A stretch of 64,000 bases of DNA from a virus (lineage: Duplodnaviria > Heunggongvirae > Uroviricota > Caudoviricetes). The stretch is from the IMG/VR virus record IMGVR_UViG_2571042690_000019; one strand, given 5' to 3'. Below the pieces are notes generated by a model. The model was not told where the DNA came from. It ran no database searches and saw nothing but the letters and a program-made list of their open reading frames with translations. Each line of letters starts with the position of its first letter. Positions within the stretch are counted from its first letter, which is position 1. Positions 1 through 64,000 of the stretch are shown here, piece after piece. A program made the position numbers and the translations under genes.

Positions 1-1914
1 ATGAGTGAGGCAGAAGCCCGCCCGACTAACTTTATCCGTCAGATCATCGATGAAGATCTGGCCAGTGGTAAGCACACCACAGTACACACCCGTTTCCCGC
101 CGGAGCCGAATGGCTATCTGCATATTGGCCATGCGAAATCTATCTGCCTGAACTTCGGGATCGCCCAGGACTATAAAGGCCAGTGCAACCTGCGTTTCGA
201 CGACACTAACCCGGTAAAAGAAGATATCGAGTATGTCGATTCGATCAAAAACGACGTAGAGTGGTTAGGTTTTCACTGGTCTGGTAACGTCCGTTACTCC
301 TCCGATTATTTTGATCAGCTCCACGCCTATGCGATCGAACTGATCAATAAAGGCCTGGCGTACGTTGATGAACTGACGCCGGAACAGATCCGCGAATACC
401 GCGGCACCTTGACGCAGCCGGGTAAAAACAGCCCGTACCGCGATCGCAGCGTTGAAGAGAACCTGGCGCTGTTCGAGAAAATGCGTACCGGCGGTTTTGA
501 AGAAGGTAAAGCCTGCCTGCGTGCGAAAATCGACATGGCTTCGCCGTTTATCGTGATGCGCGATCCGGTGCTGTACCGCATTAAGTTTGCTGAACACCAC
601 CAGACTGGCAACAAGTGGTGCATCTACCCGATGTACGACTTCACCCACTGCATCAGCGATGCGCTGGAAGGTATTACGCACTCTCTGTGTACGCTTGAGT
701 TCCAGGACAACCGTCGTCTGTACGACTGGGTACTGGACAACATCACCATTCCTGTTCACCCGCGCCAGTACGAATTCTCGCGCCTGAATCTGGAATACAC
801 TGTGATGTCCAAGCGTAAGCTGAACCTGCTAATTAAGTTTGCTGAACACCACCAGACTGGCAACAAGTGGTGCATCTACCCGATGTACGACTTCACCCAC
901 TGCATCAGCGATGCGCTGGAAGGTATTACGCACTCTCTGTGTACGCTTGAGTTCCAGGACAACCGTCGTCTGTACGACTGGGTACTGGACAACATCACCA
1001 TTCCTGTTCACCCGCGCCAGTACGAATTCTCGCGCCTGAATCTGGAATACACTGTGATGTCCAAGCGTAAGCTGAACCTGCTGGTGACCGACAAGCACGT
1101 TGAAGGCTGGGATGACCCGCGTATGCCGACCATTTCTGGTCTGCGTCGTCGTGGTTACACTGCGGCTTCTATTCGTGAGTTCTGCAAACGCATTGGTGTG
1201 ACCAAGCAGGACAACACCATTGAGATGGCGTCACTGGAATCCTGCATCCGTGAAGATCTCAACGAAAATGCGCCGCGCGCAATGGCGGTTATCGATCCGG
1301 TGAAACTGGTTATCGAAAACTACCAGGGCGAAGGCGAAATGGTTACCATGCCGAACCATCCGAATAAACCGGAAATGGGCAGCCGTCAGGTGCCATTTAG
1401 CGGTGAGATTTGGATCGATCGCGCCGATTTCCGCGAAGAAGCTAACAAGCAGTACAAACGTCTGGTGCTGGGTAAAGAAGTGCGTCTGCGTAATGCTTAC
1501 GTCATTAAGGCAGAACGCGTGGAGAAAGATGCCGAAGGCAATATCACCACCATCTTCTGTACTTATGACGCCGACACCTTAAGCAAAGATCCGGCAGATG
1601 GTCGTAAAGTGAAAGGCGTTATTCACTGGGTGAGCGCGGCACATGCGCTGCCGGTTGAAATCCGCCTGTACGATCGTCTGTTCAGCGTGCCGAACCCAGG
1701 TGCTGCGGATGATTTCCTGTCGGTGATTAACCCGGAATCGCTGGTGATCAAACAGGGTTTTGCTGAACCGTCGCTGAAAGAAGCGGTAGCGGGTAAAGCA
1801 TTCCAGTTTGAGCGTGAAGGTTATTTCTGCCTCGACAGCCGCCATTCTACGGCGGAAAAACCGGTATTTAACCGCACCGTTGGGCTGCGTGATACCTGGG
1901 CGAAGTTAGGTTAA
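1..1914 (+). CDS. glnS: glutamine--tRNA ligase (GlnRS) carrying an in-frame 84-codon internal tandem duplication
   Basis: 637-aa ORF; class I aaRS HIGH-type motif (PNGYLHIGH) and VMSKR motif; E. coli GlnRS-like throughout but about 83 aa longer than the canonical ~554 aa because the block IKFAEHH...KRKLNLL occurs twice. Confidence 0.92.
580..1083. repeat. exact tandem duplication, 2 x 252 bp, inside glnS coding sequence
   Basis: nt 580-831 and 832-1083 are identical apart from the junction base; ORF-track peptides 587..787 and 839..1039 are identical. Confidence 0.9.
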
Positions 1915-1937
1915 TAGGTATTTCGCCACATAAAAAA

Positions 1938-1966
1938 GTAAACGCCGCTACTGCGGCGTTTTTTAC
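1938..1966. terminator. bidirectional Rho-independent terminator between glnS and the phage methyltransferase gene
   Basis: CGCCGC-TACT-GCGGCG hairpin flanked by an A-run upstream and T-run downstream. Confidence 0.6.
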
Positions 1967-4257
1967 TTCATTATTGCAATTATATCGTTAGCAACTACAC
2001 GTTTTGACGCCTTGCAGGACACCGACCGTCTGGCTGCCATATGATGTACTTTAAACCCGTTTCCTTCATATAGTTCACGGATGTTTGGCGCACCACTATT
2101 TGTTATCACTACCTTAGCGCCGCGCTGGTGGGCTTCCACCAATAGAGATACCAGCCGTTTCTGTTCGTCGAAACGGAAGCTATTTCCTGAATAACTGGTA
2201 AACCCTTCTGTATCCGGCAGCGGTTCATACGGCGGATCGCAAAAAATCACATCGCCTTCACCAGCCGCCTCGATGACGCCAGCAAAGTCACCTGATACAA
2301 AGGACGTGTTTTTGAGTACGTCATCAGCCAAAAATGCCTCCATCTCTGCATGTGGGAAGTAGGGCGCTTTGTATTTGCCATACCCCACGTTGAACTCGCC
2401 ATTTTGGTTGTACCGCGTTACGCCATTAAAACAGTGCCGATTAAGGTACAAAAAGGCGGCAGCATGATGTAGCTGGTCATACTCTCCTCTGTTAAATGCC
2501 TCACGCACTTCGAGGTAAGCGTCAGCGTTGTTGTAATTTTGGAAAAAACTATATGACAGCGTGACGAGCGAATGTCCTTCTCGCTGCAATGTCTGATAGA
2601 AGTTAATCAGGTCACCGTTAATATCATTAAGCAGGTTGTGGCGAAATCCTGCATTCGTAAATACAGAACCGCCACCAACGAACGGTTCTATTAACCGCTT
2701 GCCGTGTGGTAGATGCTCAAGCACTGTAGGCAACTCTGAGAATTTACCGCCTACCCATTTGAAGATCGGACGCTCATATTCATCCGGAGTCCGGAGTTTT
2801 CTTGTGTAGGTAATGGTATTTATTTTTTTTGGCTGTTTAGCTTCCACAGTCGCAAGAATGCGACACCCAATCCATTGCATAACAGGAACTGCCATGCTGT
2901 TGCCAATCGCTTTGTAACGCGGCCCGTCAGCAGCGAGCATCGCGGCCTCTTCTTCGCTTAAATCTGGATAGTGATTGCGAAGGTATGCCAGTTCATCTGA
3001 GGAAATTGTTTTACGCTTTTCCGTAGGGATCAACGTATGCCCATCAGGAAAACCTTGCAGCCTTTCACATTCGACAGGGGTAAGACGGCGGACAGCTACT
3101 TCTGCGTTTCTTACTTCATAGCAAACGGCTGTTGGATTTTGAGCCATTAGAGATGGTGAAGTATTCTTAGTTGCAGCATGTTGTGTACCGCTCATACGCT
3201 CAGGAAAAGCTAATGTAACAAGATGCTCATGGCTTTCTTGCTCACGCGCCCGCAATGTACCATGCCCCTCTGACCAAAAACCTGCTCCTGTGCTGCTAAA
3301 AACGGCAAGGTCAGTGGCATCTTTAAAGTCTCTTGCCTTTACTGTCGATGCGGTTTCATCGTCAATATATTCCCCAAATGCCGCCATCCTGAAAGCGTTT
3401 ACGGCTTTCGTCGATTTCATACCGGGGGGCATGTCAGCGTGTAGGCATGGATTTAGGCTTTCGCCACTGATTGCAGCGCCATTTGCAATAATGGCGGAAG
3501 CGATTTCCTTCTTTTTTCGGCTCGGCGCAATATTCCGGCGCACGCCTTCGAACTCAAAAAGTATCGTTGCGGGATCGAGGTCTGTTCGAGCACTTGCGAC
3601 AACAAACACGCGTCGGCGTCGTTGCGCCACTCCGAAGTATTGGGCATCAAGGATTCTCCAGGCCACTTTTCGCTGCGGTCCATAAATACAACCACACTGC
3701 GGCCACTTTGGAGCATGGCAACTGGTTTTGACATCCCACCGCCAGAACGCGTTACTTTTTCGCGATTCAGGTCGAGCACCTGGTTCGAATGGCGCATCTT
3801 CTCCAGCCAATCCGGCAAGGAAACATCCGAAGGCGTTATCTGCCGATGACAAGACTCCTGGGACATTTTCCCAGACGATAACGGCTGGTTTGAGAAATGA
3901 CTCAGCCCGTTTGTCGTCAATTGCATTTGCAAGCTCCACATACTTTAAAGTTAGCGCGCCACGCTCATCATCAAGCCCACCACGTAATCCAGCGATACTG
4001 AATGCCTGACAAGGTGTTCCCCCGACGAGCACATCAGGGGATTCGATTTCCCCAGCCAGGACTTTTTTGGCAAGTTTTGTCATATCGCCAAGGTTGGCGA
4101 CATGGGGCCAGCGGTGCGCAAGAACGGCAGATGGAAAAGGCTCGATTTCAGCAAACCACGCCGGACGCATACCCAACGGTTCCCAGGCAATGCTCGCTGC
4201 TTCAATTCCACTGCAAACTGAACCATATCTAAGGTTAACGTTCTGCTTCACCACCAA
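1963..4257 (-). CDS. dmt: bifunctional DNA methyltransferase: N-terminal C5-cytosine MTase fused to C-terminal Dam-like N6-adenine MTase
   Basis: N-terminal part has [12 protein letters not shown] (PC motif), ENVPG and C-terminal RLQGFPD C5-MTase motifs; C-terminal ~280 aa align with E. coli Dam ([19 protein letters not shown]). Symbol by analogy to the P1 hrdC-dmt pair; domain order relative to P1 Dmt not verified. Confidence 0.8.
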
Positions 4258-5140
4258 CGGCCTCCACTAGCGAAGTGAACATCGCGGATAATTCAGCAGT
4301 AAACAGGATAAAGTCAGCGTCAAATCGTTGCGCAACATCCTCTCGATCAATATCGTCGTTCTGGTCGTACAATTCGTCGCTGAACGACAAAGCCTTGATA
4401 CTCATATCGTCATTCAGTCTGAAAAATGCACGGTCTTGCCAGTTAACCGCAACTGTGGTTGCAACCTTACCAGCTTCTATATGACTCATGATCTCGTCGG
4501 ATAGCAGGTCCACTTTTTTGCAGCGGACCGCGCCGCCATCATCAAGCAATGCTTTTAAGGTCGCTTCCTCACCGGCACGGAAACCGTTCGGGAAGCCATT
4601 TTTAATCCAGCCAGTGATGGTCAGTTCTAATGGGTCTTTCGGAGAGAAGGGGACAACGGGCAAGCTGCCAAGCGATTTCCGTAACAAAGCCAGCTGATCC
4701 TCTGCTTTTTTAGCACTGCTGGCCTCGACAAAAACCAGATGATTGCTTCGGTCTATCAGGATTTTAGCTACTGATTTTCTCGTGAAAGCGCGAGGAAGAA
4801 GAGAGTGAAGCACTTCATCCTTCAGCGAATCTTTTTCGGTCTTCTTCAGCTTTCTGTCTTGCTCTTCTTCAAGTTTCAGGATTTTTTTCTGTAACTCTTC
4901 TTTGAGTACTTGAGAAGGTAGGATTTTTTCCTCTCGTTTATGCTGCATCAGAAGAAAACCCTGGTATTCATGGGTGAGGTTGTCGCCAAGAACGGGGGTC
5001 CAACCAGCTTTAGCCATATCCTGAGAACCGCATGGGGTAAACACAAACTTGCTAAGGGCTGCATTTACTTCTGCAGTATCCCAGCTAACTTCGCGTGAAA
5101 GACGATAGATGAAGATATTTTTGAAAGCGACTGATCTCAT
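4235..5140 (-). CDS. rdgC: RdgC-like recombination-associated protein (phage homolog)
   Basis: 301 aa, colinear similarity to E. coli RdgC ([60 protein letters not shown]). Confidence 0.88.
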
Positions 5141-5147
5141 GTCTCAC

Positions 5148-5191
5148 CATTTGTGTTAGAAAATACATATTAATTATCTAACACAAATGGG
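5148..5191. promoter_or_regulatory. inverted pair of operator-like motifs (14-bp perfect inverted repeat CCATTTGTGTTAGA / TCTAACACAAATGG, 16-bp spacer) upstream of the rdgC-dmt operon
   Basis: perfect inverted repeat read directly; each arm carries the TCTAACA core of the dispersed motif. Confidence 0.5.
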
Positions 5192-5199
5192 TGCATTTT

Positions 5200-5853
5200 C
5201 TATCCTTTCTTGAAATCGAAGTTGCCAGCAGTGGCCTGAAAGGTTCCCCCAGCCTTGAAAGCTATGTCCCCGTTAGCGGTGACAGCTATATTTTCCCCAT
5301 TAACATTGATGTTGTTGGCTGATTTGACGTTAACACTCCCTCCTGCATTCACGATTACATCAGCCGGACCAATGATATATATCTGCCCGGACTCATTCAT
5401 GCCAATCCTTGAGCCTGCTGCCGTATTGGCAATTTCATAGCCGCCACCAGCAGTTCGTACTTCAAGAATATTGTTGCGGTGAATAACGAAGTCTTTCGTT
5501 GCTGAGATTTGGGGGCGGGGAGGTGCTCCATCTACTTCCGGCGGCGTCCAGCCGTTGCCTTTGCCAGATGCTTCTGGTGCAACGTTTGGAATTCCTCCCG
5601 GTGCATCCTGAGCGGCACCAACTATCATTGGGCGTCTGGTGTCTATTCGACCGTTAACATCTAAATAAGGAAACTCTACCCAGACCAGGTCACCTTTGAC
5701 TGTAGGTACAAAAGCGTTCCCGATGGGTAACTGGTATTCCGCCCAGGGTAGATCGTCATCAGGAACGCCATTCCAGTCAGGTAAAACACGGACTTGAGCA
5801 CGCATAAGCCCTGCCGGGTGCACAGTTCCAACAATTTGCGCTCTACGCTTCAT
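5200..5853 (-). CDS. hypothetical protein, glycine-rich C-terminal repeats
   Basis: 217-aa ORF in an operon of four stop/start-coupled genes; no family recognised. Confidence 0.55.
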   Translation of the reverse strand: MKRRAQIVGTVHPAGLMRAQVRVLPDWNGVPDDDLPWAEYQLPIGNAFVPTVKGDLVWVEFPYLDVNGRIDTRRPMIVGAAQDAPGGIPNVAPEASGKGNGWTPPEVDGAPPRPQISATKDFVIHRNNILEVRTAGGGYEIANTAAGSRIGMNESGQIYIIGPADVIVNAGGSVNVKSANNINVNGENIAVTANGDIAFKAGGTFQATAGNFDFKKG

Positions 5854-6830
5854 TTGTTAGGCACTCCCAATATCATTCGTGTTGTGTAGCCTACGCGGTC
5901 CTCAAAGTGCGCAACATTTTTTACTATCAGCTTACGGGGCATTGATTCATCAATGCGGTTTTCCTGGTCATAGCGGTATACGATAATCTCTATTACCATC
6001 CCCGGTTTTATATCAGGATTGCCTGCGACTTCTATATCCATTTTGGGGACGAGAGACAGCTGCATATTGCGAAGAGTTTCCATATCAGAGTCGGATATAT
6101 AACGTACTGGGAGTGAGCTATCGCCATATTCGACGTAGCCATCGGTCATGGAATACCCAACAAAACGATATTGATTCTTTGCTGTTGTCGCATGTTCCTG
6201 TTGGAGTAGGCGCATTTTGGACAAAGTGTATTCTGCTTTAGGGTTATTCCCCTCGTAGGTAAATGATGGCGTTTGCTTCATCAGATCAGCCAGGGTGTAA
6301 AAGTTAAATTCCCCCCGGCATACCCAACATAATGCACCTTTGTCTCGCGCTATCTCCGAAAGCATTTTTGACGGTTTGTCACCGGCATTCAGATGATATG
6401 TAACTGCGCGTTTTAGCACGCTGCTGGTAATTTTAAGCTTGCCGGAATATGCCTTGAATATAGCGTCTGGTGTTTTGTTGGTATGTAAATTTGTGCGCGG
6501 GGAGGGGATCTTAAACCTGCGCACGTCTTCACTGACAGCAATAACGGTAACAACATCACCAGCCAGCATTGCAGACGTAACAAAGAAATCTGTTTTAAAA
6601 GTGCCTGCATTACCGTTTGGATCGCCCATTTCAGCCACCAGCGATGCACCGTATTTGGCTTTCCAGTCATCAATTACGGTGCCGGTAGCGTCATGAATTT
6701 CCAGTTTTAGCAAAGGGGCTTTGAGGCTGGTTTTTTCTACATATACTGCGGTAAAAATCCAGTCTCGTGGCACTTTGTTATCGTTAATGAGCACTGACTG
6801 TAGAAAATATTGTTGTAACTCCTGGGCCAC
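5850..6830 (-). CDS. hypothetical phage protein
   Basis: 326-aa ORF, start overlaps upstream stop. Confidence 0.55.
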   Translation of the reverse strand: MAQELQQYFLQSVLINDNKVPRDWIFTAVYVEKTSLKAPLLKLEIHDATGTVIDDWKAKYGASLVAEMGDPNGNAGTFKTDFFVTSAMLAGDVVTVIAVSEDVRRFKIPSPRTNLHTNKTPDAIFKAYSGKLKITSSVLKRAVTYHLNAGDKPSKMLSEIARDKGALCWVCRGEFNFYTLADLMKQTPSFTYEGNNPKAEYTLSKMRLLQQEHATTAKNQYRFVGYSMTDGYVEYGDSSLPVRYISDSDMETLRNMQLSLVPKMDIEVAGNPDIKPGMVIEIIVYRYDQENRIDESMPRKLIVKNVAHFEDRVGYTTRMILGVPNK

Positions 6831-6833
6831 TTA

Positions 6834-7601
6834 TCACCCCATAGATATCGAGGTTTCGGTAATAATACGTTTTGCGTCCAACTCCCATGCTGTGATCACG
6901 TCTGCAATCACACTTATCGGCGCTTGTGTGGCATAAATACGCTCTTCTCCAATTGGTGCTGAAACATCCGTAAAGCCGACTTCTTTGGCATCCTGTATCG
7001 AGCAAATCAGCGGGACCGGAACACGAACAAGGTGAGTGGTTGCTTCAAATTGTGTACCTGTCATCAGGCGAAGCCGTGCGCCCAGCGAATTACACATCAG
7101 ACTCATGGTCGCTTTATCAGTTGCCATTAACGTAACGTCATACGTCAGAATGGCCTGGGTGTATTCCAGTTCTGCTAAAGGCATTCCGGTATCCGGTTCG
7201 CAAAAACTGGCTACTTTTTTGCGGTCAATCTGCTGATCATCGTTGATATAATTGATATCCATAGTGCGTGAGATATTGACCAGGGGGAGAGCATCCCGGT
7301 TAATGTTCTGGTTTTCAGGTTTTCTCCCTTGCCCGGCATTTGCGCGACGAACTGCTTTAAGAAACTCGATCGCATTGTCGAAACGGGCCACATAGACACG
7401 CTCTGCTGGTGGACGATTCAAGAATGACGCAAAGCGTTTTTCTTCCGGCGCGGGGGCCACCAGTAAGATATCAGAAAAAATGTTGCTGATTAGCGTCGCA
7501 AACGCGTTATCCACGTTTTCAAAGCCCGTGGTCTGGAATTTTCCTGTGCGTGAGGTTTGCCATTCACCTGTTCGCGCCAGGAGGGTTTTATTTGAAGTCA
7601 T
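6834..7601 (-). CDS. hypothetical phage protein
   Basis: 255-aa ORF in the same operon. Confidence 0.55.
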   Translation of the reverse strand: MTSNKTLLARTGEWQTSRTGKFQTTGFENVDNAFATLISNIFSDILLVAPAPEEKRFASFLNRPPAERVYVARFDNAIEFLKAVRRANAGQGRKPENQNINRDALPLVNISRTMDINYINDDQQIDRKKVASFCEPDTGMPLAELEYTQAILTYDVTLMATDKATMSLMCNSLGARLRLMTGTQFEATTHLVRVPVPLICSIQDAKEVGFTDVSAPIGEERIYATQAPISVIADVITAWELDAKRIITETSISMG

Positions 7602-8401
7602 TCGATCACTCCGTTTTGAGTCGTATCAAAATTCCTGGCTGGTATGCAGTAGTAAAGCGAACCAACATGCTGTGTGCCGTAGCTAAAAATACGGTGCACG
7701 TACCACCAGCGGCGGGCTACGCCGTTTACCATCTCTTCATTCCATTCAAGAATTGAGCCGACGGGGACGTTATTTGCTGCAATACGCAGAATCAGAACAT
7801 CATCGGTTAAGCCATCCTGCTCACCGTCTGCGTCAATCGCATGGAAAGAGTCACGCCCGTCCGGGTTATCCAGCACATAAACGATTTCAGGTTCCTGGTA
7901 AGTCAGTTCGCGTTGGTTGTTATCCAGTTCAGTGAATGACTCTTCTCCTGTTTCGTCGCTGACTACCCCATATGTGCCAACATCTGGTCGATATAAGAGA
8001 GCCTGAAACGCGTCTGGGCTGGATTCAATAATCAGCATCCAGTCTGCGCGGATTTGGTCGTTAAAGGCTTTATGCCCGTTATAGCGTGCTTTTAACTGTG
8101 GAGTCGGTTCTCTGCCAGCCAGGGAAGATGGAAGTATGGCTATATCTGATTCGCCAGCATCCGGAGTAAGGCCACCGTTGCTATCAGCAAAATTATCATG
8201 GCTATCAGCTTTGGCGGCGGGTTGCTCTTCCAGAATGCTGAATGAATCCGAACCGGTATTGCCATGTTCCGGCGCGCCTCCTGCATTCGCTTCAATCGGC
8301 GCTGGCGTTTCTCTCTGCGTGCTGTCATGTTCTGACTCCTTACTTGCCAGGTTTGCATCGTCAGCAAACCATTCGTCAAAACGGCCCATAAGCATCCTCA
8401 A
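7598..8401 (-). CDS. hypothetical acidic phage protein
   Basis: 267-aa ORF, Asp/Glu-rich N-terminal half. Confidence 0.55.
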   Translation of the reverse strand: MRMLMGRFDEWFADDANLASKESEHDSTQRETPAPIEANAGGAPEHGNTGSDSFSILEEQPAAKADSHDNFADSNGGLTPDAGESDIAILPSSLAGREPTPQLKARYNGHKAFNDQIRADWMLIIESSPDAFQALLYRPDVGTYGVVSDETGEESFTELDNNQRELTYQEPEIVYVLDNPDGRDSFHAIDADGEQDGLTDDVLILRIAANNVPVGSILEWNEEMVNGVARRWWYVHRIFSYGTQHVGSLYYCIPARNFDTTQNGVIE

Positions 8402-8485
8402 AGGTCGATCTGTCAGGTATCGAAAGGAAGATTTTCGGGAGATTGTGATTTTGGATGAAGGAGGGGGAATTCATAAAATGCACTT

Positions 8486-8506
8486 GCGCACAGTGCAACG
8501 GTGCGC
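8486..8506. promoter_or_regulatory. possible HigA operator palindrome (GCGCAC-N9-GTGCGC) upstream of higB
   Basis: inverted repeat about 45 bp upstream of the higB start codon. Confidence 0.25.
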
Positions 8507-8551
8507 TATAGTTATGGCATTCGGTAATCATCACGGAGGATCAAATGACTA

Positions 8552-8854
8552 ATGACCAAAAAAATTAACATAAAGGATTTCAGGGATGCGTGGCTTGATG
8601 ATTTTTTTGAATTTTCAACACCACATAGAAAGATACCTCCTGATATTCATATGACATTGTCACGGAAGTTGGACATTATCAATGCCGCAACTACCTGTAA
8701 GGATTTAAGATCACCACCAGGTAATCGGTATGAGGAACTGTCAGGGAAGCTAAATGGCTATTCATCAGTAAGGGTGAATAAGCAATATAGGTTAATTTTT
8801 AAGTGGGTTAACGGAAAGGCCGAGGACTTGTATCTCGACCCTCACAAATACTAA
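8552..8854 (+). CDS. higB: type II toxin HigB (RelE/ParE superfamily)
   Basis: 100 aa; PPGNRYEELSGKLNGYSSVRVNKQYRLIF matches the HigB killer family; toxin gene precedes antitoxin as in higBA. Confidence 0.82.
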   Translation: MTKKINIKDFRDAWLDDFFEFSTPHRKIPPDIHMTLSRKLDIINAATTCKDLRSPPGNRYEELSGKLNGYSSVRVNKQYRLIFKWVNGKAEDLYLDPHKY

Positions 8855-8924
8855 AACAGATACCCGGTTACGGACCGGGTTCTGACCAGAGTCCACTTAA
8901 TACGCACGCTAGTAAGGGCAAAAA

Positions 8925-9263
8925 ATGAAACAGGCAACCAGAAAACCGACGACCGTAGGTGATATCCTGCTGTACGAATACCTGGAGCCGTTAGAGCTGA
9001 AGATCAACGAGTTAGCAGAAATACTTCATGTTCATCGTAACACCGTAAGCGCTCTTGTTAATAACAATCGTAAGCTAACGATGGATATGGCATATCGCCT
9101 GGCAAAAGCATTCGATACTTCTGTAGATTTTTGGATTAATCTTCAGACCGCAGTAGATCTGTGGGAAGTCGAAAATGATATGCGCGTCCAGGAAGAGTTA
9201 AGTCGTATCAATACTGCTGAAAAATTTATTTCTCAGCGGAACCTGAATAAAAAAGCAGCCTGA
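8925..9263 (+). CDS. higA: type II antitoxin HigA (XRE-family HTH)
   Basis: 112 aa; HTH segment LKINELAEILHVHRNTVSALVNNNRKLTMDMAYRLAKAFDTSVDFWINLQ typical of HigA/VapI. Confidence 0.82.
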   Translation: MKQATRKPTTVGDILLYEYLEPLELKINELAEILHVHRNTVSALVNNNRKLTMDMAYRLAKAFDTSVDFWINLQTAVDLWEVENDMRVQEELSRINTAEKFISQRNLNKKAA

Positions 9264-9286
9264 TATAGTAAAACACATACAAAAAG

Positions 9287-9314
9287 CCCACTTAGCAAGT
9301 GGGCTTTCCTTTGT
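9287..9314 (+). terminator. Rho-independent terminator after higA
   Basis: GCCCACT-TAGCA-AGTGGGC hairpin followed by TTTCCTTTG. Confidence 0.6.
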
Positions 9315-9319
9315 AATTA

Positions 9320-9520
9320 ATGAACATTAAACCTATCCGTACAGAACAAGATTATGAGGCCGCACTGCGTGCGGTCGAACCGATGTTCGATAACGAACCG
9401 GAAATGAATACTCCGGAAGGTGATTTCTTTGAGGTTATGAGTCTTCTCATTGAGGAGTACGAGAAGAAACATTACCCAATTCAACCACCATCACCTGTTG
9501 AATCTTTTAACTATCCATAA
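9320..9520 (+). pseudogene. 3'-truncated XRE-family antitoxin-like gene (N-terminal domain only)
   Basis: 66 aa resembling the N-terminal part of HTH antitoxins (TEQDYEAAL..., NTPEGDFFEVMSLLIEEYEKKHYPI) but ending before any HTH domain, exactly where the low-GC gene begins. Confidence 0.4.
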
Positions 9521-9541
9521 TAAAAGTAATCAGGATAAGCT

Positions 9542-10270
9542 ATGATGTCAGAAAAAGTTAAAGATAATCCGTCTATAAATGAAACAGAACTAAAATCATT
9601 TTCTGAAATAATAAAAGATAAAATATTTAACAAGGTTTTTGCATATGTTGTCATTTCTTTTCTAATTTTTAACTGGAAGGATATTTTAATTATATTAAAG
9701 TCAAAGGACGACATCCTATATACATTATCTATTGTTTCTGTTGGTGGTAATGTCCCGTTCATTGATAATTGGATTGTATCCCCGTGGGTTTATCACGTTG
9801 TAATCCCATTTATTTATGGAGTATTTGCATCTGTGTTAGCTCCTGTTCTCACACTGAAGATATCTAAGCTAACAAGTAAATTATACACTGAAATAAGATA
9901 TTTAGATGAAGTTGCTGATTATGATAAAAGAATAGAATTGCAAAGAAAGAAAACAAAGTTAAATCAAGCAACCAATGACGCTAAATATTCAAAACAAATC
10001 TTAGATGAAAATGAAAATAAACTTAATGACTTGGTTACGAAACAGCGAGAAATTTGTGGCGCGATAAAACTATTGCATACTGATGTTGGCAGTATTATTG
10101 AACTATATAAAAATAAGGGGGTTAGCATTGAATCTCCGCAAGATTTATGTGATTTTATAGTCGCTATAAAAAGCACATCATTCTATAATGATGACAAGCA
10201 TTTTAATAAATTGGTGTCTGATATTTCCAGTTTGTTTGATAATACTGGAATTGATCTTTCAAAAAAATGA
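9542..10270 (+). CDS. low-GC hypothetical membrane protein (two predicted TM helices plus C-terminal coiled-coil region)
   Basis: 242-aa ORF with AGGA RBS, own terminator; visibly AT-rich versus flanks; hydrophobic segments VFAYVVISFLIFNW and VYHVVIPFIYGVFASVLAPVLTL. Confidence 0.65.
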   Translation: MMSEKVKDNPSINETELKSFSEIIKDKIFNKVFAYVVISFLIFNWKDILIILKSKDDILYTLSIVSVGGNVPFIDNWIVSPWVYHVVIPFIYGVFASVLAPVLTLKISKLTSKLYTEIRYLDEVADYDKRIELQRKKTKLNQATNDAKYSKQILDENENKLNDLVTKQREICGAIKLLHTDVGSIIELYKNKGVSIESPQDLCDFIVAIKSTSFYNDDKHFNKLVSDISSLFDNTGIDLSKK

Positions 10271-10276
10271 AAGCCC

Positions 10277-10316
10277 AGCATAAACTACTAGGCTATGTGT
10301 GGTTTATGCTTTTTTT
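10277..10316. terminator. bidirectional Rho-independent terminator
   Basis: AGCATAAAC...GTTTATGCT hairpin followed by TTTTTT; lies between convergent genes. Confidence 0.55.
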
Positions 10317-11497
10317 ACATACTCCATGAACATTTTTTCAGCTTGTGCTGGTGGTGTTCCAGCCATGACAAGCGCATCAATGAACGCCTGCTTCTTCAGT
10401 GCGAACTGATCGGCAAGGCGTTGCTGAAGCTCCTTGTTTTTCTGTTTCTCACGTTGCAAGGCCGCTTCTTTTGCTGCCGCCCGTTTTTTCTGTGCATCTG
10501 ACAACTTTCTGGCCTTGGTCAATTGGTCACGTAGTTTGTCGATCTTGCCGTTGTCCTTTGCCAGTTTTGTACTTAAAGCTGCCTGGCGCTTCTGATAGAG
10601 CCTCCATTCGCGTTTGGCGGCTTCAACGTTCGTTTTACTGCTACGATTGCGATTAAACTCCTTCTCGTCTTCTTTTGAGAAGTGTTTGGTTGTACGGCGG
10701 CGATCGTCACCAAATGCAATTTGCGTTGCAGCCTTTTGTAGCGCACGAGCAATACTCATTTGCCAACTGGCGGACTGTAACCGCGTCATTGAGTGGATCA
10801 CGTGTTTACAGGCGACGCCTTGCAGCTTCGGGTTGCGAACTTTTGGATAGGCGTATTCTTTTGGCGGTGCCAGGGCAAAGTTACCCGCAGTGGCGATGTA
10901 ACGATACCAGTATTGATGACGACCACAGTCACAATCGAAAGACACTCGCCCGGCGCACAGTGATTTAGTGATTTTGAGAGCTGATTTATCGTCTTCTGCG
11001 ATGTCATCAACCATCTGATCCCATTCTTCAAAGCGTATCCGGACGATATGGTGCTGGTGGACGGATATATCCGATGCTTCTACGCGGATATTAATCACAT
11101 TGTGGCGAAGAGATACGGGTGTAGCTCTTTTGATACCAGATCCGTCATCCACGGCGTTATTTGCACGCTTAATATCGATTGCCTGGCTGGATGCCACCAG
11201 CTGGGCGTATGTGATGCCAGCCGTCTTGCTGTCATATTTTTCGCGCGTTTTACTCCGTAGCTTTTCGAAACCTTTCAGGTCGTCTCGCGTGAAGAACGTG
11301 CCGCCTTTTTTCTTCCCTAACTTGAGAATATCTTCGGCGGATTTGTTCCTCAGTCTACCTGGCGTCAGCGTCCGGTGAGCTTGTCGGCGCTTACGGGTTT
11401 GTTCTTTCCTGATAAGGTCGAATAAACGCGTGAAGTCCTTAGAGGACAGGCCGTCAGTGATATAGCGCCCGTCCTGGTTTTTCAGGAAATCAGGCAT
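10304..11497 (-). CDS. hypothetical protein with SWIM-type zinc-finger-like motif and Lys/Arg-rich coiled-coil C-terminus
   Basis: 397 aa; CxC-x(n)-CxH pattern (FDCDCGRH ... VACKHVIH). Confidence 0.6.
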   Translation of the reverse strand: MPDFLKNQDGRYITDGLSSKDFTRLFDLIRKEQTRKRRQAHRTLTPGRLRNKSAEDILKLGKKKGGTFFTRDDLKGFEKLRSKTREKYDSKTAGITYAQLVASSQAIDIKRANNAVDDGSGIKRATPVSLRHNVINIRVEASDISVHQHHIVRIRFEEWDQMVDDIAEDDKSALKITKSLCAGRVSFDCDCGRHQYWYRYIATAGNFALAPPKEYAYPKVRNPKLQGVACKHVIHSMTRLQSASWQMSIARALQKAATQIAFGDDRRRTTKHFSKEDEKEFNRNRSSKTNVEAAKREWRLYQKRQAALSTKLAKDNGKIDKLRDQLTKARKLSDAQKKRAAAKEAALQREKQKNKELQQRLADQFALKKQAFIDALVMAGTPPAQAEKMFMEYVKKA

Positions 11498-11819
11498 TTT
11501 CTATCTCCGGTTCCGCGCTTGCGTAATCACGGATCTTGTTCCTCAGCCATGCCACATCAGGAAGAGTTAACGTGGTCCCTGCGGGCATTTCTTCAATTTC
11601 TGACTCATGGCCCACCAGCACCCGGAATACCCAGCGCAAATCTGCATTGCCATACGCCCTGTAGGCTGCAAGGTCTGAACGATATACTTCATCAATCTTT
11701 ATCGTGTACTGGAAATTATCAGAGTGATACTCCGATACCCGCTTAATCATTTCCTGGTGAAACAGCGCACGAAAAATATCGTCTTCAATGTACCTATCGT
11801 CGAGTCTGCTATAGCCCAT
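11490..11819 (-). CDS. hypothetical protein
   Basis: 109-aa ORF whose stop overlaps the start of the SWIM gene. Confidence 0.5.
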   Translation of the reverse strand: MGYSRLDDRYIEDDIFRALFHQEMIKRVSEYHSDNFQYTIKIDEVYRSDLAAYRAYGNADLRWVFRVLVGHESEIEEMPAGTTLTLPDVAWLRNKIRDYASAEPEIENA

Positions 11820-12011
11820 AACAAAGCCTCTCAGTCATAACCTGGGGGAAACTGTATGCAGGGTGTGAAATGCGAGAAACAGACAGGCCACCAGTTCAGG
11901 GGGATGTGGTTCATAAATCCCCTCACTGGTGACAAGTGACTTTCATTAATCTTTATGCGGGGGCCAGCTTCATTTGCTGGCATTAGATTAAAAATCAAAC
12001 GGAGTAAATGA

Positions 12012-12146
12012 CATGGATGTTATCTTCGAATTATTAATGCTAATTGATCTGTTTATGAACGCTTCATTGACCACTCAAATACTCGCGTCAATATTTTTGT
12101 TACTCTTCTACCTGGTATTGAGGGAGTTAACAAAGCTACTAATGTG
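12012..12146 (+). CDS. possible small hydrophobic peptide (44 aa)
   Basis: manually translated MDVIFELLMLIDLFMNASLTTQILASIFLLLFYLVLRELTKLLM; not in ORF track (below length cutoff). Confidence 0.2.
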
Positions 12147-12147
12147 A

Positions 12148-12801
12148 TCAAAGTATCACGGTATCTTCATCAACTTCTTTCCCAGTCAGCGACTTTGGCT
12201 GGGAGGTGCCTGCTTTAACTTTTTCATGCCCAATAATGGACAGGAACGAAGCGAGTATGCCTGTTTTTTGCTCTTTCTCGACTGTACCGGTCATCTGCTC
12301 TACGTAATCCGCACTGGCAACATTGTGGTATACGGTCGCGTAGCAACACAGGATCATCAAAATATGTTCCGGCCTGATATCCTGCCAGTTCACCCGGTAA
12401 ACTTCTTCTCCGTTACCGTTGTATTCGGTGTCAACGATGGAGTCGGGAATTTCGAAAGCACCTTTATTGTTTTGCGGCAGGGATAATAGCTTCTGGAGTT
12501 TTAGCTCTCTGTATCTTTCCATCCCTACGATGATCGCAGCTCTGCCGTCGGCATGACGTGTCTTGAGTGTTACCTGGCTTGCTCCGGTGCCAGCGGAGAT
12601 CGTTGGCGTAATTTCGTCTACCAGCACCTTAAATTTGCTTTTCCGCAGGGCTGCTATAGCTGGAGGAATCTTTTGCTTTTGTTCCAATGCTGACGCGGGA
12701 AGGGGTTTTACTTCGTTAATCACGAGAGCACCGTCTTTCAGTATTGCAGTGAGCATTTGCGGTTTGCTGGTGGTCAGGCTGAATATTGCTATCTTCTCCA
12801 T
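12148..12801 (-). CDS. hypothetical protein
   Basis: ORF 12148..12843; start placed at internal Met (MEKIAIF) downstream of a hairpin. Confidence 0.5.
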   Translation of the reverse strand: MEKIAIFSLTTSKPQMLTAILKDGALVINEVKPLPASALEQKQKIPPAIAALRKSKFKVLVDEITPTISAGTGASQVTLKTRHADGRAAIIVGMERYRELKLQKLLSLPQNNKGAFEIPDSIVDTEYNGNGEEVYRVNWQDIRPEHILMILCCYATVYHNVASADYVEQMTGTVEKEQKTGILASFLSIIGHEKVKAGTSQPKSLTGKEVDEDTVIL

Positions 12802-13069
12802 TGTCCTTCCTCCACGGATGACGGATACAAAAAAAGGCCGCACATGGCGGCCTGCTTTGGCGTTATGACTCCCTACCGCGCTTCGGCTGAAAGTTAATCG
12901 TCAAAAGAACCTTCAACGGGAGCCGTTAGCGCGATGGATTATGTGCAGTTTGTGATTTCCAGAATAGTGTCAACCACTTTTTGAGGATTTTATTATTTGA
13001 CCGAAACTTGGCCTAAATCATGTTGATGTAGTTGATTGTTTTTATAACATAAAACTTCATTTTGTTTAC

Positions 13070-13693
13070 ATGAAGGATGGTGTAGTGAAGTTAAGGGTTT
13101 TAGGGGCCGCGCTCGCGGCTATGTTGGGATGCGTATCTGCTAATACTGCCAATGCAACTGCGTTACCTGCACAATTCAGGGCAGGGCAGCAGGTTATGAA
13201 TAACGCTGTTGGGGATCATTCACAAGCGGCCATTATGGACTTTTGCAAGAGGGAGGGCATTCCATTACGGCCTGTTGGAACTCAGTTTATTGGTAAAACT
13301 GACTTTTGCGTTTTTGCATATACAGCATATCTGACGGACAAAGCTATAACAAAAACAGGTTATTCAACCAAAGATACTCTTTCCAGATTAAGTCAGGGAT
13401 GGCAGCAATTCGAAGTGTATCGCCAGCAAGGATTAGGTGAGTTATTGCAACCACTTTTTATGCTTGCGTTGGTGCCAGAGGGGCAGCAATTTTTGGTTAA
13501 AAAGGGAATGCTTCGCCAAAGTGATATTGCCGGGTTCGATAGCATGATGGCTTATGAGCGCAAACTAACCGAGCAGCGAAATAAAAAACCATCTGCTTCA
13601 TGTGTGCAAAGTAAAACAGCAGAATACAGTGCAGTAGCCGGGCCTTTAGCCAAACAAATGGCAGAGCAATGGTGTAAAAAATACGGGCAATAA
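13070..13693 (+). CDS. hypothetical secreted protein or lipoprotein
   Basis: 207 aa, N-terminal signal-like hydrophobic segment LGAALAAMLGCVSA. Confidence 0.55.
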   Translation: MKDGVVKLRVLGAALAAMLGCVSANTANATALPAQFRAGQQVMNNAVGDHSQAAIMDFCKREGIPLRPVGTQFIGKTDFCVFAYTAYLTDKAITKTGYSTKDTLSRLSQGWQQFEVYRQQGLGELLQPLFMLALVPEGQQFLVKKGMLRQSDIAGFDSMMAYERKLTEQRNKKPSASCVQSKTAEYSAVAGPLAKQMAEQWCKKYGQ

Positions 13694-13713
13694 GTTACGC
13701 AGCGGAGGCAGAA

Positions 13714-14106
13714 TTGAACAGATTGGCTATTGCTTTACTGGCGTCTTTCCCTTTGATCGCGAGCGCCGGAAATTTACAAGTTAAGTGCGGTCGGTTTGAT
13801 ATAAAAATCTATCCAGATGCCATATTTCTGAATGGGAATAAGGTTGATAACGCACACCGAAAAACTGAATCTGACGTAATGAGCTATGTGTTCCAGGAGT
13901 ATGCGGAGATGGGGGGAACTTACACGCTGTACTCGCTGGATGTTCCTTCTCGCGGTGATATGACATTATCCCATCAATGGCAGAACGCCGATGGCGAAGC
14001 TCTGCGCGAGGTTAAAACAGAAAAATGTGGCACTTTCCATTCTTTTAAAGGGAAAGCGCCAAATGTTAAATCTGTGCTTGAAAAACAGCGCGCAGGTGAG
14101 CTTTAA
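13714..14106 (+). CDS. hypothetical secreted protein
   Basis: 130 aa, signal peptide MNRLAIALLASFPLIASA. Confidence 0.55.
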   Translation: MNRLAIALLASFPLIASAGNLQVKCGRFDIKIYPDAIFLNGNKVDNAHRKTESDVMSYVFQEYAEMGGTYTLYSLDVPSRGDMTLSHQWQNADGEALREVKTEKCGTFHSFKGKAPNVKSVLEKQRAGEL

Positions 14107-14414
14107 ACACCTTTAACCACGGAGATGCCGTTCCCTGCACGATAGCTGCGGGGAACGGAATTCTCCATCAGGTCACGAATTACTCCCGCCTCATGTAGTT
14201 CCTCTGTTTCCCAGTATCTGTTTGTCACCAGATCCAGGCTGGCTATGACCTTGTGCCGGTCATTCGGCATAGCCAATTTTTCTGCTATAACCATCAGTGA
14301 AAACTCTTCATCCAGTAGGATTTGATACCAGACTTTTGCCAGTTCCAACTCTCTAATGAGGGTGAAGCGCCGCTCAAGTGTGGCGGCAGAATAAGTGAAA
14401 TCTATTTTTTTCAT
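14103..14414 (-). CDS. hypothetical protein
   Basis: 103-aa ORF. Confidence 0.4.
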   Translation of the reverse strand: MKKIDFTYSAATLERRFTLIRELELAKVWYQILLDEEFSLMVIAEKLAMPNDRHKVIASLDLVTNRYWETEELHEAGVIRDLMENSVPRSYRAGNGISVVKGV

Positions 14415-14473
14415 CGTGCGGATAATCCGATTATTTGGCAGTTAAATCCCCGGCGTCGCCGGGGATGCAGCAT

Positions 14474-15652
14474 TTAACTAACAATCCAGTCCATAGCAAT
14501 AACATCCTCTGGAGCTAAATCAATAGCATGGATTTTCCCGTCACGGATGGTGCGCCAGTGCTTTCGTGATCCACCTTCGGGCCACACCCATATACCTTCA
14601 GGCCAGGAAGAACGACGACACACTGTTGCGTATCCAGTCCTGATCTTCTCTCTGACGGTATGTAGTGACAGATTATCCTTTGGGCTTTCAGGCACAGGAT
14701 GGTGGATTGCCTGAAACATCCCCATCTTTGGATGATACCAGCGTTTATTGCGTGGTTCTGCCTCCGACATCACCTGCTTAAAGGCTTTCCGGAAGGGGGC
14801 ACGTGATCCACCTTCGGGCCACACCCATATACCTTCAGGCCAGGAAGAACGACGACACACTGTTGCGTATCCAGTCCTGATCTTCTCTCTGACGGTATGT
14901 AGTGACAGATTATCCTTTGGGCTTTCAGGCACAGGATGGTGGATTGCCTGAAACATCCCCATCTTTGGATGATACCAGCGTTTATTGCGTGGTTCTGCCT
15001 CCGACATCACCTGCTTAAAGGCTTTCCGGAAGGGGGCCAGGGCCACAATGGAACGTCGCGCAAGCAAACCGTCGGGAGTTAAAAACTCATGCGTATCTGT
15101 GGGGATCCGGTAAGCGTTGACCAGGTTGCGGCATTTGGCTTCAGTCAGGCCGCATTTCGCCGCTAACTGGCGATAGCCAATGTAGCCTTCCGGAATATTG
15201 CCTTTCTTTATTTGCTCGACGGTTTCAGCGACTTTGGTCACTTGTGCCGATACTTCGGCTACCTGGGCATTAACGGCGTTGATCCGGCGTTCATGCTCAA
15301 GATGCATTTGCGCCATTTCAGCCAGAATTTCGGCTTTTGATTTTAACTGTACCCGGGCATTCTCCAGTTCGCGCCAGCGGTCCACCAGCCGGGCGGTGAA
15401 TTCGGGAGAGAGCTGCGCGACGACGACAATACTATCGCGCTTGCCTTGCTCGCCTTCGAAGAAATAGGCTTTTGTGTATTTATTAGGGCTAAGTGATTGA
15501 TTATTCTCAACTGTAGCCAATGGCGTATGTTGGATAACTCCTTTAGCAACAAGTCTTTCGATGCTGCGTTTAACATCAGAGTGACGACTTCCCACCAGTT
15601 CCGCGATCTCAATGCTGGTCATTGTCGCTTTTTGAGAGATGGACAGATTCAT
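14474..15652 (-). CDS. phage antirepressor-like protein (Rha/Ant family) fused to a C-terminal domain; contains a 79-codon in-frame tandem duplication
   Basis: N-terminal SIEIAELVGSRHSDVKRSIERL and central region homologous to ORF 54851..55558; C-terminus homologous to separate ORF 54654..54854. Confidence 0.7.
   Translation of the reverse strand: MNLSISQKATMTSIEIAELVGSRHSDVKRSIERLVAKGVIQHTPLATVENNQSLSPNKYTKAYFFEGEQGKRDSIVVVAQLSPEFTARLVDRWRELENARVQLKSKAEILAEMAQMHLEHERRINAVNAQVAEVSAQVTKVAETVEQIKKGNIPEGYIGYRQLAAKCGLTEAKCRNLVNAYRIPTDTHEFLTPDGLLARRSIVALAPFRKAFKQVMSEAEPRNKRWYHPKMGMFQAIHHPVPESPKDNLSLHTVREKIRTGYATVCRRSSWPEGIWVWPEGGSRAPFRKAFKQVMSEAEPRNKRWYHPKMGMFQAIHHPVPESPKDNLSLHTVREKIRTGYATVCRRSSWPEGIWVWPEGGSRKHWRTIRDGKIHAIDLAPEDVIAMDWIVS
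14565..15038. repeat. exact tandem duplication, 2 x 237 bp, inside the antirepressor gene
   Basis: two consecutive identical 237-nt units; peptide APFRKAFKQV...WPEGGSR repeated twice in the ORF. Confidence 0.9.
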
Positions 15653-15867
15653 CAGTGCACCTCCACGCAGTTCATTGGCAGATTCCAGTAATTGAGGATC
15701 TCCATCGCATCAAGAGTGAAGCGAGCAGCAAAAATGCAGGGTTCTTCGGGAAGGTATGAGCGCGCCTCTGCTTCGGTAGCAGCCATTACGCAGATATAAA
15801 GGTGTTTTTGGCAGGAATAGAAACGCCAGATAAATTCAGAATGAGTTGGGGTAGGGATAGTAGCCAT
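15652..15867 (-). CDS. small protein upstream of antirepressor (position of P1 icd)
   Basis: 71 aa, strong AAGGAGG RBS, stop overlaps antirepressor start; paralog of ORF 55558..55782. Confidence 0.55.
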   Translation of the reverse strand: MATIPTPTHSEFIWRFYSCQKHLYICVMAATEAEARSYLPEEPCIFAARFTLDAMEILNYWNLPMNCVEVH

Positions 15868-16183
15868 ATTGGCAGCCTCCTTTGACTAAGTTAAGGAGCT
15901 ACCGCGTGAGGTTCCAATCTCAATGGCGGTAGCACTGACTGGGTTGGAACTACCGGCGTCAAAGGGAACCGGCCTGCCTTTCGGCAGCCCAGCCAGCACT
16001 ACCATTGATCTCTGAGCTAAACGCTAAGTATGGCTGTGCGATGGCATGACACAAAAAAAGACGCGTTCGGCGTCTGTGTCGCCTTTGACATTATCCGGGG
16101 TTCCAATCCCGGCACCCGTTTTTCTAAGGTGCCGTAGAAATATACCCCACGATAATGCCATGGCGCAACAGTCAGTATTTTAT

Positions 16184-16350
16184 GCTTTGGCGGATTTCTT
16201 CCGGGCTTGCTTGCAGGCGTAGGCCATTGCTTTAGCTTTCACTTCATCCAGCTTCCCGGTGATCACTTCTTTTCCGAGAGTGACAAACCAGTCATAGCAA
16301 CCGCCAGTAATGTTCTTGATTTGAAAGTTGAGGTAGCGAACAGTCATTTT
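16184..16350 (-). CDS. possible small protein (55 aa)
   Basis: manual translation MTVRYLNFQIKNITGGCYDWFVTLGKEVITGKLDEVKAKAMAYACKQARKKSAKA with upstream GGGGG RBS-like run. Confidence 0.25.
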
Positions 16351-16667
16351 GACACCCCCAGCGCGAGTAAAGAATGCAGATTATCGCGTGAGTGGTGGAC
16401 GACGAGTGATGGGAAAAGACTGTAGTTGTTCATAGTGTAGTGACTCCTTGCTTTCGGAGCCGCCATTGACTGTTCCACGGTCTGGTGGCGGCGCAATAAA
16501 GGCTGGAACACCGTGAGTCAACGGGGGCTTTTCAGCCACCTATATTGCACCGCCATAGGTATAGCGGCGGCAATAATACGAAAAACTAAACAGTTTGTCT
16601 CAAAAAGTTGACCGGTGTGCCAATCGGTAGTGAATGTACATCGGGGAAATTTACAATTCAACTTAAA

Positions 16668-16682
16668 ATGTTAGAAAACTAA
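16668..16682 (-). promoter_or_regulatory. operator-like motif TTAGTTTTCTAACAT
   Basis: member of dispersed conserved motif family. Confidence 0.4.
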
Positions 16683-17257
16683 TTTATCAATTCAATCGCC
16701 ATCTGATACAACGCCATTTCATCGGCATTGTGCCGTATGAAATCTGCTTTTCCGCCTATTTTTCCATCAGCATGAACAGGGACCAGCCAGGGATATTGTT
16801 CTCGGACCTCGGCTGGCGCTGCGTACTGGTGGTGCCATTTACACAAAGGGAGGACATATTTATGCGCGTTCTCTGCCGTTCTCCCGAAGATATGGTGCAG
16901 GGATACTACTGGGCTATGTTGCCCGTGAATATGGCAGGCAATGCAGGGGAGAGTACCGATAGCGGTCTGTATCCGGCGTTCATCGGCTGTGAGTGATCTG
17001 CCCTTCAGGCCGCGTGACGTGCGTGTTTTTTTGGGCGGAGCGGATACAGCTTTATCTTTTCTCCGCTGTTCATATTGCTTTGCTTTTTCAATTTTCTTTT
17101 GCCGATATTCAGGCGATGCGGCTTTTTCTCTCGCTCGCTGCTGCTGGCGTTGAGCTTGTTGAAGGCGCTTTGCCCTTTGTTCCTCTCGCCAGGCCGGGTC
17201 AGCCAATTTTTGCATGGCTTTTTGTCTCTGTTTCTCCCAATAACTCTGTTTCTGCAT
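16679..17257 (-). CDS. ref: Ref-like HNH-type protein (basic disordered N-terminus plus His/Cys-rich C-terminal domain)
   Basis: 192 aa; N-terminal 95 aa Lys/Arg/Gln-rich; C-terminal LPCIACHIHGQH...LHHIFGR...CKWHHQ; matches the described architecture of P1 Ref, no sequence alignment available. Confidence 0.5.
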   Translation of the reverse strand: MQKQSYWEKQRQKAMQKLADPAWREEQRAKRLQQAQRQQQRAREKAASPEYRQKKIEKAKQYEQRRKDKAVSAPPKKTRTSRGLKGRSLTADERRIQTAIGTLPCIACHIHGQHSPVVSLHHIFGRTAENAHKYVLPLCKWHHQYAAPAEVREQYPWLVPVHADGKIGGKADFIRHNADEMALYQMAIELIN

Positions 17258-17323
17258 GATGGCAGTCTCTTACTTTTCAACGATTTTTCTATGATTGATC
17301 AAAATGGTTAGATATTCAAAATT

Positions 17324-17337
17324 GATTTTCTAACATA
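17324..17337 (+). promoter_or_regulatory. operator-like motif GATTTTCTAACATA between divergent ref and plus-strand operon
   Basis: dispersed conserved motif followed by TAATAT. Confidence 0.45.
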
Positions 17338-17374
17338 AAACATTAATATCATTCCTGATAACTGTTTGGAGGAC

Positions 17375-17530
17375 ATGATGCTTATAGCTTTAAGTGCGAT
17401 CCACCAGCCATCTGTGAATGAGATTGGCCTGTTCTATGTGTTGGTTTTCGGGGCGTTGGCGCTACTTGAGCTTGGTATTGAGCTTTTCGCAGTGCTTATG
17501 TTTTGCGTCACGATTCTGGGGAAATTTTGA
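17375..17530 (+). CDS. small hydrophobic protein (51 aa)
   Basis: GGAGG RBS 4 nt upstream of ATG; MMLIALSAIHQPSVNEIGLFYVLVFGALALLELGIELFAVLMFCVTILGKF; stop overlaps next start (ATGA-type). Confidence 0.4.
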   Translation: MMLIALSAIHQPSVNEIGLFYVLVFGALALLELGIELFAVLMFCVTILGKF

Positions 17531-18153
17531 TGGTGAAACGTGTTTTGAAAATTTACATCGCGGGGCCGATGACTGGTTATCCAGATTACAACCGTGCGGC
17601 GTTTAATGCGAAAGCGAGCGAGCTGATGTCTGAAGGGCATATCGTTCTGAATCCAGCTGTGTTACCTGGTGGCCTTTGCCAGAGTGAATACATGGATATT
17701 TGCCTGGCAATGGTGCGTTCTGCTGATGCGATCTATCTGCTCAATCAATGGGAAGAATCGGTTGGTGCTCGCGCAGAGCACGCGCTGGCTGAAAAGCTGG
17801 GGCTGACTGTAATTTATGAGTCACAAACCAACATTGAATGCCAGGTTGCTCCGCATATTTACCGTGAACTGGTAAATGCGTTACGTGATGTTGCTATTGA
17901 ATGTCACGGCACGGATCAGCTTCGCGCCCGCTTAAGCAAAACCCTTTCCAGTTACCTGTCTTTGGCTGAAGGATACAACCTCCGGCAGCGGAGAATGGTC
18001 AAATTAATCACGCGTTTATCTCAATCCCTGGCAAATGCCGAACCAACTAATCCGCTACCTAATGACGCAATGAATTACCTGAAGTCATGCGGCGTTGTTT
18101 CTGAAGATGCAGTTCGTTTTGTGGAGTTTATGTCTCAGAGGATGTCAGCGTGA
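17530..18153 (+). CDS. nucleoside 2-deoxyribosyltransferase-like (DUF4406-type) protein
   Basis: KIYIAGPMTGYPDYNR motif; C-terminal module shared with ORF 26096..27712. Confidence 0.5.
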   Translation: MVKRVLKIYIAGPMTGYPDYNRAAFNAKASELMSEGHIVLNPAVLPGGLCQSEYMDICLAMVRSADAIYLLNQWEESVGARAEHALAEKLGLTVIYESQTNIECQVAPHIYRELVNALRDVAIECHGTDQLRARLSKTLSSYLSLAEGYNLRQRRMVKLITRLSQSLANAEPTNPLPNDAMNYLKSCGVVSEDAVRFVEFMSQRMSA

Positions 18154-18467
18154 GCTGGCGGGGATGGGGAAGGGCGGAAATCATGATACTCCGCCAGTGC
18201 GCCGGGACTATGACAGTCGTGAGTATTGGGAGGCTGATCGGGCGTACCGGTAGTGCTGTCAGAACCAAAGCGCGGCAACTGCGGATCTGCATGATTCTGA
18301 AAGGAGACTTTCACCCGTCAGCCAAATACCGGCAGGGCGATATAGAACTGGCACGGCAGCTTCATCGGTGTGGTGTTCCCCGCCGTGAGATCGCAGAAAA
18401 ACTCGAAATGCCCTTGAGCATGATTAATCAGTACGTTTATTTCGAAAGGAGAGTACATGAAGTCTGA
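18150..18467 (+). CDS. hypothetical HTH-like protein
   Basis: 105-aa ORF, start overlaps upstream stop. Confidence 0.45.
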   Translation: MSWRGWGRAEIMILRQCAGTMTVVSIGRLIGRTGSAVRTKARQLRICMILKGDFHPSAKYRQGDIELARQLHRCGVPRREIAEKLEMPLSMINQYVYFERRVHEV

Positions 18468-18960
18468 AGGTTTAACGCCAGCACAACTGGCAGAGCGTAA
18501 CGCTGAGTATGTAACGGAAATTTCCCGACTTGAGAAAGAACGCTCGGCGCTGGCGGCGGAGAATGAACTGGCTCGTAAGGCAGTTCAGGCATTCTGCGAT
18601 GTTGTTGGCGACAACACCGAGGTTATCGCTGAGGAGGTTGGGCGAGATGGCGTTCTGGTTATTTTGGAGGCCATGAAGGCAACAGGAAATATGCCAGCCA
18701 CCGATGCTTTCCTGGCTGAAATTCGTGCGGAGGCTCGCAACGAGGGGATTAACTATACCGCAAGCCGTCTTGCTGCTGCTTTCAACCACGGATTTATCAA
18801 TAAGTCTTTACGTGAAGTTTTCGACGTTACACGCATGATTCTGTCAGCGAAAGAAGAGTTGGCTAATGAACCGCACCCGATTGATGGCCTGTCCGGTGAA
18901 TATGCGGAGAAATCCCTTGAAGAATGGGCGGAACAGATTCGCAAAGGAGCTGACAAGTGA
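18457..18960 (+). CDS. Ea22-like (ead/Ea22 family) phage protein
   Basis: ALAAENELARK and ATDAFLAEIRAEARNEG signature segments shared with four paralogs. Confidence 0.65.
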   Translation: MKSEGLTPAQLAERNAEYVTEISRLEKERSALAAENELARKAVQAFCDVVGDNTEVIAEEVGRDGVLVILEAMKATGNMPATDAFLAEIRAEARNEGINYTASRLAAAFNHGFINKSLREVFDVTRMILSAKEELANEPHPIDGLSGEYAEKSLEEWAEQIRKGADK

Positions 18961-19367
18961 AGAAGATGATTTTTGTCGCGGCATTGTTGGTGAATATCCA
19001 ACAAGTGCATGCTTCAGCAGCTATTGTAGCCTCTACCGCCGCGACTACGGCTGCTGTAGCTGCTGCGAACTCTGCGAATATCGCAAACCAACAGGCACAG
19101 CGTGCTGCTAATGCATCAGCCAGCGTTCACTCAATCACCATTAAGAGCAGTAAGCAAAATCTGGGATTCATAACGTGCGGCACGCGTTCTAATGAAGCTG
19201 TAGGTTCACTTGGATGTACGGTATATGGGGGTAGTGAGAATAGAGAAATTCCATGGAAAACGTGGCCCGGATACGTTCTTGGCTCGAAGCTCCCGGCCAG
19301 TTATGAAGTAAACGCCGTATCGTTTGATCACTATAACGGCGTGGCAACGGTCTATTTTGCATATTGA
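18957..19367 (+). CDS. hypothetical secreted protein
   Basis: 136 aa, N-terminal signal-like MKKMIFVAALLVNIQQVHA. Confidence 0.5.
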   Translation: MKKMIFVAALLVNIQQVHASAAIVASTAATTAAVAAANSANIANQQAQRAANASASVHSITIKSSKQNLGFITCGTRSNEAVGSLGCTVYGGSENREIPWKTWPGYVLGSKLPASYEVNAVSFDHYNGVATVYFAY

Positions 19368-20161
19368 GGCTCCGCATGAAATTCTCCAAATTTTCTGAGT
19401 TGGTGAATCGTATTTTGTCCAACAACCACAGCCATCGTCGCGATATGGATGTAACGATCGTTGTTCATTCGCCTGGCAGCATTGGTTCAACACCCTCAGT
19501 TGAGGTTCAGTCAATTCACGCTGGTTTTGATTGGGATTCCGGGAAAGTGCTGATTTTCCCAGCACAGCCACTGACCACGCTAACACCAGAACAGATTACT
19601 GATATTACTGATAGTGTGCGCAAAGGTCAGTCCTGGCACGCATATCAGGAATACAAGAAGCATAAAGAGCAGTTGGAAAAATTATCGATTGAACTTGATA
19701 CCGCAAAACAGCGCATTGCAGAGCTGGAGGGTAATCGCGCGGCGCTGGCTGCGGAGAATGCGAGACTGAAGGCGATATGTGAGGATCGCCGCACGTTCAT
19801 TATGAATGGCGTGCAGCTTGGTTTTATCAAGGTGCCAACAGTGGAAATAGATCCAGCTCTTGAAACAATTCGTATCGCCCTATCACCACAAAAAACCACT
19901 CCTGCGACCGACACTTTCCTAGATGAAGTGAAGACTGAAGCACGCAAGGAGGGCGCTTACTTTGTGGCGAATAGAATGCTGGCTGCCTGGGAAGCTGGTT
20001 TTATTGATGATACTGCGAAGAACGCCGCGGATATTGCCCGGATGATTCTTACCTCTACTGAGTTTATGGCTAATGCGCGGGAAGGCGATTTTGACCGCTC
20101 ATTCTCTGATGGTGTTCTCGAAGATATCGCTGAACAGCTTCGCAAAGGAGGCAGCCAGTGA
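19364..20161 (+). CDS. Ea22-like phage protein
   Basis: 265 aa; ALAAENARLK, ATDTFLDEVKTEARKEG. Confidence 0.65.
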   Translation: MRLRMKFSKFSELVNRILSNNHSHRRDMDVTIVVHSPGSIGSTPSVEVQSIHAGFDWDSGKVLIFPAQPLTTLTPEQITDITDSVRKGQSWHAYQEYKKHKEQLEKLSIELDTAKQRIAELEGNRAALAAENARLKAICEDRRTFIMNGVQLGFIKVPTVEIDPALETIRIALSPQKTTPATDTFLDEVKTEARKEGAYFVANRMLAAWEAGFIDDTAKNAADIARMILTSTEFMANAREGDFDRSFSDGVLEDIAEQLRKGGSQ

Positions 20162-20799
20162 GCGAGCTTTACTATCAGACGTTACGTGAACGTTTTTCAC
20201 CGAAACCAGCGCCTAAATGCTCTGTTTGTGGCGAGGAAATGTCAATGCAGCGCATATCTGGATCACATGTTGTTTATGCCTGTTCCGGCATGGAGGACGA
20301 CGGATGCTTCAAAACTGGACGAACTTATGCTGACGAGCATTACAAAAAATCGCGCATAACAGTAGTTGATGATAGCGATCCTGATGTGATTGAACTGCTG
20401 GAAGAGAACATGGAGATGGCTCTAACGCTTGAGAAGCTGCGTGTTGAGCTGGAGGCTGCTAAACAGCGTATTGCCGAATATGAAAGCAATTGCGGGGCGA
20501 TGGTGGCGGAATGCCAAAGCAAAAAAGCAGCTCTTGAGGCAATTCTTAGCCATTGCCCAATTAATCATCCAGATATAGACATCGCATGTATAGCGAACAT
20601 CGCTCATAACGAATTAGGCGGGGCGAAAAGCACTACATCTAAGGCATACCTTGTAGAAATACAGGCACAAGGGGTGGAGGCATTCGCTTTGACGATGCGC
20701 GATACCGGAGATGATCCATTTTTTGATTCCGTTGCTTCTGCTTGCGCGGATGCAGCTGATAGGTTCGCTGCCCAGCTTCGAAAAGGAGGCAAACAGTGA
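20158..20799 (+). CDS. Ea22-like phage protein
   Basis: 213 aa; N-terminal MSELYYQTLRER and C-terminal AEQLRKGGKQ shared with paralogs. Confidence 0.6.
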   Translation: MSELYYQTLRERFSPKPAPKCSVCGEEMSMQRISGSHVVYACSGMEDDGCFKTGRTYADEHYKKSRITVVDDSDPDVIELLEENMEMALTLEKLRVELEAAKQRIAEYESNCGAMVAECQSKKAALEAILSHCPINHPDIDIACIANIAHNELGGAKSTTSKAYLVEIQAQGVEAFALTMRDTGDDPFFDSVASACADAADRFAAQLRKGGKQ

Positions 20800-21044
20800 G
20801 TAATACCGCACGACTACAGCTTGGTTTTTTACCGCTATCAAAAACCATCGTGTTGGCAAAAATGCGTGACTTAGGGGATGGAACAAAACGTCGTGTCGGC
20901 AATGATCGCGGTCGTGATGTAACCAACGAGGCCGCACAACTCGTTTGGCATCTAGTCATGGCTGAAGGCGGTGAAATTAATTGGGAGCTGGATGATGGTT
21001 CTCGCATGGTATTAAAGGCAGAAAAGCAGGAGCCACCACAGTGA
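20796..21044 (+). CDS. hypothetical protein
   Basis: 82-aa ORF, translationally coupled. Confidence 0.4.
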   Translation: MSNTARLQLGFLPLSKTIVLAKMRDLGDGTKRRVGNDRGRDVTNEAAQLVWHLVMAEGGEINWELDDGSRMVLKAEKQEPPQ

Positions 21045-21334
21045 ATATCGACACCACGATAACGATTGATACGGCCCTAAATACCGGTCTGGCACTTCTC
21101 GGTTGGCTTTACATCATGTCCAGTACATGGCGATGGCTGGGTTCCATTTTCCTGAAACAGTGGAAAAAACGGCGCAAACAGGAATTACGCCAGAAGGCAT
21201 TAGAAGCGTTCTATGACGCATTTGAACTTAGCCGCATTGAACCAGGCACAACAGCCAGGATAGCGACAAAAGGCGACCTGATGATAGTGATGTTCCGACA
21301 GGAGAAAGCAAATGGCAGCAAAGCGAATGACTAA
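21041..21334 (+). CDS. hypothetical small membrane protein
   Basis: 97 aa with one hydrophobic helix. Confidence 0.45.
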   Translation: MNIDTTITIDTALNTGLALLGWLYIMSSTWRWLGSIFLKQWKKRRKQELRQKALEAFYDAFELSRIEPGTTARIATKGDLMIVMFRQEKANGSKAND

Positions 21335-21536
21335 TCGCGAACTTGTTGATGCCGCGATTGAACTTGCTGGCGATTTTTATTCCATGATGGGGTACACGCA
21401 TCGCCCCGGCTTCAAATATTGGGAGTCTCCGCACCCGCAAGAGCAACGGGTATTTCAAATGGCCTGTCGCGCTTTTGAAGTTATTCGCGGTTCTGATGTG
21501 ATGGACGCGGTTGCTGATTTGGAGGATGAAGAGTGA
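21312..21536 (+). CDS. hypothetical protein
   Basis: 74-aa ORF. Confidence 0.4.
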   Translation: MAAKRMTNRELVDAAIELAGDFYSMMGYTHRPGFKYWESPHPQEQRVFQMACRAFEVIRGSDVMDAVADLEDEE

Positions 21537-21844
21537 ACACAATTAAAGAAATGCCGGTAGAACGTGATGAATATGGCTGCTGGACACATCCGGAGTATGA
21601 AAAGTTTTGCGCAGGTCGTGAATATATATCCACTGAGGAATTTGACGCCTGGATGAAGGAAAATAATCTTCAGTGGACTATTCGCAGTATGGATGAAGAT
21701 GATTTTGGTCTGGACGCAGCTGGTCCCGATATTGCCGCCTGGGAACCGGAGCGACCAGAGGGTGAAGGCTGGTTTGTTGGCTCTATTCATGACACTGAAG
21801 ATGGTCCGGTTTGTATCTGGCTGCGGGAGAAGGTTGCCGCATGA
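21533..21844 (+). CDS. hypothetical protein
   Basis: 103-aa ORF. Confidence 0.45.
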
Positions 21845-22533
21845 TCCAGGCTATGCATGAAATGAATTTATATAGCCGTATTGATGGTTCTGGCTACAGA
21901 AACATATGGGTTGTTGGTGATCTGCATGGTTGCTACACCAGACTGATGTCCGAACTCCATCGTGTGGATTTTGACCCGACGCAGGATTTACTGATATCGG
22001 TTGGCGACCTTATCGATCGCGGTACTGAAAATGTCGAATGTCTGGAACTATTGCAGATGCCCTGGTTCAGGGCAGTAATGGGGAACCATGAGCGGTTGAT
22101 GCTTGATGCGTTAAGTCCTGATGGCAACGTGAATAACTGGCTAATGAATGGCGGACAATGGTTCTTCATGCTGGACACTGATCAGGAAATATTAGCCAAG
22201 GCGCTGGTGGAGCTGGTAAAGCGTCTGCCATATATCATTGAGTTGAACACCGGGCATGAAACTATCGTTATAGCCCATGCCGACTATCCAGGTGGAGAGT
22301 ACCAGTTCGGTAAGGATGTGTCGTTTTTTGATGTTGTCTGGTCGCGCAGTCGCGTCGGTGATTCGATAGATGGCATTGGTGGAGAAATCACAGGCGCAGA
22401 TCGCTTTATCTTTGGGCACACACCGGTACGAAGACCAAAAGCATACTGGAATCAGCACTACATAGACACGGGCGCGGTTTTTTGCGGAAATCTGACGCTA
22501 ATGCAGGTGAAGGGAGGGCAGCTTAAAGTCTGA
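21841..22533 (+). CDS. Ser/Thr protein phosphatase (metallophosphatase, lambda PPase-like)
   Basis: GDLHGC, GDLIDRG, GNHE motifs; start placed at internal Met overlapping upstream stop. Confidence 0.85.
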
Positions 22534-22576
22534 TCAAATCATTTACGCACTCAAAATGCGTTAGAACATTGATTTT

Positions 22577-22590
22577 AGTTTTCTAACATA
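22577..22590 (+). promoter_or_regulatory. operator-like motif AGTTTTCTAACATA with partial inverted copy just upstream
   Basis: dispersed conserved motif about 40 bp upstream of gene 22631. Confidence 0.45.
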
Positions 22591-22630
22591 TTATTTTACC
22601 GCTCGGAACAAAACAGAGTCGGTATACATT

Positions 22631-23626
22631 ATGAGTGCAATAATCACACCTCATTTCGTGAACGGAGCTGGTGTGGCTGTCTTTCCGGTAGACAAGCCCA
22701 CCAGTAACTACATTGGCGCAGGCCGCCGTTTCATTATCTCCCCACTTCCGCGTGAACAGGCTGAAAACACGCCAGATGGCGTAGTGGATCTGAACTATTC
22801 GCTGGTTGCCAACCAGTCTCTGAAACCGTTTTTTCAAAGCGAGCGCGTATTTAACGCGTTGGGCGGTGAAGATTCGCTTGTTCATTGGGTAAGTTCCAAT
22901 ATCCACGATTGCCAGGCGCACGATAAGCGCGATTGCAGCCACCAGCTAACCACTCATTTCTATAACGGCTCTGCCGTTCGCCTGTGCTGGAAGCATGATG
23001 CGGAATACATGATGAAGGGGTACAGCAAGCTGGACGACCAGTTATCCCTGAATCGTGCCAACTGGGTTATGAACTGGGCTGCGAGCGAGTTAAAACTACC
23101 GCCAGAACGCGATCTGAGCATGGTTGAACTCACTTTTTGGGCCATTCGCCGGAATCTGAAAGATGAGCTGCCAGATGAAGCCGGTCGCATTGCATTTTGT
23201 CAGCCAAAAACTGAAATCCCTACCGGTACGCTGAAAGAATCAGATATCACCTGGGAGCACAGTACCCGCGAGCTGGTGGACATAACCGCAGAGCAGATCG
23301 TCAACCTGTCTGTAGATGAGGATTCCGGCCTGCTTTATATGCGCCGACCAAAAGCGGTCCTCGGTAAAAGCCCGGCTTATCTCCGGTTTGTGGTTTCTCG
23401 TCCGTGCATCGGATGCGGTGGCAAAGTTAACCACCCGTTCATGTACCGCGCCCGCTCGTTAAACGAACACGACCGCTGGGCTGTTCCTCTTTGCGATGAC
23501 TGCGCCAGAAGCGCAGAAAACGATGTCCGGGCATGGGAAAAAGCACATGGCATACGCCTTTACGTAGCCGCTAACCAGCTTTTTGACTTCGCCATCGAGC
23601 GCGGAGTGATCACTTTCAATAACTGA
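22631..23626 (+). CDS. DUF968-like phage protein with C-terminal Cys/His zinc-binding region
   Basis: 331 aa; RPCIGCGG...HDRWAVPLCDDCA. Confidence 0.5.
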   Translation: MSAIITPHFVNGAGVAVFPVDKPTSNYIGAGRRFIISPLPREQAENTPDGVVDLNYSLVANQSLKPFFQSERVFNALGGEDSLVHWVSSNIHDCQAHDKRDCSHQLTTHFYNGSAVRLCWKHDAEYMMKGYSKLDDQLSLNRANWVMNWAASELKLPPERDLSMVELTFWAIRRNLKDELPDEAGRIAFCQPKTEIPTGTLKESDITWEHSTRELVDITAEQIVNLSVDEDSGLLYMRRPKAVLGKSPAYLRFVVSRPCIGCGGKVNHPFMYRARSLNEHDRWAVPLCDDCARSAENDVRAWEKAHGIRLYVAANQLFDFAIERGVITFNN

Positions 23627-23630
23627 TGAG

Positions 23631-24332
23631 GTGGATCAAAAAATGAAAGAACGCGGGATGATTTTTAACGATGAGATGGTCAGGGCCATCCTCGAAGGAA
23701 GGAAGACGCAGACTCGCCGACCTGTAAAAAATGTCAGGGCCGATAACTGCCTGGTTATCCGTAAACCGACAAAGAAACGCAATGGTATCTATACCCACGT
23801 TATGGATGCACCTGAACATGGTTTATGCCCGTTCGGTAACGTTGGTGATCGCATATGGGTCCGTGAGGCGTGGGCGATATTAGGCAATGAGGATGGTTGC
23901 AGTGTGGACTGGAACGACAACCTTTGTCGTGGCGATGAGAAGAACGCAGCAAGGATTTATCGGGCCAGTTGTGAGCAAAAGCCGGGTGATTACGGCTTGT
24001 GGTCGATACCCGATGATGCCGACTGGAAACCTCACACTGTGAATGAAAAATTTGATGGCGGGTGGTGTCCATCAATTCACATGCCGCGCTGGGCATCGCG
24101 CATTCTTCTGGAAATTACCAACGTGCGCGTTGAGCGGTTGAACGATATCAGCGAATGCGATGCAAGGGCTGAGGGCGCACCAACAGAATCGACCCTCATT
24201 GGCGATAAGCATTACCCAAGTTTCCGTAGCCTATGGAAATCAATTTATGGCGAAGATAGTTGGAACGCTAATCCTTGGGTGTGGGTAATCGAGTTTAAGC
24301 GTATTCAGGGGGCAACCAGTGAGCAAAATTAA
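23631..24332 (+). CDS. hypothetical phage protein (ASCH-like N-terminus)
   Basis: MIFNDEMVRAILEGRKTQTRRP segment; no alignment available. Confidence 0.45.
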   Translation: MDQKMKERGMIFNDEMVRAILEGRKTQTRRPVKNVRADNCLVIRKPTKKRNGIYTHVMDAPEHGLCPFGNVGDRIWVREAWAILGNEDGCSVDWNDNLCRGDEKNAARIYRASCEQKPGDYGLWSIPDDADWKPHTVNEKFDGGWCPSIHMPRWASRILLEITNVRVERLNDISECDARAEGAPTESTLIGDKHYPSFRSLWKSIYGEDSWNANPWVWVIEFKRIQGATSEQN

Positions 24333-24377
24333 CTATCAAGAACTGCGCGAGGCGGCGGAACAGGCAACGCAAGATGA

Positions 24378-24911
24378 ATGGGTAGCATATATTTTGCCGG
24401 TCATAACGGCATTTATCCTGCGCGCACGTCTGAGGGTAGGCATTGCGGATACTTTATTGACTGGCCTGGCGTCTGTCAGGGGCGGGAGAGCATCAGCATG
24501 AGCATCAGAACCTACGCAGTGAATTGCAATGACGCATGGCTAAACACCGAAGGTGATGACATCTCCGGCTCATACGTTAAGTACAAAGACCATCAGGAAG
24601 TGGTTGCCGCTCTTGAGGCCAGGTGCGCGGCGCTGGCAGCGGAGAATGCGGCGCTTAAACAGTCGGAGAAGGAATTTAATAACTTCTGTCGTCAGGAGTA
24701 CTACGGTTGGGAGGACAACTTCACGGAAACCCCAGCTACCGACGCTCTCCTGGCTGAAGTACGTGCGCAGGGGGTGGATATGGCTCGTAACGCGATGATT
24801 GATTTTGTTGATGGTGAAGTTGGGCCAAACAAGAACGTTCCGGGGCTGATTAGAGGCGCAGAGATATGCGTAAGTATTGCTGAACAGCTTCGCGAAGGAG
24901 GCAACCAGTGA
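24378..24911 (+). CDS. Ea22-like phage protein (N-terminus possibly supplied by frame-shifted ORF 24319..24501)
   Basis: ALAAENAALKQ and ATDALLAEVRAQGV segments; ORF 24319 begins with canonical MSKINYQELRE but is in another frame. Confidence 0.5.
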   Translation: MGSIYFAGHNGIYPARTSEGRHCGYFIDWPGVCQGRESISMSIRTYAVNCNDAWLNTEGDDISGSYVKYKDHQEVVAALEARCAALAAENAALKQSEKEFNNFCRQEYYGWEDNFTETPATDALLAEVRAQGVDMARNAMIDFVDGEVGPNKNVPGLIRGAEICVSIAEQLREGGNQ

Positions 24912-25354
24912 GCAAGATTGATTATCAAAAGCTTCGTGAAATCGCTGAAAAAACAAAAATTGCTGGTGAAGCACCTGTAATGCCTTTCGATCAGCGAATT
25001 AATGCGCTTAACGATTTTATGAAGCACTTTTCGCCAGATATCGCGCTGGCATTGTTGGATGAACGGGAAAGAAACCAGCAATACATCAAACGCCGCGACC
25101 AGGAGAACGAGGATATTGCGCTAACGGTAGGGAAGTTGCGCGTTGAGCTTGAGGCAGAAAAACAGCGGGCAAAGGATCTGTTTATGGAAAATGCTCGGCT
25201 TAAGTCAGGTATAGCCGGTCTGATACACCTCGGTATTCGATATGCAGATGTTGATGTCATGAAAATTGCTGGAGATGCCCAGCTTTCTACCCCATGCACT
25301 GACAGCATCATAAACAGCATTGCAACAGGCATTCGCATCAACGGAGGTGAGTAG
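24908..25354 (+). CDS. Ea22-like phage protein
   Basis: 148 aa; MSKIDYQKLREIAEKTK N-terminus. Confidence 0.55.
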   Translation: MSKIDYQKLREIAEKTKIAGEAPVMPFDQRINALNDFMKHFSPDIALALLDERERNQQYIKRRDQENEDIALTVGKLRVELEAEKQRAKDLFMENARLKSGIAGLIHLGIRYADVDVMKIAGDAQLSTPCTDSIINSIATGIRINGGE

Positions 25355-25526
25355 TGCGTGTGGCATGTATTGGCTTGTTACCGTACCCGACTCGTTTTTG
25401 GGCTTCTGCGCTAATTGCAAAGCCGTATGTCCTGATGGCTGACAACATCATCCCGGCACCAAAGCGCCGCCATACCGGTATTGCAGCGGCACGACGAGCA
25501 GCAAAGAGACGCAGGAGAGCAAAGCG

Positions 25527-25703
25527 ATGAAAAACCGTAAGGCAAAACGACTTTTTTTACAGCGACCTGTGCGTGTGGTGGAGCTGGTTATTAGCAACCA
25601 TAAGATAGCGGTACTCCATCCATTTGGTCAGGTGGCTTTTGCCGCAAAGCGTAAGCCTACTGCGTCACAGAACAGGCGGAAGAAAGGGTACGCTGTAAGA
25701 TGA
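25527..25703 (+). CDS. small basic protein (58 aa), paralog of next gene
   Basis: manual translation MKNRKAKRLFLQRPVRV...; stop overlaps next ATG. Confidence 0.3.
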   Translation: MKNRKAKRLFLQRPVRVVELVISNHKIAVLHPFGQVAFAAKRKPTASQNRRKKGYAVR

Positions 25704-25888
25704 AAAACCGTAAAGCAAAGATTCTGTTAGTTCGTAGAAACGCTCCTGGCGTCTGGCAGTGGGTGAGACTCAGCAACCGACGGATGGGGTTGATGAAATA
25801 TTACGGGATGATGGATTGTGGTTTTTGCAAAAAGCCCAGCGCGGCGCAAAACCGCTGGAAAAACCACTTGCGCACTAAAGGAGAGTGA
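25700..25888 (+). CDS. small basic protein (62 aa)
   Basis: MKNRKAKILLVRRNAPG...; shares first 7 residues with preceding ORF. Confidence 0.4.
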   Translation: MKNRKAKILLVRRNAPGVWQWVRLSNRRMGLMKYYGMMDCGFCKKPSAAQNRWKNHLRTKGE

Positions 25889-25889
25889 T

Positions 25890-26099
25890 ATGGCTATTGC
25901 CGCAAGTTACACAATGCATCTCTATTGTGACTGCCGCCAGTGTACGGAAGGTGTATATCCAGTGCCAGACTTCGGTGAGTATATAGGTACGTCATGGGCT
26001 GGCTGTGCAAAAGAGGCGCGCAAGGATGGCTGGCGAATAAGCAAAGACAAAACGCGTGCTTTTGCGCCCGGGCATAAAGTTTTGAGGATTAACAAATGA
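25890..26099 (+). CDS. small Cys-rich hypothetical protein
   Basis: MAIAASYTMHLYCDCRQC...; start chosen to avoid overlap with upstream ORF. Confidence 0.45.
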   Translation: MAIAASYTMHLYCDCRQCTEGVYPVPDFGEYIGTSWAGCAKEARKDGWRISKDKTRAFAPGHKVLRINK

Positions 26100-27712
26100 C
26101 CACTATTACCAGAGAACAAGCTCTGAAAATTATTGAGGCAGCCGATGAGGTTATTAGTGCGCTTGCCGGAACTAACGAGGATGTTCACCCTGGTAGCGAT
26201 AACATGCTACGCCTGTGGGATGACCTGAATGACCGTTACGCGCCGCCGGAAGTTGTGCGTGAGCTGGCACGAATTGCACTGGCATCGCTGGAAGCAGAAC
26301 CAGTTAAACGAGTTAACTCAGATCAGATGCGCCGAGTCTGCTTAGAAGCTAATCGCCATTTAGATAAATATGACGCGATGGCGAAAGAGGTAAATAAGTT
26401 GCTTGGACGCATCGCCCCGCCAGCACCGGTAGTGCCTGAAGAAGCAACTCCGGAAAACGTAGAAATGCTCTCTGGCTATGTTTCAACGTACAAATTAACC
26501 GATAGCGAGCGCGATATTGCTGCCGAAATATGGAACGCCTGCCGCGCCGCCATGCTTCAGTCCGGAAACTTTCGGGAAAACAAGAATTCGTCAACCAATA
26601 ATTTTCGGGAAATCGCGGAAACGTCAACCAGCTATCCGGCAATTCCTAGTGAGGTGTTGTCCGCAATCCTGAAGGTTGCCAGGATTCGTGCCGATTTCGA
26701 TGATTTTGACGGTGACAGGCGAGGTATCGGTGATTGTCTGGATGAGGCCGAGCAAGAGCTTATCGTTACCATTAACAAATATGCCAGTCAGTTGGCAGCA
26801 GAACCGATAGCGGCTAATGACGTTCGAGAGCAGCAGACAGCCGTTCCGCCAGTTCCAGAAATACAGGCTGATGTCGCGCAAGCAATTGAAAATCTCAAGC
26901 AGAAGTTAGTGGAATGCAATCGCTATAACTACTGCGCAGATGCAGTTAAAGGCGTAGAGGATGCCAGCCGCGTCTTGGCACTCCAAAATCAAAATATGTC
27001 AGCACCGGTAACGCCGGAGGCCATTGAAAACGCAATTGAATATATCCGCAGTATCGCTTTTCACATCGATGAAGACGATTACCACGGCAAGCATATTGCG
27101 TATTTCATGCGACAAGCATTGGCCTGGCTGGAAGGGCATTCATGCAGCGACGACAGGCTGGGTAAGGCCGACAATCAACCCGCATCTGGTAACCAGGCTG
27201 CCGAATCCAATCGCGGTAATGAGTGGACCGGCAATCCTGATATTGATAACGCCATCATCATGCTCGACCGCATAGATACGGCGGAAAGTTGCGATGATGA
27301 CCGTATTGAGGCCGTTAAGGCTGTGTTGCGTAGACTGGCAGGCAACTATCCGGATATTCCGGATAGTTCGGTGCCAGCGCCAGGAAAGGGCGTCACCGGT
27401 GAACGTATCCGCATTAAGCCGCATGTTTATCGCGAACTGGTTAACCGTCTCCACGATACAGCGATCAAGTGTGCTGGCACCCAGCAATTACGAGAAAGAA
27501 TTAGCCGTGTTTTGGGCGACGTTATTACACCAGATCATCATAAACAAGCCGAGAAAAGTGGCCTGGAAAGGTGTCGCCTTGAGGCGGCATTAAACATTAA
27601 GCCGGGGCATACGCTTGGCATTATTGATGCACTATTGGTTCATAAGATGGCCAGGGCTTTATTGCCGCTGGTGGCTGAAAAGCATGAGGTGGACCATGCC
27701 AACGAAAGCTGA
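26096..27712 (+). CDS. hypothetical phage protein, 538 aa
   Basis: long ORF; C-terminal segment HVYRELVNRLHDTAIKCAGTQQLRERIS homologous to C-terminus of ORF 17530..18153. Confidence 0.6.
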   Translation: MTTITREQALKIIEAADEVISALAGTNEDVHPGSDNMLRLWDDLNDRYAPPEVVRELARIALASLEAEPVKRVNSDQMRRVCLEANRHLDKYDAMAKEVNKLLGRIAPPAPVVPEEATPENVEMLSGYVSTYKLTDSERDIAAEIWNACRAAMLQSGNFRENKNSSTNNFREIAETSTSYPAIPSEVLSAILKVARIRADFDDFDGDRRGIGDCLDEAEQELIVTINKYASQLAAEPIAANDVREQQTAVPPVPEIQADVAQAIENLKQKLVECNRYNYCADAVKGVEDASRVLALQNQNMSAPVTPEAIENAIEYIRSIAFHIDEDDYHGKHIAYFMRQALAWLEGHSCSDDRLGKADNQPASGNQAAESNRGNEWTGNPDIDNAIIMLDRIDTAESCDDDRIEAVKAVLRRLAGNYPDIPDSSVPAPGKGVTGERIRIKPHVYRELVNRLHDTAIKCAGTQQLRERISRVLGDVITPDHHKQAEKSGLERCRLEAALNIKPGHTLGIIDALLVHKMARALLPLVAEKHEVDHANES

Positions 27713-27980
27713 ATTACAGGTGCGCGTAGATGAGCTTGAAAAAGAGAACGCGAGCCTCAAAAAAATGCTGTCGCGGGCGGAAAGGGAATTATCAGGCAAA
27801 TTATTGCCAGAAGAACTGCCACCAGCAGATATACCTGATCGAGTGTCCTGGTGGATGAAGTATTTCCGTGCACCGTGGGAGGCGTTTTGGTGCTACGACC
27901 ATCGCAGATGGTGTGATGAACTTGATAGCAATTTTCCCTACTTTGCGGAAGGGAACACCTGCCCTCAATGCAGGGGATAG
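27696..27980 (+). CDS. hypothetical protein with coiled coil and C-terminal CxxC
   Basis: start at internal Met MPTKAELQVRVDELEKE. Confidence 0.4.
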   Translation: MPTKAELQVRVDELEKENASLKKMLSRAERELSGKLLPEELPPADIPDRVSWWMKYFRAPWEAFWCYDHRRWCDELDSNFPYFAEGNTCPQCRG

Positions 27981-28347
27981 CATTTGACGAAATCGATCAC
28001 CCTATCCTGAACTTCAGAAAGAAGGTCTTTTTCACGCGCCAGGACGTCAGGATATTGACGTTCTGGCCTTACCAGATGCCGGAGCTTCCCATTAAGCAGA
28101 ATGGCCTCAGAAAACACTTTTACGCTGTGCTTTATCCCCTCTGTTTCACTTTTCAGCGTCAAAATAAAGCGCAATTGCTTATTAGCCTGATTCGGATTCA
28201 ATACACGAATTTGCAGTTCGTCTATGCTGTTTCGCAATGGGATTGATGCCACCACACTGGTGCAGTCTCTGATTGTCTGAATTGAACGGCTAACATTGAG
28301 AACGTTATTGTGCATGTGCCTGATCCACTAACTCCTGGAGGTTTCTT

Positions 28348-28599
28348 GTGTCAGATCGAAATATAGCAGCTAAAAGCCAGGAAGAGCGAGACAAGGTGAA
28401 CGTAGACCTTGCCGCCAGCGGCGTTGCTTACAAAGAACGGCTGAATATACCTGTGATTGCAGAGCAGGTGGCCCGTGAGCAACCGGAAAACCTGCGCGCC
28501 TATTTCATGGAACGGCTACGGCACTACCGGCAGTTAAGCCTCCAGTTGCCAAAAGGGAGCGATCCGGTGTATCAGAACGAGGATGCACCAAAAAAATAA
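28348..28599 (+). CDS. hypothetical protein
   Basis: 83-aa ORF. Confidence 0.4.
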
Positions 28600-28684
28600 C
28601 GGCAAGATGGGGGAGAAATGTGATTAGCCCCCAGCGTGGCGCGCCTACAAACCCCGCTTTCACAAACTATGCCTTTTCAATGTA

Positions 28685-28704
28685 TACTGTATGAATAAAC
28701 AGTA
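28685..28704. promoter_or_regulatory. LexA (SOS) box upstream of humD
   Basis: TACTGTATGAATAAACAGTA fits CTGT-N8-ACAG consensus, ~20 bp before the humD start. Confidence 0.7.
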
Positions 28705-28722
28705 TCATTGAGGTAAAACGCT

Positions 28723-29112
28723 ATGGGCTTCCCTTCTCCTGCGGCGGATTATGTTGAAAGCCGAATTTCTCTTGATCAGCAGATAATTAGACATCCTTCA
28801 GCGACCTACTTCATGCGGGCAGCTGATAGCCATCACCGTGAGGGAATATTGCAGGGTGCTTTGCTGGTGGTTGATTCCTCGCTTACTCCGGTTGATGGTT
28901 CTCTGCTTGTGTGCGCTATGGAGGGTGAATATCGCATAAAGAGATACAGGAAGTATCCGCGCCAGCACCTGGAGGACTTAAGCACCGGGAAGAAAGAGGC
29001 GTTACCAGTAGATGACGATGGATACACGGGCAGTAATGCTGTTTTTGGTGTGATCACTCATGTCATCAATGATGCCCGAAGTGGGGAATTTGATGATTGT
29101 CCGGTTATTTAA
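28723..29112 (+). CDS. humD: UmuD'-like protein (S24 peptidase fold, N-terminal arm absent)
   Basis: 129 aa beginning GFPSPAADYVE, i.e. at the position following the UmuD Cys-Gly cleavage site; strong similarity to E. coli UmuD core. Confidence 0.8.
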   Translation: MGFPSPAADYVESRISLDQQIIRHPSATYFMRAADSHHREGILQGALLVVDSSLTPVDGSLLVCAMEGEYRIKRYRKYPRQHLEDLSTGKKEALPVDDDGYTGSNAVFGVITHVINDARSGEFDDCPVI

Positions 29113-29184
29113 GCTGCAAAGTGCTGGTGCTTTATGCCTGTGAAGTTTATAATTGTGTACACATAACGAGTACACGAGGTGTTT

Positions 29185-29406
29185 ATGCAATCCATTAACT
29201 TCCGTACCGCGCGTGGCAACCTTTCTGAAGTGCTCAACAATGTTGAAGCCGGGGAAGAGGTTGAAATCACCCGCAGAGGCCGTGAGCCAGCAGTAATTGT
29301 CAGCAAGGCTACTTTTGAAGCCTACAAAAAAGCGGCGCTGGATGCCGAATTTGCATCCCTGTTTGACACCCTGGACTCCACCAACAAGGAACTGGTTAAC
29401 CGATAA
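29185..29406 (+). CDS. phd: antitoxin Phd
   Basis: [49 protein letters not shown] matches P1 Phd as I recall it. Confidence 0.9.
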
Positions 29407-29786
29407 TGAGGCATATATCACCGGAAGAACTTATTGCGCTTCATGATGCGAATATAAGCCGCTACGGCGGCCTGCCGGGAATGTCAGATCCGGGTAGGGC
29501 AGAGGCCATTATCGGGAGAGTTCAGGCCAGAGTTGCCTACGAAGAGATCACCGACCTTTTCGAAGTCTCCGCCACCTACCTGGTGGCTACGGCGAGAGGG
29601 CATATATTCAATGATGCCAATAAGCGTACCGCGCTAAACAGTGCGCTGCTATTTCTACGCCGTAACGGTATACAGGTATATGATTCTCCCGTGCTGGTGG
29701 AACTTGCGGTGGGGGCCGCAACTGGTGAAATCCCCGTATCTTCAGTAGCGGAAAAACTACGTGAATTATTTGGTTCCAATATTTGA
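29406..29786 (+). CDS. doc: toxin Doc (Fic-fold)
   Basis: [39 protein letters not shown]... matches P1 Doc; ATGA overlap with phd. Confidence 0.9.
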
Positions 29787-29788
29787 AA

Positions 29789-29816
29789 AGAAGCCCGCTC
29801 AACCAGGCGGGCTTCC
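29789..29816. terminator. bidirectional terminator hairpin between convergent doc and minus-strand operon
   Basis: AAGCCCGC-N8-GCGGGCTT hairpin. Confidence 0.5.
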
Positions 29817-29821
29817 TACTA

Positions 29822-30916
29822 TCACTCAATGATTTTTTCTGCTGTCAGCCAGCTAATTTCTTGCCTGTCTTTCGGCGGTTTTAGCATGTGGGCGTATTCA
29901 GCGACATTCTCCCACGAAATTGTTTTTGCCCACTCAACGATAGCATTGTGATCTGCAGTGAAGAGTGGAATGGTGTGCGATTTCAACCATTCTAATGTCG
30001 TGACGCCATGTTTTTTGGCGTGGTGCTGCGCATGATGCCGGGCTATCACTCGTAATGGTATTGTCCATTCACTACCATCAGGCATCGAAAAGCGCATTGT
30101 CTTCGGCATATCTGATTCAAGAACAGCCTCCCTAATACCAGGGAACTCACCAAGAATCATACGACGATAGTCATCACTATTTCGCCCGCCATACCTTTCG
30201 GCAAAATGATCAAGATATTCTTGGGTAATAAATGGTGAATCCTCCGCACTCAGCTTAATGGCTTTATATACACCACTCGGATTATCTTCAGCTAAAGCAC
30301 GTCCATGATGTGAATCATAAAAAAAGCCTATTTCCTCTGGTGACGGAATTGAAGTGAGCAATATGCGTGAATCACCACTAGTCATGCTTGCCCACACAAT
30401 GCTGTATGCCTGATCGCTGATATGTGCGGAATCCACAATAATGAATAAAAGATGGTCGGCGTAGTGACCTGCAATGCTATCTTCATAGTTAAGGCGGAAG
30501 TTACAAAAGCACATTCCCCAAAATTCATTGAACATCAGACCGCTATCACCGACCTTAAAATACTCAATGATAAAAGGTTGTTTTTTCAGCAATGCCTCCC
30601 AACATTGCCACACATATGCAACAATTCCTCTTTTGCAAACATTTGATTTTGGATAAACAATTACTGTCCGGGAATCAGGATACATAATCGTATAAAGGGT
30701 ACTAATAACAGCAAGCACTTGCGGTCGTCCGATCCCATACGGAGTGGTGACAGTAGCTTTTGCATTATTGGGCTGTATAGCTTCAACAATTTGTTGTTGC
30801 TGGTGGCTTAAATCAATATCAAACAATTCTTTTGCTGCCAGTACCCAATTGTCTTTATATTTCTCCACCAGCGACAGCCAGCGCGGATCTTTATAAATAT
30901 TGCTCTTAGTCGCCAT
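29822..30916 (-). CDS. terminase large-subunit ATPase-domain paralog with substituted Walker A and Walker B motifs (predicted inactive)
   Basis: aligns with PacB-like ORF 36005..37513 over ~270 aa (DPRW, SHQQQQI, FYDSHH, EYGGR); Walker A GHGTGKS replaced by PYGIGRP, Walker B LDEAS replaced by VDSAH; nuclease domain absent. Confidence 0.7.
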   Translation of the reverse strand: MATKSNIYKDPRWLSLVEKYKDNWVLAAKELFDIDLSHQQQQIVEAIQPNNAKATVTTPYGIGRPQVLAVISTLYTIMYPDSRTVIVYPKSNVCKRGIVAYVWQCWEALLKKQPFIIEYFKVGDSGLMFNEFWGMCFCNFRLNYEDSIAGHYADHLLFIIVDSAHISDQAYSIVWASMTSGDSRILLTSIPSPEEIGFFYDSHHGRALAEDNPSGVYKAIKLSAEDSPFITQEYLDHFAERYGGRNSDDYRRMILGEFPGIREAVLESDMPKTMRFSMPDGSEWTIPLRVIARHHAQHHAKKHGVTTLEWLKSHTIPLFTADHNAIVEWAKTISWENVAEYAHMLKPPKDRQEISWLTAEKIIE

Positions 30917-31673
30917 CTGCCACTTCCTTAACTTCTTCTTTGGCCTGTTCTGCAATCGCCGCACGGCATTTCGCCCTGGCTGTAGCGATTGCTTCAGCTC
31001 GCACATCGTCTGGAATCGTTGACGTGATATACATATCCAGTTCTTCGGCACGGAATACTGTTTGGTCCAGATATTCGCGTAGCATCCAGGTAAATTCGAA
31101 ATCACACGCGATAATCTCTGCGCTACCTTCTGCACCATTTGGGAAATGAATAAATGCCTGTTTAGCCAAACCGATAACACGACATGCGGTTGCCAAAACA
31201 GCGACAACCAGGTTTACATTTTCACACGCTACGGGCTGGTTAACGCCGGAGATTACTCCATTTAACTGTCGGTTATATGGAAGGTAGTTTGAGATGCGTT
31301 CTACGCGCCATGTGCCAGTCAGGCTGCCATTTTTAAATATAATTGGTGTAACGGATAGCCCAAGCTCGCGTATAAGTCGTTGCGCTATAGCAGGATCATT
31401 AAACAGGTCTAATGCTACACATTCGAAAGACTGCGCAAGGGCAAACAGTTCTTCCAGAGAGTAGTCTTTGCCCCTGGCGGTGATGTAACGACGAACGCCG
31501 CTGTCTGCATCACTCCATATAGCTACGCCATGCTCTTCATTCAGCTCTTCATTAAAGCCGAGATACGTCATGATAGTGCGTTCAATCGTGTCAAACGGCA
31601 GTGACATGTCGGCGTTAACAGCCACCAGCAGGCCATTACGCAAGCGGTATTGAATTGTTTTAGTGCTTTCCAT
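30906..31673 (-). CDS. hypothetical protein
   Basis: 255-aa ORF immediately upstream of the terminase paralog. Confidence 0.55.
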   Translation of the reverse strand: MESTKTIQYRLRNGLLVAVNADMSLPFDTIERTIMTYLGFNEELNEEHGVAIWSDADSGVRRYITARGKDYSLEELFALAQSFECVALDLFNDPAIAQRLIRELGLSVTPIIFKNGSLTGTWRVERISNYLPYNRQLNGVISGVNQPVACENVNLVVAVLATACRVIGLAKQAFIHFPNGAEGSAEIIACDFEFTWMLREYLDQTVFRAEELDMYITSTIPDDVRAEAIATARAKCRAAIAEQAKEEVKEVADGD

Positions 31674-31679
31674 GTCAAA

Positions 31680-32120
31680 TCACTCCACAACAAACCAGTC
31701 ACAGGCCAGCAGGTCGCCAACTGAAGGCACCCACGGAACAACTACACCTTGTGCATTTTTTAAGGCGAAATAAGCACCATACGGAACGAGGTCGCCGGGG
31801 AAATATCCCTTAATGGCTTCCATTCGTGCCGGGTACTGTCCTTCAGGAACCAGCCAGCAGAATTGGTTTTCGCCGTTCCACCCGCGTCGAGCAACTTTCT
31901 TGCCTTCCTTCAGCCACATCAGCGCGTCTGAAAAGTCGGCTGCTTCAAGGTCGATTTCTTCTTGCTGGGTGGTGATGCCACCAGCAGAAATAGTTACGCT
32001 CCCGGTAAGATTAATCATCACGCCGTTGTCATCCGTAATGATGACCGTGGTTCCATTTTTTTTGTGAGCTTTGTATTTGGGACGGAACTTAAAAAGCTCT
32101 TTCGTTGCCATGTTATTCAT
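31680..32120 (-). CDS. DUF2829-like phage protein
   Basis: ALMWLKEGKKVARRGWNG segment; paralogous to C-terminal half of ORF 39767..40342. Confidence 0.5.
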   Translation of the reverse strand: MNNMATKELFKFRPKYKAHKKNGTTVIITDDNGVMINLTGSVTISAGGITTQQEEIDLEAADFSDALMWLKEGKKVARRGWNGENQFCWLVPEGQYPARMEAIKGYFPGDLVPYGAYFALKNAQGVVVPWVPSVGDLLACDWFVVE

Positions 32121-32134
32121 AGTCTTTTCTCTGC

Positions 32135-32629
32135 TTATAACTTTTCGTACTGAAGCGGTGAACGCTTAATTTCAAAGTGGCCTTCCGATGTGCTACCAAA
32201 GCCACCAGCACCACGCTCCGTTTCGTTGAGTTCCTCAACCTCGACTAGTGAGACTTGTTCAACACGCTCAAAAATTCCTTGCATGACAGCCATTCCAGGC
32301 TTGAGACAAACGCCTTCCCCGCCTGGATCAGTAATCAGTTTTGCCATGATTTCGCCGCGATAATCGGAGTCGATAATTCCTACGCAGTTAGCCAGGCGAG
32401 TATGTTTTTTGCAGCCCAATCCTGATCGCGGATAGAGTTTCAGACACCAGCCGGGCGGGATCTCCATAGCCAGTCCGGTATACACCCACCAGCTTGAGGA
32501 AATTGCACCATTGCTATCGACGCATGGTTTTATTTCAACAGCCTCAAAATCCATCGCCGCCGATCCGGAGGTGGCATAAGCTGGAAGTTTTGCTGCCGGA
32601 TGTAGGCGTTTCACTTTTACGTAAATCAT
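32135..32629 (-). CDS. dut: dUTP diphosphatase (trimeric dUTPase)
   Basis: GIIDSDYRGEI and RGAGGFGSTS motifs. Confidence 0.85.
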   Translation of the reverse strand: MIYVKVKRLHPAAKLPAYATSGSAAMDFEAVEIKPCVDSNGAISSSWWVYTGLAMEIPPGWCLKLYPRSGLGCKKHTRLANCVGIIDSDYRGEIMAKLITDPGGEGVCLKPGMAVMQGIFERVEQVSLVEVEELNETERGAGGFGSTSEGHFEIKRSPLQYEKL

Positions 32630-33102
32630 TGTTTTTTAGCTCTCTGCGTGAAGGTGTAAACCCGACGTTTGATATGTGGAACGGTAGGAACAGGAAGACA
32701 GGAACTTTCAATAACTCCTTGCTCCTCCAGCGATCGCACCGCCCGCAAGAACTGCGACGTGTCGCCGCCAAACTGGCGGGCATAGGTGCTGCCGTTATGA
32801 AGTATTTGAGCTATTACCCGAGCTTTTGTCTGGCTGTCACGATATGCGAATAGCCGCACGGCCTCTTCTGGCGCAATCGCTAACTGATAGCCTTTCCCGG
32901 CACGGTGTCGAATGAATCCATGCGCCAGTAGGTTTTTGAGTTCGTTACGAGTGCGAACAGATCCGTAACCCAGGAAGTGTGGATTGATAACGACTGGCTT
33001 AAACCATTCCGTAGGTGCTTTAGCTAATAGAGCTAACAGCTTCCCGGATAATTCTGGATAGGAAGACGGGTAACAATTCAGAGATGGGTAATAAGTTTTC
33101 AC
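32626..33102 (-). CDS. hypothetical protein, possible winged-helix regulator
   Basis: 158-aa ORF. Confidence 0.45.
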   Translation of the reverse strand: MKTYYPSLNCYPSSYPELSGKLLALLAKAPTEWFKPVVINPHFLGYGSVRTRNELKNLLAHGFIRHRAGKGYQLAIAPEEAVRLFAYRDSQTKARVIAQILHNGSTYARQFGGDTSQFLRAVRSLEEQGVIESSCLPVPTVPHIKRRVYTFTQRAKKQ

Positions 33103-33443
33103 CGACGCCCCCTTGCAGGATATCGACCGGCATTAGTATCCGGTGCAATAAAGCCGGTAGTGGGGCGAGTGAAAGCGAGATTAATCTTCTCGACCATAGT
33201 GCGATAATTTTCCTGATAGTGGGCCAGGAGTTTTTCGGCGGCAATGATGGTTACTTTCCGGACGTAGCTTTCTGCTTCCTCCAGATTTCGCCAGTTTTTT
33301 TCGAGGGTAAACACAGGGACGGCCTCAAGCCCGGTCATGATGCCGAACACAACGACAGCATGACTGTTCTTAACACCAGCGGCGAAGGTTACGGTGTAAC
33401 CATCCACCTTGAAGCGTCTTGATTCCGTGATTTGACTCTGCAA
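33099..33443 (-). CDS. hypothetical protein
   Basis: 114-aa ORF, first gene downstream of the recombinase. Confidence 0.45.
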   Translation of the reverse strand: MQSQITESRRFKVDGYTVTFAAGVKNSHAVVVFGIMTGLEAVPVFTLEKNWRNLEEAESYVRKVTIIAAEKLLAHYQENYRTMVEKINLAFTRPTTGFIAPDTNAGRYPARGRR

Positions 33444-33516
33444 AGCACCCTCCTAAATAGGCGAGGGTACTTTACAGCAAAGGCGTTAATCTAAAAAGAT
33501 GTGTTAGAATTTTAAT

Positions 33517-34545
33517 TTACGAATCCATCAGGCGGCTATTAGCCCCCACAGACACGCCGCCACGGCGAAGATACCGCATAAGTGTTTCCGGTTTCTTCCA
33601 GGTTCCTTCCTGCATGATCTCCACCATAGACACCTGCTTTTCAGCCATATCAATAGCGGCCCCGACGCGTGCACTATGCCCAGTCCACGTCCGGTATCTT
33701 CCTTTGTTTGGCGTAGCATCTCTTTTATTCAGCAACACCCAGGCGTCGCTGAATATTTTCTCCATTGCAGGTGCAGTAAGGGGCGTTGTCGTAATCCTGG
33801 CCTTATTGCTACGGTGTATCGGCGGGAACAGCACCGCGTCAGGATGTTCACGAAGCCCGGAAACATCCAGCCAGTCATTCAGCACAGCAGTAGTGCGACG
33901 GGAAAGCACCTTATCAAGCCCGGCGGCGGTCGTTATTGTCTTCGTGTGTGAAATATGTAGCGTGACAGTGTCACCTGTTTGGTCCAGATCTCCTACACGA
34001 ATACGCGAGATTTCCGACATACGCATCAGCGTATTGTATGCAACAAAGAGAAAAGCCCGGTTGCGCTGGTCCACCAGCCGTTCTGACCTGGACAGCAGGA
34101 CGTCGAGCAGTTTCAGGTCGTCCCACCGCAACGGTATAGCCTGGCCTGTTCGCTCGCCTTTTTCCGTTGCCGCTTCACGCCGGATGCGCCGCATGGCCAG
34201 AGACACACTTTTATCGTCCGACAGCGGCGGGAGGCCACATTGCGAAAGCAGCATGTTAAGCATGGCATAGTGCTTATCAATGGTGGTCGAAGCCAGATCA
34301 GCATCATGCAGCTGAAGAAAATACTCGCGGGCCATCTCTGGTGAGATCGGGAACCAGGCGAGCTGGCGAGCGTGACACCATCTCGCCCAGGAGTGAAACA
34401 CTAACCGGAGATCGCGCAAAGTATTCGGCGCGTAAGCCCCCTGGTCATTCATGAACCGCATAAAGTTTTCTGCGGCCTCCTGGTACTCTTTGCCAATGTT
34501 GCGCAGAAAACCACCGGAGCTGCCAGAGATAATTAATTTACTCAT
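33517..34545 (-). CDS. dre: Cre-family tyrosine site-specific recombinase (Dre-like)
   Basis: 342 aa colinear with Cre; catalytic-region match GHSARVGAA...GTW...RYLRR (His, Arg, Trp, Tyr positions conserved); adjacent site matches the D6 rox sequence as I recall it. Confidence 0.8.
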   Translation of the reverse strand: MSKLIISGSSGGFLRNIGKEYQEAAENFMRFMNDQGAYAPNTLRDLRLVFHSWARWCHARQLAWFPISPEMAREYFLQLHDADLASTTIDKHYAMLNMLLSQCGLPPLSDDKSVSLAMRRIRREAATEKGERTGQAIPLRWDDLKLLDVLLSRSERLVDQRNRAFLFVAYNTLMRMSEISRIRVGDLDQTGDTVTLHISHTKTITTAAGLDKVLSRRTTAVLNDWLDVSGLREHPDAVLFPPIHRSNKARITTTPLTAPAMEKIFSDAWVLLNKRDATPNKGRYRTWTGHSARVGAAIDMAEKQVSMVEIMQEGTWKKPETLMRYLRRGGVSVGANSRLMDS

Positions 34546-34697
34546 GAAACTATTTAACCTCTATATACAGATGACGCTACGCGAAAAATATAAAAATGAC
34601 AGGGTAGCTATAAGTTAATTTTCAAGATTCAAGCCTTTGATCCGAGGCACGTATTTTCAGTGATGTCAACACTGATCATCTACCCATGATTATAGCC

Positions 34698-34729
34698 TAA
34701 CTTTAAATAATGCCAATTATTTAAAGTTA
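34698..34729. promoter_or_regulatory. lox-like recombination site (rox-type): TAACTTTAAATAAT-GCCA-ATTATTTAAAGTTA
   Basis: perfect 14-bp inverted repeat with asymmetric 4-bp centre; outer TAACTT...AAGTTA shared with loxP; ~150 bp upstream of the recombinase start. Confidence 0.75.
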
Positions 34730-34910
34730 TAAAATGCCGATTTTTTTTAATCCATCATAGATTGATGATGACCAGTAACACGTTGCCTTCATGGTCTTTA
34801 ATTTGCGAAGTGTGGTTTCTACGGTTGGTTTTCTAAAATTGATGACAAAAAATCACAGTTCGATCCTTTACTCACTCTGTTATTCGACATAAATTTGTCA
34901 TAGTAATTTT

Positions 34911-34925
34911 ATGTTAGAAAACTAA
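34911..34925 (-). promoter_or_regulatory. operator-like motif TTAGTTTTCTAACAT immediately upstream of gene 34940
   Basis: dispersed conserved motif 15-29 bp before ATG. Confidence 0.45.
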
Positions 34926-34939
34926 ATCGAGTAGGAATA

Positions 34940-35977
34940 ATGAGTAAGAAGTCGATCGAGAAAGAGTACAAACGGTTCCTGCAAACCGCTGAACGGTGGA
35001 AAGAGCTGGTGGTCGCAAACTCTGTTTTCCATGATACCAGTTATGCTGGCGAGGAATTCCGCCATGTTGCATTAACGCATGACCAAAACATATTAGAAGA
35101 AGCTGAAAAATGTCTTGCTGAATGGAAAGCCTTCGTTGACATGTGCCGCGATGCCGACGGCAAAGCGTCGAACATTGTTGAGTCTGTATATTCTCCGATC
35201 CCATTCATCATTGAGGACACCAATCAAAGCACGCATGTCGTTGTGCAAAGCGCTACAACAACACGTACATTTACACGTGAACAATTGCTAAAAAAATACG
35301 ACAAAATCATAAAGAAAAGCCTTAAAAATAGGGTTTTTTCTCAAATCGTAGGTGATCTTGAAGAAGAACAGCGCTTCTTTGAAGCTGAGCCTGAAGGCGA
35401 GATCTACCGGGCGCGTAAAGAGGCATATACAGATGTTGTGCTGACAACAAACATCGAAGGCAGCAATGCCCTTTCTCGCTTTAGAGTTGGCGCACATGGT
35501 GCATTGGTTTTCGCAAGACTACCGAAGACAACGATCCCCGTTGTCAATAATGTTGGTGAACGCCGGAGCATTACAATTTATTCTGGCGTCGAATCGGTAC
35601 CTTGCAGCCTTCTCGGCGATTTTAACTTATATCGTGTTCGTGACCTGGAAAAACACCAGCCAAGCTATGTTGCGAAGTCGTACATCTTAAGGAACATCGA
35701 TATTCGCAATGAAAGCCTTAAGCAGAAATCCGCTAAGATGCTGGAGGATGCCGATCCGGCTATTCGCCATATCATTGAGCGTAAGATACGTACATCACGT
35801 GAAGCAATGGCAAGGCTGGATAAAATGGATCTGGAATTGTTAGACGTAATGATGGCCTCTGGAGACGACCTGACCGGCATTAAACTGAATGAAGCTCGTA
35901 AAAAATACGGCAAAGCAATCGAAGAACGTTACGGATACACATTCCCCCAAACGCAGTACGCCGCGAAGCTCTGGTAA
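34940..35977 (+). CDS. hypothetical protein at the position of the P1 immunity repressor c1 (between pacB and the lox site)
   Basis: 345-aa ORF with RBS; functional call is by synteny only, no sequence similarity to C1 could be confirmed. Confidence 0.55.
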   Translation: MSKKSIEKEYKRFLQTAERWKELVVANSVFHDTSYAGEEFRHVALTHDQNILEEAEKCLAEWKAFVDMCRDADGKASNIVESVYSPIPFIIEDTNQSTHVVVQSATTTRTFTREQLLKKYDKIIKKSLKNRVFSQIVGDLEEEQRFFEAEPEGEIYRARKEAYTDVVLTTNIEGSNALSRFRVGAHGALVFARLPKTTIPVVNNVGERRSITIYSGVESVPCSLLGDFNLYRVRDLEKHQPSYVAKSYILRNIDIRNESLKQKSAKMLEDADPAIRHIIERKIRTSREAMARLDKMDLELLDVMMASGDDLTGIKLNEARKKYGKAIEERYGYTFPQTQYAAKLW

Positions 35978-35986
35978 TCACAACCG

Positions 35987-36010
35987 GCCCCGCATCGCGG
36001 GGCTTTATAT
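35987..36010. terminator. bidirectional terminator between convergent genes
   Basis: GCCCCGC-ATC-GCGGGGC hairpin followed by TTTATAT. Confidence 0.6.
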
Positions 36011-37513
36011 ATCCAGATCCGGCATTTCGATATCCGCCAGAACCTGATCTCGGAAAGTTGCCATTTCGGCACCAATATCTTCATTAGCAGGCACATAGTC
36101 CACCAGCATAGTGAAGCAGTAGGTATCCCATCGGTCAGGCGATTTGATGTTTAGCTTTTGCCGCATGTGCTCTTTGCGCATCATCGCCATTTTCCCTTCT
36201 TCATTCAGTAAAAAGGGGATTTTTGACGCTTGCTCTGCCGTTTTAGGGTCACTGTCTATCCGCATACGCCCTGACTTTATGGCATCACGCGCCATAATGT
36301 TTGCGTAGGCACGCTGATTAACAAATCGCTCCCTGTCTTTGTTCGCAAACATGGGTTTTCCCCACCGAATACGTACCGGGTTCGCACCACGACGCACCAA
36401 CTGCGCACACGTATCAGAACCAAAACCATCAGCATCAACCGCGATTGTTATATTCGGGTATTTTTCCGGCGTACATTCGTTATATATGAAGTCAGCAAAG
36501 GCCAATGGGTCCATAGTGCCAGGCATCTCCATTACCTTAAAGTTAACAACGCGCCGCTTATCCCTGTGACCTGATACCTTGCAGATGTTGAGGACCGACT
36601 TATCTCGCCCATTACCAACGTCAGCCGTTGCCACCCATCCCCAGTTTTTCTCCAACAACACCTTGCGGCGAGCAGAGCGATCGCATTCATCACGACCAAG
36701 CAAATAGCCGTTAATTTCTCGTGGGAACTGACCAAGCACCTTGACCATGTACTCAATAGAATCGCGCCCACCATATTCCAGAAGCTTCTCCTTGATGAAT
36801 TGTGGTGTGACGAACGGTGATTCTTCCGAGTTAAGAACAATTGCTGTCCAGATCCCTTTCGGGTTGTCTGGGGTTTTTGCTCGAGAATGGTGCGAATCGT
36901 AGAAATAACCACTTGGCCTTGTTGGCTGGGATAGCATCAACATCCGGTTATCTTCTTCAGTAAGAGCACCGGTCATTACGCCGATCGCCTTATCAGATAT
37001 ACCAGATGCTTCATCCAGAATTAGAAGCAAATGTGCCGCGTGTTCCCCCGCCAGCGCTTCTTCGTTGCCGAGTCGATAACCTTTGCAGAGAACTTCCCAA
37101 ATCCCCTTACGGGAGCGCTCATAAAACATGGTGTCAGAGAGGACAAAATAGGTCTGCAACCACCCATGACGCTTAACTGCATTCGCCCAATACTGTTTAA
37201 CGTATTTGAATACGCCTGTTTTTACCTGGCCTATCTTGTTAGCAACAATGATGACACGGGCATCGGGGAACAGGATCATAAAAATCAACAGCAACATCGC
37301 GGTAAGGGACGACTTCCCCGTTCCGTGTCCGGACGTGACGGTCGTCCTACTCCCCGTTTCCTGCACTGACTGAATGATCTGCTGCTGCTGGTGGGAGGGG
37401 AACATCCCAAAAATATCGACTACAGCCTGGGTAAAGTTGTAGCGGTATTTGATTACCATATCGCGCCAGCGTGGATCGCTGGTGACGCATTTAATCTTGC
37501 GCCCGCCAGCCAT
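36005..37513 (-). CDS. pacB: terminase large subunit (PacB-like)
   Basis: Walker A SGHGTGKS, Walker B LLILDEAS, C-terminal nuclease-like DADGFGSD; start overlaps upstream stop. Confidence 0.75.
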   Translation of the reverse strand: MAGGRKIKCVTSDPRWRDMVIKYRYNFTQAVVDIFGMFPSHQQQQIIQSVQETGSRTTVTSGHGTGKSSLTAMLLLIFMILFPDARVIIVANKIGQVKTGVFKYVKQYWANAVKRHGWLQTYFVLSDTMFYERSRKGIWEVLCKGYRLGNEEALAGEHAAHLLLILDEASGISDKAIGVMTGALTEEDNRMLMLSQPTRPSGYFYDSHHSRAKTPDNPKGIWTAIVLNSEESPFVTPQFIKEKLLEYGGRDSIEYMVKVLGQFPREINGYLLGRDECDRSARRKVLLEKNWGWVATADVGNGRDKSVLNICKVSGHRDKRRVVNFKVMEMPGTMDPLAFADFIYNECTPEKYPNITIAVDADGFGSDTCAQLVRRGANPVRIRWGKPMFANKDRERFVNQRAYANIMARDAIKSGRMRIDSDPKTAEQASKIPFLLNEEGKMAMMRKEHMRQKLNIKSPDRWDTYCFTMLVDYVPANEDIGAEMATFRDQVLADIEMPDLDI

Positions 37514-38877
37514 TAATCATCCTCCGGCGGTTCTATCGCGATATCATCATCTCCGGCGTCATACCCTGCATCAGATGCATCATAATCACCGTAAATTTCA
37601 GCCGTTGCCGAAGGGTCAATATCCAGCTCTTCGTCGTTGGCCTCGAATTCTCCAGCTTTACGCTCGCCATTGCGGTCGTAATCTCCGCACCCCAATTCTT
37701 CAACAATGGTTGCCACATCCGCCCGGCGCTCTGCCAGCCATTGCGGATGGTTAGCCTGAAGCGTTGCAAACTCCCTTGCCTCTTTGTCCAGCTGTTCATC
37801 ATCAACATCATTGACGTCAGAAACAGGTGGTTCGAGAAGAGTGATAGCTTTCGCCGCGCGCGCCGCGAGGATAGCCGGGACGCTGACACCCTGGCGCTCG
37901 ATGTATTCAGCAACACCGATATCATCCAGTTCCTCGCGCTCACGCATACGTATAGCGGCGGCGATAACTCTGGCTGCGCGTGCGTCAGCGCCAATGCGAT
38001 ATTCAATCTCTTTGCCACGCTGTTCGGCCTGTAGGCGTGCTAATTCGAGTTTTTCTCTGGCCTCAGCCTCTTTGAATGCTTGCTGGCGAGCGCTCTGACG
38101 AAGCTTTTCATCCCCCTGTCGCAGCTTTTGTTCGGACTGATATATAGCTGCCAACCTACTGATAAAATCATTCATGTAGTAGGCCGCGTCACTGATTAGA
38201 CCGAGAAGGCGCTGCCCAGGGTGCATTCCTTCTGGCTCTTTATCGCCCAAGGCGTCTATTTCCGCCTGTAGACGTTCGGCCTCCTGATCAACAATGCTTT
38301 GATACTGAAGTGCGCGCTCTTGCGCCATTTGAATTGCTAACCGCAGGTGTTCTTCTGCGCCGTTCTTCATCATATCGCGAGCCACATTCGTAGTTGGCAA
38401 TGTGGCACGCTGCACAGCACCGTCAGGGATCATTGCAGAAGATCCCTCAATTTTTGGGGCGTTTTTATCTTCTTCGGGGATCATTTTCGCCATTTTTTCG
38501 CGCAATGATCTCCTGACAGATTCTTTTATCTCATTGTTATTATTTGAATTATTTTCATGATCCGAAGTTTTCTTTCTCGGCATACTTCGGAAAGAACCTG
38601 CGCCCTGCGAATTGTCAATTTCTGTAAATTTTGTTTTTTCTGCACCCTCTTCCAGCTTTTTTGTTGCTCTTCCCGCCCGTTTTTTTTCAGGTGATTTGGT
38701 GCTTTTTTTTGTTGTCTTTACCTGCGACCGCACCTCATTTTTTTTCATATTGAGATGCTTTCTGGCTGTATTGAAGCTAAGGCCATGCTCCTCACAGTAT
38801 TCCTTTACAGTGATCCCTTTTTCTTCACGCAACGCTATAAAGCGGGCGCGGTGCTCCTCCCAATTAACCAGACTCAT
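37513..38877 (-). CDS. pacA: terminase small subunit-like protein (PacA-like), acidic C-terminus
   Basis: 454 aa directly upstream of and coupled to large terminase; N-terminal HTH-like segment; synteny pacA-pacB-c1-lox-recombinase. Confidence 0.5.
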   Translation of the reverse strand: MSLVNWEEHRARFIALREEKGITVKEYCEEHGLSFNTARKHLNMKKNEVRSQVKTTKKSTKSPEKKRAGRATKKLEEGAEKTKFTEIDNSQGAGSFRSMPRKKTSDHENNSNNNNEIKESVRRSLREKMAKMIPEEDKNAPKIEGSSAMIPDGAVQRATLPTTNVARDMMKNGAEEHLRLAIQMAQERALQYQSIVDQEAERLQAEIDALGDKEPEGMHPGQRLLGLISDAAYYMNDFISRLAAIYQSEQKLRQGDEKLRQSARQQAFKEAEAREKLELARLQAEQRGKEIEYRIGADARAARVIAAAIRMREREELDDIGVAEYIERQGVSVPAILAARAAKAITLLEPPVSDVNDVDDEQLDKEAREFATLQANHPQWLAERRADVATIVEELGCGDYDRNGERKAGEFEANDEELDIDPSATAEIYGDYDASDAGYDAGDDDIAIEPPEDD

Positions 38878-39266
38878 AAAGCAACACCACGCTTTTTAAC
38901 GGCGGCATTCCACAGCTTATTCGCCATGTCCACCAGCTCTCGTTGCTCTTTTCGCGCCTGTTCGACTGATTTCCTGCTACAGTTTTTAACCAGTAAACTG
39001 CCATATTCAGGGGTTCGCCCACGCACCTTGAACTGATATCCGTTCAGGCCATGCAACCAGTATTTTCGTGGGTAAACACGATCATCAAGCTCACAGATTG
39101 CCCTGCTTGAACGAACAAAATGACGAATGATGTTAGTTACACTTACTCGTGAAACATGGAGATGAGGGTATTTTTCTTTGGCGAGAGTGGTAATTTCAGT
39201 GACTGTCAGATAGCAGTCAGCCCTGATCATGATATCCGCAATTTCTGCGCTGCTGATTTGTTCCAT
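38874..39266 (-). CDS. hypothetical protein, possible late-gene activator (Lpa-like) by position
   Basis: 130-aa ORF coupled to pacA start; function inferred from P1 gene order only. Confidence 0.35.
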   Translation of the reverse strand: MEQISSAEIADIMIRADCYLTVTEITTLAKEKYPHLHVSRVSVTNIIRHFVRSSRAICELDDRVYPRKYWLHGLNGYQFKVRGRTPEYGSLLVKNCSRKSVEQARKEQRELVDMANKLWNAAVKKRGVAL

Positions 39267-39374
39267 TAATCCCCCGGGCAGGAAATGACCGAGGGGATGA
39301 TAATGAGAATGTTAAAACTGTATAGACTGGTAAAAAGATGATTGTATTAGAAAATTAATACTAAATATCTAATG

Positions 39375-39767
39375 CTACCAGCGAGACAAACGAACAACAT
39401 GTTTCACTTTTGCGATCCACTGTCCGCGATAACTATTGATTACGGCCTGTGCCAGCTTCAAATTGGCTTCAAAATCAGCCTTACTACCATCAGACTCCAC
39501 CAGCATTCCTCCATCTATTTCTGGTAAACATAGATAATCCTGCTCAACCTGCAGCGGCATTGATGGCTCTCTGAATGGGGTTACTTGCTCTGCTTTCCAG
39601 CGAAATCTAACCCTTATCCCCCTGGTGGTCATTACTAGATAGCCTGTTATAGTGCTTTTATGGCCCACATCAGTACGCGTGGCATTGCATGACACGATCT
39701 TACAGTTAGCGATAGACCACTCCATATTGGTGGCCTGTTGAGTGCTTAATTTGGTAGTCCCGTACAT
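39375..39767 (-). CDS. hypothetical protein
   Basis: 130-aa ORF. Confidence 0.45.
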   Translation of the reverse strand: MYGTTKLSTQQATNMEWSIANCKIVSCNATRTDVGHKSTITGYLVMTTRGIRVRFRWKAEQVTPFREPSMPLQVEQDYLCLPEIDGGMLVESDGSKADFEANLKLAQAVINSYRGQWIAKVKHVVRLSRW

Positions 39768-40342
39768 CAGAAAGCCTCCCAGTCAGTCGCGATAATATCC
39801 ACACCAGTTGCAAACCAGTCTGTCTGCGCCTGTAAATCCCCATTCATCATTACCAGGCGAGGCATCACCATCACATCGCACCCTTCCACAATATCGAATG
39901 CCTCTTCCGGCAAGAATTCGAAGAGCTTTTCTTTGCTGCCAATACTGCCACGGAACATCGATATATAGCTCCCTTTGGGCCATGATGTCCGCCGGGCATC
40001 AAGCCCTTTCATCATCCAGTAAAAAGCCGAGGAAAAAGGGATATTCTTTTTGCCAATGATTACATTATTCGCTTCTGTGTACTTCAGGAACTTAACTAAC
40101 CTTACCATTGACTCGGATAACGCAACGTATGGCTCATGATTGATTGCTGACACGCTTACACCGTGCAATCCAACGCTTACCACTGTCATATCGCCGCTCT
40201 GTGCGGTTTCGATATTGACGCCTTTGCGAACTAATGAGGCGTAAAGTTCCTCTCGCTTTTGGGTCCAGCGTTCCCGCTTCCCTATGAAGTCACTCAAAAT
40301 GAGATCTTCTTCTGCATATGCGTTATCGTTCGCCATTAACAT
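39767..40342 (-). CDS. DUF2829-like phage protein
   Basis: AFYWMMKGLDARRTSWPKGSYI segment. Confidence 0.5.
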   Translation of the reverse strand: MLMANDNAYAEEDLILSDFIGKRERWTQKREELYASLVRKGVNIETAQSGDMTVVSVGLHGVSVSAINHEPYVALSESMVRLVKFLKYTEANNVIIGKKNIPFSSAFYWMMKGLDARRTSWPKGSYISMFRGSIGSKEKLFEFLPEEAFDIVEGCDVMVMPRLVMMNGDLQAQTDWFATGVDIIATDWEAF

Positions 40343-40796
40343 AACGTCTCCTTTTTACACGCGCGACCATCTCTCGGTTAAACCGATAGAGATGTCGAAA
40401 CTTCGTATTAATTAAGGGTTACAGCCTGAGCGGCTATATGATGAATTGAAAGGAGTTGTGGCGGTGGTGCCTCCACCTGCCAGGTCAGCCACGCCCGGCG
40501 ACGACACTTATCAGAACCTCAATGAATGAAAATGGCTTCGTCACGAGCGCATAGCCGCAATTACCACAACGGAAACGGCGCTCGCGTTAATTAAACGCCT
40601 TTTCCTGTTGTGCGCCGTACTCTTCCGGCTGTCACACCGAATCGCCAGGATGGTGAGTCCTCGGTCCGACGATATGAACGGGGCTTGCACATTCCGGCTA
40701 CCTGGTTTGTTGCCTGAGCTAGGGGAAAAGGTAACCCCTTTAACGTCACCAGACCGCTAACGACGCATGTGCCAGACGCCGTGTTACAACCAAATA

Positions 40797-40872
40797 TGGT
40801 GGCCCCTACCGGACTTGAACCGGTGACCGTGCGATTATGAGTCGCCAGCTCTAACCACTGAGCTAAGGGGCC
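40797..40872 (-). tRNA. tRNA-Ile (anticodon CAU, ileX-like) or tRNA-Met
   Basis: GGCCCCTTAGCTCAGTGGTTAGAGC...CTCATAA...GGTTCAAGTCC...GGGGCCACCA; cloverleaf folds; near-identical to E. coli ileX as recalled. Confidence 0.75.
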
Positions 40873-40881
40873 AATTAGTTT

Positions 40882-40995
40882 TTATTTTCGACGCCTGAGA
40901 TTCTTCGCTACTTGTTCTACTCCGTATACGATCACAAGCAGAAATAGCAAAGACCATCCAGGGTTCTTATCAATATACGTCCAAAAATCCATCAT
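40882..40995 (-). CDS. possible small membrane peptide (36 aa)
   Basis: manual translation MMDFWTYIDKNPGWSLLFLLVIVYGVEQVAKNLRRRK; ATGA overlap with upstream ORF. Confidence 0.25.
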   Translation of the reverse strand: MMDFWTYIDKNPGWSLLFLLVIVYGVEQVAKNLRRRK

Positions 40996-41156
40996 GAGTT
41001 CCTGAACGCAGCTTTAATAATCGGCAATAGCAATACCACAGCTACTGAAACCAGTGCCCCATCAGCCAACACCGACATCACTTTGCTGGTGAAATCCACC
41101 AGCACGGACAAAACGAGAAAACCAATGGCGCACGCAATACGCGCCTTGCCAATCAT
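40992..41156 (-). CDS. possible small membrane peptide (52 aa)
   Basis: manual translation MIGKARIACAIGFLVLSVLVDFTSKVMSVLADGALVSVAVVLLPIIKAAFRNS; TAATG overlap with TerB-like gene stop. Confidence 0.35.
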   Translation of the reverse strand: MIGKARIACAIGFLVLSVLVDFTSKVMSVLADGALVSVAVVLLLPIIKAAFRNS

Positions 41157-41590
41157 TACAGATAATCTTCCACACGAAGGCCCAAACGACGGCCTACTTC
41201 TTCCAGTACTTTGTGTTCTGCTGGCTCGATTTCACCGTCCGCTTCTGCAATCGTCAGCATGTTAACGAATACTTCTTCCGCTTCTTTTGGATCATTTTTG
41301 ATATCTTCAATTTCGCGAAGGATATTCATGCGACCAACACGGAAACCAGCTTCCAGTTGCTCAGTAAAACGGGTGATTGTTGCGGTAATTTCGTTGCCAA
41401 AATGACTTAAGCGAGGATTAGAGCGGACAAGCTGATCAAGTTTCGCTGTTTCTTCCTTTTCGATTTCACCATCTGCGGCAGACACCAACAAACAGCCACC
41501 GATAATGGCCTCCATCAGATCGCGATTCTCAACCCTTTTCAGCTCTACTTTTGCTGAAGCGACTTTCTTACCGAAAAATTTACCGAACAT
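41156..41590 (-). CDS. TerB-like protein (tellurite-resistance TerB fold; P1 tciA-like)
   Basis: 144 aa with repeated ADGEIE-type acidic motifs; located in the tRNA cluster as tciA is in P1. Confidence 0.5.
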   Translation of the reverse strand: MFGKFFGKKVASAKVELKRVENRDLMEAIIGGCLLVSAADGEIEKEETAKLDQLVRSNPRLSHFGNEITATITRFTEQLEAGFRVGRMNILREIEDIKNDPKEAEEVFVNMLTIAEADGEIEPAEHKVLEEVGRRLGLRVEDYL

Positions 41591-41857
41591 TGGTTATCCC
41601 TCAATAAACATGACGTATTTATTAGGTTGCGGTGCCTGGTGCCTCCAGGTGACGTTAACCAGTTAACAATTAACGCCGGGATGTTTGACTTAACCACTAA
41701 GGAGGATTGTTTTAACTGTTCCGCGTGCGCATAGCCGCATTCACCGCAATGGTAAGAGCACTTGGCTGGCTGGGCGGCGATGACGCCTGTACGCATTTGG
41801 TGATCCGGTTCTGCTTCCGGCATTCGCTTAATTAGCCAAATACTCTTAACGTTGCAC

Positions 41858-41944
41858 TGGCGGAGAGTAATGGAATCGAACCATCATCGCTTGCGCAATG
41901 GGACGGTTTTCAAGACCGTTTGAGCACCATGCTCCCTACTCTCC
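41858..41944 (-). tRNA. tRNA-like gene, possibly tRNA-Ser (anticodon UGA), non-canonical A8
   Basis: 7-bp acceptor stem, anticodon arm ACGGT-CTTGAAA-ACCGT similar to E. coli serT, long variable arm, TTCGATT T-loop, 3' CCA; D-arm atypical. Confidence 0.35.
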
Positions 41945-42277
41945 AGTGATTGTGATGGTCGGTGCTGAACTCCGACACAGGGTTGTAGCAAGCCCCGCAA
42001 AGCGCGCACTACTGTAGTTGCGGCACATCAGCCTGTGCATTCACCACAATGTTGAGAACACTGGTTGTCACGCTGCAACGCAACATTTATTCGTAGATTG
42101 GGATATGACCCCGTTACGCCAGTGTTCTCAACGTTATAGTGCCGGTTACGGTTCCGGCCAGGCCTCTTCCTCAACGGGGTGTTCTCCATACGGACTACCG
42201 TTTATTGGTCGTTCCTGCGGTTTATGTTGTGAAGCCAGATGCTTATCTTCTGGTTGCTTCAAAGAGCTGCACTTCAT

Positions 42278-42345
42278 CACAACGGTAAGAGCACTCGATG
42301 CATTTAAGCCAAGCCCCATAAGGGAGAATGCCCTTACCTGTTGTG
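42278..42345. repeat. conserved-stem hairpin element (CACAACGGTAAGAGCAC ... GCCCTTACCTGTTGTG)
   Basis: imperfect inverted repeat sharing stem consensus with elements at 42474..42560 and 42917..42991. Confidence 0.5.
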
Positions 42346-42473
42346 TTGTGATGACCGGTGCTGATCTCCGGCTTGCGGTTATTTCAGACTCTCACGGGCG
42401 TTTAATTGCCCCGCCGAACAGCTCTTTTCCGCAATAGCTGCAATGTCTTTCGCGCATCAGCCTGCGCATTCAT

Positions 42474-42560
42474 CACAACGGTAAGGGTACTTCGTAGGGA
42501 TTCGAACCCTCTGCCAAGCTCGGCGATCTCCGACGTCGCAAAATACCCTTACCTGTTGTG
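42474..42560. repeat. conserved-stem hairpin element enclosing a tRNA-like T-arm fragment (GGGATTCGAACCC)
   Basis: CACAACGGTAAGGGTAC ... TACCCTTACCTGTTGTG inverted repeat, immediately downstream of tRNA-Thr on the minus strand. Confidence 0.5.
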
Positions 42561-42561
42561 C

Positions 42562-42637
42562 TGGTGCCGATTAACGGACTCGAACCGCTGACATCCTGCT
42601 TACAAGGCAGGCGCTCTACCAACTGAGCTAAACCGGC
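42562..42637 (-). tRNA. tRNA-Thr (anticodon UGU)
   Basis: GCCGGTTTAGCTCAGTTGGTAGAGC...CTTGTAA...GGTTCGAGTCC...CGGCACCA cloverleaf. Confidence 0.8.
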
Positions 42638-42639
42638 AT

Positions 42640-42715
42640 TGGCGATGGTGGATGGATTTGAACCATCGACCCGTTGATTAACAGTCAACCGCTCTAACCG
42701 CTGAGCTACACCATC
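42640..42715 (-). tRNA. tRNA-Asn (anticodon GUU)
   Basis: GATGGTGTAGCTCAGCGGTTAGAGC...CTGTTAA...GGTTCAAATCC...CACCATCGCCA cloverleaf. Confidence 0.8.
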
Positions 42716-42916
42716 ACTTGCCGGGTACGTCTCCGGCGAGGGCTTCCACCTCCGTATGCTTTTCGGCGCACCGCGCCCTGGGTGCAATTCGGTAACAGGG
42801 GATGCACAACCCTGGCTTCCAGCGTGATTAGCGCCTTCAGCATGACGGGATATACCCGTAGTAGGATGTTATCCCAGAAAGCCATTAACCAATGGCTGTT
42901 ACGCGGGAGGGACGTA

Positions 42917-42991
42917 ACAGGTAAGGGCGCTGACCAGAAAGACCTGACCCTTCTCATTCATCTGGTTAATCACACCAGCGCCCTTGCCTGT
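42917..42991. repeat. conserved-stem hairpin element (ACAGGTAAGGGCGCTG ... CAGCGCCCTTGCCTGT)
   Basis: 16-bp near-perfect inverted repeat with GGTAAGGG core. Confidence 0.5.
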
Positions 42992-43210
42992 TATGCCTCC
43001 CCGTTCCCTAATACACAGACGGGGACACTCTGCGGTCGATTTTTTGACGGGGGACGACTCATACCCCGTGGCGTCAGGCTTCTTAGGCCGCTACCATCAT
43101 CAGATCATCGTTTGCATTTACTTTAATGGTCGGGTTCTAAACCGCCGCAAAGTCGCTAACCATGACGAAAACCCTAAAAAAGCCCACCCGAAGATGGGCA
43201 AATACGCTAC

Positions 43211-43287
43211 ATCTCACACAAGAAAGAAGCCGACTGCCTGAGCTGGATTCACTTTCAAATGCCCGCTGAAAGGGATCACAAGTCGGC
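43211..43287. repeat. long perfect hairpin (15-bp arms AGAAAGAAGCCGACT / AGTCGGCTTCTTTCT) in non-coding region
   Basis: inverted repeat read directly; no supporting ORF in the surrounding 1.2 kb. Confidence 0.5.
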
Positions 43288-43517
43288 TTCTTTCTTGATG
43301 CGGCACTCTCTCCGCCCGTCACCGCTCTGTCTCGGTTGTCGCGTTTGCCACGCCAGCCGTAACGAGGTTTAAAGTCTTTGCACGTTTCCATCACTCGACT
43401 GCCGTCTGTGGCTGTTCGTTGCAGCGGGGGTGCCTCCCCCTGGGGATATCCCCGGCCTTACCCCATTCTTTCAAGACACAATGCAAGGCCACATCCGCAT
43501 AGGTGCATTACCGCAAC

Positions 43518-43572
43518 ATTAAGGAGACTCAGGGCAAAAGGTAACCGCCACAAAAATCCCTATGCCTCCTTA
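43518..43572. repeat. long perfect hairpin (13-bp arms CAACATTAAGGAG / CTCCTTAATGTTG)
   Basis: inverted repeat read directly. Confidence 0.5.
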
Positions 43573-43934
43573 ATGTTGAAGATGTGCATTGATGATTAGA
43601 TGCAGCATGTACCGTTACTCTCTGCCGGACCATCATCAATGAACACCTTAAAAAGACCTTCCGTGGCTCAACATGTATTGTCGTTTACTCCGCAAAGTGC
43701 TCTCTCTGAAACCACTTTCCGCACTAAACCTGTTGAACTTTGGTCTGCTCGGTGCCAAAGCGTGCTCTTGGTTTACTATACTTTTCTAACACTTTAATTT
43801 GTTAATTGCTGGTGGGCATACAATAACCAATAAGTGACTATCAAGCCCAGCAAGCGAAACGTGGGTACCGCCCACCAGCAAGGAAAATTCTATGTTAAGT
43901 CATCTTCACAATCAATACATTCAAATTGTGATTT

Positions 43935-43948
43935 TAGATTTCTAACAC
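43935..43948 (+). promoter_or_regulatory. operator-like motif AGATTTCTAACACA
   Basis: dispersed conserved motif at 3' side of gene 43950..45158. Confidence 0.4.
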
Positions 43949-43949
43949 A

Positions 43950-45158
43950 TTATTTCCCGTAAAGATCTTCTACACCCCCATTCTTCTTATCCCATTCGTT
44001 CGCCCATACCCGGCAAGCGTCAATGATTTCCTGACGACGATCTCCTTGCATGAACGGAATGCTTTCATGGAAACAGCTTGGAATGCAGGCCACACTGAAT
44101 ACAGTATCAAACTCCGTCTGCTTGATTGCCTCCAGCGTCTCCGGACGCATTTTTAATTCATCGATTGGCGCATCCTTAGAGTCCATAATCCGGCGATATA
44201 AGCGCGGAAAATCCGTCTCCAGGTACGCCATAATTTTATCTGCGAGACATTCGTCTATGTCGGTATTCCAGTCCTTTTCGAAGCCCGGCAGGCGATAGTA
44301 AAGCGGCGTTCCCCATACCGATGGGATCACATCCATCGTTAACAGGCGATTAGTTCTGATTTGTTGATGGTAATTAGCCGTCAGCAGTGCTTCGCCACGC
44401 TGCCCAGTTTCCGCAACCAGGCTGTGCGGATACTCATGGATGTAGGCAATGGCATCCCTTCCATCATACATAAGTGGAAATGTCTCTGGTCTTTGTCCCA
44501 TGCCACAAGCACGGTTCAGATCGTGACCAAGCTGTGAACACTCTCGCTTTAATGTTTCGATAATGCTCTGCGCTGTAGCCAACTTTTTACGCAGTGTGAC
44601 GCCTTCGCCTTGATAATCAATGCATTGCTGATTGAGCTTGGTTAAACGCTCTTTTAGTTCCCGGCGCTCTCTTTTCAGCGTGCGGTTATCCTTCTCCGCA
44701 ACATCCAGCCGCTTTGTCAGGCTTGGCGGATAGTCTTTTTTGTAACGGTTCAAATCGGCTTCGGCAGATTTACGCAGTGTATTTGCCTGTTCAAGACGCG
44801 CTTCCAGATTGCCGATCTCATTACGCATATTCGCGGCAAATTGATTAACTGCATCGCCCAGGCTTTCAACTGTCGCTGATACGCCTGTGACTTGTGAAAA
44901 ACGGATCAAGCCATCATTAACGGCTTGTTGGTATTCCTCAAACTGATCCACCAGCTTATTGTAATCAACTGCCCCATCATCAAGCAGCTTGTTGATTTCC
45001 GCCACTAGGTTATCTGTAGTGGCAATGACACTCTCGTGCAGTCGCTTTGACAGGTCATCACCCGGATTCCGTTTCTGTATAAGAGCGATTTGTGTGCGCA
45101 GCGTTTCAATTGCTGTCGAGATAATTTCCAGATTAGAAGTATCAGTGTGTTGACTCAT
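43950..45158 (-). CDS. hypothetical protein, N-terminal coiled coil, C-terminal globular domain
   Basis: 402-aa ORF flanked on both sides by operator-like motifs. Confidence 0.6.
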   Translation of the reverse strand: MSQHTDTSNLEIISTAIETLRTQIALIQKRNPGDDLSKRLHESVIATTDNLVAEINKLLDDGAVDYNKLVDQFEEYQQAVNDGLIRFSQVTGVSATVESLGDAVNQFAANMRNEIGNLEARLEQANTLRKSAEADLNRYKKDYPPSLTKRLDVAEKDNRTLKRERRELKERLTKLNQQCIDYQGEGVTLRKKLATAQSIIETLKRECSQLGHDLNRACGMGQRPETFPLMYDGRDAIAYIHEYPHSLVAETGQRGEALLTANYHQQIRTNRLLTMDVIPSVWGTPLYYRLPGFEKDWNTDIDECLADKIMAYLETDFPRLYRRIMDSKDAPIDELKMRPETLEAIKQTEFDTVFSVACIPSCFHESIPFMQGDRRQEIIDACRVWANEWDKKNGGVEDLYGK

Positions 45159-45183
45159 TGCTATTCCCGTTACTTTGTTAAAT

Positions 45184-45198
45184 TATTTTTCTAACATA
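45184..45198 (+). promoter_or_regulatory. operator-like motif TATTTTTCTAACATA
   Basis: dispersed conserved motif ~30 bp upstream of gene start at 45158. Confidence 0.45.
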
Positions 45199-45240
45199 TA
45201 TTATTAGTTTGATGACAGTATCGAAAGATGCAATAAACAA

Positions 45241-45266
45241 AAAACCCGCTAATTGGCGGGTTTTTA
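45241..45266. terminator. bidirectional Rho-independent terminator
   Basis: AAAACCCGC-TAATTG-GCGGGTTTTT. Confidence 0.6.
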
Positions 45267-45271
45267 TGCAA

Positions 45272-45586
45272 TTACTGTGTTGCAGCCTGATAAATAAGAT
45301 ACGCGATAAATACAGGTACGATGGCCAATTGCAGCAATGAAAGTAGCCTCATTACTGTTATTGGGGTAACTCCATCCACGTATTGTTTCTCTGACATTTT
45401 CCCGAACCAACTAACCGACAACAGTGCCGAGTTTTCCCCCAATTCCAGCTCTCTGAGAGCTTCACGGATTAACGGCGCTGTCACAGCCTTAACCGGTGTG
45501 CTCAACGTGATACTCCGCGTCCTCCCCGCATCGTCAGCGAACGCCAGACTCACATAATATTTTTTGCTCAATGTACAAACTCCCAA
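45272..45586 (-). CDS. hypothetical protein with C-terminal transmembrane segment
   Basis: 104-aa ORF. Confidence 0.45.
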   Translation of the reverse strand: MGVCTLSKKYYVSLAFADDAGRTRSITLSTPVKAVTAPLIREALRELELGENSALLSVSWFGKMSEKQYVDGVTPITVMRLLSLLQLAIVPVFIAYLIYQAATQ

Positions 45587-45768
45587 TCATCAGCGCTTGC
45601 ACTTTCCGGGGTTATGTGAACCTTATCGCCAGTAACAATATTGCGAGCTTCAAAACTTCCATTGATACGTTTCGAGATCTCAATACATAGAGCCTGCTGC
45701 CATGAGCGACGACGAGCGATAGCATTAGTTCCTGCAGGGATAAGTTCTGCCACGTTAAGTAACCGCAA
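45568..45768 (-). CDS. hypothetical small protein
   Basis: 66-aa ORF, weak support. Confidence 0.3.
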   Translation of the reverse strand: MRLLNVAELIPAGTNAIARRRSWQQALCIEISKRINGSFEARNIVTGDKVHITPESASADDWEFVH

Positions 45769-45782
45769 AACGATTTCTCCGT

Positions 45783-46277
45783 TTAATCAAGACAAACATA
45801 CTCCGTGATAGCTTTTATGGCTTCAGCGGCACTGCGCGCCTCAAAGCAGTAGTAACCGGCTTCTGTGAGGCGAGTCATCCAGACGAGTTGTTCGGGAGTC
45901 AGGCGATTTCTCCCATGTTTCATCTCAATGCGCATTCCGTGGTATCCCCCACAAGCAAGGTCTATAGAAAGATCGGGATATCCCTTCTTTTGGCCCTCTG
46001 CCACCATTTTTATTGCCGTCCTTATGCCTCGCAGGCCACCGTTTGGAGTGGCGTGAGTATGCTCATACACATAACGCATATTGCGATACATCCAGTCCAG
46101 GACGCGAACCTGCTCGTAATGCTCATGGTTCCTTTTGATTAGATCTGGGTTTTTCTCCAGTTCTCTAAGAGCTGCGGCATGTGGGGATGTTTCAGAATAT
46201 TCACTGCGACGCCTTCTCTTTCGCGCTATTTTTCTAACACACCCATTGATAGTAAATATGCGAAATAATAACAACAA
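45783..46277 (-). CDS. VRR-NUC-like nuclease domain protein (true start probably downstream of 46277)
   Basis: GYPDLSIDLACGGYHGMRIEMKHG pattern; operator-like motif lies within the first codons of the longest ORF. Confidence 0.45.
   Translation of the reverse strand: MLLLFRIFTINGCVRKIARKRRRRSEYSETSPHAAALRELEKNPDLIKRNHEHYEQVRVLDWMYRNMRYVYEHTHATPNGGLRGIRTAIKMVAEGQKKGYPDLSIDLACGGYHGMRIEMKHGRNRLTPEQLVWMTRLTEAGYYCFEARSAAEAIKAITEYVCLD
46228..46242 (+). promoter_or_regulatory. operator-like motif TATTTTTCTAACACA
   Basis: dispersed conserved motif. Confidence 0.4.
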
Positions 46278-46413
46278 CGTTAGATTTGTAAAACAAGAGA
46301 GATACTACTCAAGGATGGTCTATATGCAACAGGTCGGATTTGCTTTTAGAGTAAAGAGTGACCTTAATCAACAAGGAGGGTAAATCGCATGGCATTTACC
46401 CAACCTGTTATTT

Positions 46414-46674
46414 TTAAAGGGTTATTTTATCCTGTTCGGATAATTCTTTGATTGTCTTGTCGATTGCGATCAACCAACCTTCATAGGTTAAATCATCAAC
46501 AAGTTCTACCAACTTATCATCGGTGTGAGGAAAGTATATCCAGCTCCAGTTCGCAGGGTTTTCTGCTTTTCGCAGCGTAAAAACCTTCTTGTATCGGTGG
46601 AACTCAAGGATATACCCCTTCGATATGGAATATTCCTTTAGGTCTTCGACCGTAAACCTACGATTCTTTCGCAT
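46414..46674 (-). CDS. hypothetical protein
   Basis: 86-aa ORF. Confidence 0.45.
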   Translation of the reverse strand: MRKNRRFTVEDLKEYSISKGYILEFHRYKKVFTLRKAENPANWSWIYFPHTDDKLVELVDDLTYEGWLIAIDKTIKELSEQDKITL

Positions 46675-46676
46675 GG

Positions 46677-47111
46677 CTACCCCATAATTCGATATTTCTC
46701 TATAGACTCGTCGTAACTTGTGTACACGTATGGCTCTGTATCATCGGCATAAGGTGCGACTTCCAGAGCATGAACAGGATTGTTTACCGCGTCATTTTCC
46801 AGGCGATCGCTCGAATACAGATGCCCAGCCAAAACCGTAAGCGCCGGGCGACTCATTTTGTAGATCTCTGCCACATCACTATCTACAACTTGTCCAAATG
46901 ATATGTCGCCGCGCTCCAGCAATAACGTTTTAAGCGCAGGCCACCACGGCCCATAAAGGTGATAAAGCTGTGGATCTCGTTTCAGCCTTTCCACCATGCC
47001 ATTCAGATATGCATCCAGAAACGCCTCTTCACTCCTGCCATTGAGCGCCTGCGGCAAAATGTCCTCAAGGTAGGATTCCGTCGGTTTTACAGTGTCAATT
47101 AATGTCGTCAT
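46677..47111 (-). CDS. hypothetical protein
   Basis: 144-aa ORF downstream of the giant gene. Confidence 0.5.
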   Translation of the reverse strand: MTTLIDTVKPTESYLEDILPQALNGRSEEAFLDAYLNGMVERLKRDPQLYHLYGPWWPALKTLLLERGDISFGQVVDSDVAEIYKMSRPALTVLAGHLYSSDRLENDAVNNPVHALEVAPYADDTEPYVYTSYDESIEKYRIMG

Positions 47112-47147
47112 TCAAATTCGGCCCCAGTTGGGGCCGCTCCTTATCTG

Positions 47148-50100
47148 TTAGGCCGCATCGGCGATTATTTTACGCAGTTCATCTACCGAGTAACGCGTAG
47201 ATACCATCCATGCAGGACGGTCAAAGTTCACATCAGCAACCGGGTTTGCTTCAAAATTCCAGAAACGTCCGCCAATCTTCTTAATCGCGTCTTTGGCGTT
47301 CCGTATTGTCGAGGAACCTGGTTGGTCGGCAATGAGATAAACCGCGCCAACGTCCTCGCTGACGCTCCACCAGCGCCCGCGAACACGCGCCTTAGCGCGA
47401 ATCGGCTTATCATTAACCACAATGATATAGTCATCATTCGCCGCTTCATCAGCTCTGGCTTCAGCCACTGCCGCCTGCTCTTCTCTTTTGCTTTCAGCCT
47501 GCTCAAGCCTTTCCGCGATCTCTGATTCAGTGGCCCCGCCGTTTTTCAGCGATACATAGTCCTGCCACGTTGCCGATTTGAGCGTATCCGGCAACTCATT
47601 CACATAGTCGCCGTCTTTCAACTCACGGGCGCGGCGGGTAGCCATTTCTACCAGGCGATTAACAGAAACAGCATCAGCAAAATCGTCCTTACTAATGTGT
47701 TTTTCATCAAATGCATTGATGACAGCCCCCACCTTAATCCACTGTGCTGCCGGTGATTCCAGGGGGTTATCAGCCTGAACAATGGCGAGTTTCGCTCCAT
47801 CTACCCCATTATTCGCCAGCTGTTCCAATGCCGCCCATCCATCTGCATCACTGAGTGATTTATATTGCTCAAACAATGCATCGCGCCAGGCCACCAGCGC
47901 AGAACGTGTTTTTTCGATCTTCGCCTTAATTTTCGCGATCTTGACCTGATTAAACATCCGTTCAATATCATCGATATTGCTAAAGGCTTTCATCCTGCCC
48001 TGGAATAAACGGTATGCCAGCACGGTCCTCCAGAATGATTCCAGACCTTCTCCGGACGGTTTGCGGAACAAGCTAAGAATATCTTCAGAAGTGACTTTAT
48101 TAAGCGAACGACCTGACAGACCACGCCCAGCCATCCAGTTTTCGAACTCATGGGCAACATCATCCATCGTTGCCTGTGCGCCCCATGCCTGCATTCCCTG
48201 GGTGTAATCATACCCATACAATGCCTGGAGGAATCCCTCGCCGTCCACGATATTCAGCGGGTTATCACTGGCTTGTATTTTTGCCACTTCACGCTTCAGC
48301 GCCTCGTCGTTGCCATCAGGATATATCCATCGCTCAGGTGCTATATCCGATGCTCGCCCGATTTTTTGGCCTATCACGCCATCATAGGCCGATGACAGCG
48401 CGATCTGACCATCATCTGTGCGATATGCCCAGTATTTAATAGCTGACCCACCGCCCCATGCATTACCAGGTTTACCAGCAATAACATTCATTACCCCATT
48501 GCGAATAGCATCATAGAACTGATCGCGAGTAAGTATTGTTGATAGCTGGTGGCACTGAACACCACGCGCAGCCGTTGCGCGCGATTCAGCTACCCCCTCT
48601 TCAAAAGTTACCGCTTCAATCACAGAGTCAAACGGCAATGTAACGATTGACCCCGGTGCTCGAGCGTAACGACTTGCTCTATCCAGCCAGGCGATACGGC
48701 AGAGGTATTGTGCTTTTTCACCGTCAATTTTTTCCACCCGGACAATCGCTGTTGTTTCGCGATCATCAATGACTGCACGGTAATAACTACCTTTATGCAA
48801 CAGGATATTCTTGTCAGTGCGCATATATTCCTGTGGGTTCTGAATAACATCGATACTGATATCCAGCACACCAGACTTAATAGCGCGCTCCACATCACCA
48901 CGAGAGCGTTTCATTATGGTATCCGCGTCTTTTGCCCTGGTGATCGCAAACCGCAGCACCCGCGCACGTTTTCTGTAGCTACTCAACTGCTCAAGCGCGT
49001 ATTTTTGCCCATTCCTGTTCGTACCCGCTTTTATCAGGTCGTCAAGATTGCGCTGGTAATACTCTATCTGTTCCATCGCGCTTTTCAGTTCTGTCTCCAT
49101 CATGCCGATATCTTTTCCGGCGGCGTTTGCCGCTTTCAGGTAGATATCGAGAGCATTGTTGGCCTCGCGCTGTGCTTTCAGTTTCAGACGTTCTTCACGC
49201 TCTTGCGCCTGGCGAGCCATGATTGCGCGGCGTTCTTCCGGGTTTGCCGCCAGCATAATGGCGCGTTCATCAGCATCATCCGCATCACCATTGGCGATCT
49301 CTGACATGTCGGATGTCATCACCATCTTGATCCAGTCTTTCTTACGTTTCAGCGTATCCAGACGGAAGTCGTCGAATGTGCCTTTGCCACAATAGTAGTG
49401 AACATTGACCTTTTCTTGCGGTGAACCTACGCGCGCACCGCGCCCATTTCGTTGGTCGATACTGGCTGGTGTCCAGGGTAGTGTCAGGTGGTGGATATCG
49501 GTTGTCCCGATGTGCAGGTTAATACCTACTTCAGCCTTCTTGTTACAGATTATGATGCGCGTGCGACCTTCGTTATAGTCGGCGGCAATACCTTCCATGC
49601 CCTCAAGGCCAGCATCATTTTTAGCGGAGAGATAATCCTCATATTGGGCAAGTTTGCTGTAGTAGGTTTCCCATGTCCCTTCTTTGTATTCACCGTTTTT
49701 GTTTGGAGTAGGTTCGGTCGGCTTATTCACCTTCTTCAGCTTGATGCCACCAGCCTGGCTAACTGTCGTCGCATTGATAATGCCAATCTCCTGCTCCGGC
49801 ATTTGCAGTGCACTGGCGATAATACGGCGCAGCTTCTGGTGCTGGGCTTTTTCATCAATAAAGACGATCTGCTTACCGTTCTTCAGACCTTCACGAAGAT
49901 TTTCGATCAGCGCGGCATACTTCGGCGGGATGGGGTGCGACACCTGCTGCATATCAATGCCGGCAGCCGCAATGGCCTTCAGTATTTCAGCTTCCAGTTC
50001 AATGCTGGCACGTATTTCAACATGCGTCGGATGTTCACTAAAAGCGGTCTTCACTACCTTGCTGGTACGCGTACTGACCAGCCCGCCAGCGCCGTCTTCC

Positions 50101-53100
50101 TCGGCCTCATCAACATCATCTGCCACTTTACCGCCAGCTACTTTTGGCAAGGCATCAGCAATAGCTTTTACCTGGTCTGCAAGCTCAACGGGGAACTGGA
50201 ATGTAATCGCACTGGCATACAGATCCGGGTCTATAGCAACCTTATCCATGTCACGGATGATGGAGAAGATGAAATCATCCGGTTTGTCGTTAGTGATATG
50301 CCCGTTTTCATCGACTGTCAGCTCATCATTGCGACTTAACTCCTGAGCACGCTTACGAAGCTCTTCATAAGCAGTCTCCTGCTCCCCTGTCATCGGGATC
50401 TGCAAGGTGTTCTCGATGATGTCGGGAATTTTAACCGTCGCTCCGACATCTGCAGCAGTCTTCAGAGTGGTCCAACGATGGAAAATACCACGCAGGCCGT
50501 CAAGGTTCTGGAAGCCCACCAGCCCCTGCTTCTCTTCCACTTCCCCGGAAATTTTCTGGACCTGAACTGTGGCTGTTTTGCCAAACACACGAACGAAATC
50601 ATCAGGCGTAATGATGCCCATACGCATCCACTCTTCCTGCGGAATGACAGTAGACAGCATGTTGAAGGCATCAATCGGACTGTTCACCAGCGGTGTTGCC
50701 GTCAGCATGACTACACCACGCCCGTTGTTGCGTTTCATCATGTACGCAGCTTTTACAGCCATGTCGCGGGCCATCTTGGATACTGCCGGGTTAGGCAAAT
50801 ATGCCAGTTGTCCCGCTTCACGCCCGGCATTAAAGGAGTTGCGGTAATTATGCCCCTCGTCGGCAATCACGCTATCGAAGTTCATATCCTCAAAGTACGG
50901 GATATTCTGCTTCTTCGTTGTACCGGTATTCGCGGCCTGATCCTTAATCTTGTTCTTCTTCTGCGCATCACGGTGTTTACCGGACGCCAGGTCAAGACGC
51001 CCCATTTCCACAGCATTAAAGACAGCTTGCTGTGAGTTCTCCTCGATGGTTTTTTCTCGTAGCGGGATAGACGCGAATTGTTCTTTTGTCATGATGACCG
51101 TTCGCCAATTTGACGACGGGATCATGTTCATACGCTGAACGATAACGGCGCTGGCGGACTCTTTCACAACATTTCTGGTAAGAGGCTGCCCGTTACTGTC
51201 GAGGCGTGGTTCGCCATTTTCATCAAGCACCGGCGCGGTCAGAATATTTCCGCTGTCATCACGAACTTCATCCAAACCGATAAACATCATATTGGCGAAG
51301 GCATCAGCACTGTAGAAACTCTGTGCCTCGTGATACCAGTTCTGATAAACCGCCTTCGGAACAACAATACACGTGCGTTTAGTGCGACCTGTTTCGAAGT
51401 TATACGCCTCAAGCGCAAGCGCGGTCGTGGTTTTACCCAGCCCGGTACCAAATCCCATGATGCCGCGCCCATCTTCTGACAAGCGCCGAACTTCTTCATT
51501 CTGATAAGTAAGAGGAATGCGCTTTCCACTAAGCCCTTCCAGGCCAAGCGGTGCGTCAGAATGCGTGAACGGAATGAAACCATTGAATGCGTCGTTATAC
51601 TCGCGGGCTATCTGATCAGCCTGCGGGTGAGTGCGTAACCAGTCGTTAAAACTAACTTCCAGTTGAGCAATTTTATCCAGGTACTCGTTAGCGTTCTGCC
51701 CACGCGGTTTAACACCGTTCAGGTAGTTTTCTAACTGGTTCAGGAAGCCGTCTTTATTGTTGGCCTTCTTGAACTCATTCCCGTTTTTGCCGTTTACGGT
51801 TCGTAGCTGATAGCCGGTAAATACACCGTCCTTACCTTCGTAATCGTCCGGAGATACCAGAATGCCATCGACGACCTTCAGATCAGGTTCAGTGTACTTA
51901 AACTCGTCATAGCCCTGCTCTGCCAGGAACTCTTTTATCAAGCGGCGATCCAGCCAGCGGGCATTCAGATTAACGGTGACTTTATTTAGTGGCGTGAAAA
52001 TACGTTTCTCTTCGATTTTCGCCAACTGACGCTCAAAGTTCGCTTTCTGCTCACCTGTTGACGCATCACGCCAGCCCATCAGCAATGCTGTTTTGGTTGC
52101 AATATCGCCGCTGGTGGCGCGGTCCATCGGCAGCAGGCAGCCATACCCATCAATAGCGATATCATCAAATTTCGCCAGGTATTCAAGGGCCGCGTCGTCG
52201 TCCTCTGGCAGTTCACCAGCAAACGCCTCACGAAAGTCTCCCAGCGTTATAGGATTAAGGGCTACATCACTGAAAAGATGTGCTATCACTTGTTCAGGAC
52301 GTGTAAAGTCAATACCGGCAGCACCATCCGTTACATCAAGTCGCCCTGCCAGAAGGTCAGAAGTGGAACCATCCTGTTTCACATTGCCAGTGAACGTCAT
52401 CCAGTTTTTAGCGCCAGCTTCAGCAAGCCCATTCAGCTTAATGGCGTGCGGTGGTCCATACTTCGCAACTTCTGCTGCCGCCAGGCGGGATGCATCTGCC
52501 AGTTTGTCATCAACGTTCACACCCAGGTTACGCAAATCAAGTGCCTTGTTGATCAACTGACCTATCAGCGCACCGCGCATAACGCGCTCCCTGTCTTTTT
52601 CTCGCTGCTTGCCAGCAAAGCGAATCATTGCTGCCACTTCATCACTGACAACCGATGGATAGTCGGACGCGATCGCCGATATCTGGTCCCATGACAAAGC
52701 CAGAATCCCGTTTGTTGACTGGAACGCGATCTGCAGATCGCCAAACGTCGAAACACCATATCGACTTACATCAAGCGCGGAGGATTTGGTTGTCGTGTCC
52801 TTAACCCATTTCAGACCATCAAACTCATGCCAGATACCGCCTACAAGGCGTTTATCGCCCACTTTCGCGCCCTGCCATGCCTGAGTAGTTACGCCGAGCA
52901 AATCCCAATTGATGCGACTATCAAAGCGACGAGATAGCGCGGTTTTCATCGACTCATTGGATACACGACCGTCTTTTTTCACCACCAAGGTATTGCGGAA
53001 GCTGGTACGTTCCATGTCGCCGTAAACAAATCGCTTCCCTTCGGTTGTAAACCATTTTCCTTTGAGGAAGGTATCCCAAAGGACGTTTGCCGATTTGAGT

Positions 53101-53984
53101 GTTGAATCATCCGTGTCGGGGATCATCTCCAGGAAGGTTTCCGGGTGTTTACGCAATACCCATACGTCCACCACGGTATCTGTACCGGATTCGCTGAACG
53201 TACCAGAAGGCATACGATGTGCGCCCAAAAATTCCGCTTTACGGCTGACTTTATCGCGCAATTTTTTATATTTCGCACCATCGGTCATGCCATTCGGCAC
53301 CACCAATACGATAAGCCCACCAGGTTTAACCTTGTCGATCGTGCGCAGCACAAAGTAATTGCCAACGTTCTTCTCGTTTGCATATGCCGGATCAAGCCCG
53401 GCGACACCGGAACGCCCTTCACCAAACGGTACGTTACCAACAGCGTGATCATACATTGCGTCTTTCGCCGCCAGCGCCTCAAACGCCCCGATATTCACAT
53501 CGTCTTCCGGGTGCAAAAGCTGGTTTATTCGACCGGAAATCTGAGACAGTTCGGCGCTGGTCATTATCATGCCCTGCCGTTTTGTCTCCTGGAAAATACC
53601 TGTGCCCGCTGATGGTTCCAGTACGTGCCCGCCATCAATACCGTAGTCAGCAAACAGATCCCATATACCTTCAGCCATAAACTGTGGCGTGTAGTATTCG
53701 TATTGGCTGCCCTCACCATCTGTCAGGCCGCCTTCACCGGTATACCCGGCAAGAATCTGACGTTGTTCGTCAGTTAATTTCGCCCCATCGAAGCCGGGCG
53801 GAAGGGAATTAAGAAGATTTACTGCGGCATTATTTGCTGCCCGGCGTGTTTTCTGAATACTGACGCCATCGGCTTTCCTGACGCCAAAGGTCGCAACAGC
53901 ACGTAATTTATGCAACCGACTAACAATTTCAATCAGTTCGCCTAAGCTGGAGGCTTCACTGATTGAATGAAGTAGTTTGTCCAA
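47148..53984 (-). CDS. darB: giant multidomain protein: N-terminal N6-adenine methyltransferase-like region plus SF2 DExH helicase (DarB-like antirestriction protein)
   Basis: 2278 aa; helicase motif I GFGTGLGKT and motif II ADEGHNYRN; N-terminal MTase-like NVPFGEG; size matches P1 DarB (~2255 aa). Confidence 0.7.
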   Translation of the reverse strand: MDKLLHSISEASSLGELIEIVSRLHKLRAVATFGVRKADGVSIQKTRRAANNAAVNLLNSLPPGFDGAKLTDEQRQILAGYTGEGGLTDGEGSQYEYYTPQFMAEGIWDLFADYGIDGGHVLEPSAGTGIFQETKRQGMIMTSAELSQISGRINQLLHPEDDVNIGAFEALAAKDAMYDHAVGNVPFGEGRSGVAGLDPAYANEKNVGNYFVLRTIDKVKPGGLIVLVVPNGMTDGAKYKKLRDKVSRKAEFLGAHRMPSGTFSESGTDTVVDVWVLRKHPETFLEMIPDTDDSTLKSANVLWDTFLKGKWFTTEGKRFVYGDMERTSFRNTLVVKKDGRVSNESMKTALSRRFDSRINWDLLGVTTQAWQGAKVGDKRLVGGIWHEFDGLKWVKDTTTKSSALDVSRYGVSTFGDLQIAFQSTNGILALSWDQISAIASDYPSVVSDEVAAMIRFAGKQREKDRERVMRGALIGQLINKALDLRNLGVNVDDKLADASRLAAAEVAKYGPPHAIKLNGLAEAGAKNWMTFTGNVKQDGSTSDLLAGRLDVTDGAAGIDFTRPEQVIAHLFSDVALNPITLGDFREAFAGELPEDDDAALEYLAKFDDIAIDGYGCLLPMDRATSGDIATKTALLMGWRDASTGEQKANFERQLAKIEEKRIFTPLNKVTVNLNARWLDRRLIKEFLAEQGYDEFKYTEPDLKVVDGILVSPDDYEGKDGVFTGYQLRTVNGKNGNEFKKANNKDGFLNQLENYLNGVKPRGQNANEYLDKIAQLEVSFNDWLRTHPQADQIAREYNDAFNGFIPFTHSDAPLGLEGLSGKRIPLTYQNEEVRRLSEDGRGIMGFGTGLGKTTTALALEAYNFETGRTKRTCIVVPKAVYQNWYHEAQSFYSADAFANMMFIGLDEVRDDSGNILTAPVLDENGEPRLDSNGQPLTRNVVKESASAVIVQRMNMIPSSNWRTVIMTKEQFASIPLREKTIEENSQQAVFNAVEMGRLDLASGKHRDAQKKNKIKDQAANTGTTKKQNIPYFEDMNFDSVIADEGHNYRNSFNAGREAGQLAYLPNPAVSKMARDMAVKAAYMMKRNNGRGVVMLTATPLVNSPIDAFNMLSTVIPQEEWMRMGIITPDDFVRVFGKTATVQVQKISGEVEEKQGLVGFQNLDGLRGIFHRWTTLKTAADVGATVKIPDIIENTLQIPMTGEQETAYEELRKRAQELSRNDELTVDENGHITNDKPDDFIFSIIRDMDKVAIDPDLYASAITFQFPVELADQVKAIADALPKVAGGKVADDVDEAEEDGAGGLVSTRTSKVVKTAFSEHPTHVEIRASIELEAEILKAIAAAGIDMQQVSHPIPPKYAALIENLREGLKNGKQIVFIDEKAQHQKLRRIIASALQMPEQEIGIINATTVSQAGGIKLKKVNKPTEPTPNKNGEYKEGTWETYYSKLAQYEDYLSAKNDAGLEGMEGIAADYNEGRTRIIICNKKAEVGINLHIGTTDIHHLTLPWTPASIDQRNGRGARVGSPQEKVNVHYYCGKGTFDDFRLDTLKRKKDWIKMVMTSDMSEIANGDADDADERAIMLAANPEERRAIMARQAQEREERLKLKAQREANNALDIYLKAANAAGKDIGMMETELKSAMEQIEYYQRNLDDLIKAGTNRNGQKYALEQLSSYRKRARVLRFAITRAKDADTIMKRSRGDVERAIKSGVLDISIDVIQNPQEYMRTDKNILLHKGSYYRAVIDDRETTAIVRVEKIDGEKAQYLCRIAWLDRASRYARAPGSIVTLPFDSVIEAVTFEEGVAESRATAARGVQCHQLSTILTRDQFYDAIRNGVMNVIAGKPGNAWGGGSAIKYWAYRTDDGQIALSSAYDGVIGQKIGRASDIAPERWIYPDGNDEALKREVAKIQASDNPLNIVDGEGFLQALYGYDYTQGMQAWGAQATMDDVAHEFENWMAGRGLSGRSLNKVTSEDILSLFRKPSGEGLESFWRTVLAYRLFQGRMKAFSNIDDIERMFNQVKIAKIKAKIEKTRSALVAWRDALFEQYKSLSDADGWAALEQLANNGVDGAKLAIVQADNPLESPAAQWIKVGAVINAFDEKHISKDDFADAVSVNRLVEMATRRARELKDGDYVNELPDTLKSATWQDYVSLKNGGATESEIAERLEQAESKREEQAAVAEARADEAANDDYIIVVNDKPIRAKARVRGRWWSVSEDVGAVYLIADQPGSSTIRNAKDAIKKIGGRFWNFEANPVADVNFDRPAWMVSTRYSVDELRKIIADAA

Positions 53985-54135
53985 AGGATTTCCCCCTCTA
54001 AACCGTAAAAAATTCCGCTATGCGGTACGGTTGAGAGGGTATGGAGAATGTTATTTTCAGGGGGACGATACTACCGTCAAAATCACATACTCCCCATAGT
54101 TTGCCTACTTATTAACCCATGACCGGGGGAAAAAT

Positions 54136-54621
54136 ATGGCAAACATTGAACCTCGCTGGCTAATTGAAGCCCGTAAGCACATTGGCCTGACTGAAATAAA
54201 AGGCGCTAAACACAACCCTGAAATCGTTCAGTTCTGGCGCGACATCAAGCGCGGCGGAATTAAAGACGATGAAACGCCGTGGTGCGCAGCATTTGTCGGT
54301 GCAATGCTGGAACGTGTAGGCATCCGCTCAACAAGATTTGAGTCGGCAAAATCCTATCTGGATTGGGGCGAGAAATTAGATACACCGGCATACGGATGTA
54401 TCGTTGTATTTACCCGCGTAGGCGGTGGGCACGTAGGCTTCGTTGTCGGACGCCGCGCCAATGGCGATCTGCTTGTCTTGGGTGGGAACCAGGGGGATGC
54501 GGTAAATATTCGCGCATTCCCAACATCAAGAGTGTCTGGCTATCGCTGGCCTGCTGGCGAACCACGCAATACCGCTCTGTTACCAGTCGGAGACGCAGCA
54601 ACCTCAACTAATGAGGCATGA
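54136..54621 (+). CDS. hypothetical protein, possible CHAP/NlpC-P60-like hydrolase (TIGR02594-type)
   Basis: 161 aa with conserved Cys (ETPWCAAFVG) and His (GGGHVGFVVG) spaced as in CHAP-like domains. Confidence 0.45.
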   Translation: MANIEPRWLIEARKHIGLTEIKGAKHNPEIVQFWRDIKRGGIKDDETPWCAAFVGAMLERVGIRSTRFESAKSYLDWGEKLDTPAYGCIVVFTRVGGGHVGFVVGRRANGDLLVLGGNQGDAVNIRAFPTSRVSGYRWPAGEPRNTALLPVGDAATSTNEA

Positions 54622-54650
54622 AAAAAGCCCCGGCCTGGCCGGGGCATCAC
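54621..54650. terminator. terminator hairpin (GCCCCGG-CCTGG-CCGGGGC) with A-run upstream, T-run on minus strand
   Basis: ends the minus-strand antirepressor operon. Confidence 0.55.
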
Positions 54651-54653
54651 GCT

Positions 54654-54854
54654 TCAAGTCACGATCCAATCATTACCGACTATATCAGCCGTCGATAAAT
54701 CAACTTCCCGGATCTGGAGTCCATTAATACAAAACCATCCGGTAGTAGAGTAATTATCAGGCCAGGCCCATACACCAACACTCCATGCTTTACGGCGGCA
54801 CACTTCAGCCTGTCCTTCCCTGATTTTTTTTACCGCCTGCATGATGTCCATCAC
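54654..54854 (-). CDS. small protein homologous to the C-terminal domain of antirepressor 14474..15652
   Basis: CRRKAWSVGVWAWPDN...DWIVT aligns with CRRSSWPEGIWVWPEG...DWIVS. Confidence 0.5.
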   Translation of the reverse strand: MMDIMQAVKKIREGQAEVCRRKAWSVGVWAWPDNYSTTGWFCINGLQIREVDLSTADIVGNDWIVT

Positions 54855-55558
54855 TCACCTCCCCAACCGATCACCTGGAATTGCCCCATTTTGGGGTGAT
54901 ACCAGCGTTTTCCTCGGTGTTCAGCCTCCGACATCATCCGGTTAAAAGAATTCATGAAGGGAGATAAGGCCACGATGGAACGACGCGACAATACCCCCTC
55001 TGGAGTTAAAAACTCATGTGTATCGGTGGGAATCCGGAAAGCGTTAACCAGGTTGCGGCATTTGGCTTCGGTCAGGCCACATTTCGCCGCCAGCTGGCGG
55101 TAGCCAATGTAACCTTCCGGCATATTGCCCTTCTTGATTTGCTCGACGGTTTCAGCGACCTGGCTAACCTTTGACTCAACAGCATGAAGCCGCTTTTGCT
55201 GCTGAACTGCATTTGCAGCCATTGCGGCGATCATCTCTATTTCGGTCAACGGCTGGCGTACTTGTTCTTCCAGTTCGCGCCAGCGGTCCACCAGCCGGGC
55301 AGTAAACTCAGGACAAAGCTGTGCGACTACAATGATACTGTCTCGTTTGCCTTGCTCGTCGCTAAATCGGAACACCTGAATTAATCGAGAACGCCCCATT
55401 ACATCTATTTTTGGTTCATCCTCAATTTGAGGACGAACAATAACGCCGGATTCGGCTAATGTTTCAATGGTACGCTTCACATTGTCATGACGTTTTCCCA
55501 CCAGCTCCGCGATCTCAATGCTGGTCATTGATGGCTTTTCAAGAATGCAGATATCCAT
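54851..55558 (-). CDS. phage antirepressor-like protein (Rha/Ant family)
   Basis: MTSIEIAELVGKRHDNVKRTIETL and central region homologous to 14474..15652; start set at internal Met overlapping upstream stop. Confidence 0.65.
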   Translation of the reverse strand: MDICILEKPSMTSIEIAELVGKRHDNVKRTIETLAESGVIVRPQIEDEPKIDVMGRSRLIQVFRFSDEQGKRDSIIVVAQLCPEFTARLVDRWRELEEQVRQPLTEIEMIAAMAANAVQQQKRLHAVESKVSQVAETVEQIKKGNMPEGYIGYRQLAAKCGLTEAKCRNLVNAFRIPTDTHEFLTPEGVLSRRSIVALSPFMNSFNRMMSEAEHRGKRWYHPKMGQFQVIGWGGE

Positions 55559-55782
55559 CAGTGTGCCTCCGCAATGCCGGGATTGGTAATATTGCGATAC
55601 CAAGGATTAGTGTTTGGTTGTGGGGAAGTAGAGAAACGACCAGTAAGAACACCATGCTGATCAGGGATCAGAGAACGGGCTTCTTTTTCGGTTGCGGCAA
55701 TTGCGAAGTGATCGCAGTGTTTTTGCAGGGAGTGGAAACGCCAGATGAATTCTGGACGTGAGCAAGGATTGGCATTAACCAT
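55558..55782 (-). CDS. small protein upstream of antirepressor (paralog of 15652..15867)
   Basis: shared EFIWRF..S.QKH...AATE.EARS segments. Confidence 0.5.
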   Translation of the reverse strand: MVNANPCSRPEFIWRFHSLQKHCDHFAIAATEKEARSLIPDQHGVLTGRFSTSPQPNTNPWYRNITNPGIAEAH

Positions 55783-56128
55783 AGTTACGGCCTCACTAAC
55801 AGGTTTAACAACCTGCTACCCGCTGTCAAACAGGTGGCAGGACGTGACAGGGTTGACAGACTGGCGTTAGTGAAACCAGCAGGCCGAAGCCTCCCCATCA
55901 CGCCCCACCATAATTCGGGCGTAACGTGGTTTACGGACACAAAAATACCGCAATATCGGAAATCTGCGGTTGTCCGCACTAACATTCAGGCTGTCAAACC
56001 TGGTCGCAGAATTTGCTACGACGGCATGAATATAAGCCTGAAAACATGGAAGATCAACTAAAAATTTCAGCAATGGATGACTTCAGTCGATGATGCAGAT
56101 CATACATTCCGATTTAGAAACAGCAAAT

Positions 56129-56143
56129 TAATTTTCTAACATA
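56129..56143 (+). promoter_or_regulatory. operator-like motif TAATTTTCTAACATA
   Basis: dispersed conserved motif. Confidence 0.4.
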
Positions 56144-56195
56144 AATCATCGAGCGGGCATTTTCCGATCATTGGGATGCTTTGTAGACACACAGG

Positions 56196-57158
56196 TCATC
56201 CCCTAAAGCCCGCCGGGATTGACCAATCCTCACGGTCAAATTCAGACCGATAGCCACGCTGTTTCATCAGGTCAAAGGCTTCACCAATGGTTGCACACCC
56301 CTGGGAGCCAGAATAATCCATTGAGAAATCCAGGGCACTGGATTGTTTAGGCTTATTCACTGCGGTAGCGGCACTACGTATCCATGCAAATTTTTTTGCC
56401 AGCTTTTCAGCGGTACGATACAGAGCCTGCCGTTTTGCGTGCCCCTCGTCTGAACGACGCTTTGCAGCTCTCGCTTTTGCCGCCGCCAGGCAGTGGTTGG
56501 TATGTTCTTCCCTGATTACTGGTTTTTTATCCAGCACCCCATTATCCGCTTGAGAACTATCTGCTGGTGAAGCCTTTGGCTGAACCGCGCATGATCTTTC
56601 TCTTCTTTTTGCTATAGAGTGACTCTTATTTTCTATTGGCTGTTCATTTTGAACATGGGGGGGCTTGTTCAATTTGAACAGGGGGTTCCCAGTTTCAAAA
56701 AAATAACGAACCTTTGAAATCAACTGCTTAACCAGTTTTGTGGCGTTGGCAAATTTGATGCCCTGCTTACCCCCTATCTCCATTGCTACATGAATGAAGT
56801 GGAGAAATTGTGTCGTAAACCGATATACGTTACACACCTGGGCATTGTTATTCGCTACCTGATGTTGCTTAACAAGCATTCCGCACTTCGTCGCTTCAGC
56901 AAATGCCCTGCGCACAGTAGAAATACTGCGTCCTGTAATCTCGGACATATCAGCATATGAGCGACGGATCATGTATTCATCGGTAGCCCCTGCCAGGTTG
57001 GCGAACTCGGCAATAATGGCGCTATGTGAAGGGGAAAGAAGACCGCTATGACGGGCAAAAAAACTCAACTGATGACCTTTGATTTTTTTGTGGTATTCAG
57101 TGTTGTTTTTATACTCAGAAGTGTTGAAAGTTACTGAAACTGAATTTAAAATACTCAC
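56196..57158 (-). CDS. putative replication-initiation-type protein with HTH (RepL-like)
   Basis: 320 aa; HTH-like MSEITGRSISTVRRAFAEATKCGML; operator-like motif ~170 bp upstream. Confidence 0.4.
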   Translation of the reverse strand: MSILNSVSVTFNTSEYKNNTEYHKKIKGHQLSFFARHSGLLSPSHSAIIAEFANLAGATDEYMIRRSYADMSEITGRSISTVRRAFAEATKCGMLVKQHQVANNNAQVCNVYRFTTQFLHFIHVAMEIGGKQGIKFANATKLVKQLISKVRYFFETGNPLFKLNKPPHVQNEQPIENKSHSIAKRRERSCAVQPKASPADSSQADNGVLDKKPVIREEHTNHCLAAAKARAAKRRSDEGHAKRQALYRTAEKLAKKFAWIRSAATAVNKPKQSSALDFSMDYSGSQGCATIGEAFDLMKQRGYRSEFDREDWSIPAGFRG

Positions 57159-57330
57159 CAGATAGTTCCGTGAAAAAATCTATCTACCGTATAAATCTAT
57201 GCCAGTGGATTTATACACCAAAAAGCCGCTTCTCAGCGGCTTTTGCTTTTTTTGGCAGTCGCTACCGGAGCAGTGACCGCGATCCTACTCGATCCCATCC
57301 ACCAGGATCAACAGTGTATATAAATACACT

Positions 57331-57343
57331 ATGTTAGAAATTT
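57331..57343 (-). promoter_or_regulatory. operator-like motif AAATTTCTAACAT upstream of RepL-like gene
   Basis: dispersed conserved motif. Confidence 0.45.
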
Positions 57344-57358
57344 AACTTAACAAGGCGA

Positions 57359-58357
57359 TCACCCCCTTCTGGAAACGAAGAGTAACGGGGTGGTGTTTTT
57401 GTTCTCCTTCGGTGATAACTCTGGTTCTTTCTTGCCTGATACCGGTAAGCCATAAGTAGCATTTGCCCCAAGAGATTCAAGCATCGCAGCCACTATGCGG
57501 GCATCATCTTCAGACTGCATACGGCAGAGCGCCCGGCGCTGTTCTGCGCTGATAAAAACAGGCATTTCCTGGATAGCGTCACGCAAAATCCGGCGGCATT
57601 GCTTTGCATTTTCCCCCTGGCTTTCCATCATCGCTGTTTGAGCGCGCAGCTTATCTCGAAGCTGTATGTTTTCCACTTCAAGGAGCATCAATTCTGATTC
57701 CAGGGCTTCACGATGTGCAGATTCGAGCATGGCTTGCTGATTTTTCATTGCCGAAAAGTGGTGAACCAGATCCGTAGCAGCGTTATCGGTAAAACCTTGT
57801 TCGATAAGTGCTGCATGAATAGCCGCATCGCGCTCTTCTGCTGATTCAAGCATCAGGCTTTTCTTGTCGAGGCTGATATAGTTAGGCACAGTTACGTAAT
57901 CAAAGCCGTGGAAAGACTTTACCAGGGATACCGATGAATCTGGACCAGATGTAGCCCACGACCAACCACCAGCACCAGAATTAATCATGCCCTGAACAAT
58001 ACGCCCGGTGTCTGTATCCAGTATTTCCTGCGTATGAGTAACAATGCCGTTGTCGTCAATCGAAATGTCGATAGTCCTGTTTGACGGCACGTTCTCCAAT
58101 ACAACAGGCTTCCCATCTACCATCACAACAGAGACTTCCGGCAAGTTCAGGCTTTTCGTTTTGTTATAGTGCATCGCCCGGCGACCATGACCGTAATAAC
58201 CATACATCTCACCCAGCGCGATACGCTCTTTTGTTTCTGGCGAGTTGAATGTGTCTCGTACCGACTGAATGACGTAATTTCGGTTGTTCTGCGGTGTGTG
58301 TTTGCGGATTTTCTCTACCAGGGAGAAGCGATCCGTAACAGTATTCAGTGATTGCAT
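57359..58357 (-). CDS. hypothetical phage protein
   Basis: 332-aa ORF, C-terminal coiled coil. Confidence 0.55.
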   Translation of the reverse strand: MQSLNTVTDRFSLVEKIRKHTPQNNRNYVIQSVRDTFNSPETKERIALGEMYGYYGHGRRAMHYNKTKSLNLPEVSVVMVDGKPVVLENVPSNRTIDISIDDNGIVTHTQEILDTDTGRIVQGMINSGAGGWSWATSGPDSSVSLVKSFHGFDYVTVPNYISLDKKSLMLESAEERDAAIHAALIEQGFTDNAATDLVHHFSAMKNQQAMLESAHREALESELMLLEVENIQLRDKLRAQTAMMESQGENAKQCRRILRDAIQEMPVFISAEQRRALCRMQSEDDARIVAAMLESLGANATYGLPVSGKKEPELSPKENKNTTPLLFVSRRG

Positions 58358-58370
58358 TATTTCCCTCCGG

Positions 58371-60053
58371 TTAATTGCTCATCACAAATTTTGCAAAGTT
58401 TATTAACTGTTCTGGCGTCCAGTTTTCCGGATCGTCACCGGACGACAACGGCGCGGATTCGTACATACCATGCTCGTTGTTTTGCTCTGATTCATTCGCC
58501 TTAAACTCTTTGATCATGGTGTTGAGAGTGTCATCGTCGATGTGCAACTGCTCAGTGAACAGATAACGCATAAACGCGTCGCTACCAGCCAGTTTCGGGT
58601 TGTTCTGGATCTGGTCCATAATTTGGGAGATGACAGCAACAAAGTTGGCGCGTGCATCCAGTTCTCGGTTTTCCTCTTCCTGGATAGCAGTGTTCATTGA
58701 GTTGAATTGCACGTCATAAGGGCGGTTTGTTTCGGTGTAAACCTTGCCGTATTTATAAGCGAGGTGAATGTCCAGAAGCCGATAAATAGTTCGCTGGGCG
58801 GCCTGTCTGATCCAGTTCGCACGCAATGCAGCCTGGATAGCAGTTTGCTGCCAGCCGCCTTCTCCAAGCCCTCCGCTCATCTGATCAGCCCAGCCAAGCA
58901 TTGTTGCGTCAATGCCGAGGCTTGCAGCAAGCTGCCGGAGGTGAAACATAACGTCTTCGATACCACTGATATCTGCGGGTATGGATTGCGTATCAATGGT
59001 GATGCCGTTCTTCCCGTCTCCCATAACAGGTATCAGATGGTTAAGCACAGTCGGAATAGCGTTGGCATTAATCGACCTTTGCGCCACCAGGTCACTATGA
59101 CGCTTCAATGCCTGGCTGACGCCACGCGTATAGTTCGCCGCATTAACCGGGTCCAGTGTGTTCGTCGTAAGAGCAATCAGGCGGTCAATTTTGGCTGCAT
59201 TATTTCGCGTTGATTTCAGCGCGGCGAGCGAAGCACATAAATTAAGGTAAGGTTCATAGCTGTATTCCAGGAATGAAGTTCCGTAATTCTGCGTCTCCAT
59301 TAACGGCTTATCAGCCTGATCACTTAACAGTGAGTACCCTTTTGTGCCGTAGCTAACCGGAATAACTTTATGCTGTGGCGTCCAATAGGGATTTTTCATG
59401 GAAACCAGATTCCACGGTTCGGTTATTACTCTGCGCAAACTATGCGTATCCAGAATGTAATCACCACTGAAACCTACCAGCTGGCTACCACGATAAAACT
59501 CCTGGACGAAGTGTGGCAGAGTGTAATAACTGGACTCAATGCCTGTTATCCCCCTGCCCTGTTCAGCATAAGGTCGGACATAAGACACCCCAAAGATAGC
59601 CATAATCATGGCCCATGAAGGAAGTCCGTCATTAATCATCGCCCCCAAATCAGCGGTTAACTCTTCACATCTACTTACTGCCTCGGCATCGGAACCATCC
59701 TTTGGCGAAAGGATGAATGCTTGTCCGGTTTTTTTTGAAGGCGCAAGCGCATGTGCAATGTGAATGTTTAAAGCCGTCGAGATAGTCGGGCTTTTAGCCA
59801 TCGTTTCCAGGATGTTGTACTTTTGCAGGCGCTCGCCGGGCAGTTCAGCGGATAAAGAAATTGAATCTGCTGCACTCGTCATGCCATCGCTGTTGCTCCC
59901 CAGTATACCTGGACGTAAAGCAGACAGGCCGGAACGAGCAACGACACTATGCCCGCTCGTAAAAACGACCGGATCGGCGGGCGTAACATCACCACCGTTG
60001 AAGGCTTTCTTCAATGCTGACAGAAAGCCTTTGTTTTTGTCTTTCGTTGCCAT
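58371..60053 (-). CDS. hypothetical phage protein
   Basis: 560-aa ORF with acidic C-terminus; size and composition compatible with a portal protein but no motif confirmed. Confidence 0.55.
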   Translation of the reverse strand: MATKDKNKGFLSALKKAFNGGDVTPADPVVFTSGHSVVARSGLSALRPGILGSNSDGMTSAADSISLSAELPGERLQKYNILETMAKSPTISTALNIHIAHALAPSKKTGQAFILSPKDGSDAEAVSRCEELTADLGAMINDGLPSWAMIMAIFGVSYVRPYAEQGRGITGIESSYYTLPHFVQEFYRGSQLVGFSGDYILDTHSLRRVITEPWNLVSMKNPYWTPQHKVIPVSYGTKGYSLLSDQADKPLMETQNYGTSFLEYSYEPYLNLCASLAALKSTRNNAAKIDRLIALTTNTLDPVNAANYTRGVSQALKRHSDLVAQRSINANAIPTVLNHLIPVMGDGKNGITIDTQSIPADISGIEDVMFHLRQLAASLGIDATMLGWADQMSGGLGEGGWQQTAIQAALRANWIRQAAQRTIYRLLDIHLAYKYGKVYTETNRPYDVQFNSMNTAIQEEENRELDARANFVAVISQIMDQIQNNPKLAGSDAFMRYLFTEQLHIDDDTLNTMIKEFKANESEQNNEHGMYESAPLSSGDDPENWTPEQLINFAKFVMSN

Positions 60054-60117
60054 GAATCACCGCAAATTGTTTCCAGTTTTGCGGCAGCATAATCAGTATG
60101 TGATTTCAGCGGTTGGT

Positions 60118-61515
60118 TTAGTTTTCCATACTGCAATTATTTAGAACTGTAGAATTTTCAAACATAGCAAAGTTCAGACCTTTCCCTTCGCCAAATTCAC
60201 CCTCAATTTCATCAGATACAGCAGACAAAATACGACGCAGATCAACATCGCCACCGCCGAACATATCGCCCAATGCCTGTTGTTTATGAGTCAGCTCGTC
60301 GTTGATTTTTTGCGCCATTTTTTTGAATGCGGCCCCCATACGCTTCGCACTGCGATTATTTGCTACGATGAATAGCGCCAATGCCTCAGCTTCCGGTGTA
60401 CTGTCGCCGAATAACCCCCTTTGGGCGATCACTTCTTCAACGGCCTGACCGTTGTCTTTGGCTTCACGTACAAGATTAATTGCTTCCTGGAGTGCTGCTA
60501 TCGCCTGTGTATCCAGGCCATTAACCTGCTCTATACCGTCCACTAAGCCTGTTACTGCGTCATGGTGAGCGTCGCCAGACAGCGACTGCATTTGCGCAAA
60601 ATCGCTGGCTGCCGTATTTAATGCGGTCAGGATATTACGCATTTCCGGATCTGGCTCTTCCGACACCAGCCGAACAAGCCTTTCATCCTTGTACGCTTTG
60701 GCAAAAATTGCATTCTGGATGCGATCGATAAGCTGTTTCGTGGGACGCCCATCGGCAGTAAGCAAGCCTGCCGTCGCTGTATCGCCAATTTCGCGCAAAA
60801 AAGCACGAATAAACGCATCATTGGACCGCGCCAGCAGATTTCCATCATCTGAAGGATTAAATAGCGCCATGACGCTCTCAGTGAGAAATTGCGCATCCGC
60901 ATACGCTTTTTCACTTGCTGCCATCTCTTGCAGATCGCTAATGTTTGAATCGCGGGCAAATTGAGCGCGGTCTACATCTGTGAGTCTTTCTCGCACCAGT
61001 ACGGGCATAGACATTTGCGAAATTTCGTCAGGATTCAGACCAAACTCTTTCGCATGGTCGATCAGGTACTGACGATACTCATCCGCCTGTCCTTGCTCAT
61101 AGGCACGCCAGATACCCATACTCCTTCCGTTGCCGGATTCAACAACGTTGTCCGGACCAACTATCGGCGCTCCGTGGCTGCTCATACCGGAATCCGTTAA
61201 TTGTGCCGGGCGTAAATTAGAGGCAATACGGTTAACCTGGAGTTTGCTGGATAACCGGGTACGATCTCGTGGTTGGAGTTCTTCCGGGAAGGCCGGGTTA
61301 ATCGTACCGTCAAGGTTGTTCGAAATGATCAGACTGCTGGCATCAACGACCTTAAAAGCCGTCTTTACCTCTGCACCTTTGCTGGTGACTACGTAGCTAC
61401 TTCGCCCCAGGCGTGTTTCTTTCCTCTCTAATGAAGAAACCAGAGCAATGACGCTGTTAATATCTGTGGCCCCGGAAAGCGCAGAAGTAACTGATTTGTT
61501 CAAAATACACTCCAA
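60118..61515 (-). CDS. hypothetical phage protein
   Basis: 465-aa ORF. Confidence 0.55.
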   Translation of the reverse strand: MECILNKSVTSALSGATDINSVIALVSSLERKETRLGRSSYVVTSKGAEVKTAFKVVDASSLIISNNLDGTINPAFPEELQPRDRTRLSSKLQVNRIASNLRPAQLTDSGMSSHGAPIVGPDNVVESGNGRSMGIWRAYEQGQADEYRQYLIDHAKEFGLNPDEISQMSMPVLVRERLTDVDRAQFARDSNISDLQEMAASEKAYADAQFLTESVMALFNPSDDGNLLARSNDAFIRAFLREIGDTATAGLLTADGRPTKQLIDRIQNAIFAKAYKDERLVRLVSEEPDPEMRNILTALNTAASDFAQMQSLSGDAHHDAVTGLVDGIEQVNGLDTQAIAALQEAINLVREAKDNGQAVEEVIAQRGLFGDSTPEAEALALFIVANNRSAKRMGAAFKKMAQKINDELTHKQQALGDMFGGGDVDLRRILSAVSDEIEGEFGEGKGLNFAMFENSTVLNNCSMEN

Positions 61516-61597
61516 CTATAGAGAAAGCTGTGAGTGTAAAAAGTGTGTGATTTATGTGAGAACAGATAAGTGAAAGGGGCATTTCAGCCCCTTTTGA

Positions 61598-61966
61598 TTA
61601 CCCGGCATAACCGTTAGCTTTCACCCAGCTTATGGTCTGCTCTTTAGCCTGCTCCAACGTAAGGAACTCGCCAACATAGTTTGAGATCCCACGCAGCGCA
61701 TCAATAAATTCCATTTGTGTGGACTTTGTGAAGACACCGCCCAGGAAGTCAGTCACTATCTTAGGGGCTTCATCTACAACAGGATCAGTCTGTTGTTGCG
61801 GTTCCGCTGCCGGTTGCGCGGCAGTCCCCAGGCCCAATTTCAGCATCACATCAACAATCTGCTTACCAATGGTGACGCGTTGCAATACTGGCGCAGTTTT
61901 CTGCGCCTGCATTAGATCTGATAGCTCTTTACCTAATTTCAGGCGGTCTAAAACAGAGATGGTCAT
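61598..61966 (-). CDS. hypothetical protein
   Basis: 122-aa ORF coupled to upstream gene. Confidence 0.5.
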   Translation of the reverse strand: MTISVLDRLKLGKELSDLMQAQKTAPVLQRVTIGKQIVDVMLKLGLGTAAQPAAEPQQQTDPVVDEAPKIVTDFLGGVFTKSTQMEFIDALRGISNYVGEFLTLEQAKEQTISWVKANGYAG

Positions 61967-63891
61967 TAAGCACCTCCCTGCTGAATTTCAGCCAGAATGT
62001 TGATCAGGTAGTCAACTGCTGCACCAACAGTGGCTTCGTTCTCGTCGTATCGACCTGCACTGATTAGAGCGTTTGCTGCTTCCTGCACATGATCAAGTTC
62101 AGCACTGATGACCGTCAGATCGCGGGATGTAAACTGCTCCGGCACGGATTTCAGGTACTCCAGTGCTTTATCTGCCTCCTGATCAGCTTCACTTGCTGAT
62201 TCACCCGTTTCTTCTGGCTCCTGTTCTGGTGCTGGTTGTGGTTGTGATTCTGGCTCAACCATATGCTCTGTTTTTACTTCGCTTGAATGATTTTGAAGGG
62301 CGTTATACACGTCCATAATGAAAAGGTTCTCCCCATCACTAAGTGGATACGCCACGTTTGGAAACGCTTTGCGGAAAAGAATTTTCACTTGCGCCTTGAA
62401 TGTTTTCAGGTCACTGCCAAACAGGTCCACATAGCCATCAATATGTTTCGACATGCTGGACGCAACCAATTGGTCTGCAAAATCTTTCAGCTCATCTTCA
62501 TCAGGAAGATAGAGCAACTCGTACTGGCTGACTTCTTCATCTGTCAGTTTACGGTCATACGTAATGATACCGTGACGAGCATATTCGTAATACTGATCAG
62601 CCTGGTCAGGACGATCAAGCACGGCTTTATTTCCATCCGGAACAGCACCAACACCAGCCGGGCGAGATTGAAGTGCATAGTGGTATTTACCTACATCTTG
62701 GCTCTCTGGTTGTAATACTGGGTTCGTTTCGGGGTCTGTCTGTGGTAGTTCGGAGTCTTCCAGCTGGCCTGGTAACACATCAACTTTATATTTATCTGCG
62801 TTATGCTCTCGGTAGGCTTTAAGTAATTTGGTTGCAGCATCTGCCAAACTGCCTCCTTTGACAGCACTGGCATCAATACTGAATTTACCTTCAGGTGCTA
62901 CTATCGTAACGAAATTATCACTGCCGGACGTGACATAATTAACTTCAGCGCCATTATCCAGCACTGTTTTTCCGTCAATGGCAAGATTATGTTTTACATG
63001 TCGCAGCTGGTCACTAAACGCTCGTTCTTTCGTTTTTTCACCTTTAGCAGACAACAATTTATCGCGTTTTGCTTGTAATTCCTCGTTGATGGCTTTCTGG
63101 GAATCAAGTTTTTTTTGCATCTCCGTAAGAGCAGCACGCTTTTCAGTCAGCCCACGTTGCGCAACTTCCACCTGATCAATCATTATTGACCGTTCTTCTG
63201 CCAGTTTATCTGCTTCATTGAGATAACTCTCAATATCTGCCTTCATTTTGTCCTGGCGCTCTTTTGCTTTCTTAAATTTTTCGCTGTTACGCTCAATCAA
63301 ATTAGATAGCGCCTGGCATACCTGGCTTAAAGAAACATCTCTCCCACCAATCGGGGCGACAACGTGAGTTACGTTACGCTTATTAAGTAAAAACTGAAAT
63401 GCAACAAGCTCGTCGTTACTCTTTATTTTTGCCCCGTCAGCTGTTGGAGAGTGGAAAATTATGCTTGTAGTCTGCCCGTCAGTAAGCGGTATCTGCGCGG
63501 TCAAAACAGGGATATTAGCTACCCGACGTACACGACCGATAATCGCACCACCAATACAATTACGTCCATTTTCATCGGTCCCAGCTTCATCAGTCCCTGC
63601 CATAATATTCGTACCATTCAGGCCACGATTCAGCGCACGGACGAAAGCTCGCATTGTTTGAGCTAACCGAATTCTGGTTGTAGTTATGGACTCAAACATA
63701 GCTTCGTCAGACACAACCAGAATTTCATTGCCCATATAGGCAAGCTCAATATCTTCTAAGGTCGCCGCCTCAAAAATCAGGTCATCTTCGCTTAATTCTT
63801 CTGAAGACCAGCGACTTGGCATATAGCCGGGGATCGTATCAGCAAAAGTAGACTGAATATTAATTCGTAAAGGATTGTTAATCATGCTCAT
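61966..63891 (-). CDS. hypothetical phage protein (size compatible with DarA-like internal head protein)
   Basis: start moved to ATG with GGAGG RBS (MSMINNPLR); long coiled-coil centre, acidic C-terminus. Confidence 0.55.
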   Translation of the reverse strand: MSMINNPLRINIQSTFADTIPGYMPSRWSSEELSEDDLIFEAATLEDIELAYMGNEILVVSDEAMFESITTTRIRLAQTMRAFVRALNRGLNGTNIMAGTDEAGTDENGRNCIGGAIIGRVRRVANIPVLTAQIPLTDGQTTSIIFHSPTADGAKIKSNDELVAFQFLLNKRNVTHVVAPIGGRDVSLSQVCQALSNLIERNSEKFKKAKERQDKMKADIESYLNEADKLAEERSIMIDQVEVAQRGLTEKRAALTEMQKKLDSQKAINEELQAKRDKLLSAKGEKTKERAFSDQLRHVKHNLAIDGKTVLDNGAEVNYVTSGSDNFVTIVAPEGKFSIDASAVKGGSLADAATKLLKAYREHNADKYKVDVLPGQLEDSELPQTDPETNPVLQPESQDVGKYHYALQSRPAGVGAVPDGNKAVLDRPDQADQYYEYARHGIITYDRKLTDEEVSQYELLYLPDEDELKDFADQLVASSMSKHIDGYVDLFGSDLKTFKAQVKILFRKAFPNVAYPLSDGENLFIMDVYNALQNHSSEVKTEHMVEPESQPQPAPEQEPEETGESASEADQEADKALEYLKSVPEQFTSRDLTVISAELDHVQEAANALISAGRYDENEATVGAAVDYLINILAEIQQGGA

Positions 63892-64000
63892 CCTCCAGGC
63901 GCGCGATTTCTTCTTTAAGAGCACGTGTCTTAGCTACTTCCTGAGACAAGGCAGCTTTAACATTACCCGTATCTTGCATTACTTTGTCTGACTTGCTCTG
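63881..64000 (-). CDS. 3' end of an upstream gene (partial, continues beyond window)
   Basis: open frame from window edge ending ...KEEIARLEDEHD; stop overlaps next start. Confidence 0.35.

What the first reader, a model, noticed from the sequence alone, without database searches (positions are those of the whole stretch)
43935..45198. Coiled-coil gene bracketed by operator-like motifs in the same orientation
The 402-aa gene on the minus strand has an operator-like motif at its 3' side (43935) and another 30 bp upstream of its start (45184), both in plus orientation. This suggests either repressor-controlled expression with antisense transcription or bidirectional operator use; the protein has no recognisable family.
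Basis: seen in the sequence. Interest (0 to 1): 0.4.

Follow-up and report, generated by a model that had tools for sequence, protein, structure and literature searches.

The report
Repressor operators flanking phage gene pmgS
The window is a close relative of the P1-like phage-plasmid D6; the "coiled-coil gene" is its pmgS homologue, and the two flanking motifs are most likely binding sites for the prophage's C1-type repressor, one shutting off pmgS and the other belonging to the next operon, which is ordinary P1-style prophage regulation with a different operator sequence.

Summary
A 402-aa ORF lies at 43950-45158(-). TTTCTAACA copies lie at 43939 and 45188, both reading on the + strand. The 9-mer occurs 11 times in the window against 0.52 expected.

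The window is 98% identical to Escherichia phage D6. The gene is D6 orf9, a distant full-length homologue of P1 pmgS (PHROG 1660, E=1.9e-145). The claim of "no recognisable family" is therefore wrong.

The motif is an asymmetric site of about 17 bp, TGTTAGAAAAnTAAnnT, that also forms palindromic pairs. Nearly all copies are intergenic. They precede c1, lpa, repL, two C4-RNA/icd/ant modules, ref, hrdC-dmt, a tRNA/tci operon, pmgM and pmgS. This is the P1 C1 regulon with a different sequence. I conclude it is the operator of the D6-type C1 repressor.

In four relatives (PmgS 45-74% identical) an operator-type site persists upstream of pmgS, next to a conserved sigma-70 promoter. Two exact sites persist downstream, flanking a second conserved promoter that drives the tRNA operon. 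That operon is homologous to the leader of the P1 Op72/ban operon.

Antisense or bidirectional use is not supported. PmgS itself is a long coiled coil plus an RNAP alpha-CTD-like (HhH)2 domain, and it is unlikely to be a scaffold protein.

The parts
43950..45158 (-). pmgS homologue (D6 orf9), 402 aa. Residues 7-217 form four long helices (coiled coil). Residues 226-330 form a small alpha/beta domain. Residues ~335-395 (nt ~43980-44153) form an RNAP alpha-CTD-like (HhH)2 domain.
   Evidence: - ORF.
- 99.3% identical to D6 orf9.
- PHROG 1660, E=1.9e-145.
- 21% identity over the full length to P1 PmgS, E=3e-13.
- AlphaFold models with pLDDT 85.3 and 91.5.
- Profile hits to RAD51-N and alpha-CTD, E about 1e-5 to 1e-6.
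45180..45197 (-). Operator O(pmgS). It reads A-TGTTAGAAAAATAATTT in the direction of pmgS transcription; the core is 45188-45196.
   Evidence: - 29.7 bits, the second-best site in the window.
- TGTTAGAAA is retained at this position in L005. L007 and L008 carry one-mismatch versions (TATTAGAAA, CGTTAGAAA) despite diverged flanks. L006 keeps only the inverted half-site at this position.
45198..45226 (-). Inferred sigma-70 promoter of pmgS: -35 TTTCGA (45226->45221), 17-nt spacer, -10 TAATAT (45203->45198). The operator core starts 1 nt after the -10, so it would cover the transcription start.
   Evidence: My own reading of alignment A3. The relatives read TTCCAA-17-TAAAAT, TTTTAA-17-TACAAT, TTTACA-16-TATAAT and TTTACT-16-TATAAT in the same columns. 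The site falls below the threshold of the scan. This is an inference; no TSS data exist.
45240..45265 (-). Intrinsic terminator ending the upstream pmgM-orf11-pmgR unit, which makes pmgS its own transcription unit.
   Evidence: A 10-bp stem followed by a T run. A hairpin plus T run is present in all five loci with different stem sequences, which indicates compensatory change.
43931..43947 (-). Operator O1, reading TGTTAGAAATCTAAAAT in the minus direction. It abuts the pmgS stop codon and lies about 24 nt upstream of the next promoter's -35.
   Evidence: 25.8 bits. GTGTTAGAAA is invariant in all five loci, while mean column identity is 54%.
43887..43915 (-). Conserved sigma-70 promoter TTGATT-17-TAGAAT pointing towards the tRNA/tci operon.
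   Evidence: Found by the scan. TTGATT is invariant, and TA[G/C/A]AAT is conserved in the same columns in all five loci.
43790..43866 (-). Long stem GCUGGUGGGC...GCCCACCAGC enclosing about 55 nt, located between O1 and O2. Function unknown.
   Evidence: RNA fold of -33.4 kcal/mol, z=-2.4. The 5' arm TGCTGGTGG is conserved in all loci. The 3' arm is present in L005 and L007.
43775..43791 (-). Operator O2, reading TGTTAGAAAAGTATAGT. It may sit in the spacer of a second promoter, TTAACA-19-TATAGT.
   Evidence: 21.9 bits. AAATTAAAnTGTTAGAAA is conserved in all five loci. In L005 it reads CTAACA-17-TATAAT. In L007 a sequence that reads like a tRNA (my reading of the alignment; no tRNA scan was run on L007) follows O2 directly.
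42469..43202 (-). Leader of the downstream operon, including tRNA-Asn (42640-42715) and tRNA-Thr (42562-42637). It is homologous to the leader of the P1 ban operon.
   Evidence: - 93.5% identical to P1 68855-69594, which covers the end of the dicF-like region, trnA and trnT.
- That P1 stretch lies downstream of C1 operator Op72ab/Pban.
- tRNAs are on the minus strand.
34940..35977 (+). c1 homologue (345 aa), the proposed trans-acting repressor. Its own upstream region carries an operator (core 34912-34920) with the same geometry as at pmgS.
   Evidence: - Corresponds to D6 orf1, annotated "prophage repressor, similar to P1 C1" in the D6 record; the window ORF itself was not aligned to D6 orf1.
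- 21% identical to P1 C1 over 268 aa, E=1e-8: one search does not apply here.
- Upstream sequence reads TCGACA-17-TTTTA|TGTTAGAAA...AGGAATAATG.

Best explanation
The window is a D6-type P1-family phage-plasmid. The recurring motif (consensus in the functional orientation 5'-TGTTAGAAAAnTAAnnT-3', about 17 bp and asymmetric) is the operator of this element's C1-type prophage repressor, encoded at 34940-35977.

**In the lysogen.**
- C1 bound at 45180-45197 sits directly after the -10 of a sigma-70 promoter and over the presumed start site of pmgS. It therefore keeps pmgS silent.
- When C1 is inactivated, pmgS is transcribed as an early, monocistronic message. That message begins just after the terminator of the upstream pmgM-pmgR unit.

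**The motif on the 3' side.**
- The motif at the 3' end of pmgS (O1, 43931-47) is not part of pmgS control.
- Together with a third copy (O2, 43775-91) it flanks the promoter or promoters of the next minus-strand operon: leader, tRNA-Asn, tRNA-Thr, tRNA-Ser, tciA, tciB and so on.
- That operon is the counterpart of the C1/Op72-controlled ban operon of P1.
- The shared orientation of the two bracketing motifs therefore reflects two co-directional, C1-repressed units.

**The protein.** PmgS is a coiled-coil (probably dimeric) protein with a C-terminal RNAP alpha-CTD-like (HhH)2 domain. It is more likely an early DNA- or transcription-associated accessory protein than a prohead scaffold.

**Shown versus inferred.**
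- Shown: motif enrichment, the positions of the sites, their conservation, the homologies and the fold.
- Inferred: that C1 binds the motif, the exact promoters and start sites, and what PmgS does.
For: **1. Enrichment.**
- 11 exact copies against 0.52 expected.
- 15 matrix sites, 14 of them outside ORFs.

**2. Regulon match with P1** (site positions; P1 annotation).
- c1/cre (34912), matching P1 Op99.
- lpa (39345), matching Op94. This site is conserved about 80 nt upstream of lpa in L006 and L008.
- repL (57332), matching the operator P1 carries before its kilA-repL operon. That operator lies outside the P1 stretch I fetched, so this link rests on memory of the P1 literature.
- Two Rfam C4-RNA/icd/ant modules (16669, 56133), matching the operator of the P1 c4-icd-ant (immI) operon. 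This link also rests on memory.
- ref (17327), matching the ref operator, again from memory.
- hrdC-dmt (5154/5175), matching Op68.
- pmgM (46231), matching Op82/83.
- pmgS (45188), matching Op86a/b, annotated as "controls expression of pmgR and pmgS".
- The tRNA leader (43783, 43939), matching Op72. The DNA downstream is 93.5% identical to the P1 ban leader.

**3. Architecture like P1 operators.**
- The sites are asymmetric and occur in either orientation relative to the downstream gene.
- Four are palindromic bivalent pairs, GTTAGA-N16-TCTAAC, about 30 bp. P1 Op72ab and Op99ab are 28 bp.

**4. Repressor and reciprocal exclusivity.**
- A C1 homologue is present but only 21% identical to P1 C1.
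- The P1 operator core has 0 matches in the window.
- TTTCTAACA has 0 matches in 44.8 kb of P1.

**5. Phylogenetic footprint.** In four relatives with PmgS 45-74% identical, the two downstream operators and their adjacent promoter stay in place while the flanks diverge. An operator-type site also persists at the pmgS promoter in all four.

**6. Same geometry at c1.** The order -10, operator, SD, ATG is seen at c1 as at pmgS.
Against: - No binding or transcript data exist. C1-operator recognition is inferred only from regulon conservation.
- The pmgS promoter has a weak -35 (TTTCGA) and was not picked up by the consensus scan.
- In L006 the right-hand half-site upstream of pmgS is missing.
- O1 lies about 60 nt upstream of the start site of the next promoter, an unusual place for simple occlusion. 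Its role may be cooperative or involve looping, or it could contribute to pmgS control after all.
- I could not read the D6 genome paper to see whether its authors define the operators differently.
Confidence: 0.78

Rival explanations
1. The motif is a promoter element (for example the D6 equivalent of the -22 box of Lpa-dependent late promoters), and pmgS is a late morphogenetic gene.
For: - At pmgS, the tRNA promoter and c1, the motif is followed after about 2 nt by a TAnnnT hexamer. This loosely recalls the P1 late-promoter layout of a 9-bp box, 4 nt, then the -10.
- An Lpa homologue is present.
- D6 annotates orf9 as a putative scaffolding protein.
Against: - The orientation relative to the downstream gene is mixed. 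TGTTAGAAA points towards c1, pmgS, pmgM, the tRNAs and ref. TTTCTAACA points towards repL, lpa, the first C4 module and orf117.
- The motif precedes c1, lpa itself, repL and the immunity modules, which cannot depend on Lpa.
- No copy lies directly upstream of the portal-protease, tail or pac gene clusters.
- The P1 late box is AAGTGACTT, which is unrelated. One such box exists separately at 11934.
- Palindromic pairs fit an operator and do not fit a promoter box.
Confidence: 0.05
2. The + strand orientation signals antisense or bidirectional use: a + strand promoter over the upstream motif makes a short RNA antisense to the pmgR-pmgS junction.
For: - A + strand hit TTGTTA-16-TATATT (45175-45202) overlaps the motif.
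- The hairpin at 45240-45265 has an A run on one side and a T run on the other, so it could terminate a + strand RNA of about 60 nt.
- There are weak sub-threshold Rfam hits to leader and sRNA models on the + strand at 45162-45269, E 0.07-0.4.
Against: - The count of promoter-like hits equals the shuffle expectation, 4 against 3.2.
- By my unscored reading, the -35 and spacing are not conserved in relatives, whereas the minus-strand -35/-10 are.
- The Rfam hits are far below gathering scores, about 23-25 bits against 43-55.
- The orientation is fully explained by two co-directional minus-strand units.
Confidence: 0.05
3. The two flanking operators cooperate. C1 bound at 45188 and 43939 (1.25 kb apart) loops out the whole pmgS gene to tighten its repression.
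For: - O1 abuts the pmgS stop codon in every relative.
- O1 sits too far upstream (about -60) to occlude the next promoter on its own.
- From memory of the P1 literature, not re-read here, P1 C1 has been reported to loop DNA between operators in the c1 region.
Against: - O1-O2 spacing varies among relatives (156, 163, 125, 143, 141 bp) with no helical phasing.
- A conserved promoter lies between O1 and O2, which gives O1 a local role.
- ref is similarly flanked (17327 and 16669), but there the downstream site clearly serves the C4/icd/ant module.
Confidence: 0.1

Closest known systems
Bacteriophage P1 C1 repressor/operator system (operators Op86a/b before pmgR-pmgS, Op72ab before the ban/tRNA operon)
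   Same: - An asymmetric site of about 17 bp with an AT-rich 3' half.
- Many dispersed intergenic copies.
- Monovalent sites and overlapping inverted bivalent forms.
- The same set of controlled genes, including pmgS and the tRNA leader.
- A homologous repressor gene next to the lox/rox-cre region.
   Different: - The operator sequence is unrelated in its 5' half: TGTTAGAAAA against ATTGCTCTAA. There are no cross-matches.
- The repressor is 345 aa against 283 aa and only 21% identical.
- Here pmgS is separated from pmgR by a terminator and has its own promoter and operator, whereas P1 co-transcribes pmgR-pmgS.
- Here the tRNA operon follows pmgS directly, whereas in P1 pap and pmgT follow.
Escherichia phage D6 (MF356679), orf9 'putative prohead scaffolding protein, similar to P1 pmgS'
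   Same: 98.3% DNA identity over 43700-45500 and 99.3% protein identity, with the same gene order darB-ulx-orf13-pmgM-orf11-pmgR-pmgS-tRNAs-tciA/B-...-lpa-pacA.
   Different: - The GenBank record annotates no operators or promoters.
- It places the tRNAs on the wrong strand.
- The window differs from D6 elsewhere, for example by a ~173-bp stretch at 42296-42468 that has no counterpart in D6.
- Evidence from P1 does not support the scaffolding label.
RNA polymerase alpha-subunit C-terminal domain / RAD51 N-terminal (HhH)2 domains
   Same: - The family profile hits RAD51-N and alpha-CTD at E about 1e-5 to 1e-6.
- 10 of 44 family members hit Pfam HHH_5 and 6 of 44 hit RNA_pol_A_CTD.
   Different: - In the D6 clade the GxG hairpin of the second HhH is degenerate: FMQGDRRQEI against KGIGxKTAxxI in distant members.
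- DNA binding is untested.

Membership tests
P1-type C1 repressor operators | Asymmetric site of about 17 bp present in many dispersed, mostly intergenic copies | tested here: met
   11 exact core copies against 0.52 expected. 15 matrix sites, 14 outside ORFs. Information content extends about 9 nt on one side only.
P1-type C1 repressor operators | Sites precede or overlap promoters of c1 itself, lpa, lytic replication, immI, ref, dmt, ban/tRNA and pmgR/S (the C1 regulon) | tested here: met
   Site positions set against the gene map, Rfam C4 hits and the P1 annotation. The P1 operators before ref, c4-icd-ant and kilA-repL lie outside the P1 stretch I fetched, so those three links rest on memory.
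P1-type C1 repressor operators | Occurrence of bivalent operators made of two overlapping inverted copies (~28 bp) | tested here: met
   Pairs at 5154/5175, 17307/17327, 22559/22580 and 56113/56133 read GTTAGA-N16-TCTAAC, about 30 bp. P1 Obanab and Oc1ab are 28 bp.
P1-type C1 repressor operators | Sequence matches the P1 consensus ATTGCTCTAATAAATTT | tested here: not met
   0 matches to ATTGCTCTAAT with up to 1 mismatch in the window. Only the AT-rich 3' part (TAAnTT) resembles it. This is therefore a heteroimmune analogue and does not belong to the P1 operator sequence family.
P1-type C1 repressor operators | A C1-family repressor is encoded by the element | tested here: met
   The ORF at 34940-35977 corresponds to D6 orf1, annotated "prophage repressor" in the D6 record. 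It is 21% identical to P1 C1 over 268 aa, E=1e-8. No Pfam model hits it.
P1-type C1 repressor operators | Physically bound by the repressor, with repression of the adjacent promoter | not testable with these tools
   Needs EMSA, footprinting, ChIP or reporter assays.
PmgS family (PHROG 1660) | Full-length match to the family profile and to P1 PmgS | tested here: met
   phrog_1660 E=1.9e-145 over residues 1-401 of 402. BLASTP to P1 PmgS covers residues 11-395 against 17-415, E=3e-13. 86 cluster representatives were found with the family profile.
PmgS family (PHROG 1660) | Synteny with pmgR immediately upstream | tested here: met
   The D6 annotation has pmgR-like orf10 upstream. The same order holds in L005-L008 and in P1.
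Prohead scaffolding proteins | Essential for head assembly | not tested
   Not testable here for D6. For the P1 homologue, a CRISPRi screen and a knockout library list pmgS as non-essential (PMC10695390 table). PMC9024508 names only pmgA, B, C, G and R as essential, and says no scaffold has been identified in P1 and that the capsid protein's N-terminal domain probably serves that role.
Prohead scaffolding proteins | Encoded in the head-gene cluster and expressed late | tested here: not met
   Portal and protease lie at 57359-60053, far from pmgS. pmgS sits between pmgR and a tRNA operon, behind a repressor operator and a sigma-70-like promoter, with no P1-type late box nearby. In P1 the gene is annotated under C1-controlled PpmgR.
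RNAP alpha-CTD-like (HhH)2 domain | Five-helix fold with two helix-hairpin-helix motifs | tested here: met
   [not shown]
RNAP alpha-CTD-like (HhH)2 domain | Conserved DNA-contacting hairpin residues (GxG; R265-equivalent) | tested here: inconclusive
   hGxGxxxA is clear in distant family members but degenerate in the D6 clade. No residue-level superposition was done.

The most novel reading that the evidence does not exclude
PmgS is an early, C1-repressed, dimeric coiled-coil protein that uses its RNAP alpha-CTD-like domain in one of two ways. It may bind AT-rich (UP-element-like) DNA. Alternatively it may act as a decoy for factors that normally dock on the host alpha-CTD, which would help redirect host transcription or protect phage DNA at the start of lytic growth. 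If so, the "pmg" (putative morphogenetic) label of a family conserved in all P1- and D6-like phage-plasmids is wrong.
Probability: 0.15. Interest if true: 0.6.

Novelty: new member of a known kind. Interest (0 to 1): 0.25.

Why it matters
**Regulation.**
- The work gives a sequence-level definition of the immunity operator and the C1 regulon of D6-type phage-plasmids. These elements are common in Escherichia coli and Salmonella; the protein cluster has 922 member sequences.
- The GenBank record carries no regulatory annotation.
- The regulon has been conserved while repressor and operator co-diverged beyond recognition from P1.
- This is useful for annotating these plasmids, predicting heteroimmunity, and choosing sites for engineering.

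**Protein.**
- The scaffold label on D6 orf9 is doubtful.
- The PmgS family carries an alpha-CTD-like (HhH)2 domain, which gives a concrete hypothesis for a conserved gene of unknown function.

None of this is a new kind of system.

Tried and rejected
**Searches that led nowhere.**
- The D6 genome paper (Gilcrease & Casjens 2018; DOI and PMC5800970) and the P1 genome paper (PMC523184) are not held. I therefore cannot say whether the D6 operators were already described in print. A full-text search for "phage D6" plus "C1 repressor" found nothing.
- Rfam at permissive E-values over 41800-45300 gave only the tRNAs and sub-threshold noise. There is no DicF or other sRNA family in the 1.1-kb leader or at the pmgR-pmgS junction.
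- The word-indexed protein search with the family profile added no new homologues.
- PADLOC hits to JetC and LmuB are weak coiled-coil matches (E >= 2e-5, <= 20.6 bits) and were rejected as compositional.
- Pfam hits for the D6 protein itself are all sub-threshold coiled-coil families.
- Foldseek against BFVD gave nothing significant. The AFDB50 library was unavailable.
- tblastn at 1e-5 does not even find P1 pmgS. The relationship needs pairwise or profile methods.

**Ideas considered and rejected.**
- The late-promoter idea was rejected on orientation, on the identity of the target genes, and on the unrelated P1 -22 box.
- The cysteines and histidines conserved in the D6 clade (C358, H364, C382) are not conserved in P1 PmgS or in the wider family. 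I therefore dropped the idea of a zinc site or catalytic site.
Full report
**What is there.**
- The ORF at 43950-45158 on the minus strand (402 aa) is real.
- TTTCTAACA-containing motifs lie at 43935-43949, abutting the stop codon, and at 45184-45198, 26-40 nt upstream of the ATG. Both read on the + strand.
- The 9-mer occurs 11 times in the window against 0.52 expected, and no shuffle reached that number.
- Aligning the copies extends the motif on one side only: A..TTAgTTTTCTAACAyA.
- A weight matrix then recovers 15 sites of at least 19 bits. All but one lie outside ORFs, although about 86% of the window is ORF.
- A third copy, at 43783, sits 156 bp beyond the one at the gene's 3' end.

**Identity of the window and the gene.**
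- Region 43700-45500 is 98.3% identical to Escherichia phage D6, a P1-like plasmid prophage.
- The ORF is D6 orf9, annotated [quoted passage not shown].
- It matches PHROG 1660, "PmgS-like", over its full length at E=1.9e-145.
- It aligns collinearly with P1 PmgS at 21% identity, E=3e-13.
- A profile search of 1.84 billion representatives finds 86 family clusters, mostly 350-470 aa.
- The protein therefore does have a recognisable family, although that family has no established function.

**What the motif is.** I mapped every site onto the gene map and the RNA genes. Sites lie upstream of:
- c1/cre (34912);
- lpa (39345);
- repL (57332);
- two immI-like modules containing Rfam C4 antisense RNAs followed by icd and anti-repressor genes (16669, 56133);
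- ref (17327);
- hrdC-dmt (5154/5175);
- pdcB (22559/22580);
- orf117 (33502);
- pmgM (46231);
- pmgS (45188);
- a tRNA/tci operon (43939, 43783).

The fetched part of the P1 GenBank record annotates C1-repressor operators in front of the counterparts of c1/coi/cre, lpa, dmt, ban (with its tRNAs), pmgL/gene 26 and, explicitly, "pmgR and pmgS" (Op86a/b). From memory of the P1 literature, ref, the c4-icd-ant operon and kilA-repL also carry C1 operators, but those sites lie outside the stretch I fetched.

**Architecture compared with P1.**
- The sites are asymmetric and occur in either orientation relative to the downstream gene.
- Four sites are palindromic pairs, GTTAGA-N16-TCTAAC (about 30 bp), comparable to the 28-bp bivalent Op72ab and Op99ab of P1.
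- The element encodes a C1 homologue that is only 21% identical to P1 C1.
- The two operator vocabularies are mutually exclusive. There are no P1-type cores in the window and no TTTCTAACA in 44.8 kb of P1.
- I conclude that the motif is the operator of the D6-type C1 repressor. The regulon has been conserved while repressor and operator co-diverged.
- Binding itself is inferred and has not been shown.

**Why it is not a late-promoter box.**
- The P1 late promoters carry AAGTGACTT at -22, which is unrelated to the motif. One such box exists separately at 11934.
- The motif precedes lpa and c1 themselves.
- No copy lies directly upstream of the portal/protease, tail or packaging clusters.
- Its orientation relative to the gene it precedes is mixed.

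**Anatomy around pmgS, from comparison with relatives.** Four related loci (PmgS 74, 55, 52 and 45% identical) share the order darB-ulx-orf13-pmgM-(orf11)-pmgR-pmgS-(gap of about 1.3 kb without ORFs); lpa-pacA follows the gap in L006 and L008, as it does in the window.

Upstream of pmgS (alignment A3), reading in the gene's direction:
- An intrinsic terminator comes first. Its stem sequence differs between loci but stays complementary (window 45265-45240).
- A sigma-70-like promoter follows. In the window it reads TTTCGA-17-TAATAT at 45226-45198. In the relatives it reads up to TTTACA-16-TATAAT.
- One nucleotide later comes TGTTAGAAA. A Shine-Dalgarno-like purine run and the ATG follow.
- In the three more distant relatives a second, inverted half-site (TTTCTAATA) overlaps the spacer and the -10.
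- The same order of -10, operator, SD and ATG is seen at c1.
- A repressor bound here would cover the start site. The promoter assignment is my reading of the alignment; the consensus scan missed it because of the weak -35.

Downstream of pmgS (alignment A4), again in the gene's direction:
- GTGTTAGAAA at the stop codon is invariant in all five loci, against 54% mean column identity.
- About 24 nt further lies an invariant TTGATT, and 17 nt after that TA(G/C/A)AAT. This is the one minus-strand promoter the scan did find (43915-43887).
- Next comes a conserved TGCTGGTGG that pairs with CCACCAGCA about 60 nt later.
- Then comes AACAAATTAAAnTGTTAGAAA, the third copy, in all five loci.
- In L007 a sequence that reads like a tRNA follows immediately; I did not run a tRNA scan on that locus.
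- In the window, the DNA from 43202 to 42469 (minus strand) is 93.5% identical to P1 68855-69594. That stretch covers the end of the dicF-like region, trnA and trnT, which in P1 lie just downstream of Op72ab/Pban.
- tRNA-Asn, tRNA-Thr, tRNA-Ser, tciA, tciB and a further tRNA follow on the minus strand.
- The 3' motif therefore belongs to the control region of the next C1-repressed operon and not to pmgS.

- Repressor control of the gene is supported.
- Antisense or bidirectional use is not needed and is not supported. The common + orientation follows from two co-directional minus-strand units that both use the operator in the TGTTAGAAA-towards-gene orientation.
- The + strand promoter-like hit over the upstream motif is within chance expectation, 4 hits against 3.2. 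By my unscored reading, it is not conserved.
- No RNA family matches there above noise.
- A looping role for the pair cannot be excluded. The variable, unphased O1-O2 distances (125-163 bp) and the promoter between them argue for a local role.

**The protein.**
- AlphaFold with a 44-sequence alignment gives a confident model with mean pLDDT 85.3. It has four long helices (residues 7-217), then a four-stranded alpha/beta unit, then a helical C-terminus.
- The C-terminal 186 residues modelled alone reach pLDDT 91.5 and pTM 0.86.
- Foldseek gives probability 0.97-0.99 and target TM 0.7-0.77, but the global E-values are not significant because the match is one small domain.
- Sequence evidence agrees independently. 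The family profile hits RAD51-N, Brr2 Sec63-HhH and alpha-CTD chains at E 5e-7 to 4e-5. Of 44 members, 10 hit Pfam HHH_5 and 6 hit RNA_pol_A_CTD.
- In the D6 clade the second hairpin's GxG is degenerate, so DNA binding is uncertain.
- The middle domain has no convincing structural neighbour.

**Is it a scaffold?** Probably not.
- In P1 the homologue is listed as non-essential by both a CRISPRi screen and a knockout library (PMC10695390).
- The P1 virion study names no role for it. It states that no scaffolding protein has been identified and that the capsid protein's N-terminal domain probably serves as scaffold (PMC9024508).
- P1 annotates the gene under a C1-controlled sigma-70 promoter.
- Here the gene lies far from the portal and protease genes and behind a repressor operator.
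- My best guess is an early accessory protein, associated with DNA or with transcription. This is inference from the fold and the expression class only.

**Novelty and score.**
- The phage, the gene family and the regulatory logic are all known.
- What is added is the D6-type operator sequence and regulon, the reassignment of the 3' motif to the tRNA operon, doubt about the scaffold label, and the alpha-CTD-like domain.
- The operators are not annotated in GenBank, and I could not check whether they were described in the D6 paper.
- This is a new member of a known kind and of modest interest.

Noticed in passing
window 39767-40342 (-): This 191-aa ORF (D6 orf6, annotated "hypothetical") carries a Thoeris anti-defence Tad2-like domain: PF11195, E=1.1e-9, 39.1 bits against a cut-off of 25. 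The same gene sits upstream of lpa in relatives L006 and L008.
   Followed up: partly
window 42562-42715, 41858-41944, 40800-40872 (-); D6 record 6084-7850: ARAGORN and Rfam place all tRNA genes on the minus strand. The D6 GenBank record lists them on the plus strand. It also omits a tRNA with anticodon CAT, the counterpart of P1 trnI, at D6 6084-6159, which corresponds to window 40800-40872.
   Followed up: yes
window 15922-16132 (-) and 55830-56035 (-): There are two separate immI-like modules. One is a C4 antisense RNA (77.1 bits) with an isrK-like RNA. The other is a second C4 RNA (68.8 bits) with its a1b1 target element. Each is followed by icd-like and anti-repressor genes and preceded by an operator copy.
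   Followed up: partly
window 43790-43866 (-): A conserved long-range stem, GCUGGUGGGC...GCCCACCAGC, encloses about 55 variable nucleotides between the two operators downstream of pmgS. It lies just after a conserved promoter. The fold is -33.4 kcal/mol with z=-2.4, and no Rfam family matches. It could be a leader structure or a small RNA of the tRNA operon.
   Followed up: partly
window 42469-43202 and 41951-42295 (-): These stretches are 93.5% and 99.1% identical to P1 (68855-69594 and 69572-69916). Neighbouring genes such as pmgS and c1 are only about 21% identical to P1 at the protein level. This looks like recent exchange of the tRNA-leader segment between P1-type and D6-type elements. 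A ~173-bp stretch (42296-42468) is absent from both D6 and P1.
   Followed up: no
window 46231-46239 (+), inside the 5' end of the pmgM-like ORF 45783-46277 (-): This is the only strong operator copy inside an annotated ORF, 46 nt downstream of its TTG start. A weaker copy lies at 46285, just upstream of that start. The same intragenic position is kept in L005, at 2914 with the gene start at 2897. Either the real start lies further downstream or the operator lies within coding sequence.
   Followed up: no
window 11934-11942 (+): This is the single exact P1-type late-promoter -22 box followed by a -10-like hexamer: AAGTGACTT TCAT TAATCT. It lies between the gene 26-like and mat-like genes, where P1 has LP26/LPpmgL. 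Other late promoters of this element were not identified.
   Followed up: partly

What the first reader, a model, noticed from the sequence alone, without database searches (positions are those of the whole stretch)
47148..53984. 2278-codon methyltransferase-helicase gene (DarB-like)
A single ORF of 6.8 kb encodes SF2 helicase motifs (GLGKT, DEGH) and an N-terminal MTase-like region, matching the description of P1 DarB, a virion protein that protects phage DNA from type I restriction. Its intactness suggests the element encodes active antirestriction functions.
Basis: partly seen in the sequence, partly recalled or inferred. Interest (0 to 1): 0.4.

Follow-up and report, generated by a model that had tools for sequence, protein, structure and literature searches.

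The report
DarB antirestriction gene of D6-like phage-plasmid

Summary
The ORF is real: 47148..53984 on the minus strand, 2278 codons, TTG start behind a GAGGGGG ribosome-binding site. Its DNA is 99.4% identical (protein 14 of 2278 residues different) to orf15 of Escherichia phage D6, which GenBank already annotates as "defense against restriction, similar to P1 darB". More than 110 PLSDB plasmids of about 90 kb carry the same gene.

It aligns end to end with P1 DarB (40% identity, E = 0). It has the family's N-terminal GxGG motif, gamma-class N6-adenine methyltransferase motifs (YYTP, EPSAGTG, NVPF) and SNF2-type helicase motifs (GLGKT, DEGH, TATP, QRNGRGAR). All are conserved across the aligned homologues.

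Ulx follows 36 nt downstream. DarA, DdrA and a short DdrB lie 6-10 kb upstream. dN/dS is 0.04-0.12.

How DarB works is unresolved even in P1. I infer that the packaged enzyme acts in cis on the injected DNA.

The only mildly new observation concerns the C-terminal third (residues about 1600-2278). It is much more divergent and is mosaic between close relatives. It occurs only in DarB proteins and has no solved structural relative.

The parts
47148..53984 (-). darB homologue, complete CDS (2278 aa, TTG start, TAA stop)
   Evidence: ORF. 99.4% nt identity to D6 orf15, annotated 'similar to P1 gene darB'. 40% aa identity to P1 DarB over the full length. phrog_1685 matched end to end; phrog_10089 is 'DarB-like antirestriction'.
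53700..53984 (-). Residues 1-95: N-terminal helices (position of the P1 capsid-targeting signal, residues 1-30) and LPD36-like region with GxGG motif (G83-E-G85-G86)
   Evidence: Ungapped alignment with the P1 N-terminus, 8 of 30 identical. Y81, G83, G85 and G86 are invariant in 19 homologues. LPD36 and its GXGU motif are described in PMC5512222. The P1 packaging signal is described in PMC9024508.
53085..53699 (-). Residues 96-300: gamma-class N6-adenine DNA methyltransferase domain (YYTP97, EPSAGTG123, NVPF184)
   Evidence: Motif positions. E123, P124, G129, F131, N184, P186 and F187 are invariant in the 19- and 82-sequence alignments; G183 and G188 are invariant among 19 and in at least 90% of 82. 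Pfam N6_Mtase. The AF2 model (pLDDT 86) matches HsdM of type I enzymes, M.TaqI, M.BseCI and CamA, Foldseek E 1e-8 to 1e-5.
51585..53084 (-). Residues 301-800: conserved linker/accessory region of unknown role between methyltransferase and helicase
   Evidence: 25-43% identity to P1 DarB per 100-residue block. Confidently modelled mixed alpha/beta. No Pfam family.
49305..51527 (-). Residues 820-1560: SNF2-type SF2 ATPase/translocase (Q828, GLGKT848, DEGH1042, TATP1095, QRNGRGAR1511) with long inserts
   Evidence: Pfam SNF2-rel_dom 2.8e-12, ResIII, Helicase_C. Motif residues are conserved across homologues: invariant among 19, at least 90% among 82. This is the most conserved part against P1, 45-69% in the core blocks.
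47151..49184 (-). Residues 1601-2278: divergent, mosaic C-terminal third (long coiled-coil hairpins, small Tudor/SH3-like barrel, helical domain, conserved terminal alpha/beta domain of about 100 aa)
46677..47111 (-). ulx homologue (144 aa), 36 nt downstream of darB with its own AAGGAG
   Evidence: 46% identity to P1 Ulx, E 1e-43. phrog_1629 'Ulx-like anti-restriction'. Intergenic sequence.
60118..61515 (-). ddrB homologue, short form (at most 465 aa; start uncertain)
   Evidence: 64% identity to residues 2-442 of the 995-aa P1 DdrB. Pfam ddrB-ParB 2.6e-42.
61598..61966 (-). ddrA homologue (122 aa)
   Evidence: 32% identity to P1 DdrA, E 4e-21.
61966..63924 (-). darA homologue (at most 652 aa; start uncertain)
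   Evidence: 39% identity to P1 DarA, E 4e-141. Pfam DarA_N and DarA_C.
63878..64000 (-). 3' end of hdf homologue, cut off by the window end
   Evidence: Placed only by collinearity with D6 orf28. Too short to confirm against P1 Hdf.
54053..54080 (-). Candidate sigma-70 promoter for darB-ulx (TTGACG-16-GAAAAT), weak
   Evidence: Consensus scan, 9 of 12 matches. The number of such sites in the region is no higher than in shuffles. It lies downstream of the hairpin terminator at 54627-54645 that closes the upstream operon.

Best explanation
The gene is the DarB orthologue of a D6-like, P1-related phage-plasmid. By homology with P1, the 2278-aa protein is made during lytic growth. It is loaded into the prohead through its N-terminal signal, with help from DarA/Hdf, DdrB and Ulx, at tens of copies per head. 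It is then ejected with the DNA and protects that same DNA molecule, in cis, from type I (EcoK/EcoB-class) restriction before any phage gene is expressed.

Mechanism, inferred and not shown: the SNF2-type motor uses ATP to track along the entering duplex while the fused HsdM/TaqI-like N6-adenine methyltransferase acts on it. Type I enzymes would then either meet already-modified adenines or be blocked or displaced before they can translocate and cut.

Identity and family membership: about 0.95. Virion delivery and cis antirestriction in this element: about 0.8. The translocation-coupled methylation step: about 0.4. The overall confidence of 0.8 refers to identity plus virion-delivered cis antirestriction, not to the methylation step.
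For: Shown here:
- Intact 2278-codon ORF.
- 99.4% nt and 99.3% aa identity to D6 orf15, annotated as the darB homologue.
- End-to-end homology to P1 DarB.
- Ulx directly downstream.
- DarA, DdrA and DdrB in the window.
- Methyltransferase and helicase catalytic motifs conserved across homologues of 36-96% identity: invariant in the 19-sequence alignment, at least 90% in the 82-sequence alignments.
- dN/dS of 0.04-0.12 along the whole gene.
- The modelled N-terminal fold matches HsdM, M.TaqI and M.BseCI.
- The window carries 6 EcoKI, 12 EcoBI and 3 EcoAI target sites, so it needs protection.

From the literature on P1:
- DarB is in the head at about 40-45 copies, and its N-terminal 30 residues suffice for packaging (PMC9024508; PMC12810830).
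- Dar acts only in cis on DNA from the same virion (PMC12707154).
- darB deletion sensitises P1 to EcoB and EcoK (PMC11109961).
- The methyltransferase-SNF2 dyad and the translocation-coupled methylation model were proposed in PMC5512222.
Against: - I found no experiment on D6-type DarB.
- The N-terminal 30 residues are only 8/30 identical to the P1 packaging signal.
- DdrB here is half the length of P1 DdrB.
- No P1-type late-promoter box lies upstream of darB.
- Methylation by DarB has never been shown, and reviews call the mechanism undefined.
- Protection in P1 is limited to some type I families. That fits a specific interaction at least as well as broad methylation.
Confidence: 0.8

Rival explanations
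1. Same protein and same delivery, but protection is physical. DarB coats the entering DNA, or acts as a moving roadblock or stripper that stops type I enzymes from binding or translocating. The methyltransferase fold would serve only for DNA or adenine binding, or as an HsdM-like decoy that engages type I subunits.
For: The occlusion hypothesis and cis-only action are in the literature (PMC12707154). The closest structural relatives of the methyltransferase domain are the HsdM subunits of the very enzymes being countered. Protection in P1 is restricted to particular type I families. About 40 copies per genome looks few for global methylation but workable for site-blocking.
Against: SAM-binding motif I and the catalytic N-x-P-F are invariant in the 19- and 82-sequence alignments, and dN/dS is about 0.1. 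That is hard to explain if catalysis were dispensable.
Confidence: 0.3
2. The antirestriction effect is a property of the DNA, not the protein. Chi-rich darB DNA that carries type I sites triggers ClpXP-dependent restriction alleviation in the host.
For: Plasmid-borne P1 darB fragments alleviated EcoKI restriction even with premature stop codons, and the effect depended on Chi and EcoKI sites (PMC11109961). This darB carries 6 Chi sites.
Against: Chi is enriched across the whole window (44 against 1.9 expected), not in darB specifically. This darB has no EcoKI or EcoBI site. The effect acts in trans from a resident plasmid, whereas Dar acts in cis from the virion. A 2278-codon ORF under purifying selection is not explained by a DNA-level role.
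Confidence: 0.04
3. A generic SNF2-related helicase/methylase of a defence or restriction-modification system (DISARM DrmD-like, type ISP-like) that protects the lysogen. This is what the RefSeq name 'SNF2-related protein' might suggest.
For: Partial hits to DrmD, DpdE, ZorD and BrxHII models over helicase motifs. Foldseek also lists the type ISP enzyme LlaBIII.
Against: The scores are far below the curated cut-offs, for example DrmD 44.5 bits against 610, and cover only about 50-200 residues. Pfam finds no nuclease domain. Full-length homology and gene order are those of the P1 Dar system.
Confidence: 0.02
4. An inactive relic: the ORF is retained but no longer functional.
For: None beyond the absence of direct experiments. 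DdrB is shortened relative to P1.
Against: The ORF is intact. 27 of the 41 differences from D6 are synonymous. dN/dS is 0.04-0.12 against more distant alleles. All catalytic motifs are intact. The short DdrB is shared with phage D6, whose record names E. coli C600 as host.
Confidence: 0.02

Closest known systems
Escherichia phage D6 orf15 (ASR76325.1, MF356679.1 12283..19119), annotated 'defense against restriction; similar to P1 gene darB'
   Same: Same gene: same length, same TTG start, 41 nt and 14 aa differences, same neighbours (CHAP-domain orf16 upstream, ulx and orf13 downstream).
   Different: The window is not D6 itself. It is a mosaic relative, 87-98.6% identical in blocks with several gaps. 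The best plasmid match is E. coli p702_18_3 at 99.8%.
Phage P1 DarB (AAQ13985.1, 2255 aa), the archetype of the Dar antirestriction system
   Same: Collinear full-length homology (40%). Identical domain order: N-terminal signal/LPD36, gamma-class N6-adenine methyltransferase, SNF2 ATPase, C-terminal region. ulx is directly downstream, and the darA operon is in the same genome.
   Different: Residues 1601-2278 are only 13-24% identical. The N-terminal packaging signal is 8/30 identical. The local gene order differs: P1 darB abuts prt-pro, whereas here a CHAP-domain gene, ant/icd and the repL replicon lie between. The partner DdrB is half-length. Function has been tested only for P1.
DarB-like methyltransferase-SNF2 'polyvalent proteins' of other phages and conjugative elements (Bcep22-like and PEp14-like podophages, Thermus phage Lalka27a; Iyer et al. 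2017)
   Same: Share the LPD36-methyltransferase-SNF2 dyad at 25-34% identity over those domains.
   Different: Those proteins are up to 3,700-4,600 aa and carry extra effector domains. They lack the P1/D6-type C-terminal third, which is confined to DarB of P1/D6-like elements.
Type I restriction-modification HsdM subunits (EcoKI M, 2ar0/2y7c; Vibrio vulnificus 3ufb/7eew) and M.TaqI
   Same: The methyltransferase core fold and motifs: an N-terminal helix with a TP cap, motif I, and an NPPY/F-type motif IV.
   Different: No HsdS partner or recognisable target-recognition domain. Fused to an SNF2 motor. Sequence identity is only 13-20%. It counters rather than serves restriction.

Membership tests
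P1 DarB family (Dar antirestriction; methyltransferase-SNF2 dyad) | Collinear, full-length sequence homology to P1 DarB | tested here: met
   BLASTP 1521 bits, E = 0, 40% identity over 2372 columns from residue 1. tblastn 43.5% over residues 1-1935. PHROG 'DarB-like antirestriction' and P1-type methyltransferase phrogs.
P1 DarB family (Dar antirestriction; methyltransferase-SNF2 dyad) | N-terminal LPD36 domain with GXG(G/A/S) motif | tested here: met
   G83-E-G85-G86 with Y81 is invariant in 19 homologues. The motif definition is taken from PMC5512222. No LPD36 profile was available to score.
P1 DarB family (Dar antirestriction; methyltransferase-SNF2 dyad) | Gamma-class N6-adenine methyltransferase with TP cap, motif I and N-P-P-(Y/F)-type motif IV intact | tested here: met
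   YYTP97, EPSAGTG123 and NVPF184 are present and conserved. Pfam N6_Mtase is just above its cut-off. The fold matches HsdM, TaqI and BseCI.
P1 DarB family (Dar antirestriction; methyltransferase-SNF2 dyad) | SWI2/SNF2-type SF2 ATPase C-terminal to the methyltransferase, with catalytic motifs intact | tested here: met
   Pfam SNF2-rel_dom, ResIII and Helicase_C. GLGKT848, DEGH1042, TATP1095 and QRNGRGAR1511 are conserved.
P1 DarB family (Dar antirestriction; methyltransferase-SNF2 dyad) | Genomic context: P1-like phage with ulx immediately downstream and hdf-darA-ddrA-ddrB elsewhere in the genome | tested here: met
   Ulx 46% identity, 36 nt downstream. DarA 39%, DdrA 32%, DdrB 64% over the N-terminal half. 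hdf is only partly inside the window. The window is collinear with phage D6.
P1 DarB family (Dar antirestriction; methyltransferase-SNF2 dyad) | N-terminal capsid-targeting sequence (first 30 residues in P1) | tested here: inconclusive
   Same length and no gaps, but only 8/30 identical, and P1 residues 6-10 (MGVFR) are HSISE here. Two helices are predicted at modest pLDDT of 63-70. No consensus signal is defined even in P1.
P1 DarB family (Dar antirestriction; methyltransferase-SNF2 dyad) | Incorporation into the virion head and ejection with the DNA | not testable with these tools
   Known for P1 only (PMC9024508).
P1 DarB family (Dar antirestriction; methyltransferase-SNF2 dyad) | Cis protection against EcoK/EcoB-type type I restriction | not testable with these tools
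   Known for P1 only. The window does contain EcoKI, EcoBI and EcoAI target sites.
Defence-system SNF2 helicases / single-chain restriction-modification enzymes (DISARM DrmD, DpdE, ZorD, type ISP) | Whole-protein score above the curated family cut-off, and presence of a nuclease or system partner genes | tested here: not met
   DrmD 44.5 bits against a cut-off of 610. DpdE 31.5 against 500. The hits cover only helicase motifs. No nuclease domain in Pfam. The neighbours are phage Dar and morphogenesis genes.

The most novel reading that the evidence does not exclude
The C-terminal third (residues about 1600-2278) may be an exchangeable specificity module. It is confined to DarB of P1/D6-like phage-plasmids and has no solved structural relative. 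It evolves about twice as fast at non-synonymous sites and is shuffled by recombination between otherwise near-identical alleles. It could determine which host restriction or defence complexes (type I families, possibly BREX) a given DarB neutralises, so D6-type and P1-type DarB would have different antirestriction spectra.
Probability: 0.2. Interest if true: 0.45.

Novelty: already known. Interest (0 to 1): 0.12.

Why it matters
It matters little as a discovery. The gene, its homology to P1 darB and its place in the D6 genome are already in GenBank (MF356679) and are attributed to the 2018 D6 genome paper, which I could not open. The same gene sits on more than a hundred sequenced plasmids.

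It has some practical relevance. D6-like phage-plasmids are common in E. coli and Salmonella, and an intact Dar system should help them cross strain barriers set by type I restriction. RefSeq calls the gene only 'SNF2-related protein', which hides this. How DarB works is still an open question, and the conserved catalytic motifs and divergent C-terminal module documented here point to the mutants and domain swaps worth making.

Tried and rejected
- **P1-type late promoter.** I searched for the box derived from LPdar, LPlyz and LPpro (AAGTKAYTW-N4-TANNNT) upstream of darB. There is none within the intergenic region, and only 3 matches window-wide against 1.7 expected. Late expression therefore could not be supported from sequence.
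- **Sigma-70 scan.** It gives one weak site at 54053-54080, but the number of such sites is no higher than in shuffles.
- **Sequence search of the PDB.** Only marginal INO80 and HsdM hits.
- **Diversifying selection on the C-terminal third.** Rejected: dN/dS is 0.12, with raised dS, which indicates recombination with a more distant allele under purifying selection.
- **The 86-aa ORF after ulx as the P1 Lxc homologue.** Rejected: no alignment.
- **The Hdf fragment at the window end.** It could not be matched to P1 Hdf.
- **Papers not held.** Piya et al. 2017 (PMC6011833) and Gilcrease & Casjens 2018 (PMC5800970) were not in the library. Their content is cited only through papers that quote them.
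- **Rfam.** No RNA family within darB.


Full report
**Observation.** The window contains a single ORF at 47148..53984 on the minus strand, 2278 codons, starting at TTG. The translation has no internal stop. With three stops in 64 codons, an open frame this long has a chance probability of about 3e-48 (my arithmetic). The TTG is preceded by GAGGGGG at a suitable distance. Residue 1 aligns with Met1 of P1 DarB, MDKL against MNKL, and the GenBank record of phage D6 uses the same start. The next in-frame Met is near residue 103, which would remove conserved sequence. The methyltransferase motifs EPSAGTG at 123 and NVPF at 184 are also present.

**What element this is.** The gene's DNA is 99.4% identical over 100% of its length to Escherichia phage D6. 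There it is orf15, annotated 'defense against restriction; similar to P1 gene darB'. It differs from the D6 gene at 41 nucleotides and 14 amino acids.

The whole window is collinear with D6 but is not D6. Blocks are 87-98.6% identical, with several replaced or missing segments, and the D6 rox site corresponds to window position 34714. In PLSDB, 113 plasmids carry at least 80% of the gene. They are almost all non-mobilizable, about 90 kb, and from E. coli and Salmonella. The best match is E. coli p702_18_3 at 99.8%. 93 of 5426 complete E. coli genomes carry it, nearly always on a plasmid. RefSeq names it only 'SNF2-related protein'. D6-like plasmid prophages are a recognised group (PMC6799933).

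**Test of the DarB interpretation.** BLASTP against P1 DarB (2255 aa) gives 1521 bits, E = 0, 40% identity across 2372 columns beginning at residue 1. The gene 36 nt downstream, with its own AAGGAG, is a Ulx homologue at 46% identity. The rest of the Dar system lies 6-10 kb away on the same strand:

| Gene | Window coordinates | Match to P1 |
|---|---|---|
| DdrB | 60118..61515 | 64%, but only to the first 442 of P1's 995 residues; Pfam ddrB-ParB |
| DdrA | 61598..61966 | 32% |
| DarA | 61966..63924 | 39%; Pfam DarA_N and DarA_C |
| hdf | 3' end only | cut off at the window edge |

**Anatomy.**
- *Pfam.* SNF2-rel_dom, ResIII and Helicase_C, plus an N6_Mtase hit just above threshold.
- *Conserved residues.* In alignments of 19 and 82 homologues spanning 36-96% identity, the following are conserved (invariant in the 19-sequence alignment; invariant or at least 90% in the 82-sequence alignments): the LPD36-type GxGG motif (G83, G85, G86), the YYTP cap, motif I (E123, P124, G129, F131), motif IV (N184, P186, F187), helicase Q828, G848/G850/K851, D1042/E1043/H1045, A1096/T1097/P1098 and Q1511-R1518. 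This matches the published description of the DarB-type methyltransferase-SNF2 dyad (PMC5512222).
- *N-terminal model.* An AlphaFold model of residues 1-800 (pLDDT 86) matches type I HsdM subunits, M.TaqI, M.BseCI, CamA and BsaXI, with Foldseek E of 1e-8 to 1e-5.
- *Not a defence-system helicase.* Models for DrmD, DpdE and ZorD match only short helicase stretches, far below their cut-offs.
- *No solved DarB structure.* A sequence search of the PDB found none.

**The C-terminal third.**
- Identity to P1 DarB is 37-69% per 100-residue block up to residue 1600, and 13-24% after it.
- Among close relatives the region is mosaic. One allele (P0002) is 98-100% identical through residue 1600 but 58-88% identical beyond. 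Another (P0001) has a local replacement around residues 1701-1800.
- Against plasmid pF801-4, dN/dS is 0.065 (dS 0.24) for residues 2-1600 and 0.122 (dS 0.46) for 1601-2278. The region is less constrained and recombinant, but still under purifying selection.
- Its model is confident (pLDDT 89). It shows long coiled-coil hairpins, a small beta barrel, a helical domain and a conserved terminal alpha/beta domain.
- A full HMMER scan of 1.84 billion representative proteins finds 27 hits. Each is a DarB-length protein, a mid-length protein (916-1648 aa) or a short fragment.
- I therefore assign no function to this region.

**How it most likely works.**
- *Shown for P1.* DarB is a head protein at about 40-45 copies. 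Its first 30 residues suffice for packaging, and loading depends on Hdf/DarA and then DdrA, DdrB and Ulx (PMC9024508, PMC12810830). Dar protects only DNA from the same virion (PMC12707154). darB deletion sensitises P1 to EcoB and EcoK. The mechanism is explicitly called undefined.
- *Shown here.* Both enzymatic cores are conserved and under purifying selection. The element itself carries EcoKI (6), EcoBI (12) and EcoAI (3) target sites.
- *Inferred.* The protein is packaged and co-injected. Its SNF2 motor tracks along the entering duplex while the HsdM-like methyltransferase modifies or occupies target adenines, pre-empting type I enzymes.
- *Main rival.* Physical shielding or a decoy role for the HsdM-like domain. 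It fits the cis-only action and the family-specific protection seen in P1, but explains the invariant catalytic motifs less well.
- *Minor rival.* A DNA-level effect through Chi-triggered restriction alleviation. It does not explain a conserved 2278-codon ORF, and this darB has no EcoKI or EcoBI site.

**Expression.** A strong hairpin terminator at 54627-54645 closes the upstream operon, so darB-ulx must start within 53985-54626. Only a weak sigma-70-like site (54053-54080) is found, and no P1-type late-promoter box. This point is unresolved.

**Verdict.** The gene is already known: it is annotated in D6, homologous to P1 darB, and widespread on plasmids. Interest is low. The only mildly new point is the mosaic, family-restricted C-terminal third, which could be a specificity module. 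That reading is speculative.

Noticed in passing
whole window; within darB at 47367, 47891, 48545, 49747, 50516, 52110: Chi (GCTGGTGG) occurs 44 times in 64 kb against 1.9 expected from shuffles. Six copies lie in darB. P1 is known to be Chi-rich, so the trait is shared by this D6-like element (PMC11109961).
   Followed up: partly
window 1-64000 versus D6 (for example gaps at 2793-4235, 13127-14150, 18565-20136, 23628-26845, 60106-60158): The window is a mosaic relative of phage D6, not D6 itself. Blocks are 87-98.6% identical and are separated by replaced or missing segments. The D6 orf23/orf24 region (D6 25241-26352) is absent between prt and ddrB.
   Followed up: partly
60118..61515 (-): The DdrB homologue is at most 465 aa and matches only residues 2-442 of the 995-aa P1 DdrB (64% identity; ddrB-ParB domain). 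The C-terminal half, annotated in P1 as a possible metallopeptidase, is missing, as it is in D6.
   Followed up: partly
47151..49184 (-), DarB residues 1601-2278: The C-terminal third is mosaic between near-identical alleles: 100% identity upstream against 58-88% here. Its dS is raised, and it occurs only in DarB-family proteins.
   Followed up: yes
40797-40872, 41858-41944, 42562-42637, 42640-42715: There are four tRNA genes (Met, Ser-UGA, Thr, Asn). ARAGORN places all four on the minus strand, and Rfam confirms this for three (Met, Thr, Asn). The D6 GenBank record annotates three tRNAs (Ser, Thr, Asn) at the same positions on the plus strand and lacks the tRNA-Met, so the strand in that record is probably wrong.
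   Followed up: partly
54136..54621 (+) and 54627-54645: A CHAP-domain (peptidoglycan hydrolase-like) gene is divergent from darB, followed by a perfect 8-bp GC hairpin terminator. In P1, darB instead abuts prt-pro. Here the ant/icd genes and the repL lytic replicon lie between darB and pro/prt.
   Followed up: no
DarB homologues P0001-P0120: The precomputed Pfam annotations of the homologues list PF28555 and, in some, PF28554. The local Pfam copy did not report either for the window protein, so what these families cover could not be checked.
   Followed up: no
46414..46674 (-): The 86-aa ORF after ulx (D6 orf13, phrog_6844, unknown function) occupies the position of P1 lxc but shows no similarity to Lxc.
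   Followed up: partly

What the first reader, a model, noticed from the sequence alone, without database searches (positions are those of the whole stretch)
54654..55782. Two diverged small-protein/antirepressor modules in one element
Module 1 (15652..15867 plus 14474..15652) and module 2 (55558..55782 plus 54851..55558 plus 54654..54854) encode paralogous small proteins followed by Rha/Ant-like proteins with overlapping stop/start codons. The two copies are clearly diverged, not recent duplicates. Two immunity-I-like antirepressor systems in one phage could mean dual immunity control or acquisition of a second module by recombination.
Basis: partly seen in the sequence, partly recalled or inferred. 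Interest (0 to 1): 0.5.

Follow-up and report, generated by a model that had tools for sequence, protein, structure and literature searches.

The report
Two RNA-locked icd–ant operons
This D6-like phage-plasmid carries two complete, mutually non-cross-reacting copies of the phage P1 "immunity I" switch (a small antisense RNA locking a leader-peptide/regulator operon); this layout is already known for the D6 group, so it is a well-explained but ordinary feature.

Summary
The window is a D6-like P1-family phage-plasmid (91–96% identical to phage D6). It holds two minus-strand modules, each with a leader, a c4 antisense RNA, an Icd-like ORF and a Rha/Roi-type protein.

- **RNA components.** Both modules have a c4 RNA above Rfam threshold. 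Each carries loop sequences a′/b′ that perfectly match a1/b1 upstream and a2/b2 over the icd ribosome-binding site.
- **Module 2.** Its c4 is 77/77 identical to P1 c4. Its leader is the c4-a1b1 type.
- **Module 1.** It belongs to the IsrK/c4 subtype known from Gifsy-1.
- **Orthogonality.** The two recognition codes differ more from each other than P1 differs from P7, so they are predicted not to cross-react.
- **Comparison with D6.** The C1 repressor is 99.7% identical to D6's, yet both c4 codes differ from D6 with compensatory target changes.
- **Comparative support.** In about 190 related loci the loops and targets covary almost perfectly. Thirty contigs carry 2–3 modules.

The effector proteins are not homologues of P1 Ant1/2, so antirepressor activity is only inferred. 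D6's GenBank record and a 2019 paper already note the second region. Module 1's ant gene carries a 237-bp in-frame tandem duplication not seen in any comparison record checked.

The parts
16139..16168 (-). Module 1 promoter-like site (TTGCGC-18 nt-TATATT). It places a start about 7 nt downstream, at the first base of the isrK-family match.
   Evidence: Read from the sequence. It falls below the scan tool's threshold, so it was not reported. Inferred.
16054..16132 (-). Module 1 leader RNA of the IsrK family. It carries a1 (TTGGAAC, 16100-16106) and b1 (GTCAAAGG, 16082-16089) in hairpin loops, and ends in an intrinsic terminator hairpin plus U-run (16053-16075).
   Evidence: Rfam RF01394 at 61.3 bits against a gathering score of 50. 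Terminator scan. Fold. Site coordinates.
15928..16003 (-). Module 1 c4-type antisense RNA (76 nt, Y-shaped). Loop b' is CCTTTGAC (15958-15965) and the single-stranded a' is GTTCCAA (15944-15950).
   Evidence: Rfam RF01695 at 77.1 bits for 15922-16009. Minimum free energy -45 kcal/mol, z = -5.8. Coordinates.
15879..15917 (-). Module 1 targets: a2 (TTGGAAC, 15911-15917) and b2 (GTCAAAGG, 15879-15886). b2 overlaps the AAGGAGG Shine-Dalgarno sequence of icd.
   Evidence: Perfect complements of a' and b'. 100% of cells paired across 29 distinct relatives.
15652..15867 (-). Module 1 Icd-like leader ORF (71 aa).
   Evidence: 63% identical to P1 Icd. NF033153. dN/dS 0.13 against D6.
14474..15652 (-). 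Module 1 Rha/Roi-type effector ('Ant', 392 aa). Its start overlaps the icd stop (TGATG). The C-terminal PHROG-7385 domain is fused. It contains a perfect in-frame 237-bp tandem duplication (14565-15038).
   Evidence: The D6 orthologue is 313 aa. The 25 best plasmid hits, the 15 best E. coli hits and 21 IMG/VR relatives all lack the duplication.
56132..56142 (-). AT-rich repeated motif ATGTTAGAAAA, between the repL stop and the module 2 promoters, at the position equivalent to P1 operator Op51. Candidate binding site of the D6-type C1 repressor.
   Evidence: 14 sites in the window against 1.4 expected. Conserved in D6, including two copies just upstream of c1. Function is inferred and unresolved.
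56029..56057 (-). Module 2 sigma-70 promoter-like site (TTGATC-17-TATATT), aligned with P1 promoter P1c4 (P51b).
55976..56035 (-). Module 2 leader (c4-a1b1 family) with a1 (TTGACAG, 55991-55997) and b1 (GTTAGTGC, 55976-55983).
   Evidence: Rfam RF03163 at 54.4 bits for 55983-56035. Coordinates. Fold.
55833..55909 (-). Module 2 c4 antisense RNA, 77/77 identical to P1 c4. b' is TCACTAAC (55866-55873) and a' is CTGTCAA (55853-55859).
   Evidence: Rfam RF01695 at 68.8 bits. Identity to the annotated P1 c4. Fold -42 kcal/mol, z = -4.6.
55793..55829 (-). Module 2 targets: a2 (TTGACAG, 55823-55829) and b2 (GTTAGTGA, 55793-55800). b2 overlaps the icd Shine-Dalgarno sequence.
   Evidence: The same sites are annotated in P1. 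97.8% of cells paired across 39 relatives, with 129 double changes.
55558..55782 (-). Module 2 Icd-like leader ORF (74 aa).
   Evidence: 61% identical to P1 Icd. NF033153. dN/dS 0.09.
54851..55558 (-). Module 2 Rha/Roi-type effector ('Ant', 235 aa): two winged-helix-like domains joined by a long helix.
   Evidence: Pfam PF09669. 61% identical to the module 1 protein. AlphaFold model with pLDDT 75. No significant PDB match.
54654..54854 (-). Module 2 third gene (65-66 aa, PHROG 7385), translationally overlapped (TGATG). It is the homologue of the C-terminus of the module 1 protein.
   Evidence: Identical to D6 orf17.
54627..54645 (-). GC-rich hairpin plus T-run that ends module 2. It lies between module 2 and the convergent CHAP hydrolase gene.
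34940..35974 (+). C1-type prophage repressor, the presumed target of the effectors.
   Evidence: 99.7% identical to D6 orf1, annotated 'similar to P1 C1'.

Best explanation
The window comes from a D6-like plasmid prophage. It carries two self-contained immI-type operons: leader, c4 antisense RNA, icd-like ORF and a Rha/Roi-type effector. Module 2 has an extra small ORF.

Proposed mechanism, by analogy with P1:
1. Each operon is transcribed from its own promoter just upstream of the leader.
2. The c4 RNA is cut out of that transcript.
3. Its two exposed sequences, a' and b', pair with a2 and b2 on the same kind of transcript.
4. b2 covers the icd ribosome-binding site, so icd is not translated.
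5. The effector start overlaps the icd stop (TGATG), so the effector is not made either.
6. The upstream a1/b1 copies in the leader can compete for c4. In the IsrK relative, a short terminated leader acts in trans as an activator.

The two modules use different a'/b' codes, so each c4 should lock only its own operon. The element therefore has two independent RNA locks on two paralogous effectors. Module 2 uses exactly the P1 code. Both codes differ from those of D6 although the C1 repressor is the same. The element should therefore be immI-heteroimmune to D6, as P7 is to P1.

Shown here: the RNAs, their folds, the complementarities, their covariation, the ORF overlaps and purifying selection.

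Inferred: RNA processing, translational coupling, termination, and that the effectors inactivate C1.
For: - Two C4 family hits, plus isrK and c4-a1b1 leader hits, all above Rfam gathering scores.
- Module 2 c4 is identical to the annotated P1 c4, and its a1/b1/a2/b2 sites match those annotated in P1.
- Module 1 has the same layout with perfect 7- and 8-nt complements at four sites.
- Both c4 RNAs fold into the same Y shape (z = -5.8 and -4.6).
- Covariation, P1-type: 39 distinct relatives, loop-target pairs 97.8% paired against 29-51% in slid controls, and 129 double changes against 43 in shuffles (0/500).
- Covariation, module 1 type: 29 distinct relatives, 100% and 99.5% paired, with variation confined to the six a/b sites.
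- Cross-complementarity between the two window modules is only a 4/7 and b 4/8, below P1 against P7 (5/7 and 6/8).
- Both icd ORFs are Icd-like.
- TGATG overlaps at every junction.
- dN/dS of 0.09-0.37 for all four genes against D6.
- Both modules are conserved in D6 and in 99 complete E. coli genomes, always on plasmids, with a median of two matching places each.
- The P1 mechanism is taken from the P1 record annotation and from PMC8198154 and PMC8546580. The IsrK trans-activation is taken from PMC4825925.
Against: - The effectors are not P1 Ant homologues. They have no ANT/KilAC domain, BLASTP gives E = 0.3, and hhalign probability is 0.2%.
- Their N-terminal domain is 60-72% identical to the DNA-binding protein Roi, and the model shows winged-helix-like domains.
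- Both effectors differ from D6's by 13-14%, concentrated in residues ~25-85, while C1 is 99.7% identical. That is not what tight co-evolution with C1 would predict.
- The P1 C1 operator consensus is absent. The candidate D6-type motif also lies upstream of late genes.
- No expression or processing data are available.
Confidence: 0.75

Rival explanations
1. The RNA locks are real, but the gated proteins are not antirepressors of C1. They are Rha/Roi-type DNA-binding regulators that act on DNA to promote lytic development. Their variable N-terminal segment would set a DNA or partner specificity unrelated to C1.
For: - Pfam Phage_pRha plus HTH hits.
- 60-72% identity of residues 11-97 to Roi of H-19B, HK-type and Stx phages, which are annotated as DNA-binding.
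- The AlphaFold model shows two beta-alpha-alpha-beta-beta-alpha winged-helix-like domains. The weak Foldseek neighbours are MarR/PadR/TFIIE.
- No similarity to P1 Ant.
- The effectors diverge from D6's while C1 does not.
Against: - They occupy exactly the slot of ant in P1. In relatives the same c4-icd cassettes are joined interchangeably to P1-type Ant or to this Rha-type protein (115 and 41 loci), which suggests functional equivalence.
- They match PHROG 63 and PHROG 1726, 'anti-repressor'.
- In Gifsy-1, expression of the anti-repressor-like AnrP downstream of IsrK raises transcription of the phage antQ operon (PMC4825925).
Confidence: 0.3
2. The second module serves competition between elements rather than the element's own switch. 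Module 2's P1-identical c4 would silence the icd-ant of an incoming or co-resident P1. Alternatively, the two effectors would act in trans on the repressors of other prophages.
For: - Module 2 c4 and its targets are identical to P1's.
- P1-like and D6-like elements share a common pool of c4 alleles.
- Gifsy anti-repressors bind and inactivate the lysogenic repressor (PMC4825925). A paper titled 'Bacteriophage Crosstalk: Coordination of Prophage Induction by Trans-Acting Antirepressors' (PMC3121763) appeared in the search, but was not read.
Against: - The allele at module 2 varies freely among D6-like elements. D6 itself has a different b', so P1 specificity is not a fixed property.
- Each c4 is perfectly matched to its own operon, which is enough to explain its presence.
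- There are no data on co-residence with P1.
Confidence: 0.2
3. One module is redundant or decaying. In particular, module 1 could be inactive because its effector carries a 79-aa internal duplication, or the duplication could be an assembly artefact.
For: - The duplication is perfect (236/236 identical, period 237).
- It is absent from D6, from the 25 best plasmid hits, from the 15 best E. coli hits and from IMG/VR relatives.
- RefSeq marks the orthologue in the closest plasmid as an incomplete pseudogene.
Against: - The duplication is in frame and leaves a complete copy of every domain.
- c4, all four target sites, icd and the overlaps are intact.
- dN/dS is 0.25 for ant and 0.13 for icd against D6.
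- Module 1-type loci are conserved and covary in 71 IMG/VR loci.
Confidence: 0.1

Closest known systems
Phage P1/P7 immI operon (c4 antisense RNA, icd, ant1/ant2)
   Same: - Same order of parts: promoter, a1/b1 leader, processed-type c4 RNA with a' and b', a2/b2 over the icd ribosome-binding site, an Icd-like ORF, and an effector overlapping the icd stop.
- Module 2 c4 is 77/77 identical to P1 c4, and the promoter-to-icd 5' region is 93% identical.
- Specificity differences follow the P1 against P7 logic.
   Different: - The effector is Rha/Roi-type (PF09669), not Ant1/Ant2 with an ANT/KilAC domain. No nested Ant2 was examined.
- There is no kilA.
- repL lies upstream of module 2 instead of downstream.
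- The P1 C1 operator consensus is absent.
- There are two modules instead of one.
Phage D6 orf17-18-19 and orf82-83 (MF356679), and D6-like plasmid prophages such as pYU39_89
   Same: - Same two modules at the same genomic positions, 96% and 91.5% nucleotide identity.
- C1 is 99.7% identical.
- The second antisense-RNA/icd region was already noted (PMC6799933).
   Different: - Recognition codes differ in both modules. Module 1: a' GTTCCAA against GTCTCAA, and b' CCTTTGAC against CCTTTTGC. Module 2: b' TCACTAAC against TCGTAAGT. All targets are compensated.
- The N-terminal segment of both effectors is replaced.
- The 237-bp duplication is present only here.
- The c4 RNAs are not annotated in the D6 record.
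Gifsy-1 isrK-orf45-anrP locus of Salmonella
   Same: - The module 1 leader is an IsrK-family RNA with an intrinsic terminator.
- It is followed by a conserved structured RNA region, a small ORF translationally coupled to an anti-repressor-like gene, and a short ORF over the RNA (Phage_ASH hit).
- The experimentally shown read-through and trans-activation by the short leader (PMC4825925) give a tested model for the a1/b1 leader.
   Different: - Here a separate Icd-like ORF lies between the RNA and the effector.
- The element is a plasmid prophage, not an integrated lambdoid.
- No AntQ-type output is evident.
- Whether the short leader accumulates here is unknown.
N15 immA anti-immunity locus and the P4 CI RNA immunity system
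   Same: A small processed RNA controls an operon that includes icd and antirepressor genes in another plasmid prophage (PMC4488713, which cites Ravin et al. 1999). P4 CI RNA pairs with repeated target sequences upstream and downstream of itself (PMC4825925 discussion).
   Different: In those systems the RNA is described as causing premature transcription termination. The proteins (AntA/B/C) and the repressor (lambda-like CB) are different. No sequence comparison was made here.

Membership tests
P1/P7-type immI operon | A c4-family antisense RNA encoded upstream of icd on the same strand | tested here: met
   Rfam RF01695 at 77.1 and 68.8 bits against a gathering score of 45, for both modules. 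Module 2 is identical to P1 c4.
P1/P7-type immI operon | Loop sequences a'/b' complementary to a2/b2, with b2 over the icd ribosome-binding site, and to a1/b1 upstream | tested here: met
   Perfect 7- and 8-nt complements in both modules. b1 of module 2 matches 7/8, as in P1. Covariation across relatives.
P1/P7-type immI operon | An Icd-like ORF immediately after the targets, overlapping the start of the next gene | tested here: met
   61-63% identity to P1 Icd. NF033153. TGATG overlaps. Actual translational coupling was not testable.
P1/P7-type immI operon | Effector of the Ant1/Ant2 type (ANT/KilAC domain PF03374) | tested here: not met
   P1 Ant1 hits PF03374. The window proteins hit only PF09669 and HTH models. 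BLASTP E = 0.3. hhalign probability 0.2%. Both do match the broad PHROG 63.
P1/P7-type immI operon | C1 operator (Op51-like) at the c4 promoter | tested here: inconclusive
   The P1 consensus has 0 hits within 3 mismatches. A different repeated motif lies at the equivalent place and upstream of c1, ref and repL, but also upstream of late genes.
P1/P7-type immI operon | The effector inactivates the C1 repressor, and c4 is processed from the operon transcript | not testable with these tools
   Needs expression, binding and RNA-end mapping experiments.
IsrK-type leader/activator locus (Gifsy-1) | An IsrK-family RNA with a Rho-independent terminator upstream of a coupled small ORF and an anti-repressor-like gene | tested here: met
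   Module 1 only: RF01394 at 61.3 bits, terminator at 16053-16075, and downstream coupled ORFs.
IsrK-type leader/activator locus (Gifsy-1) | The short leader RNA activates translation of the read-through transcript in trans | not testable with these tools
   Known only from experiments in Salmonella (PMC4825925).
Rha/Roi family regulators (PF09669) | An N-terminal Phage_pRha domain above the Pfam threshold | tested here: met
   32.1 and 37.2 bits against a cut-off of 29.9. 60-72% identity to Roi N-termini.
D6-like plasmid prophages | Synteny and high identity with phage D6, including C1, DarB, RepL and Ref | tested here: met
   All 200 matching places in E. coli complete genomes are on plasmids of about 90 kb.

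The most novel reading that the evidence does not exclude
P1- and D6-family phage-plasmids may carry a combinatorial RNA 'immunity barcode'. Each element would hold one to three orthogonal c4-icd-effector locks, drawn by recombination from a shared pool of at least 2x2 module 1-type codes and at least 2x7 P1-type codes.

Superinfection immunity, or its converse, induction of the resident prophage by an incoming relative, would require a match at every lock. Extra modules would multiply the number of heteroimmune types without any change in the C1 repressor.

The terminated a1/b1 leaders would act as trans-acting decoys, letting an incoming genome of the same code unlock the resident's effector.
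Probability: 0.3. Interest if true: 0.6.

Novelty: new member of a known kind. Interest (0 to 1): 0.35.

Why it matters
The P1/P7 immI system is the classic case of immunity specificity set by a few bases of an antisense RNA. This window shows the same logic duplicated within one element. Two non-cross-reacting codes sit in an element whose main repressor is unchanged relative to D6.

Related loci add three points:
- The codes behave as freely reassorting alleles with strict compensatory change at three sites each.
- The codes are shared between P1-like and D6-like elements.
- The codes are attached to two unrelated effector types.

If tested, this would explain how closely related plasmid prophages, common carriers of resistance genes in E. 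coli and Salmonella, stay heteroimmune and coexist or exclude one another.

As a finding about this window it is mostly confirmation. The dual modules are annotated in D6 and have been noted in the literature.

Tried and rejected
- **P1 C1 operator.** I searched the P1 consensus ATTGCTCTAATAAATTT with up to 3 mismatches and found 0 hits, so P1-type operators are not present. A k-mer search instead found the motif RTGTTAGAAAA. I could not decide whether it is the D6-type C1 operator, because it also precedes late genes and is missing upstream of the lpa homologue.
- **Distant homology to P1 Ant.** BLASTP and hhalign of alignments built from IMG/VR relatives gave nothing. Those alignments were shallow (Neff 1.6), so distant homology is not excluded.
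- **Structure.** PDB sequence searches for the effector and the 66-aa ORF gave nothing. The AlphaFold model (pLDDT 75, pTM 0.39) gave no Foldseek PDB hit below E = 0.03. It supports only a generic winged-helix reading.
- **Homologue search.** The 120 hits shown were all 86-98% identical, so they did not deepen the alignment.
- **Literature access.** The D6 genome paper (PMC5800970) and the original c4/icd papers (PMC312442, PMC196329) are not held. What they say about the two regions could not be checked.
- **Recent gene conversion between modules.** Rejected. The best block is only 85-90% identical at the nucleotide level.
- **Avoidance of identical codes within one element.** No contig with several P1-type modules repeats an a'/b' pair. 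By my own rough estimate from the allele frequencies, chance alone would give this with a probability of about 0.1-0.25, so it is not significant.
Full report
**Observation**

- The small proteins (15652..15867, 71 aa; 55558..55782, 74 aa) are 45% identical to each other. They are 63% and 61% identical to P1 Icd, and both pass the NCBIfam Icd-like model.
- The large proteins (14474..15652, 392 aa; 54851..55558, 235 aa) are 61% identical (E=7e-103). Both pass Pfam Phage_pRha at the N-terminus.
- The third ORF of module 2 (54654..54854) is homologous to the C-terminal ~58 residues of the module 1 protein. One domain is therefore fused in module 1 and split off in module 2.
- Every junction reads TGATG, with stop and start sharing one base.
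- At the nucleotide level the modules are about 55-65% identical, with one block of 85-90%. They are old paralogues.
- The window holds exactly two icd-like and two Rha-type genes, and no P1-type Ant or KilA.

**What the element is**

- The two regions are 96% and 91.5% identical to Escherichia phage D6, a P1-related plasmid prophage.
- D6 has the same two gene sets, orf17-18-19 and orf82-83, annotated 'inhibition of cell division' and 'putative anti-repressor'.
- The module 1 effector gene matches 99 of 5426 complete E. coli genomes, always on plasmids, with a median of two matching places per genome.
- Extra icd-ant homologues have also been noted in P1-like plasmids (PMC6906374).
- The dual arrangement is therefore a family trait, not a peculiarity of this window.

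**The RNAs**

A scan of the whole window against Rfam gives two C4 antisense RNA hits above threshold, one upstream of each icd (15922-16009 at 77.1 bits; 55830-55915 at 68.8 bits). It also gives an isrK hit (16054-16132) upstream of the first and a c4-a1b1 hit (55983-56035) upstream of the second.

I aligned both regions with the annotated P1 and P7 immI regions and with D6 and searched for motifs. Both modules show the full P1 layout.
- Module 2: a1 TTGACAG and b1 GTTAGTGC lie in the leader. The 77-nt c4 has b' TCACTAAC in a hairpin loop and a' CTGTCAA in the adjacent single strand. Then come a2 TTGACAG and b2 GTTAGTGA, with b2 running into the GAGG Shine-Dalgarno sequence of icd. This c4 is 77/77 identical to P1 c4.
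- Module 1: the same plan holds with a' GTTCCAA and b' CCTTTGAC. It has perfect complements at a1, b1, a2 and b2, and b2 overlaps AAGGAGG.
- Both c4 RNAs fold into the same Y shape, far more stably than shuffled sequence (z = -5.8 and -4.6).
- Both leaders display a1 and b1 in or next to hairpin loops.
- Module 1's leader ends in a clear intrinsic terminator.

**Comparative test**

I scanned IMG/VR for the conserved c4 stem of each type.
- Module 1 type: 71 loci carry only two a' alleles and two b' alleles, in all four combinations. The a2, b1 and b2 sites match the loops in 73/73 cases, counting the window and D6. The a1 site matches in 71/73.
It shows two a' alleles (the P1 and P7 ones) and at least seven b' alleles in at least twelve combinations. 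All four targets are complementary in 115 of 117 complete loci.
- Formal counts for the P1 type: 97.8% of loop/a2-b2 cells are paired, against 29-51% when partners are slid. There are 129 double changes against 43 in shuffles, 0 of 500 reaching the observed value. Counts for a1/b1 are similar.
- Formal counts for the module 1 type: 100% and 99.5% paired. Essentially all variation in 260 nt is confined to the six a/b sites.

This is strong evidence that the pairings are functional in both modules.

**Orthogonality and heteroimmunity**

- Between the two window modules the cross-complementarity is 4/7 for a and 4/8 for b, with duplex energies near zero. The cognate pairs give -7 to -10 kcal/mol.
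- P1 and P7 are known to be heteroimmune through c4 (PMC12197685; PMC6906374). They are closer to each other than that, at 5/7 and 6/8.
- The two locks should therefore not cross-react.
- Relative to D6, module 1 differs at both a' and b', and module 2 differs at b'. All targets are compensated.
- The C1 repressor (34940-35974) is 99.7% identical to D6's. This repeats the P1/P7 situation of the same repressor with a different antisense code.

**Multiplicity and shuffling**

- Thirty IMG/VR contigs carry two or three c4 modules. Some P1-like contigs hold three P1-type modules, each with a different b'.
- No element repeats a full code, but with so few cases this is not statistically significant.
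- Downstream of icd, relatives carry either a P1-type Ant or the Rha-type protein. The counts are module 1 RNA with P1-Ant 36, module 1 RNA with Rha-type 22, P1-type RNA with P1-Ant 79, and P1-type RNA with Rha-type 19.
- In the window, P1-like identity (93%) runs from the module 2 promoter to about one third into icd and then stops.
- RNA cassette and effector are therefore separate recombination units.

**The effectors**

The effectors are the weak point of the 'antirepressor' reading.
- P1 Ant1 has an ANT/KilAC domain. The window proteins do not.
- BLASTP and a shallow profile-profile comparison find no similarity, although all of them match the broad PHROG 63 'anti-repressor Ant'.
- Their first ~100 residues are 60-72% identical to Roi of lambdoid and Stx phages, annotated as DNA-binding.
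- An AlphaFold model (pLDDT 75) shows two beta-alpha-alpha-beta-beta-alpha domains joined by a long helix. It has no significant PDB neighbour and only weak winged-helix resemblances.
- All four genes are under purifying selection against D6 (dN/dS 0.09-0.37).
- Both effectors have a replaced segment at residues ~25-85, while C1 is unchanged.

I therefore hold that the RNA gating is well supported. The gated protein may be an antirepressor (favoured by its interchangeability with P1 Ant and by the Gifsy-1 AnrP precedent) or a Roi-like DNA-binding lytic regulator.

**Mechanism proposed**

The background is the P1 annotation and PMC8198154 and PMC8546580. There, C1 represses the operon, c4 blocks icd/ant translation, and Ant inactivates C1.

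For this element:
1. Each module is transcribed from a promoter just upstream of its leader: 56057-56029 for module 2 and about 16168-16139 for module 1 (read from the sequence).
2. Read-through from repL (module 2) and from the ref side (module 1) may add transcripts.
3. c4 pairs with a2/b2 and prevents icd translation, and with it effector synthesis.
4. The a1/b1 leader competes for c4. In Gifsy-1 the short terminated IsrK leader activates translation of the read-through transcript in trans (PMC4825925). This gives an experimentally grounded role for the module 1 leader.

**Upstream control**

- The P1 C1 operator consensus is absent.
- A repeated motif, RTGTTAGAAAA, occurs 14 times against 1.4 expected.
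- It lies twice just upstream of c1, upstream of ref and repL, between repL and the module 2 promoters (the Op51-equivalent position), and about 530 nt upstream of the module 1 leader. These sites are conserved in D6.
- It also precedes some late genes, so calling it the D6-type C1 operator remains tentative.

**Verdict**

The finding is real and its core reading is right. There are two complete immI-like systems in one element, and they are predicted to be orthogonal. It is a new member of a known kind: the layout is that of D6 and has been remarked on in print.

New points from this analysis:
- Module 2's c4 is identical to P1's.
- Both codes differ from D6 despite a near-identical C1.
- There is population-level evidence for reassorting, strictly compensated code alleles attached to two unrelated effector types.
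- The module 1 effector has an in-frame 237-bp duplication not seen in any comparison record checked.

Noticed in passing
window 14565-15038 (-), inside the module 1 effector gene: A perfect in-frame 237-bp tandem duplication (79 aa). It repeats the end of the middle domain and the first half of the C-terminal domain. It is absent from D6 (313 aa), from the 25 best plasmid hits, from the 15 best E. coli hits (all 942 bp) and from IMG/VR relatives. It is either very recent or an assembly artefact.
   Followed up: partly
window 5153, 13040, 16668, 17326, 22579, 34829, 34911, 43782, 45187, 46230, 56132, 57331 (11-mers): An AT-rich motif, wwwtRTGTTAGAAAAyTAAwtt, occurs 14 times against 1.4 expected. 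It is conserved at the same places in D6. Two copies lie just before c1, and others lie before ref, repL and module 2, but also before late genes (pmgS, gene 23, mat). Several sites have an inverted CTAAC partner about 14 nt downstream. It is a candidate D6-type C1 operator or another regulator box. The question is unresolved.
   Followed up: partly
window 15886-16005 (-): A 39-aa ORF lying entirely over the module 1 c4 RNA passes Pfam Phage_ASH (PF10554, 32.2 bits). It corresponds to the 'ash family protein' CDS in RefSeq plasmids (NZ_CP058619). That protein family may therefore be, at least in part, a translation of c4-type RNA genes. It occupies the same position as the conserved-at-nucleotide-level 'orf45' of the Gifsy-1 IsrK paper; they were not compared by sequence.
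   Followed up: partly
window ~55300-55480 and ~15440-15620 (-): Between this element and D6, divergence in both effectors is concentrated in one segment of the N-terminal Rha domain (residues ~25-85). Nucleotide identity there falls to 35-65%, against 95-100% in the flanks. C1 is 99.7% identical. This looks like an exchanged specificity cassette.
   Followed up: partly
loci L087, L150, L178 (IMG/VR contig 651053023_000001, 103 kb); L125, L173, L090 (contig 2703718869_000013): Some P1-like contigs carry three P1-type c4 modules, each with a different b' loop.
   Followed up: partly
loci L046 and L052: These are the only two of 73 module 1-type loci where a1 in the leader does not match a', while a2 does. 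They look like recombinants with a crossover between the leader and c4.
   Followed up: no
alignment A2 columns ~48-90 (module 2 leader; window ~55940-55975): After b1 the P1-type leader has a hairpin plus U-run (CCGCA...TGCGG TATTTTTG). In the two most divergent relatives (L136, L177) it is replaced by other complementary stems (CCACC...GGTGG, CCGCT...AGCGG). This suggests a conserved terminator like that of IsrK.
   Followed up: no
proteins P0030, P0032, P0033, P0035, P0037 (306 aa): Some module 2-type effectors in other plasmids are 306 aa, which would fit the 235-aa protein fused to the 66-aa ORF product. If so, the fusion/split state would be polymorphic in both module lineages. I did not align their C-terminal parts to the 66-aa ORF.
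   Followed up: no
window 13070-14190 (+): The region left of module 1 does not match D6. It encodes a 207-aa protein with a signal-peptide-like N-terminus and a 130-aa lipoprotein-like protein, where D6 has a simB-like gene and orf80.
   Followed up: no
window 40800-40872, 42565-42637, 42643-42715 (-); 47148-53984 (-); 54136-54621 (+): Other features: three tRNA genes, a 2278-aa DarB-like ORF, and a CHAP-domain peptidoglycan hydrolase convergent with module 2. D6 carries matching features.
   Followed up: no
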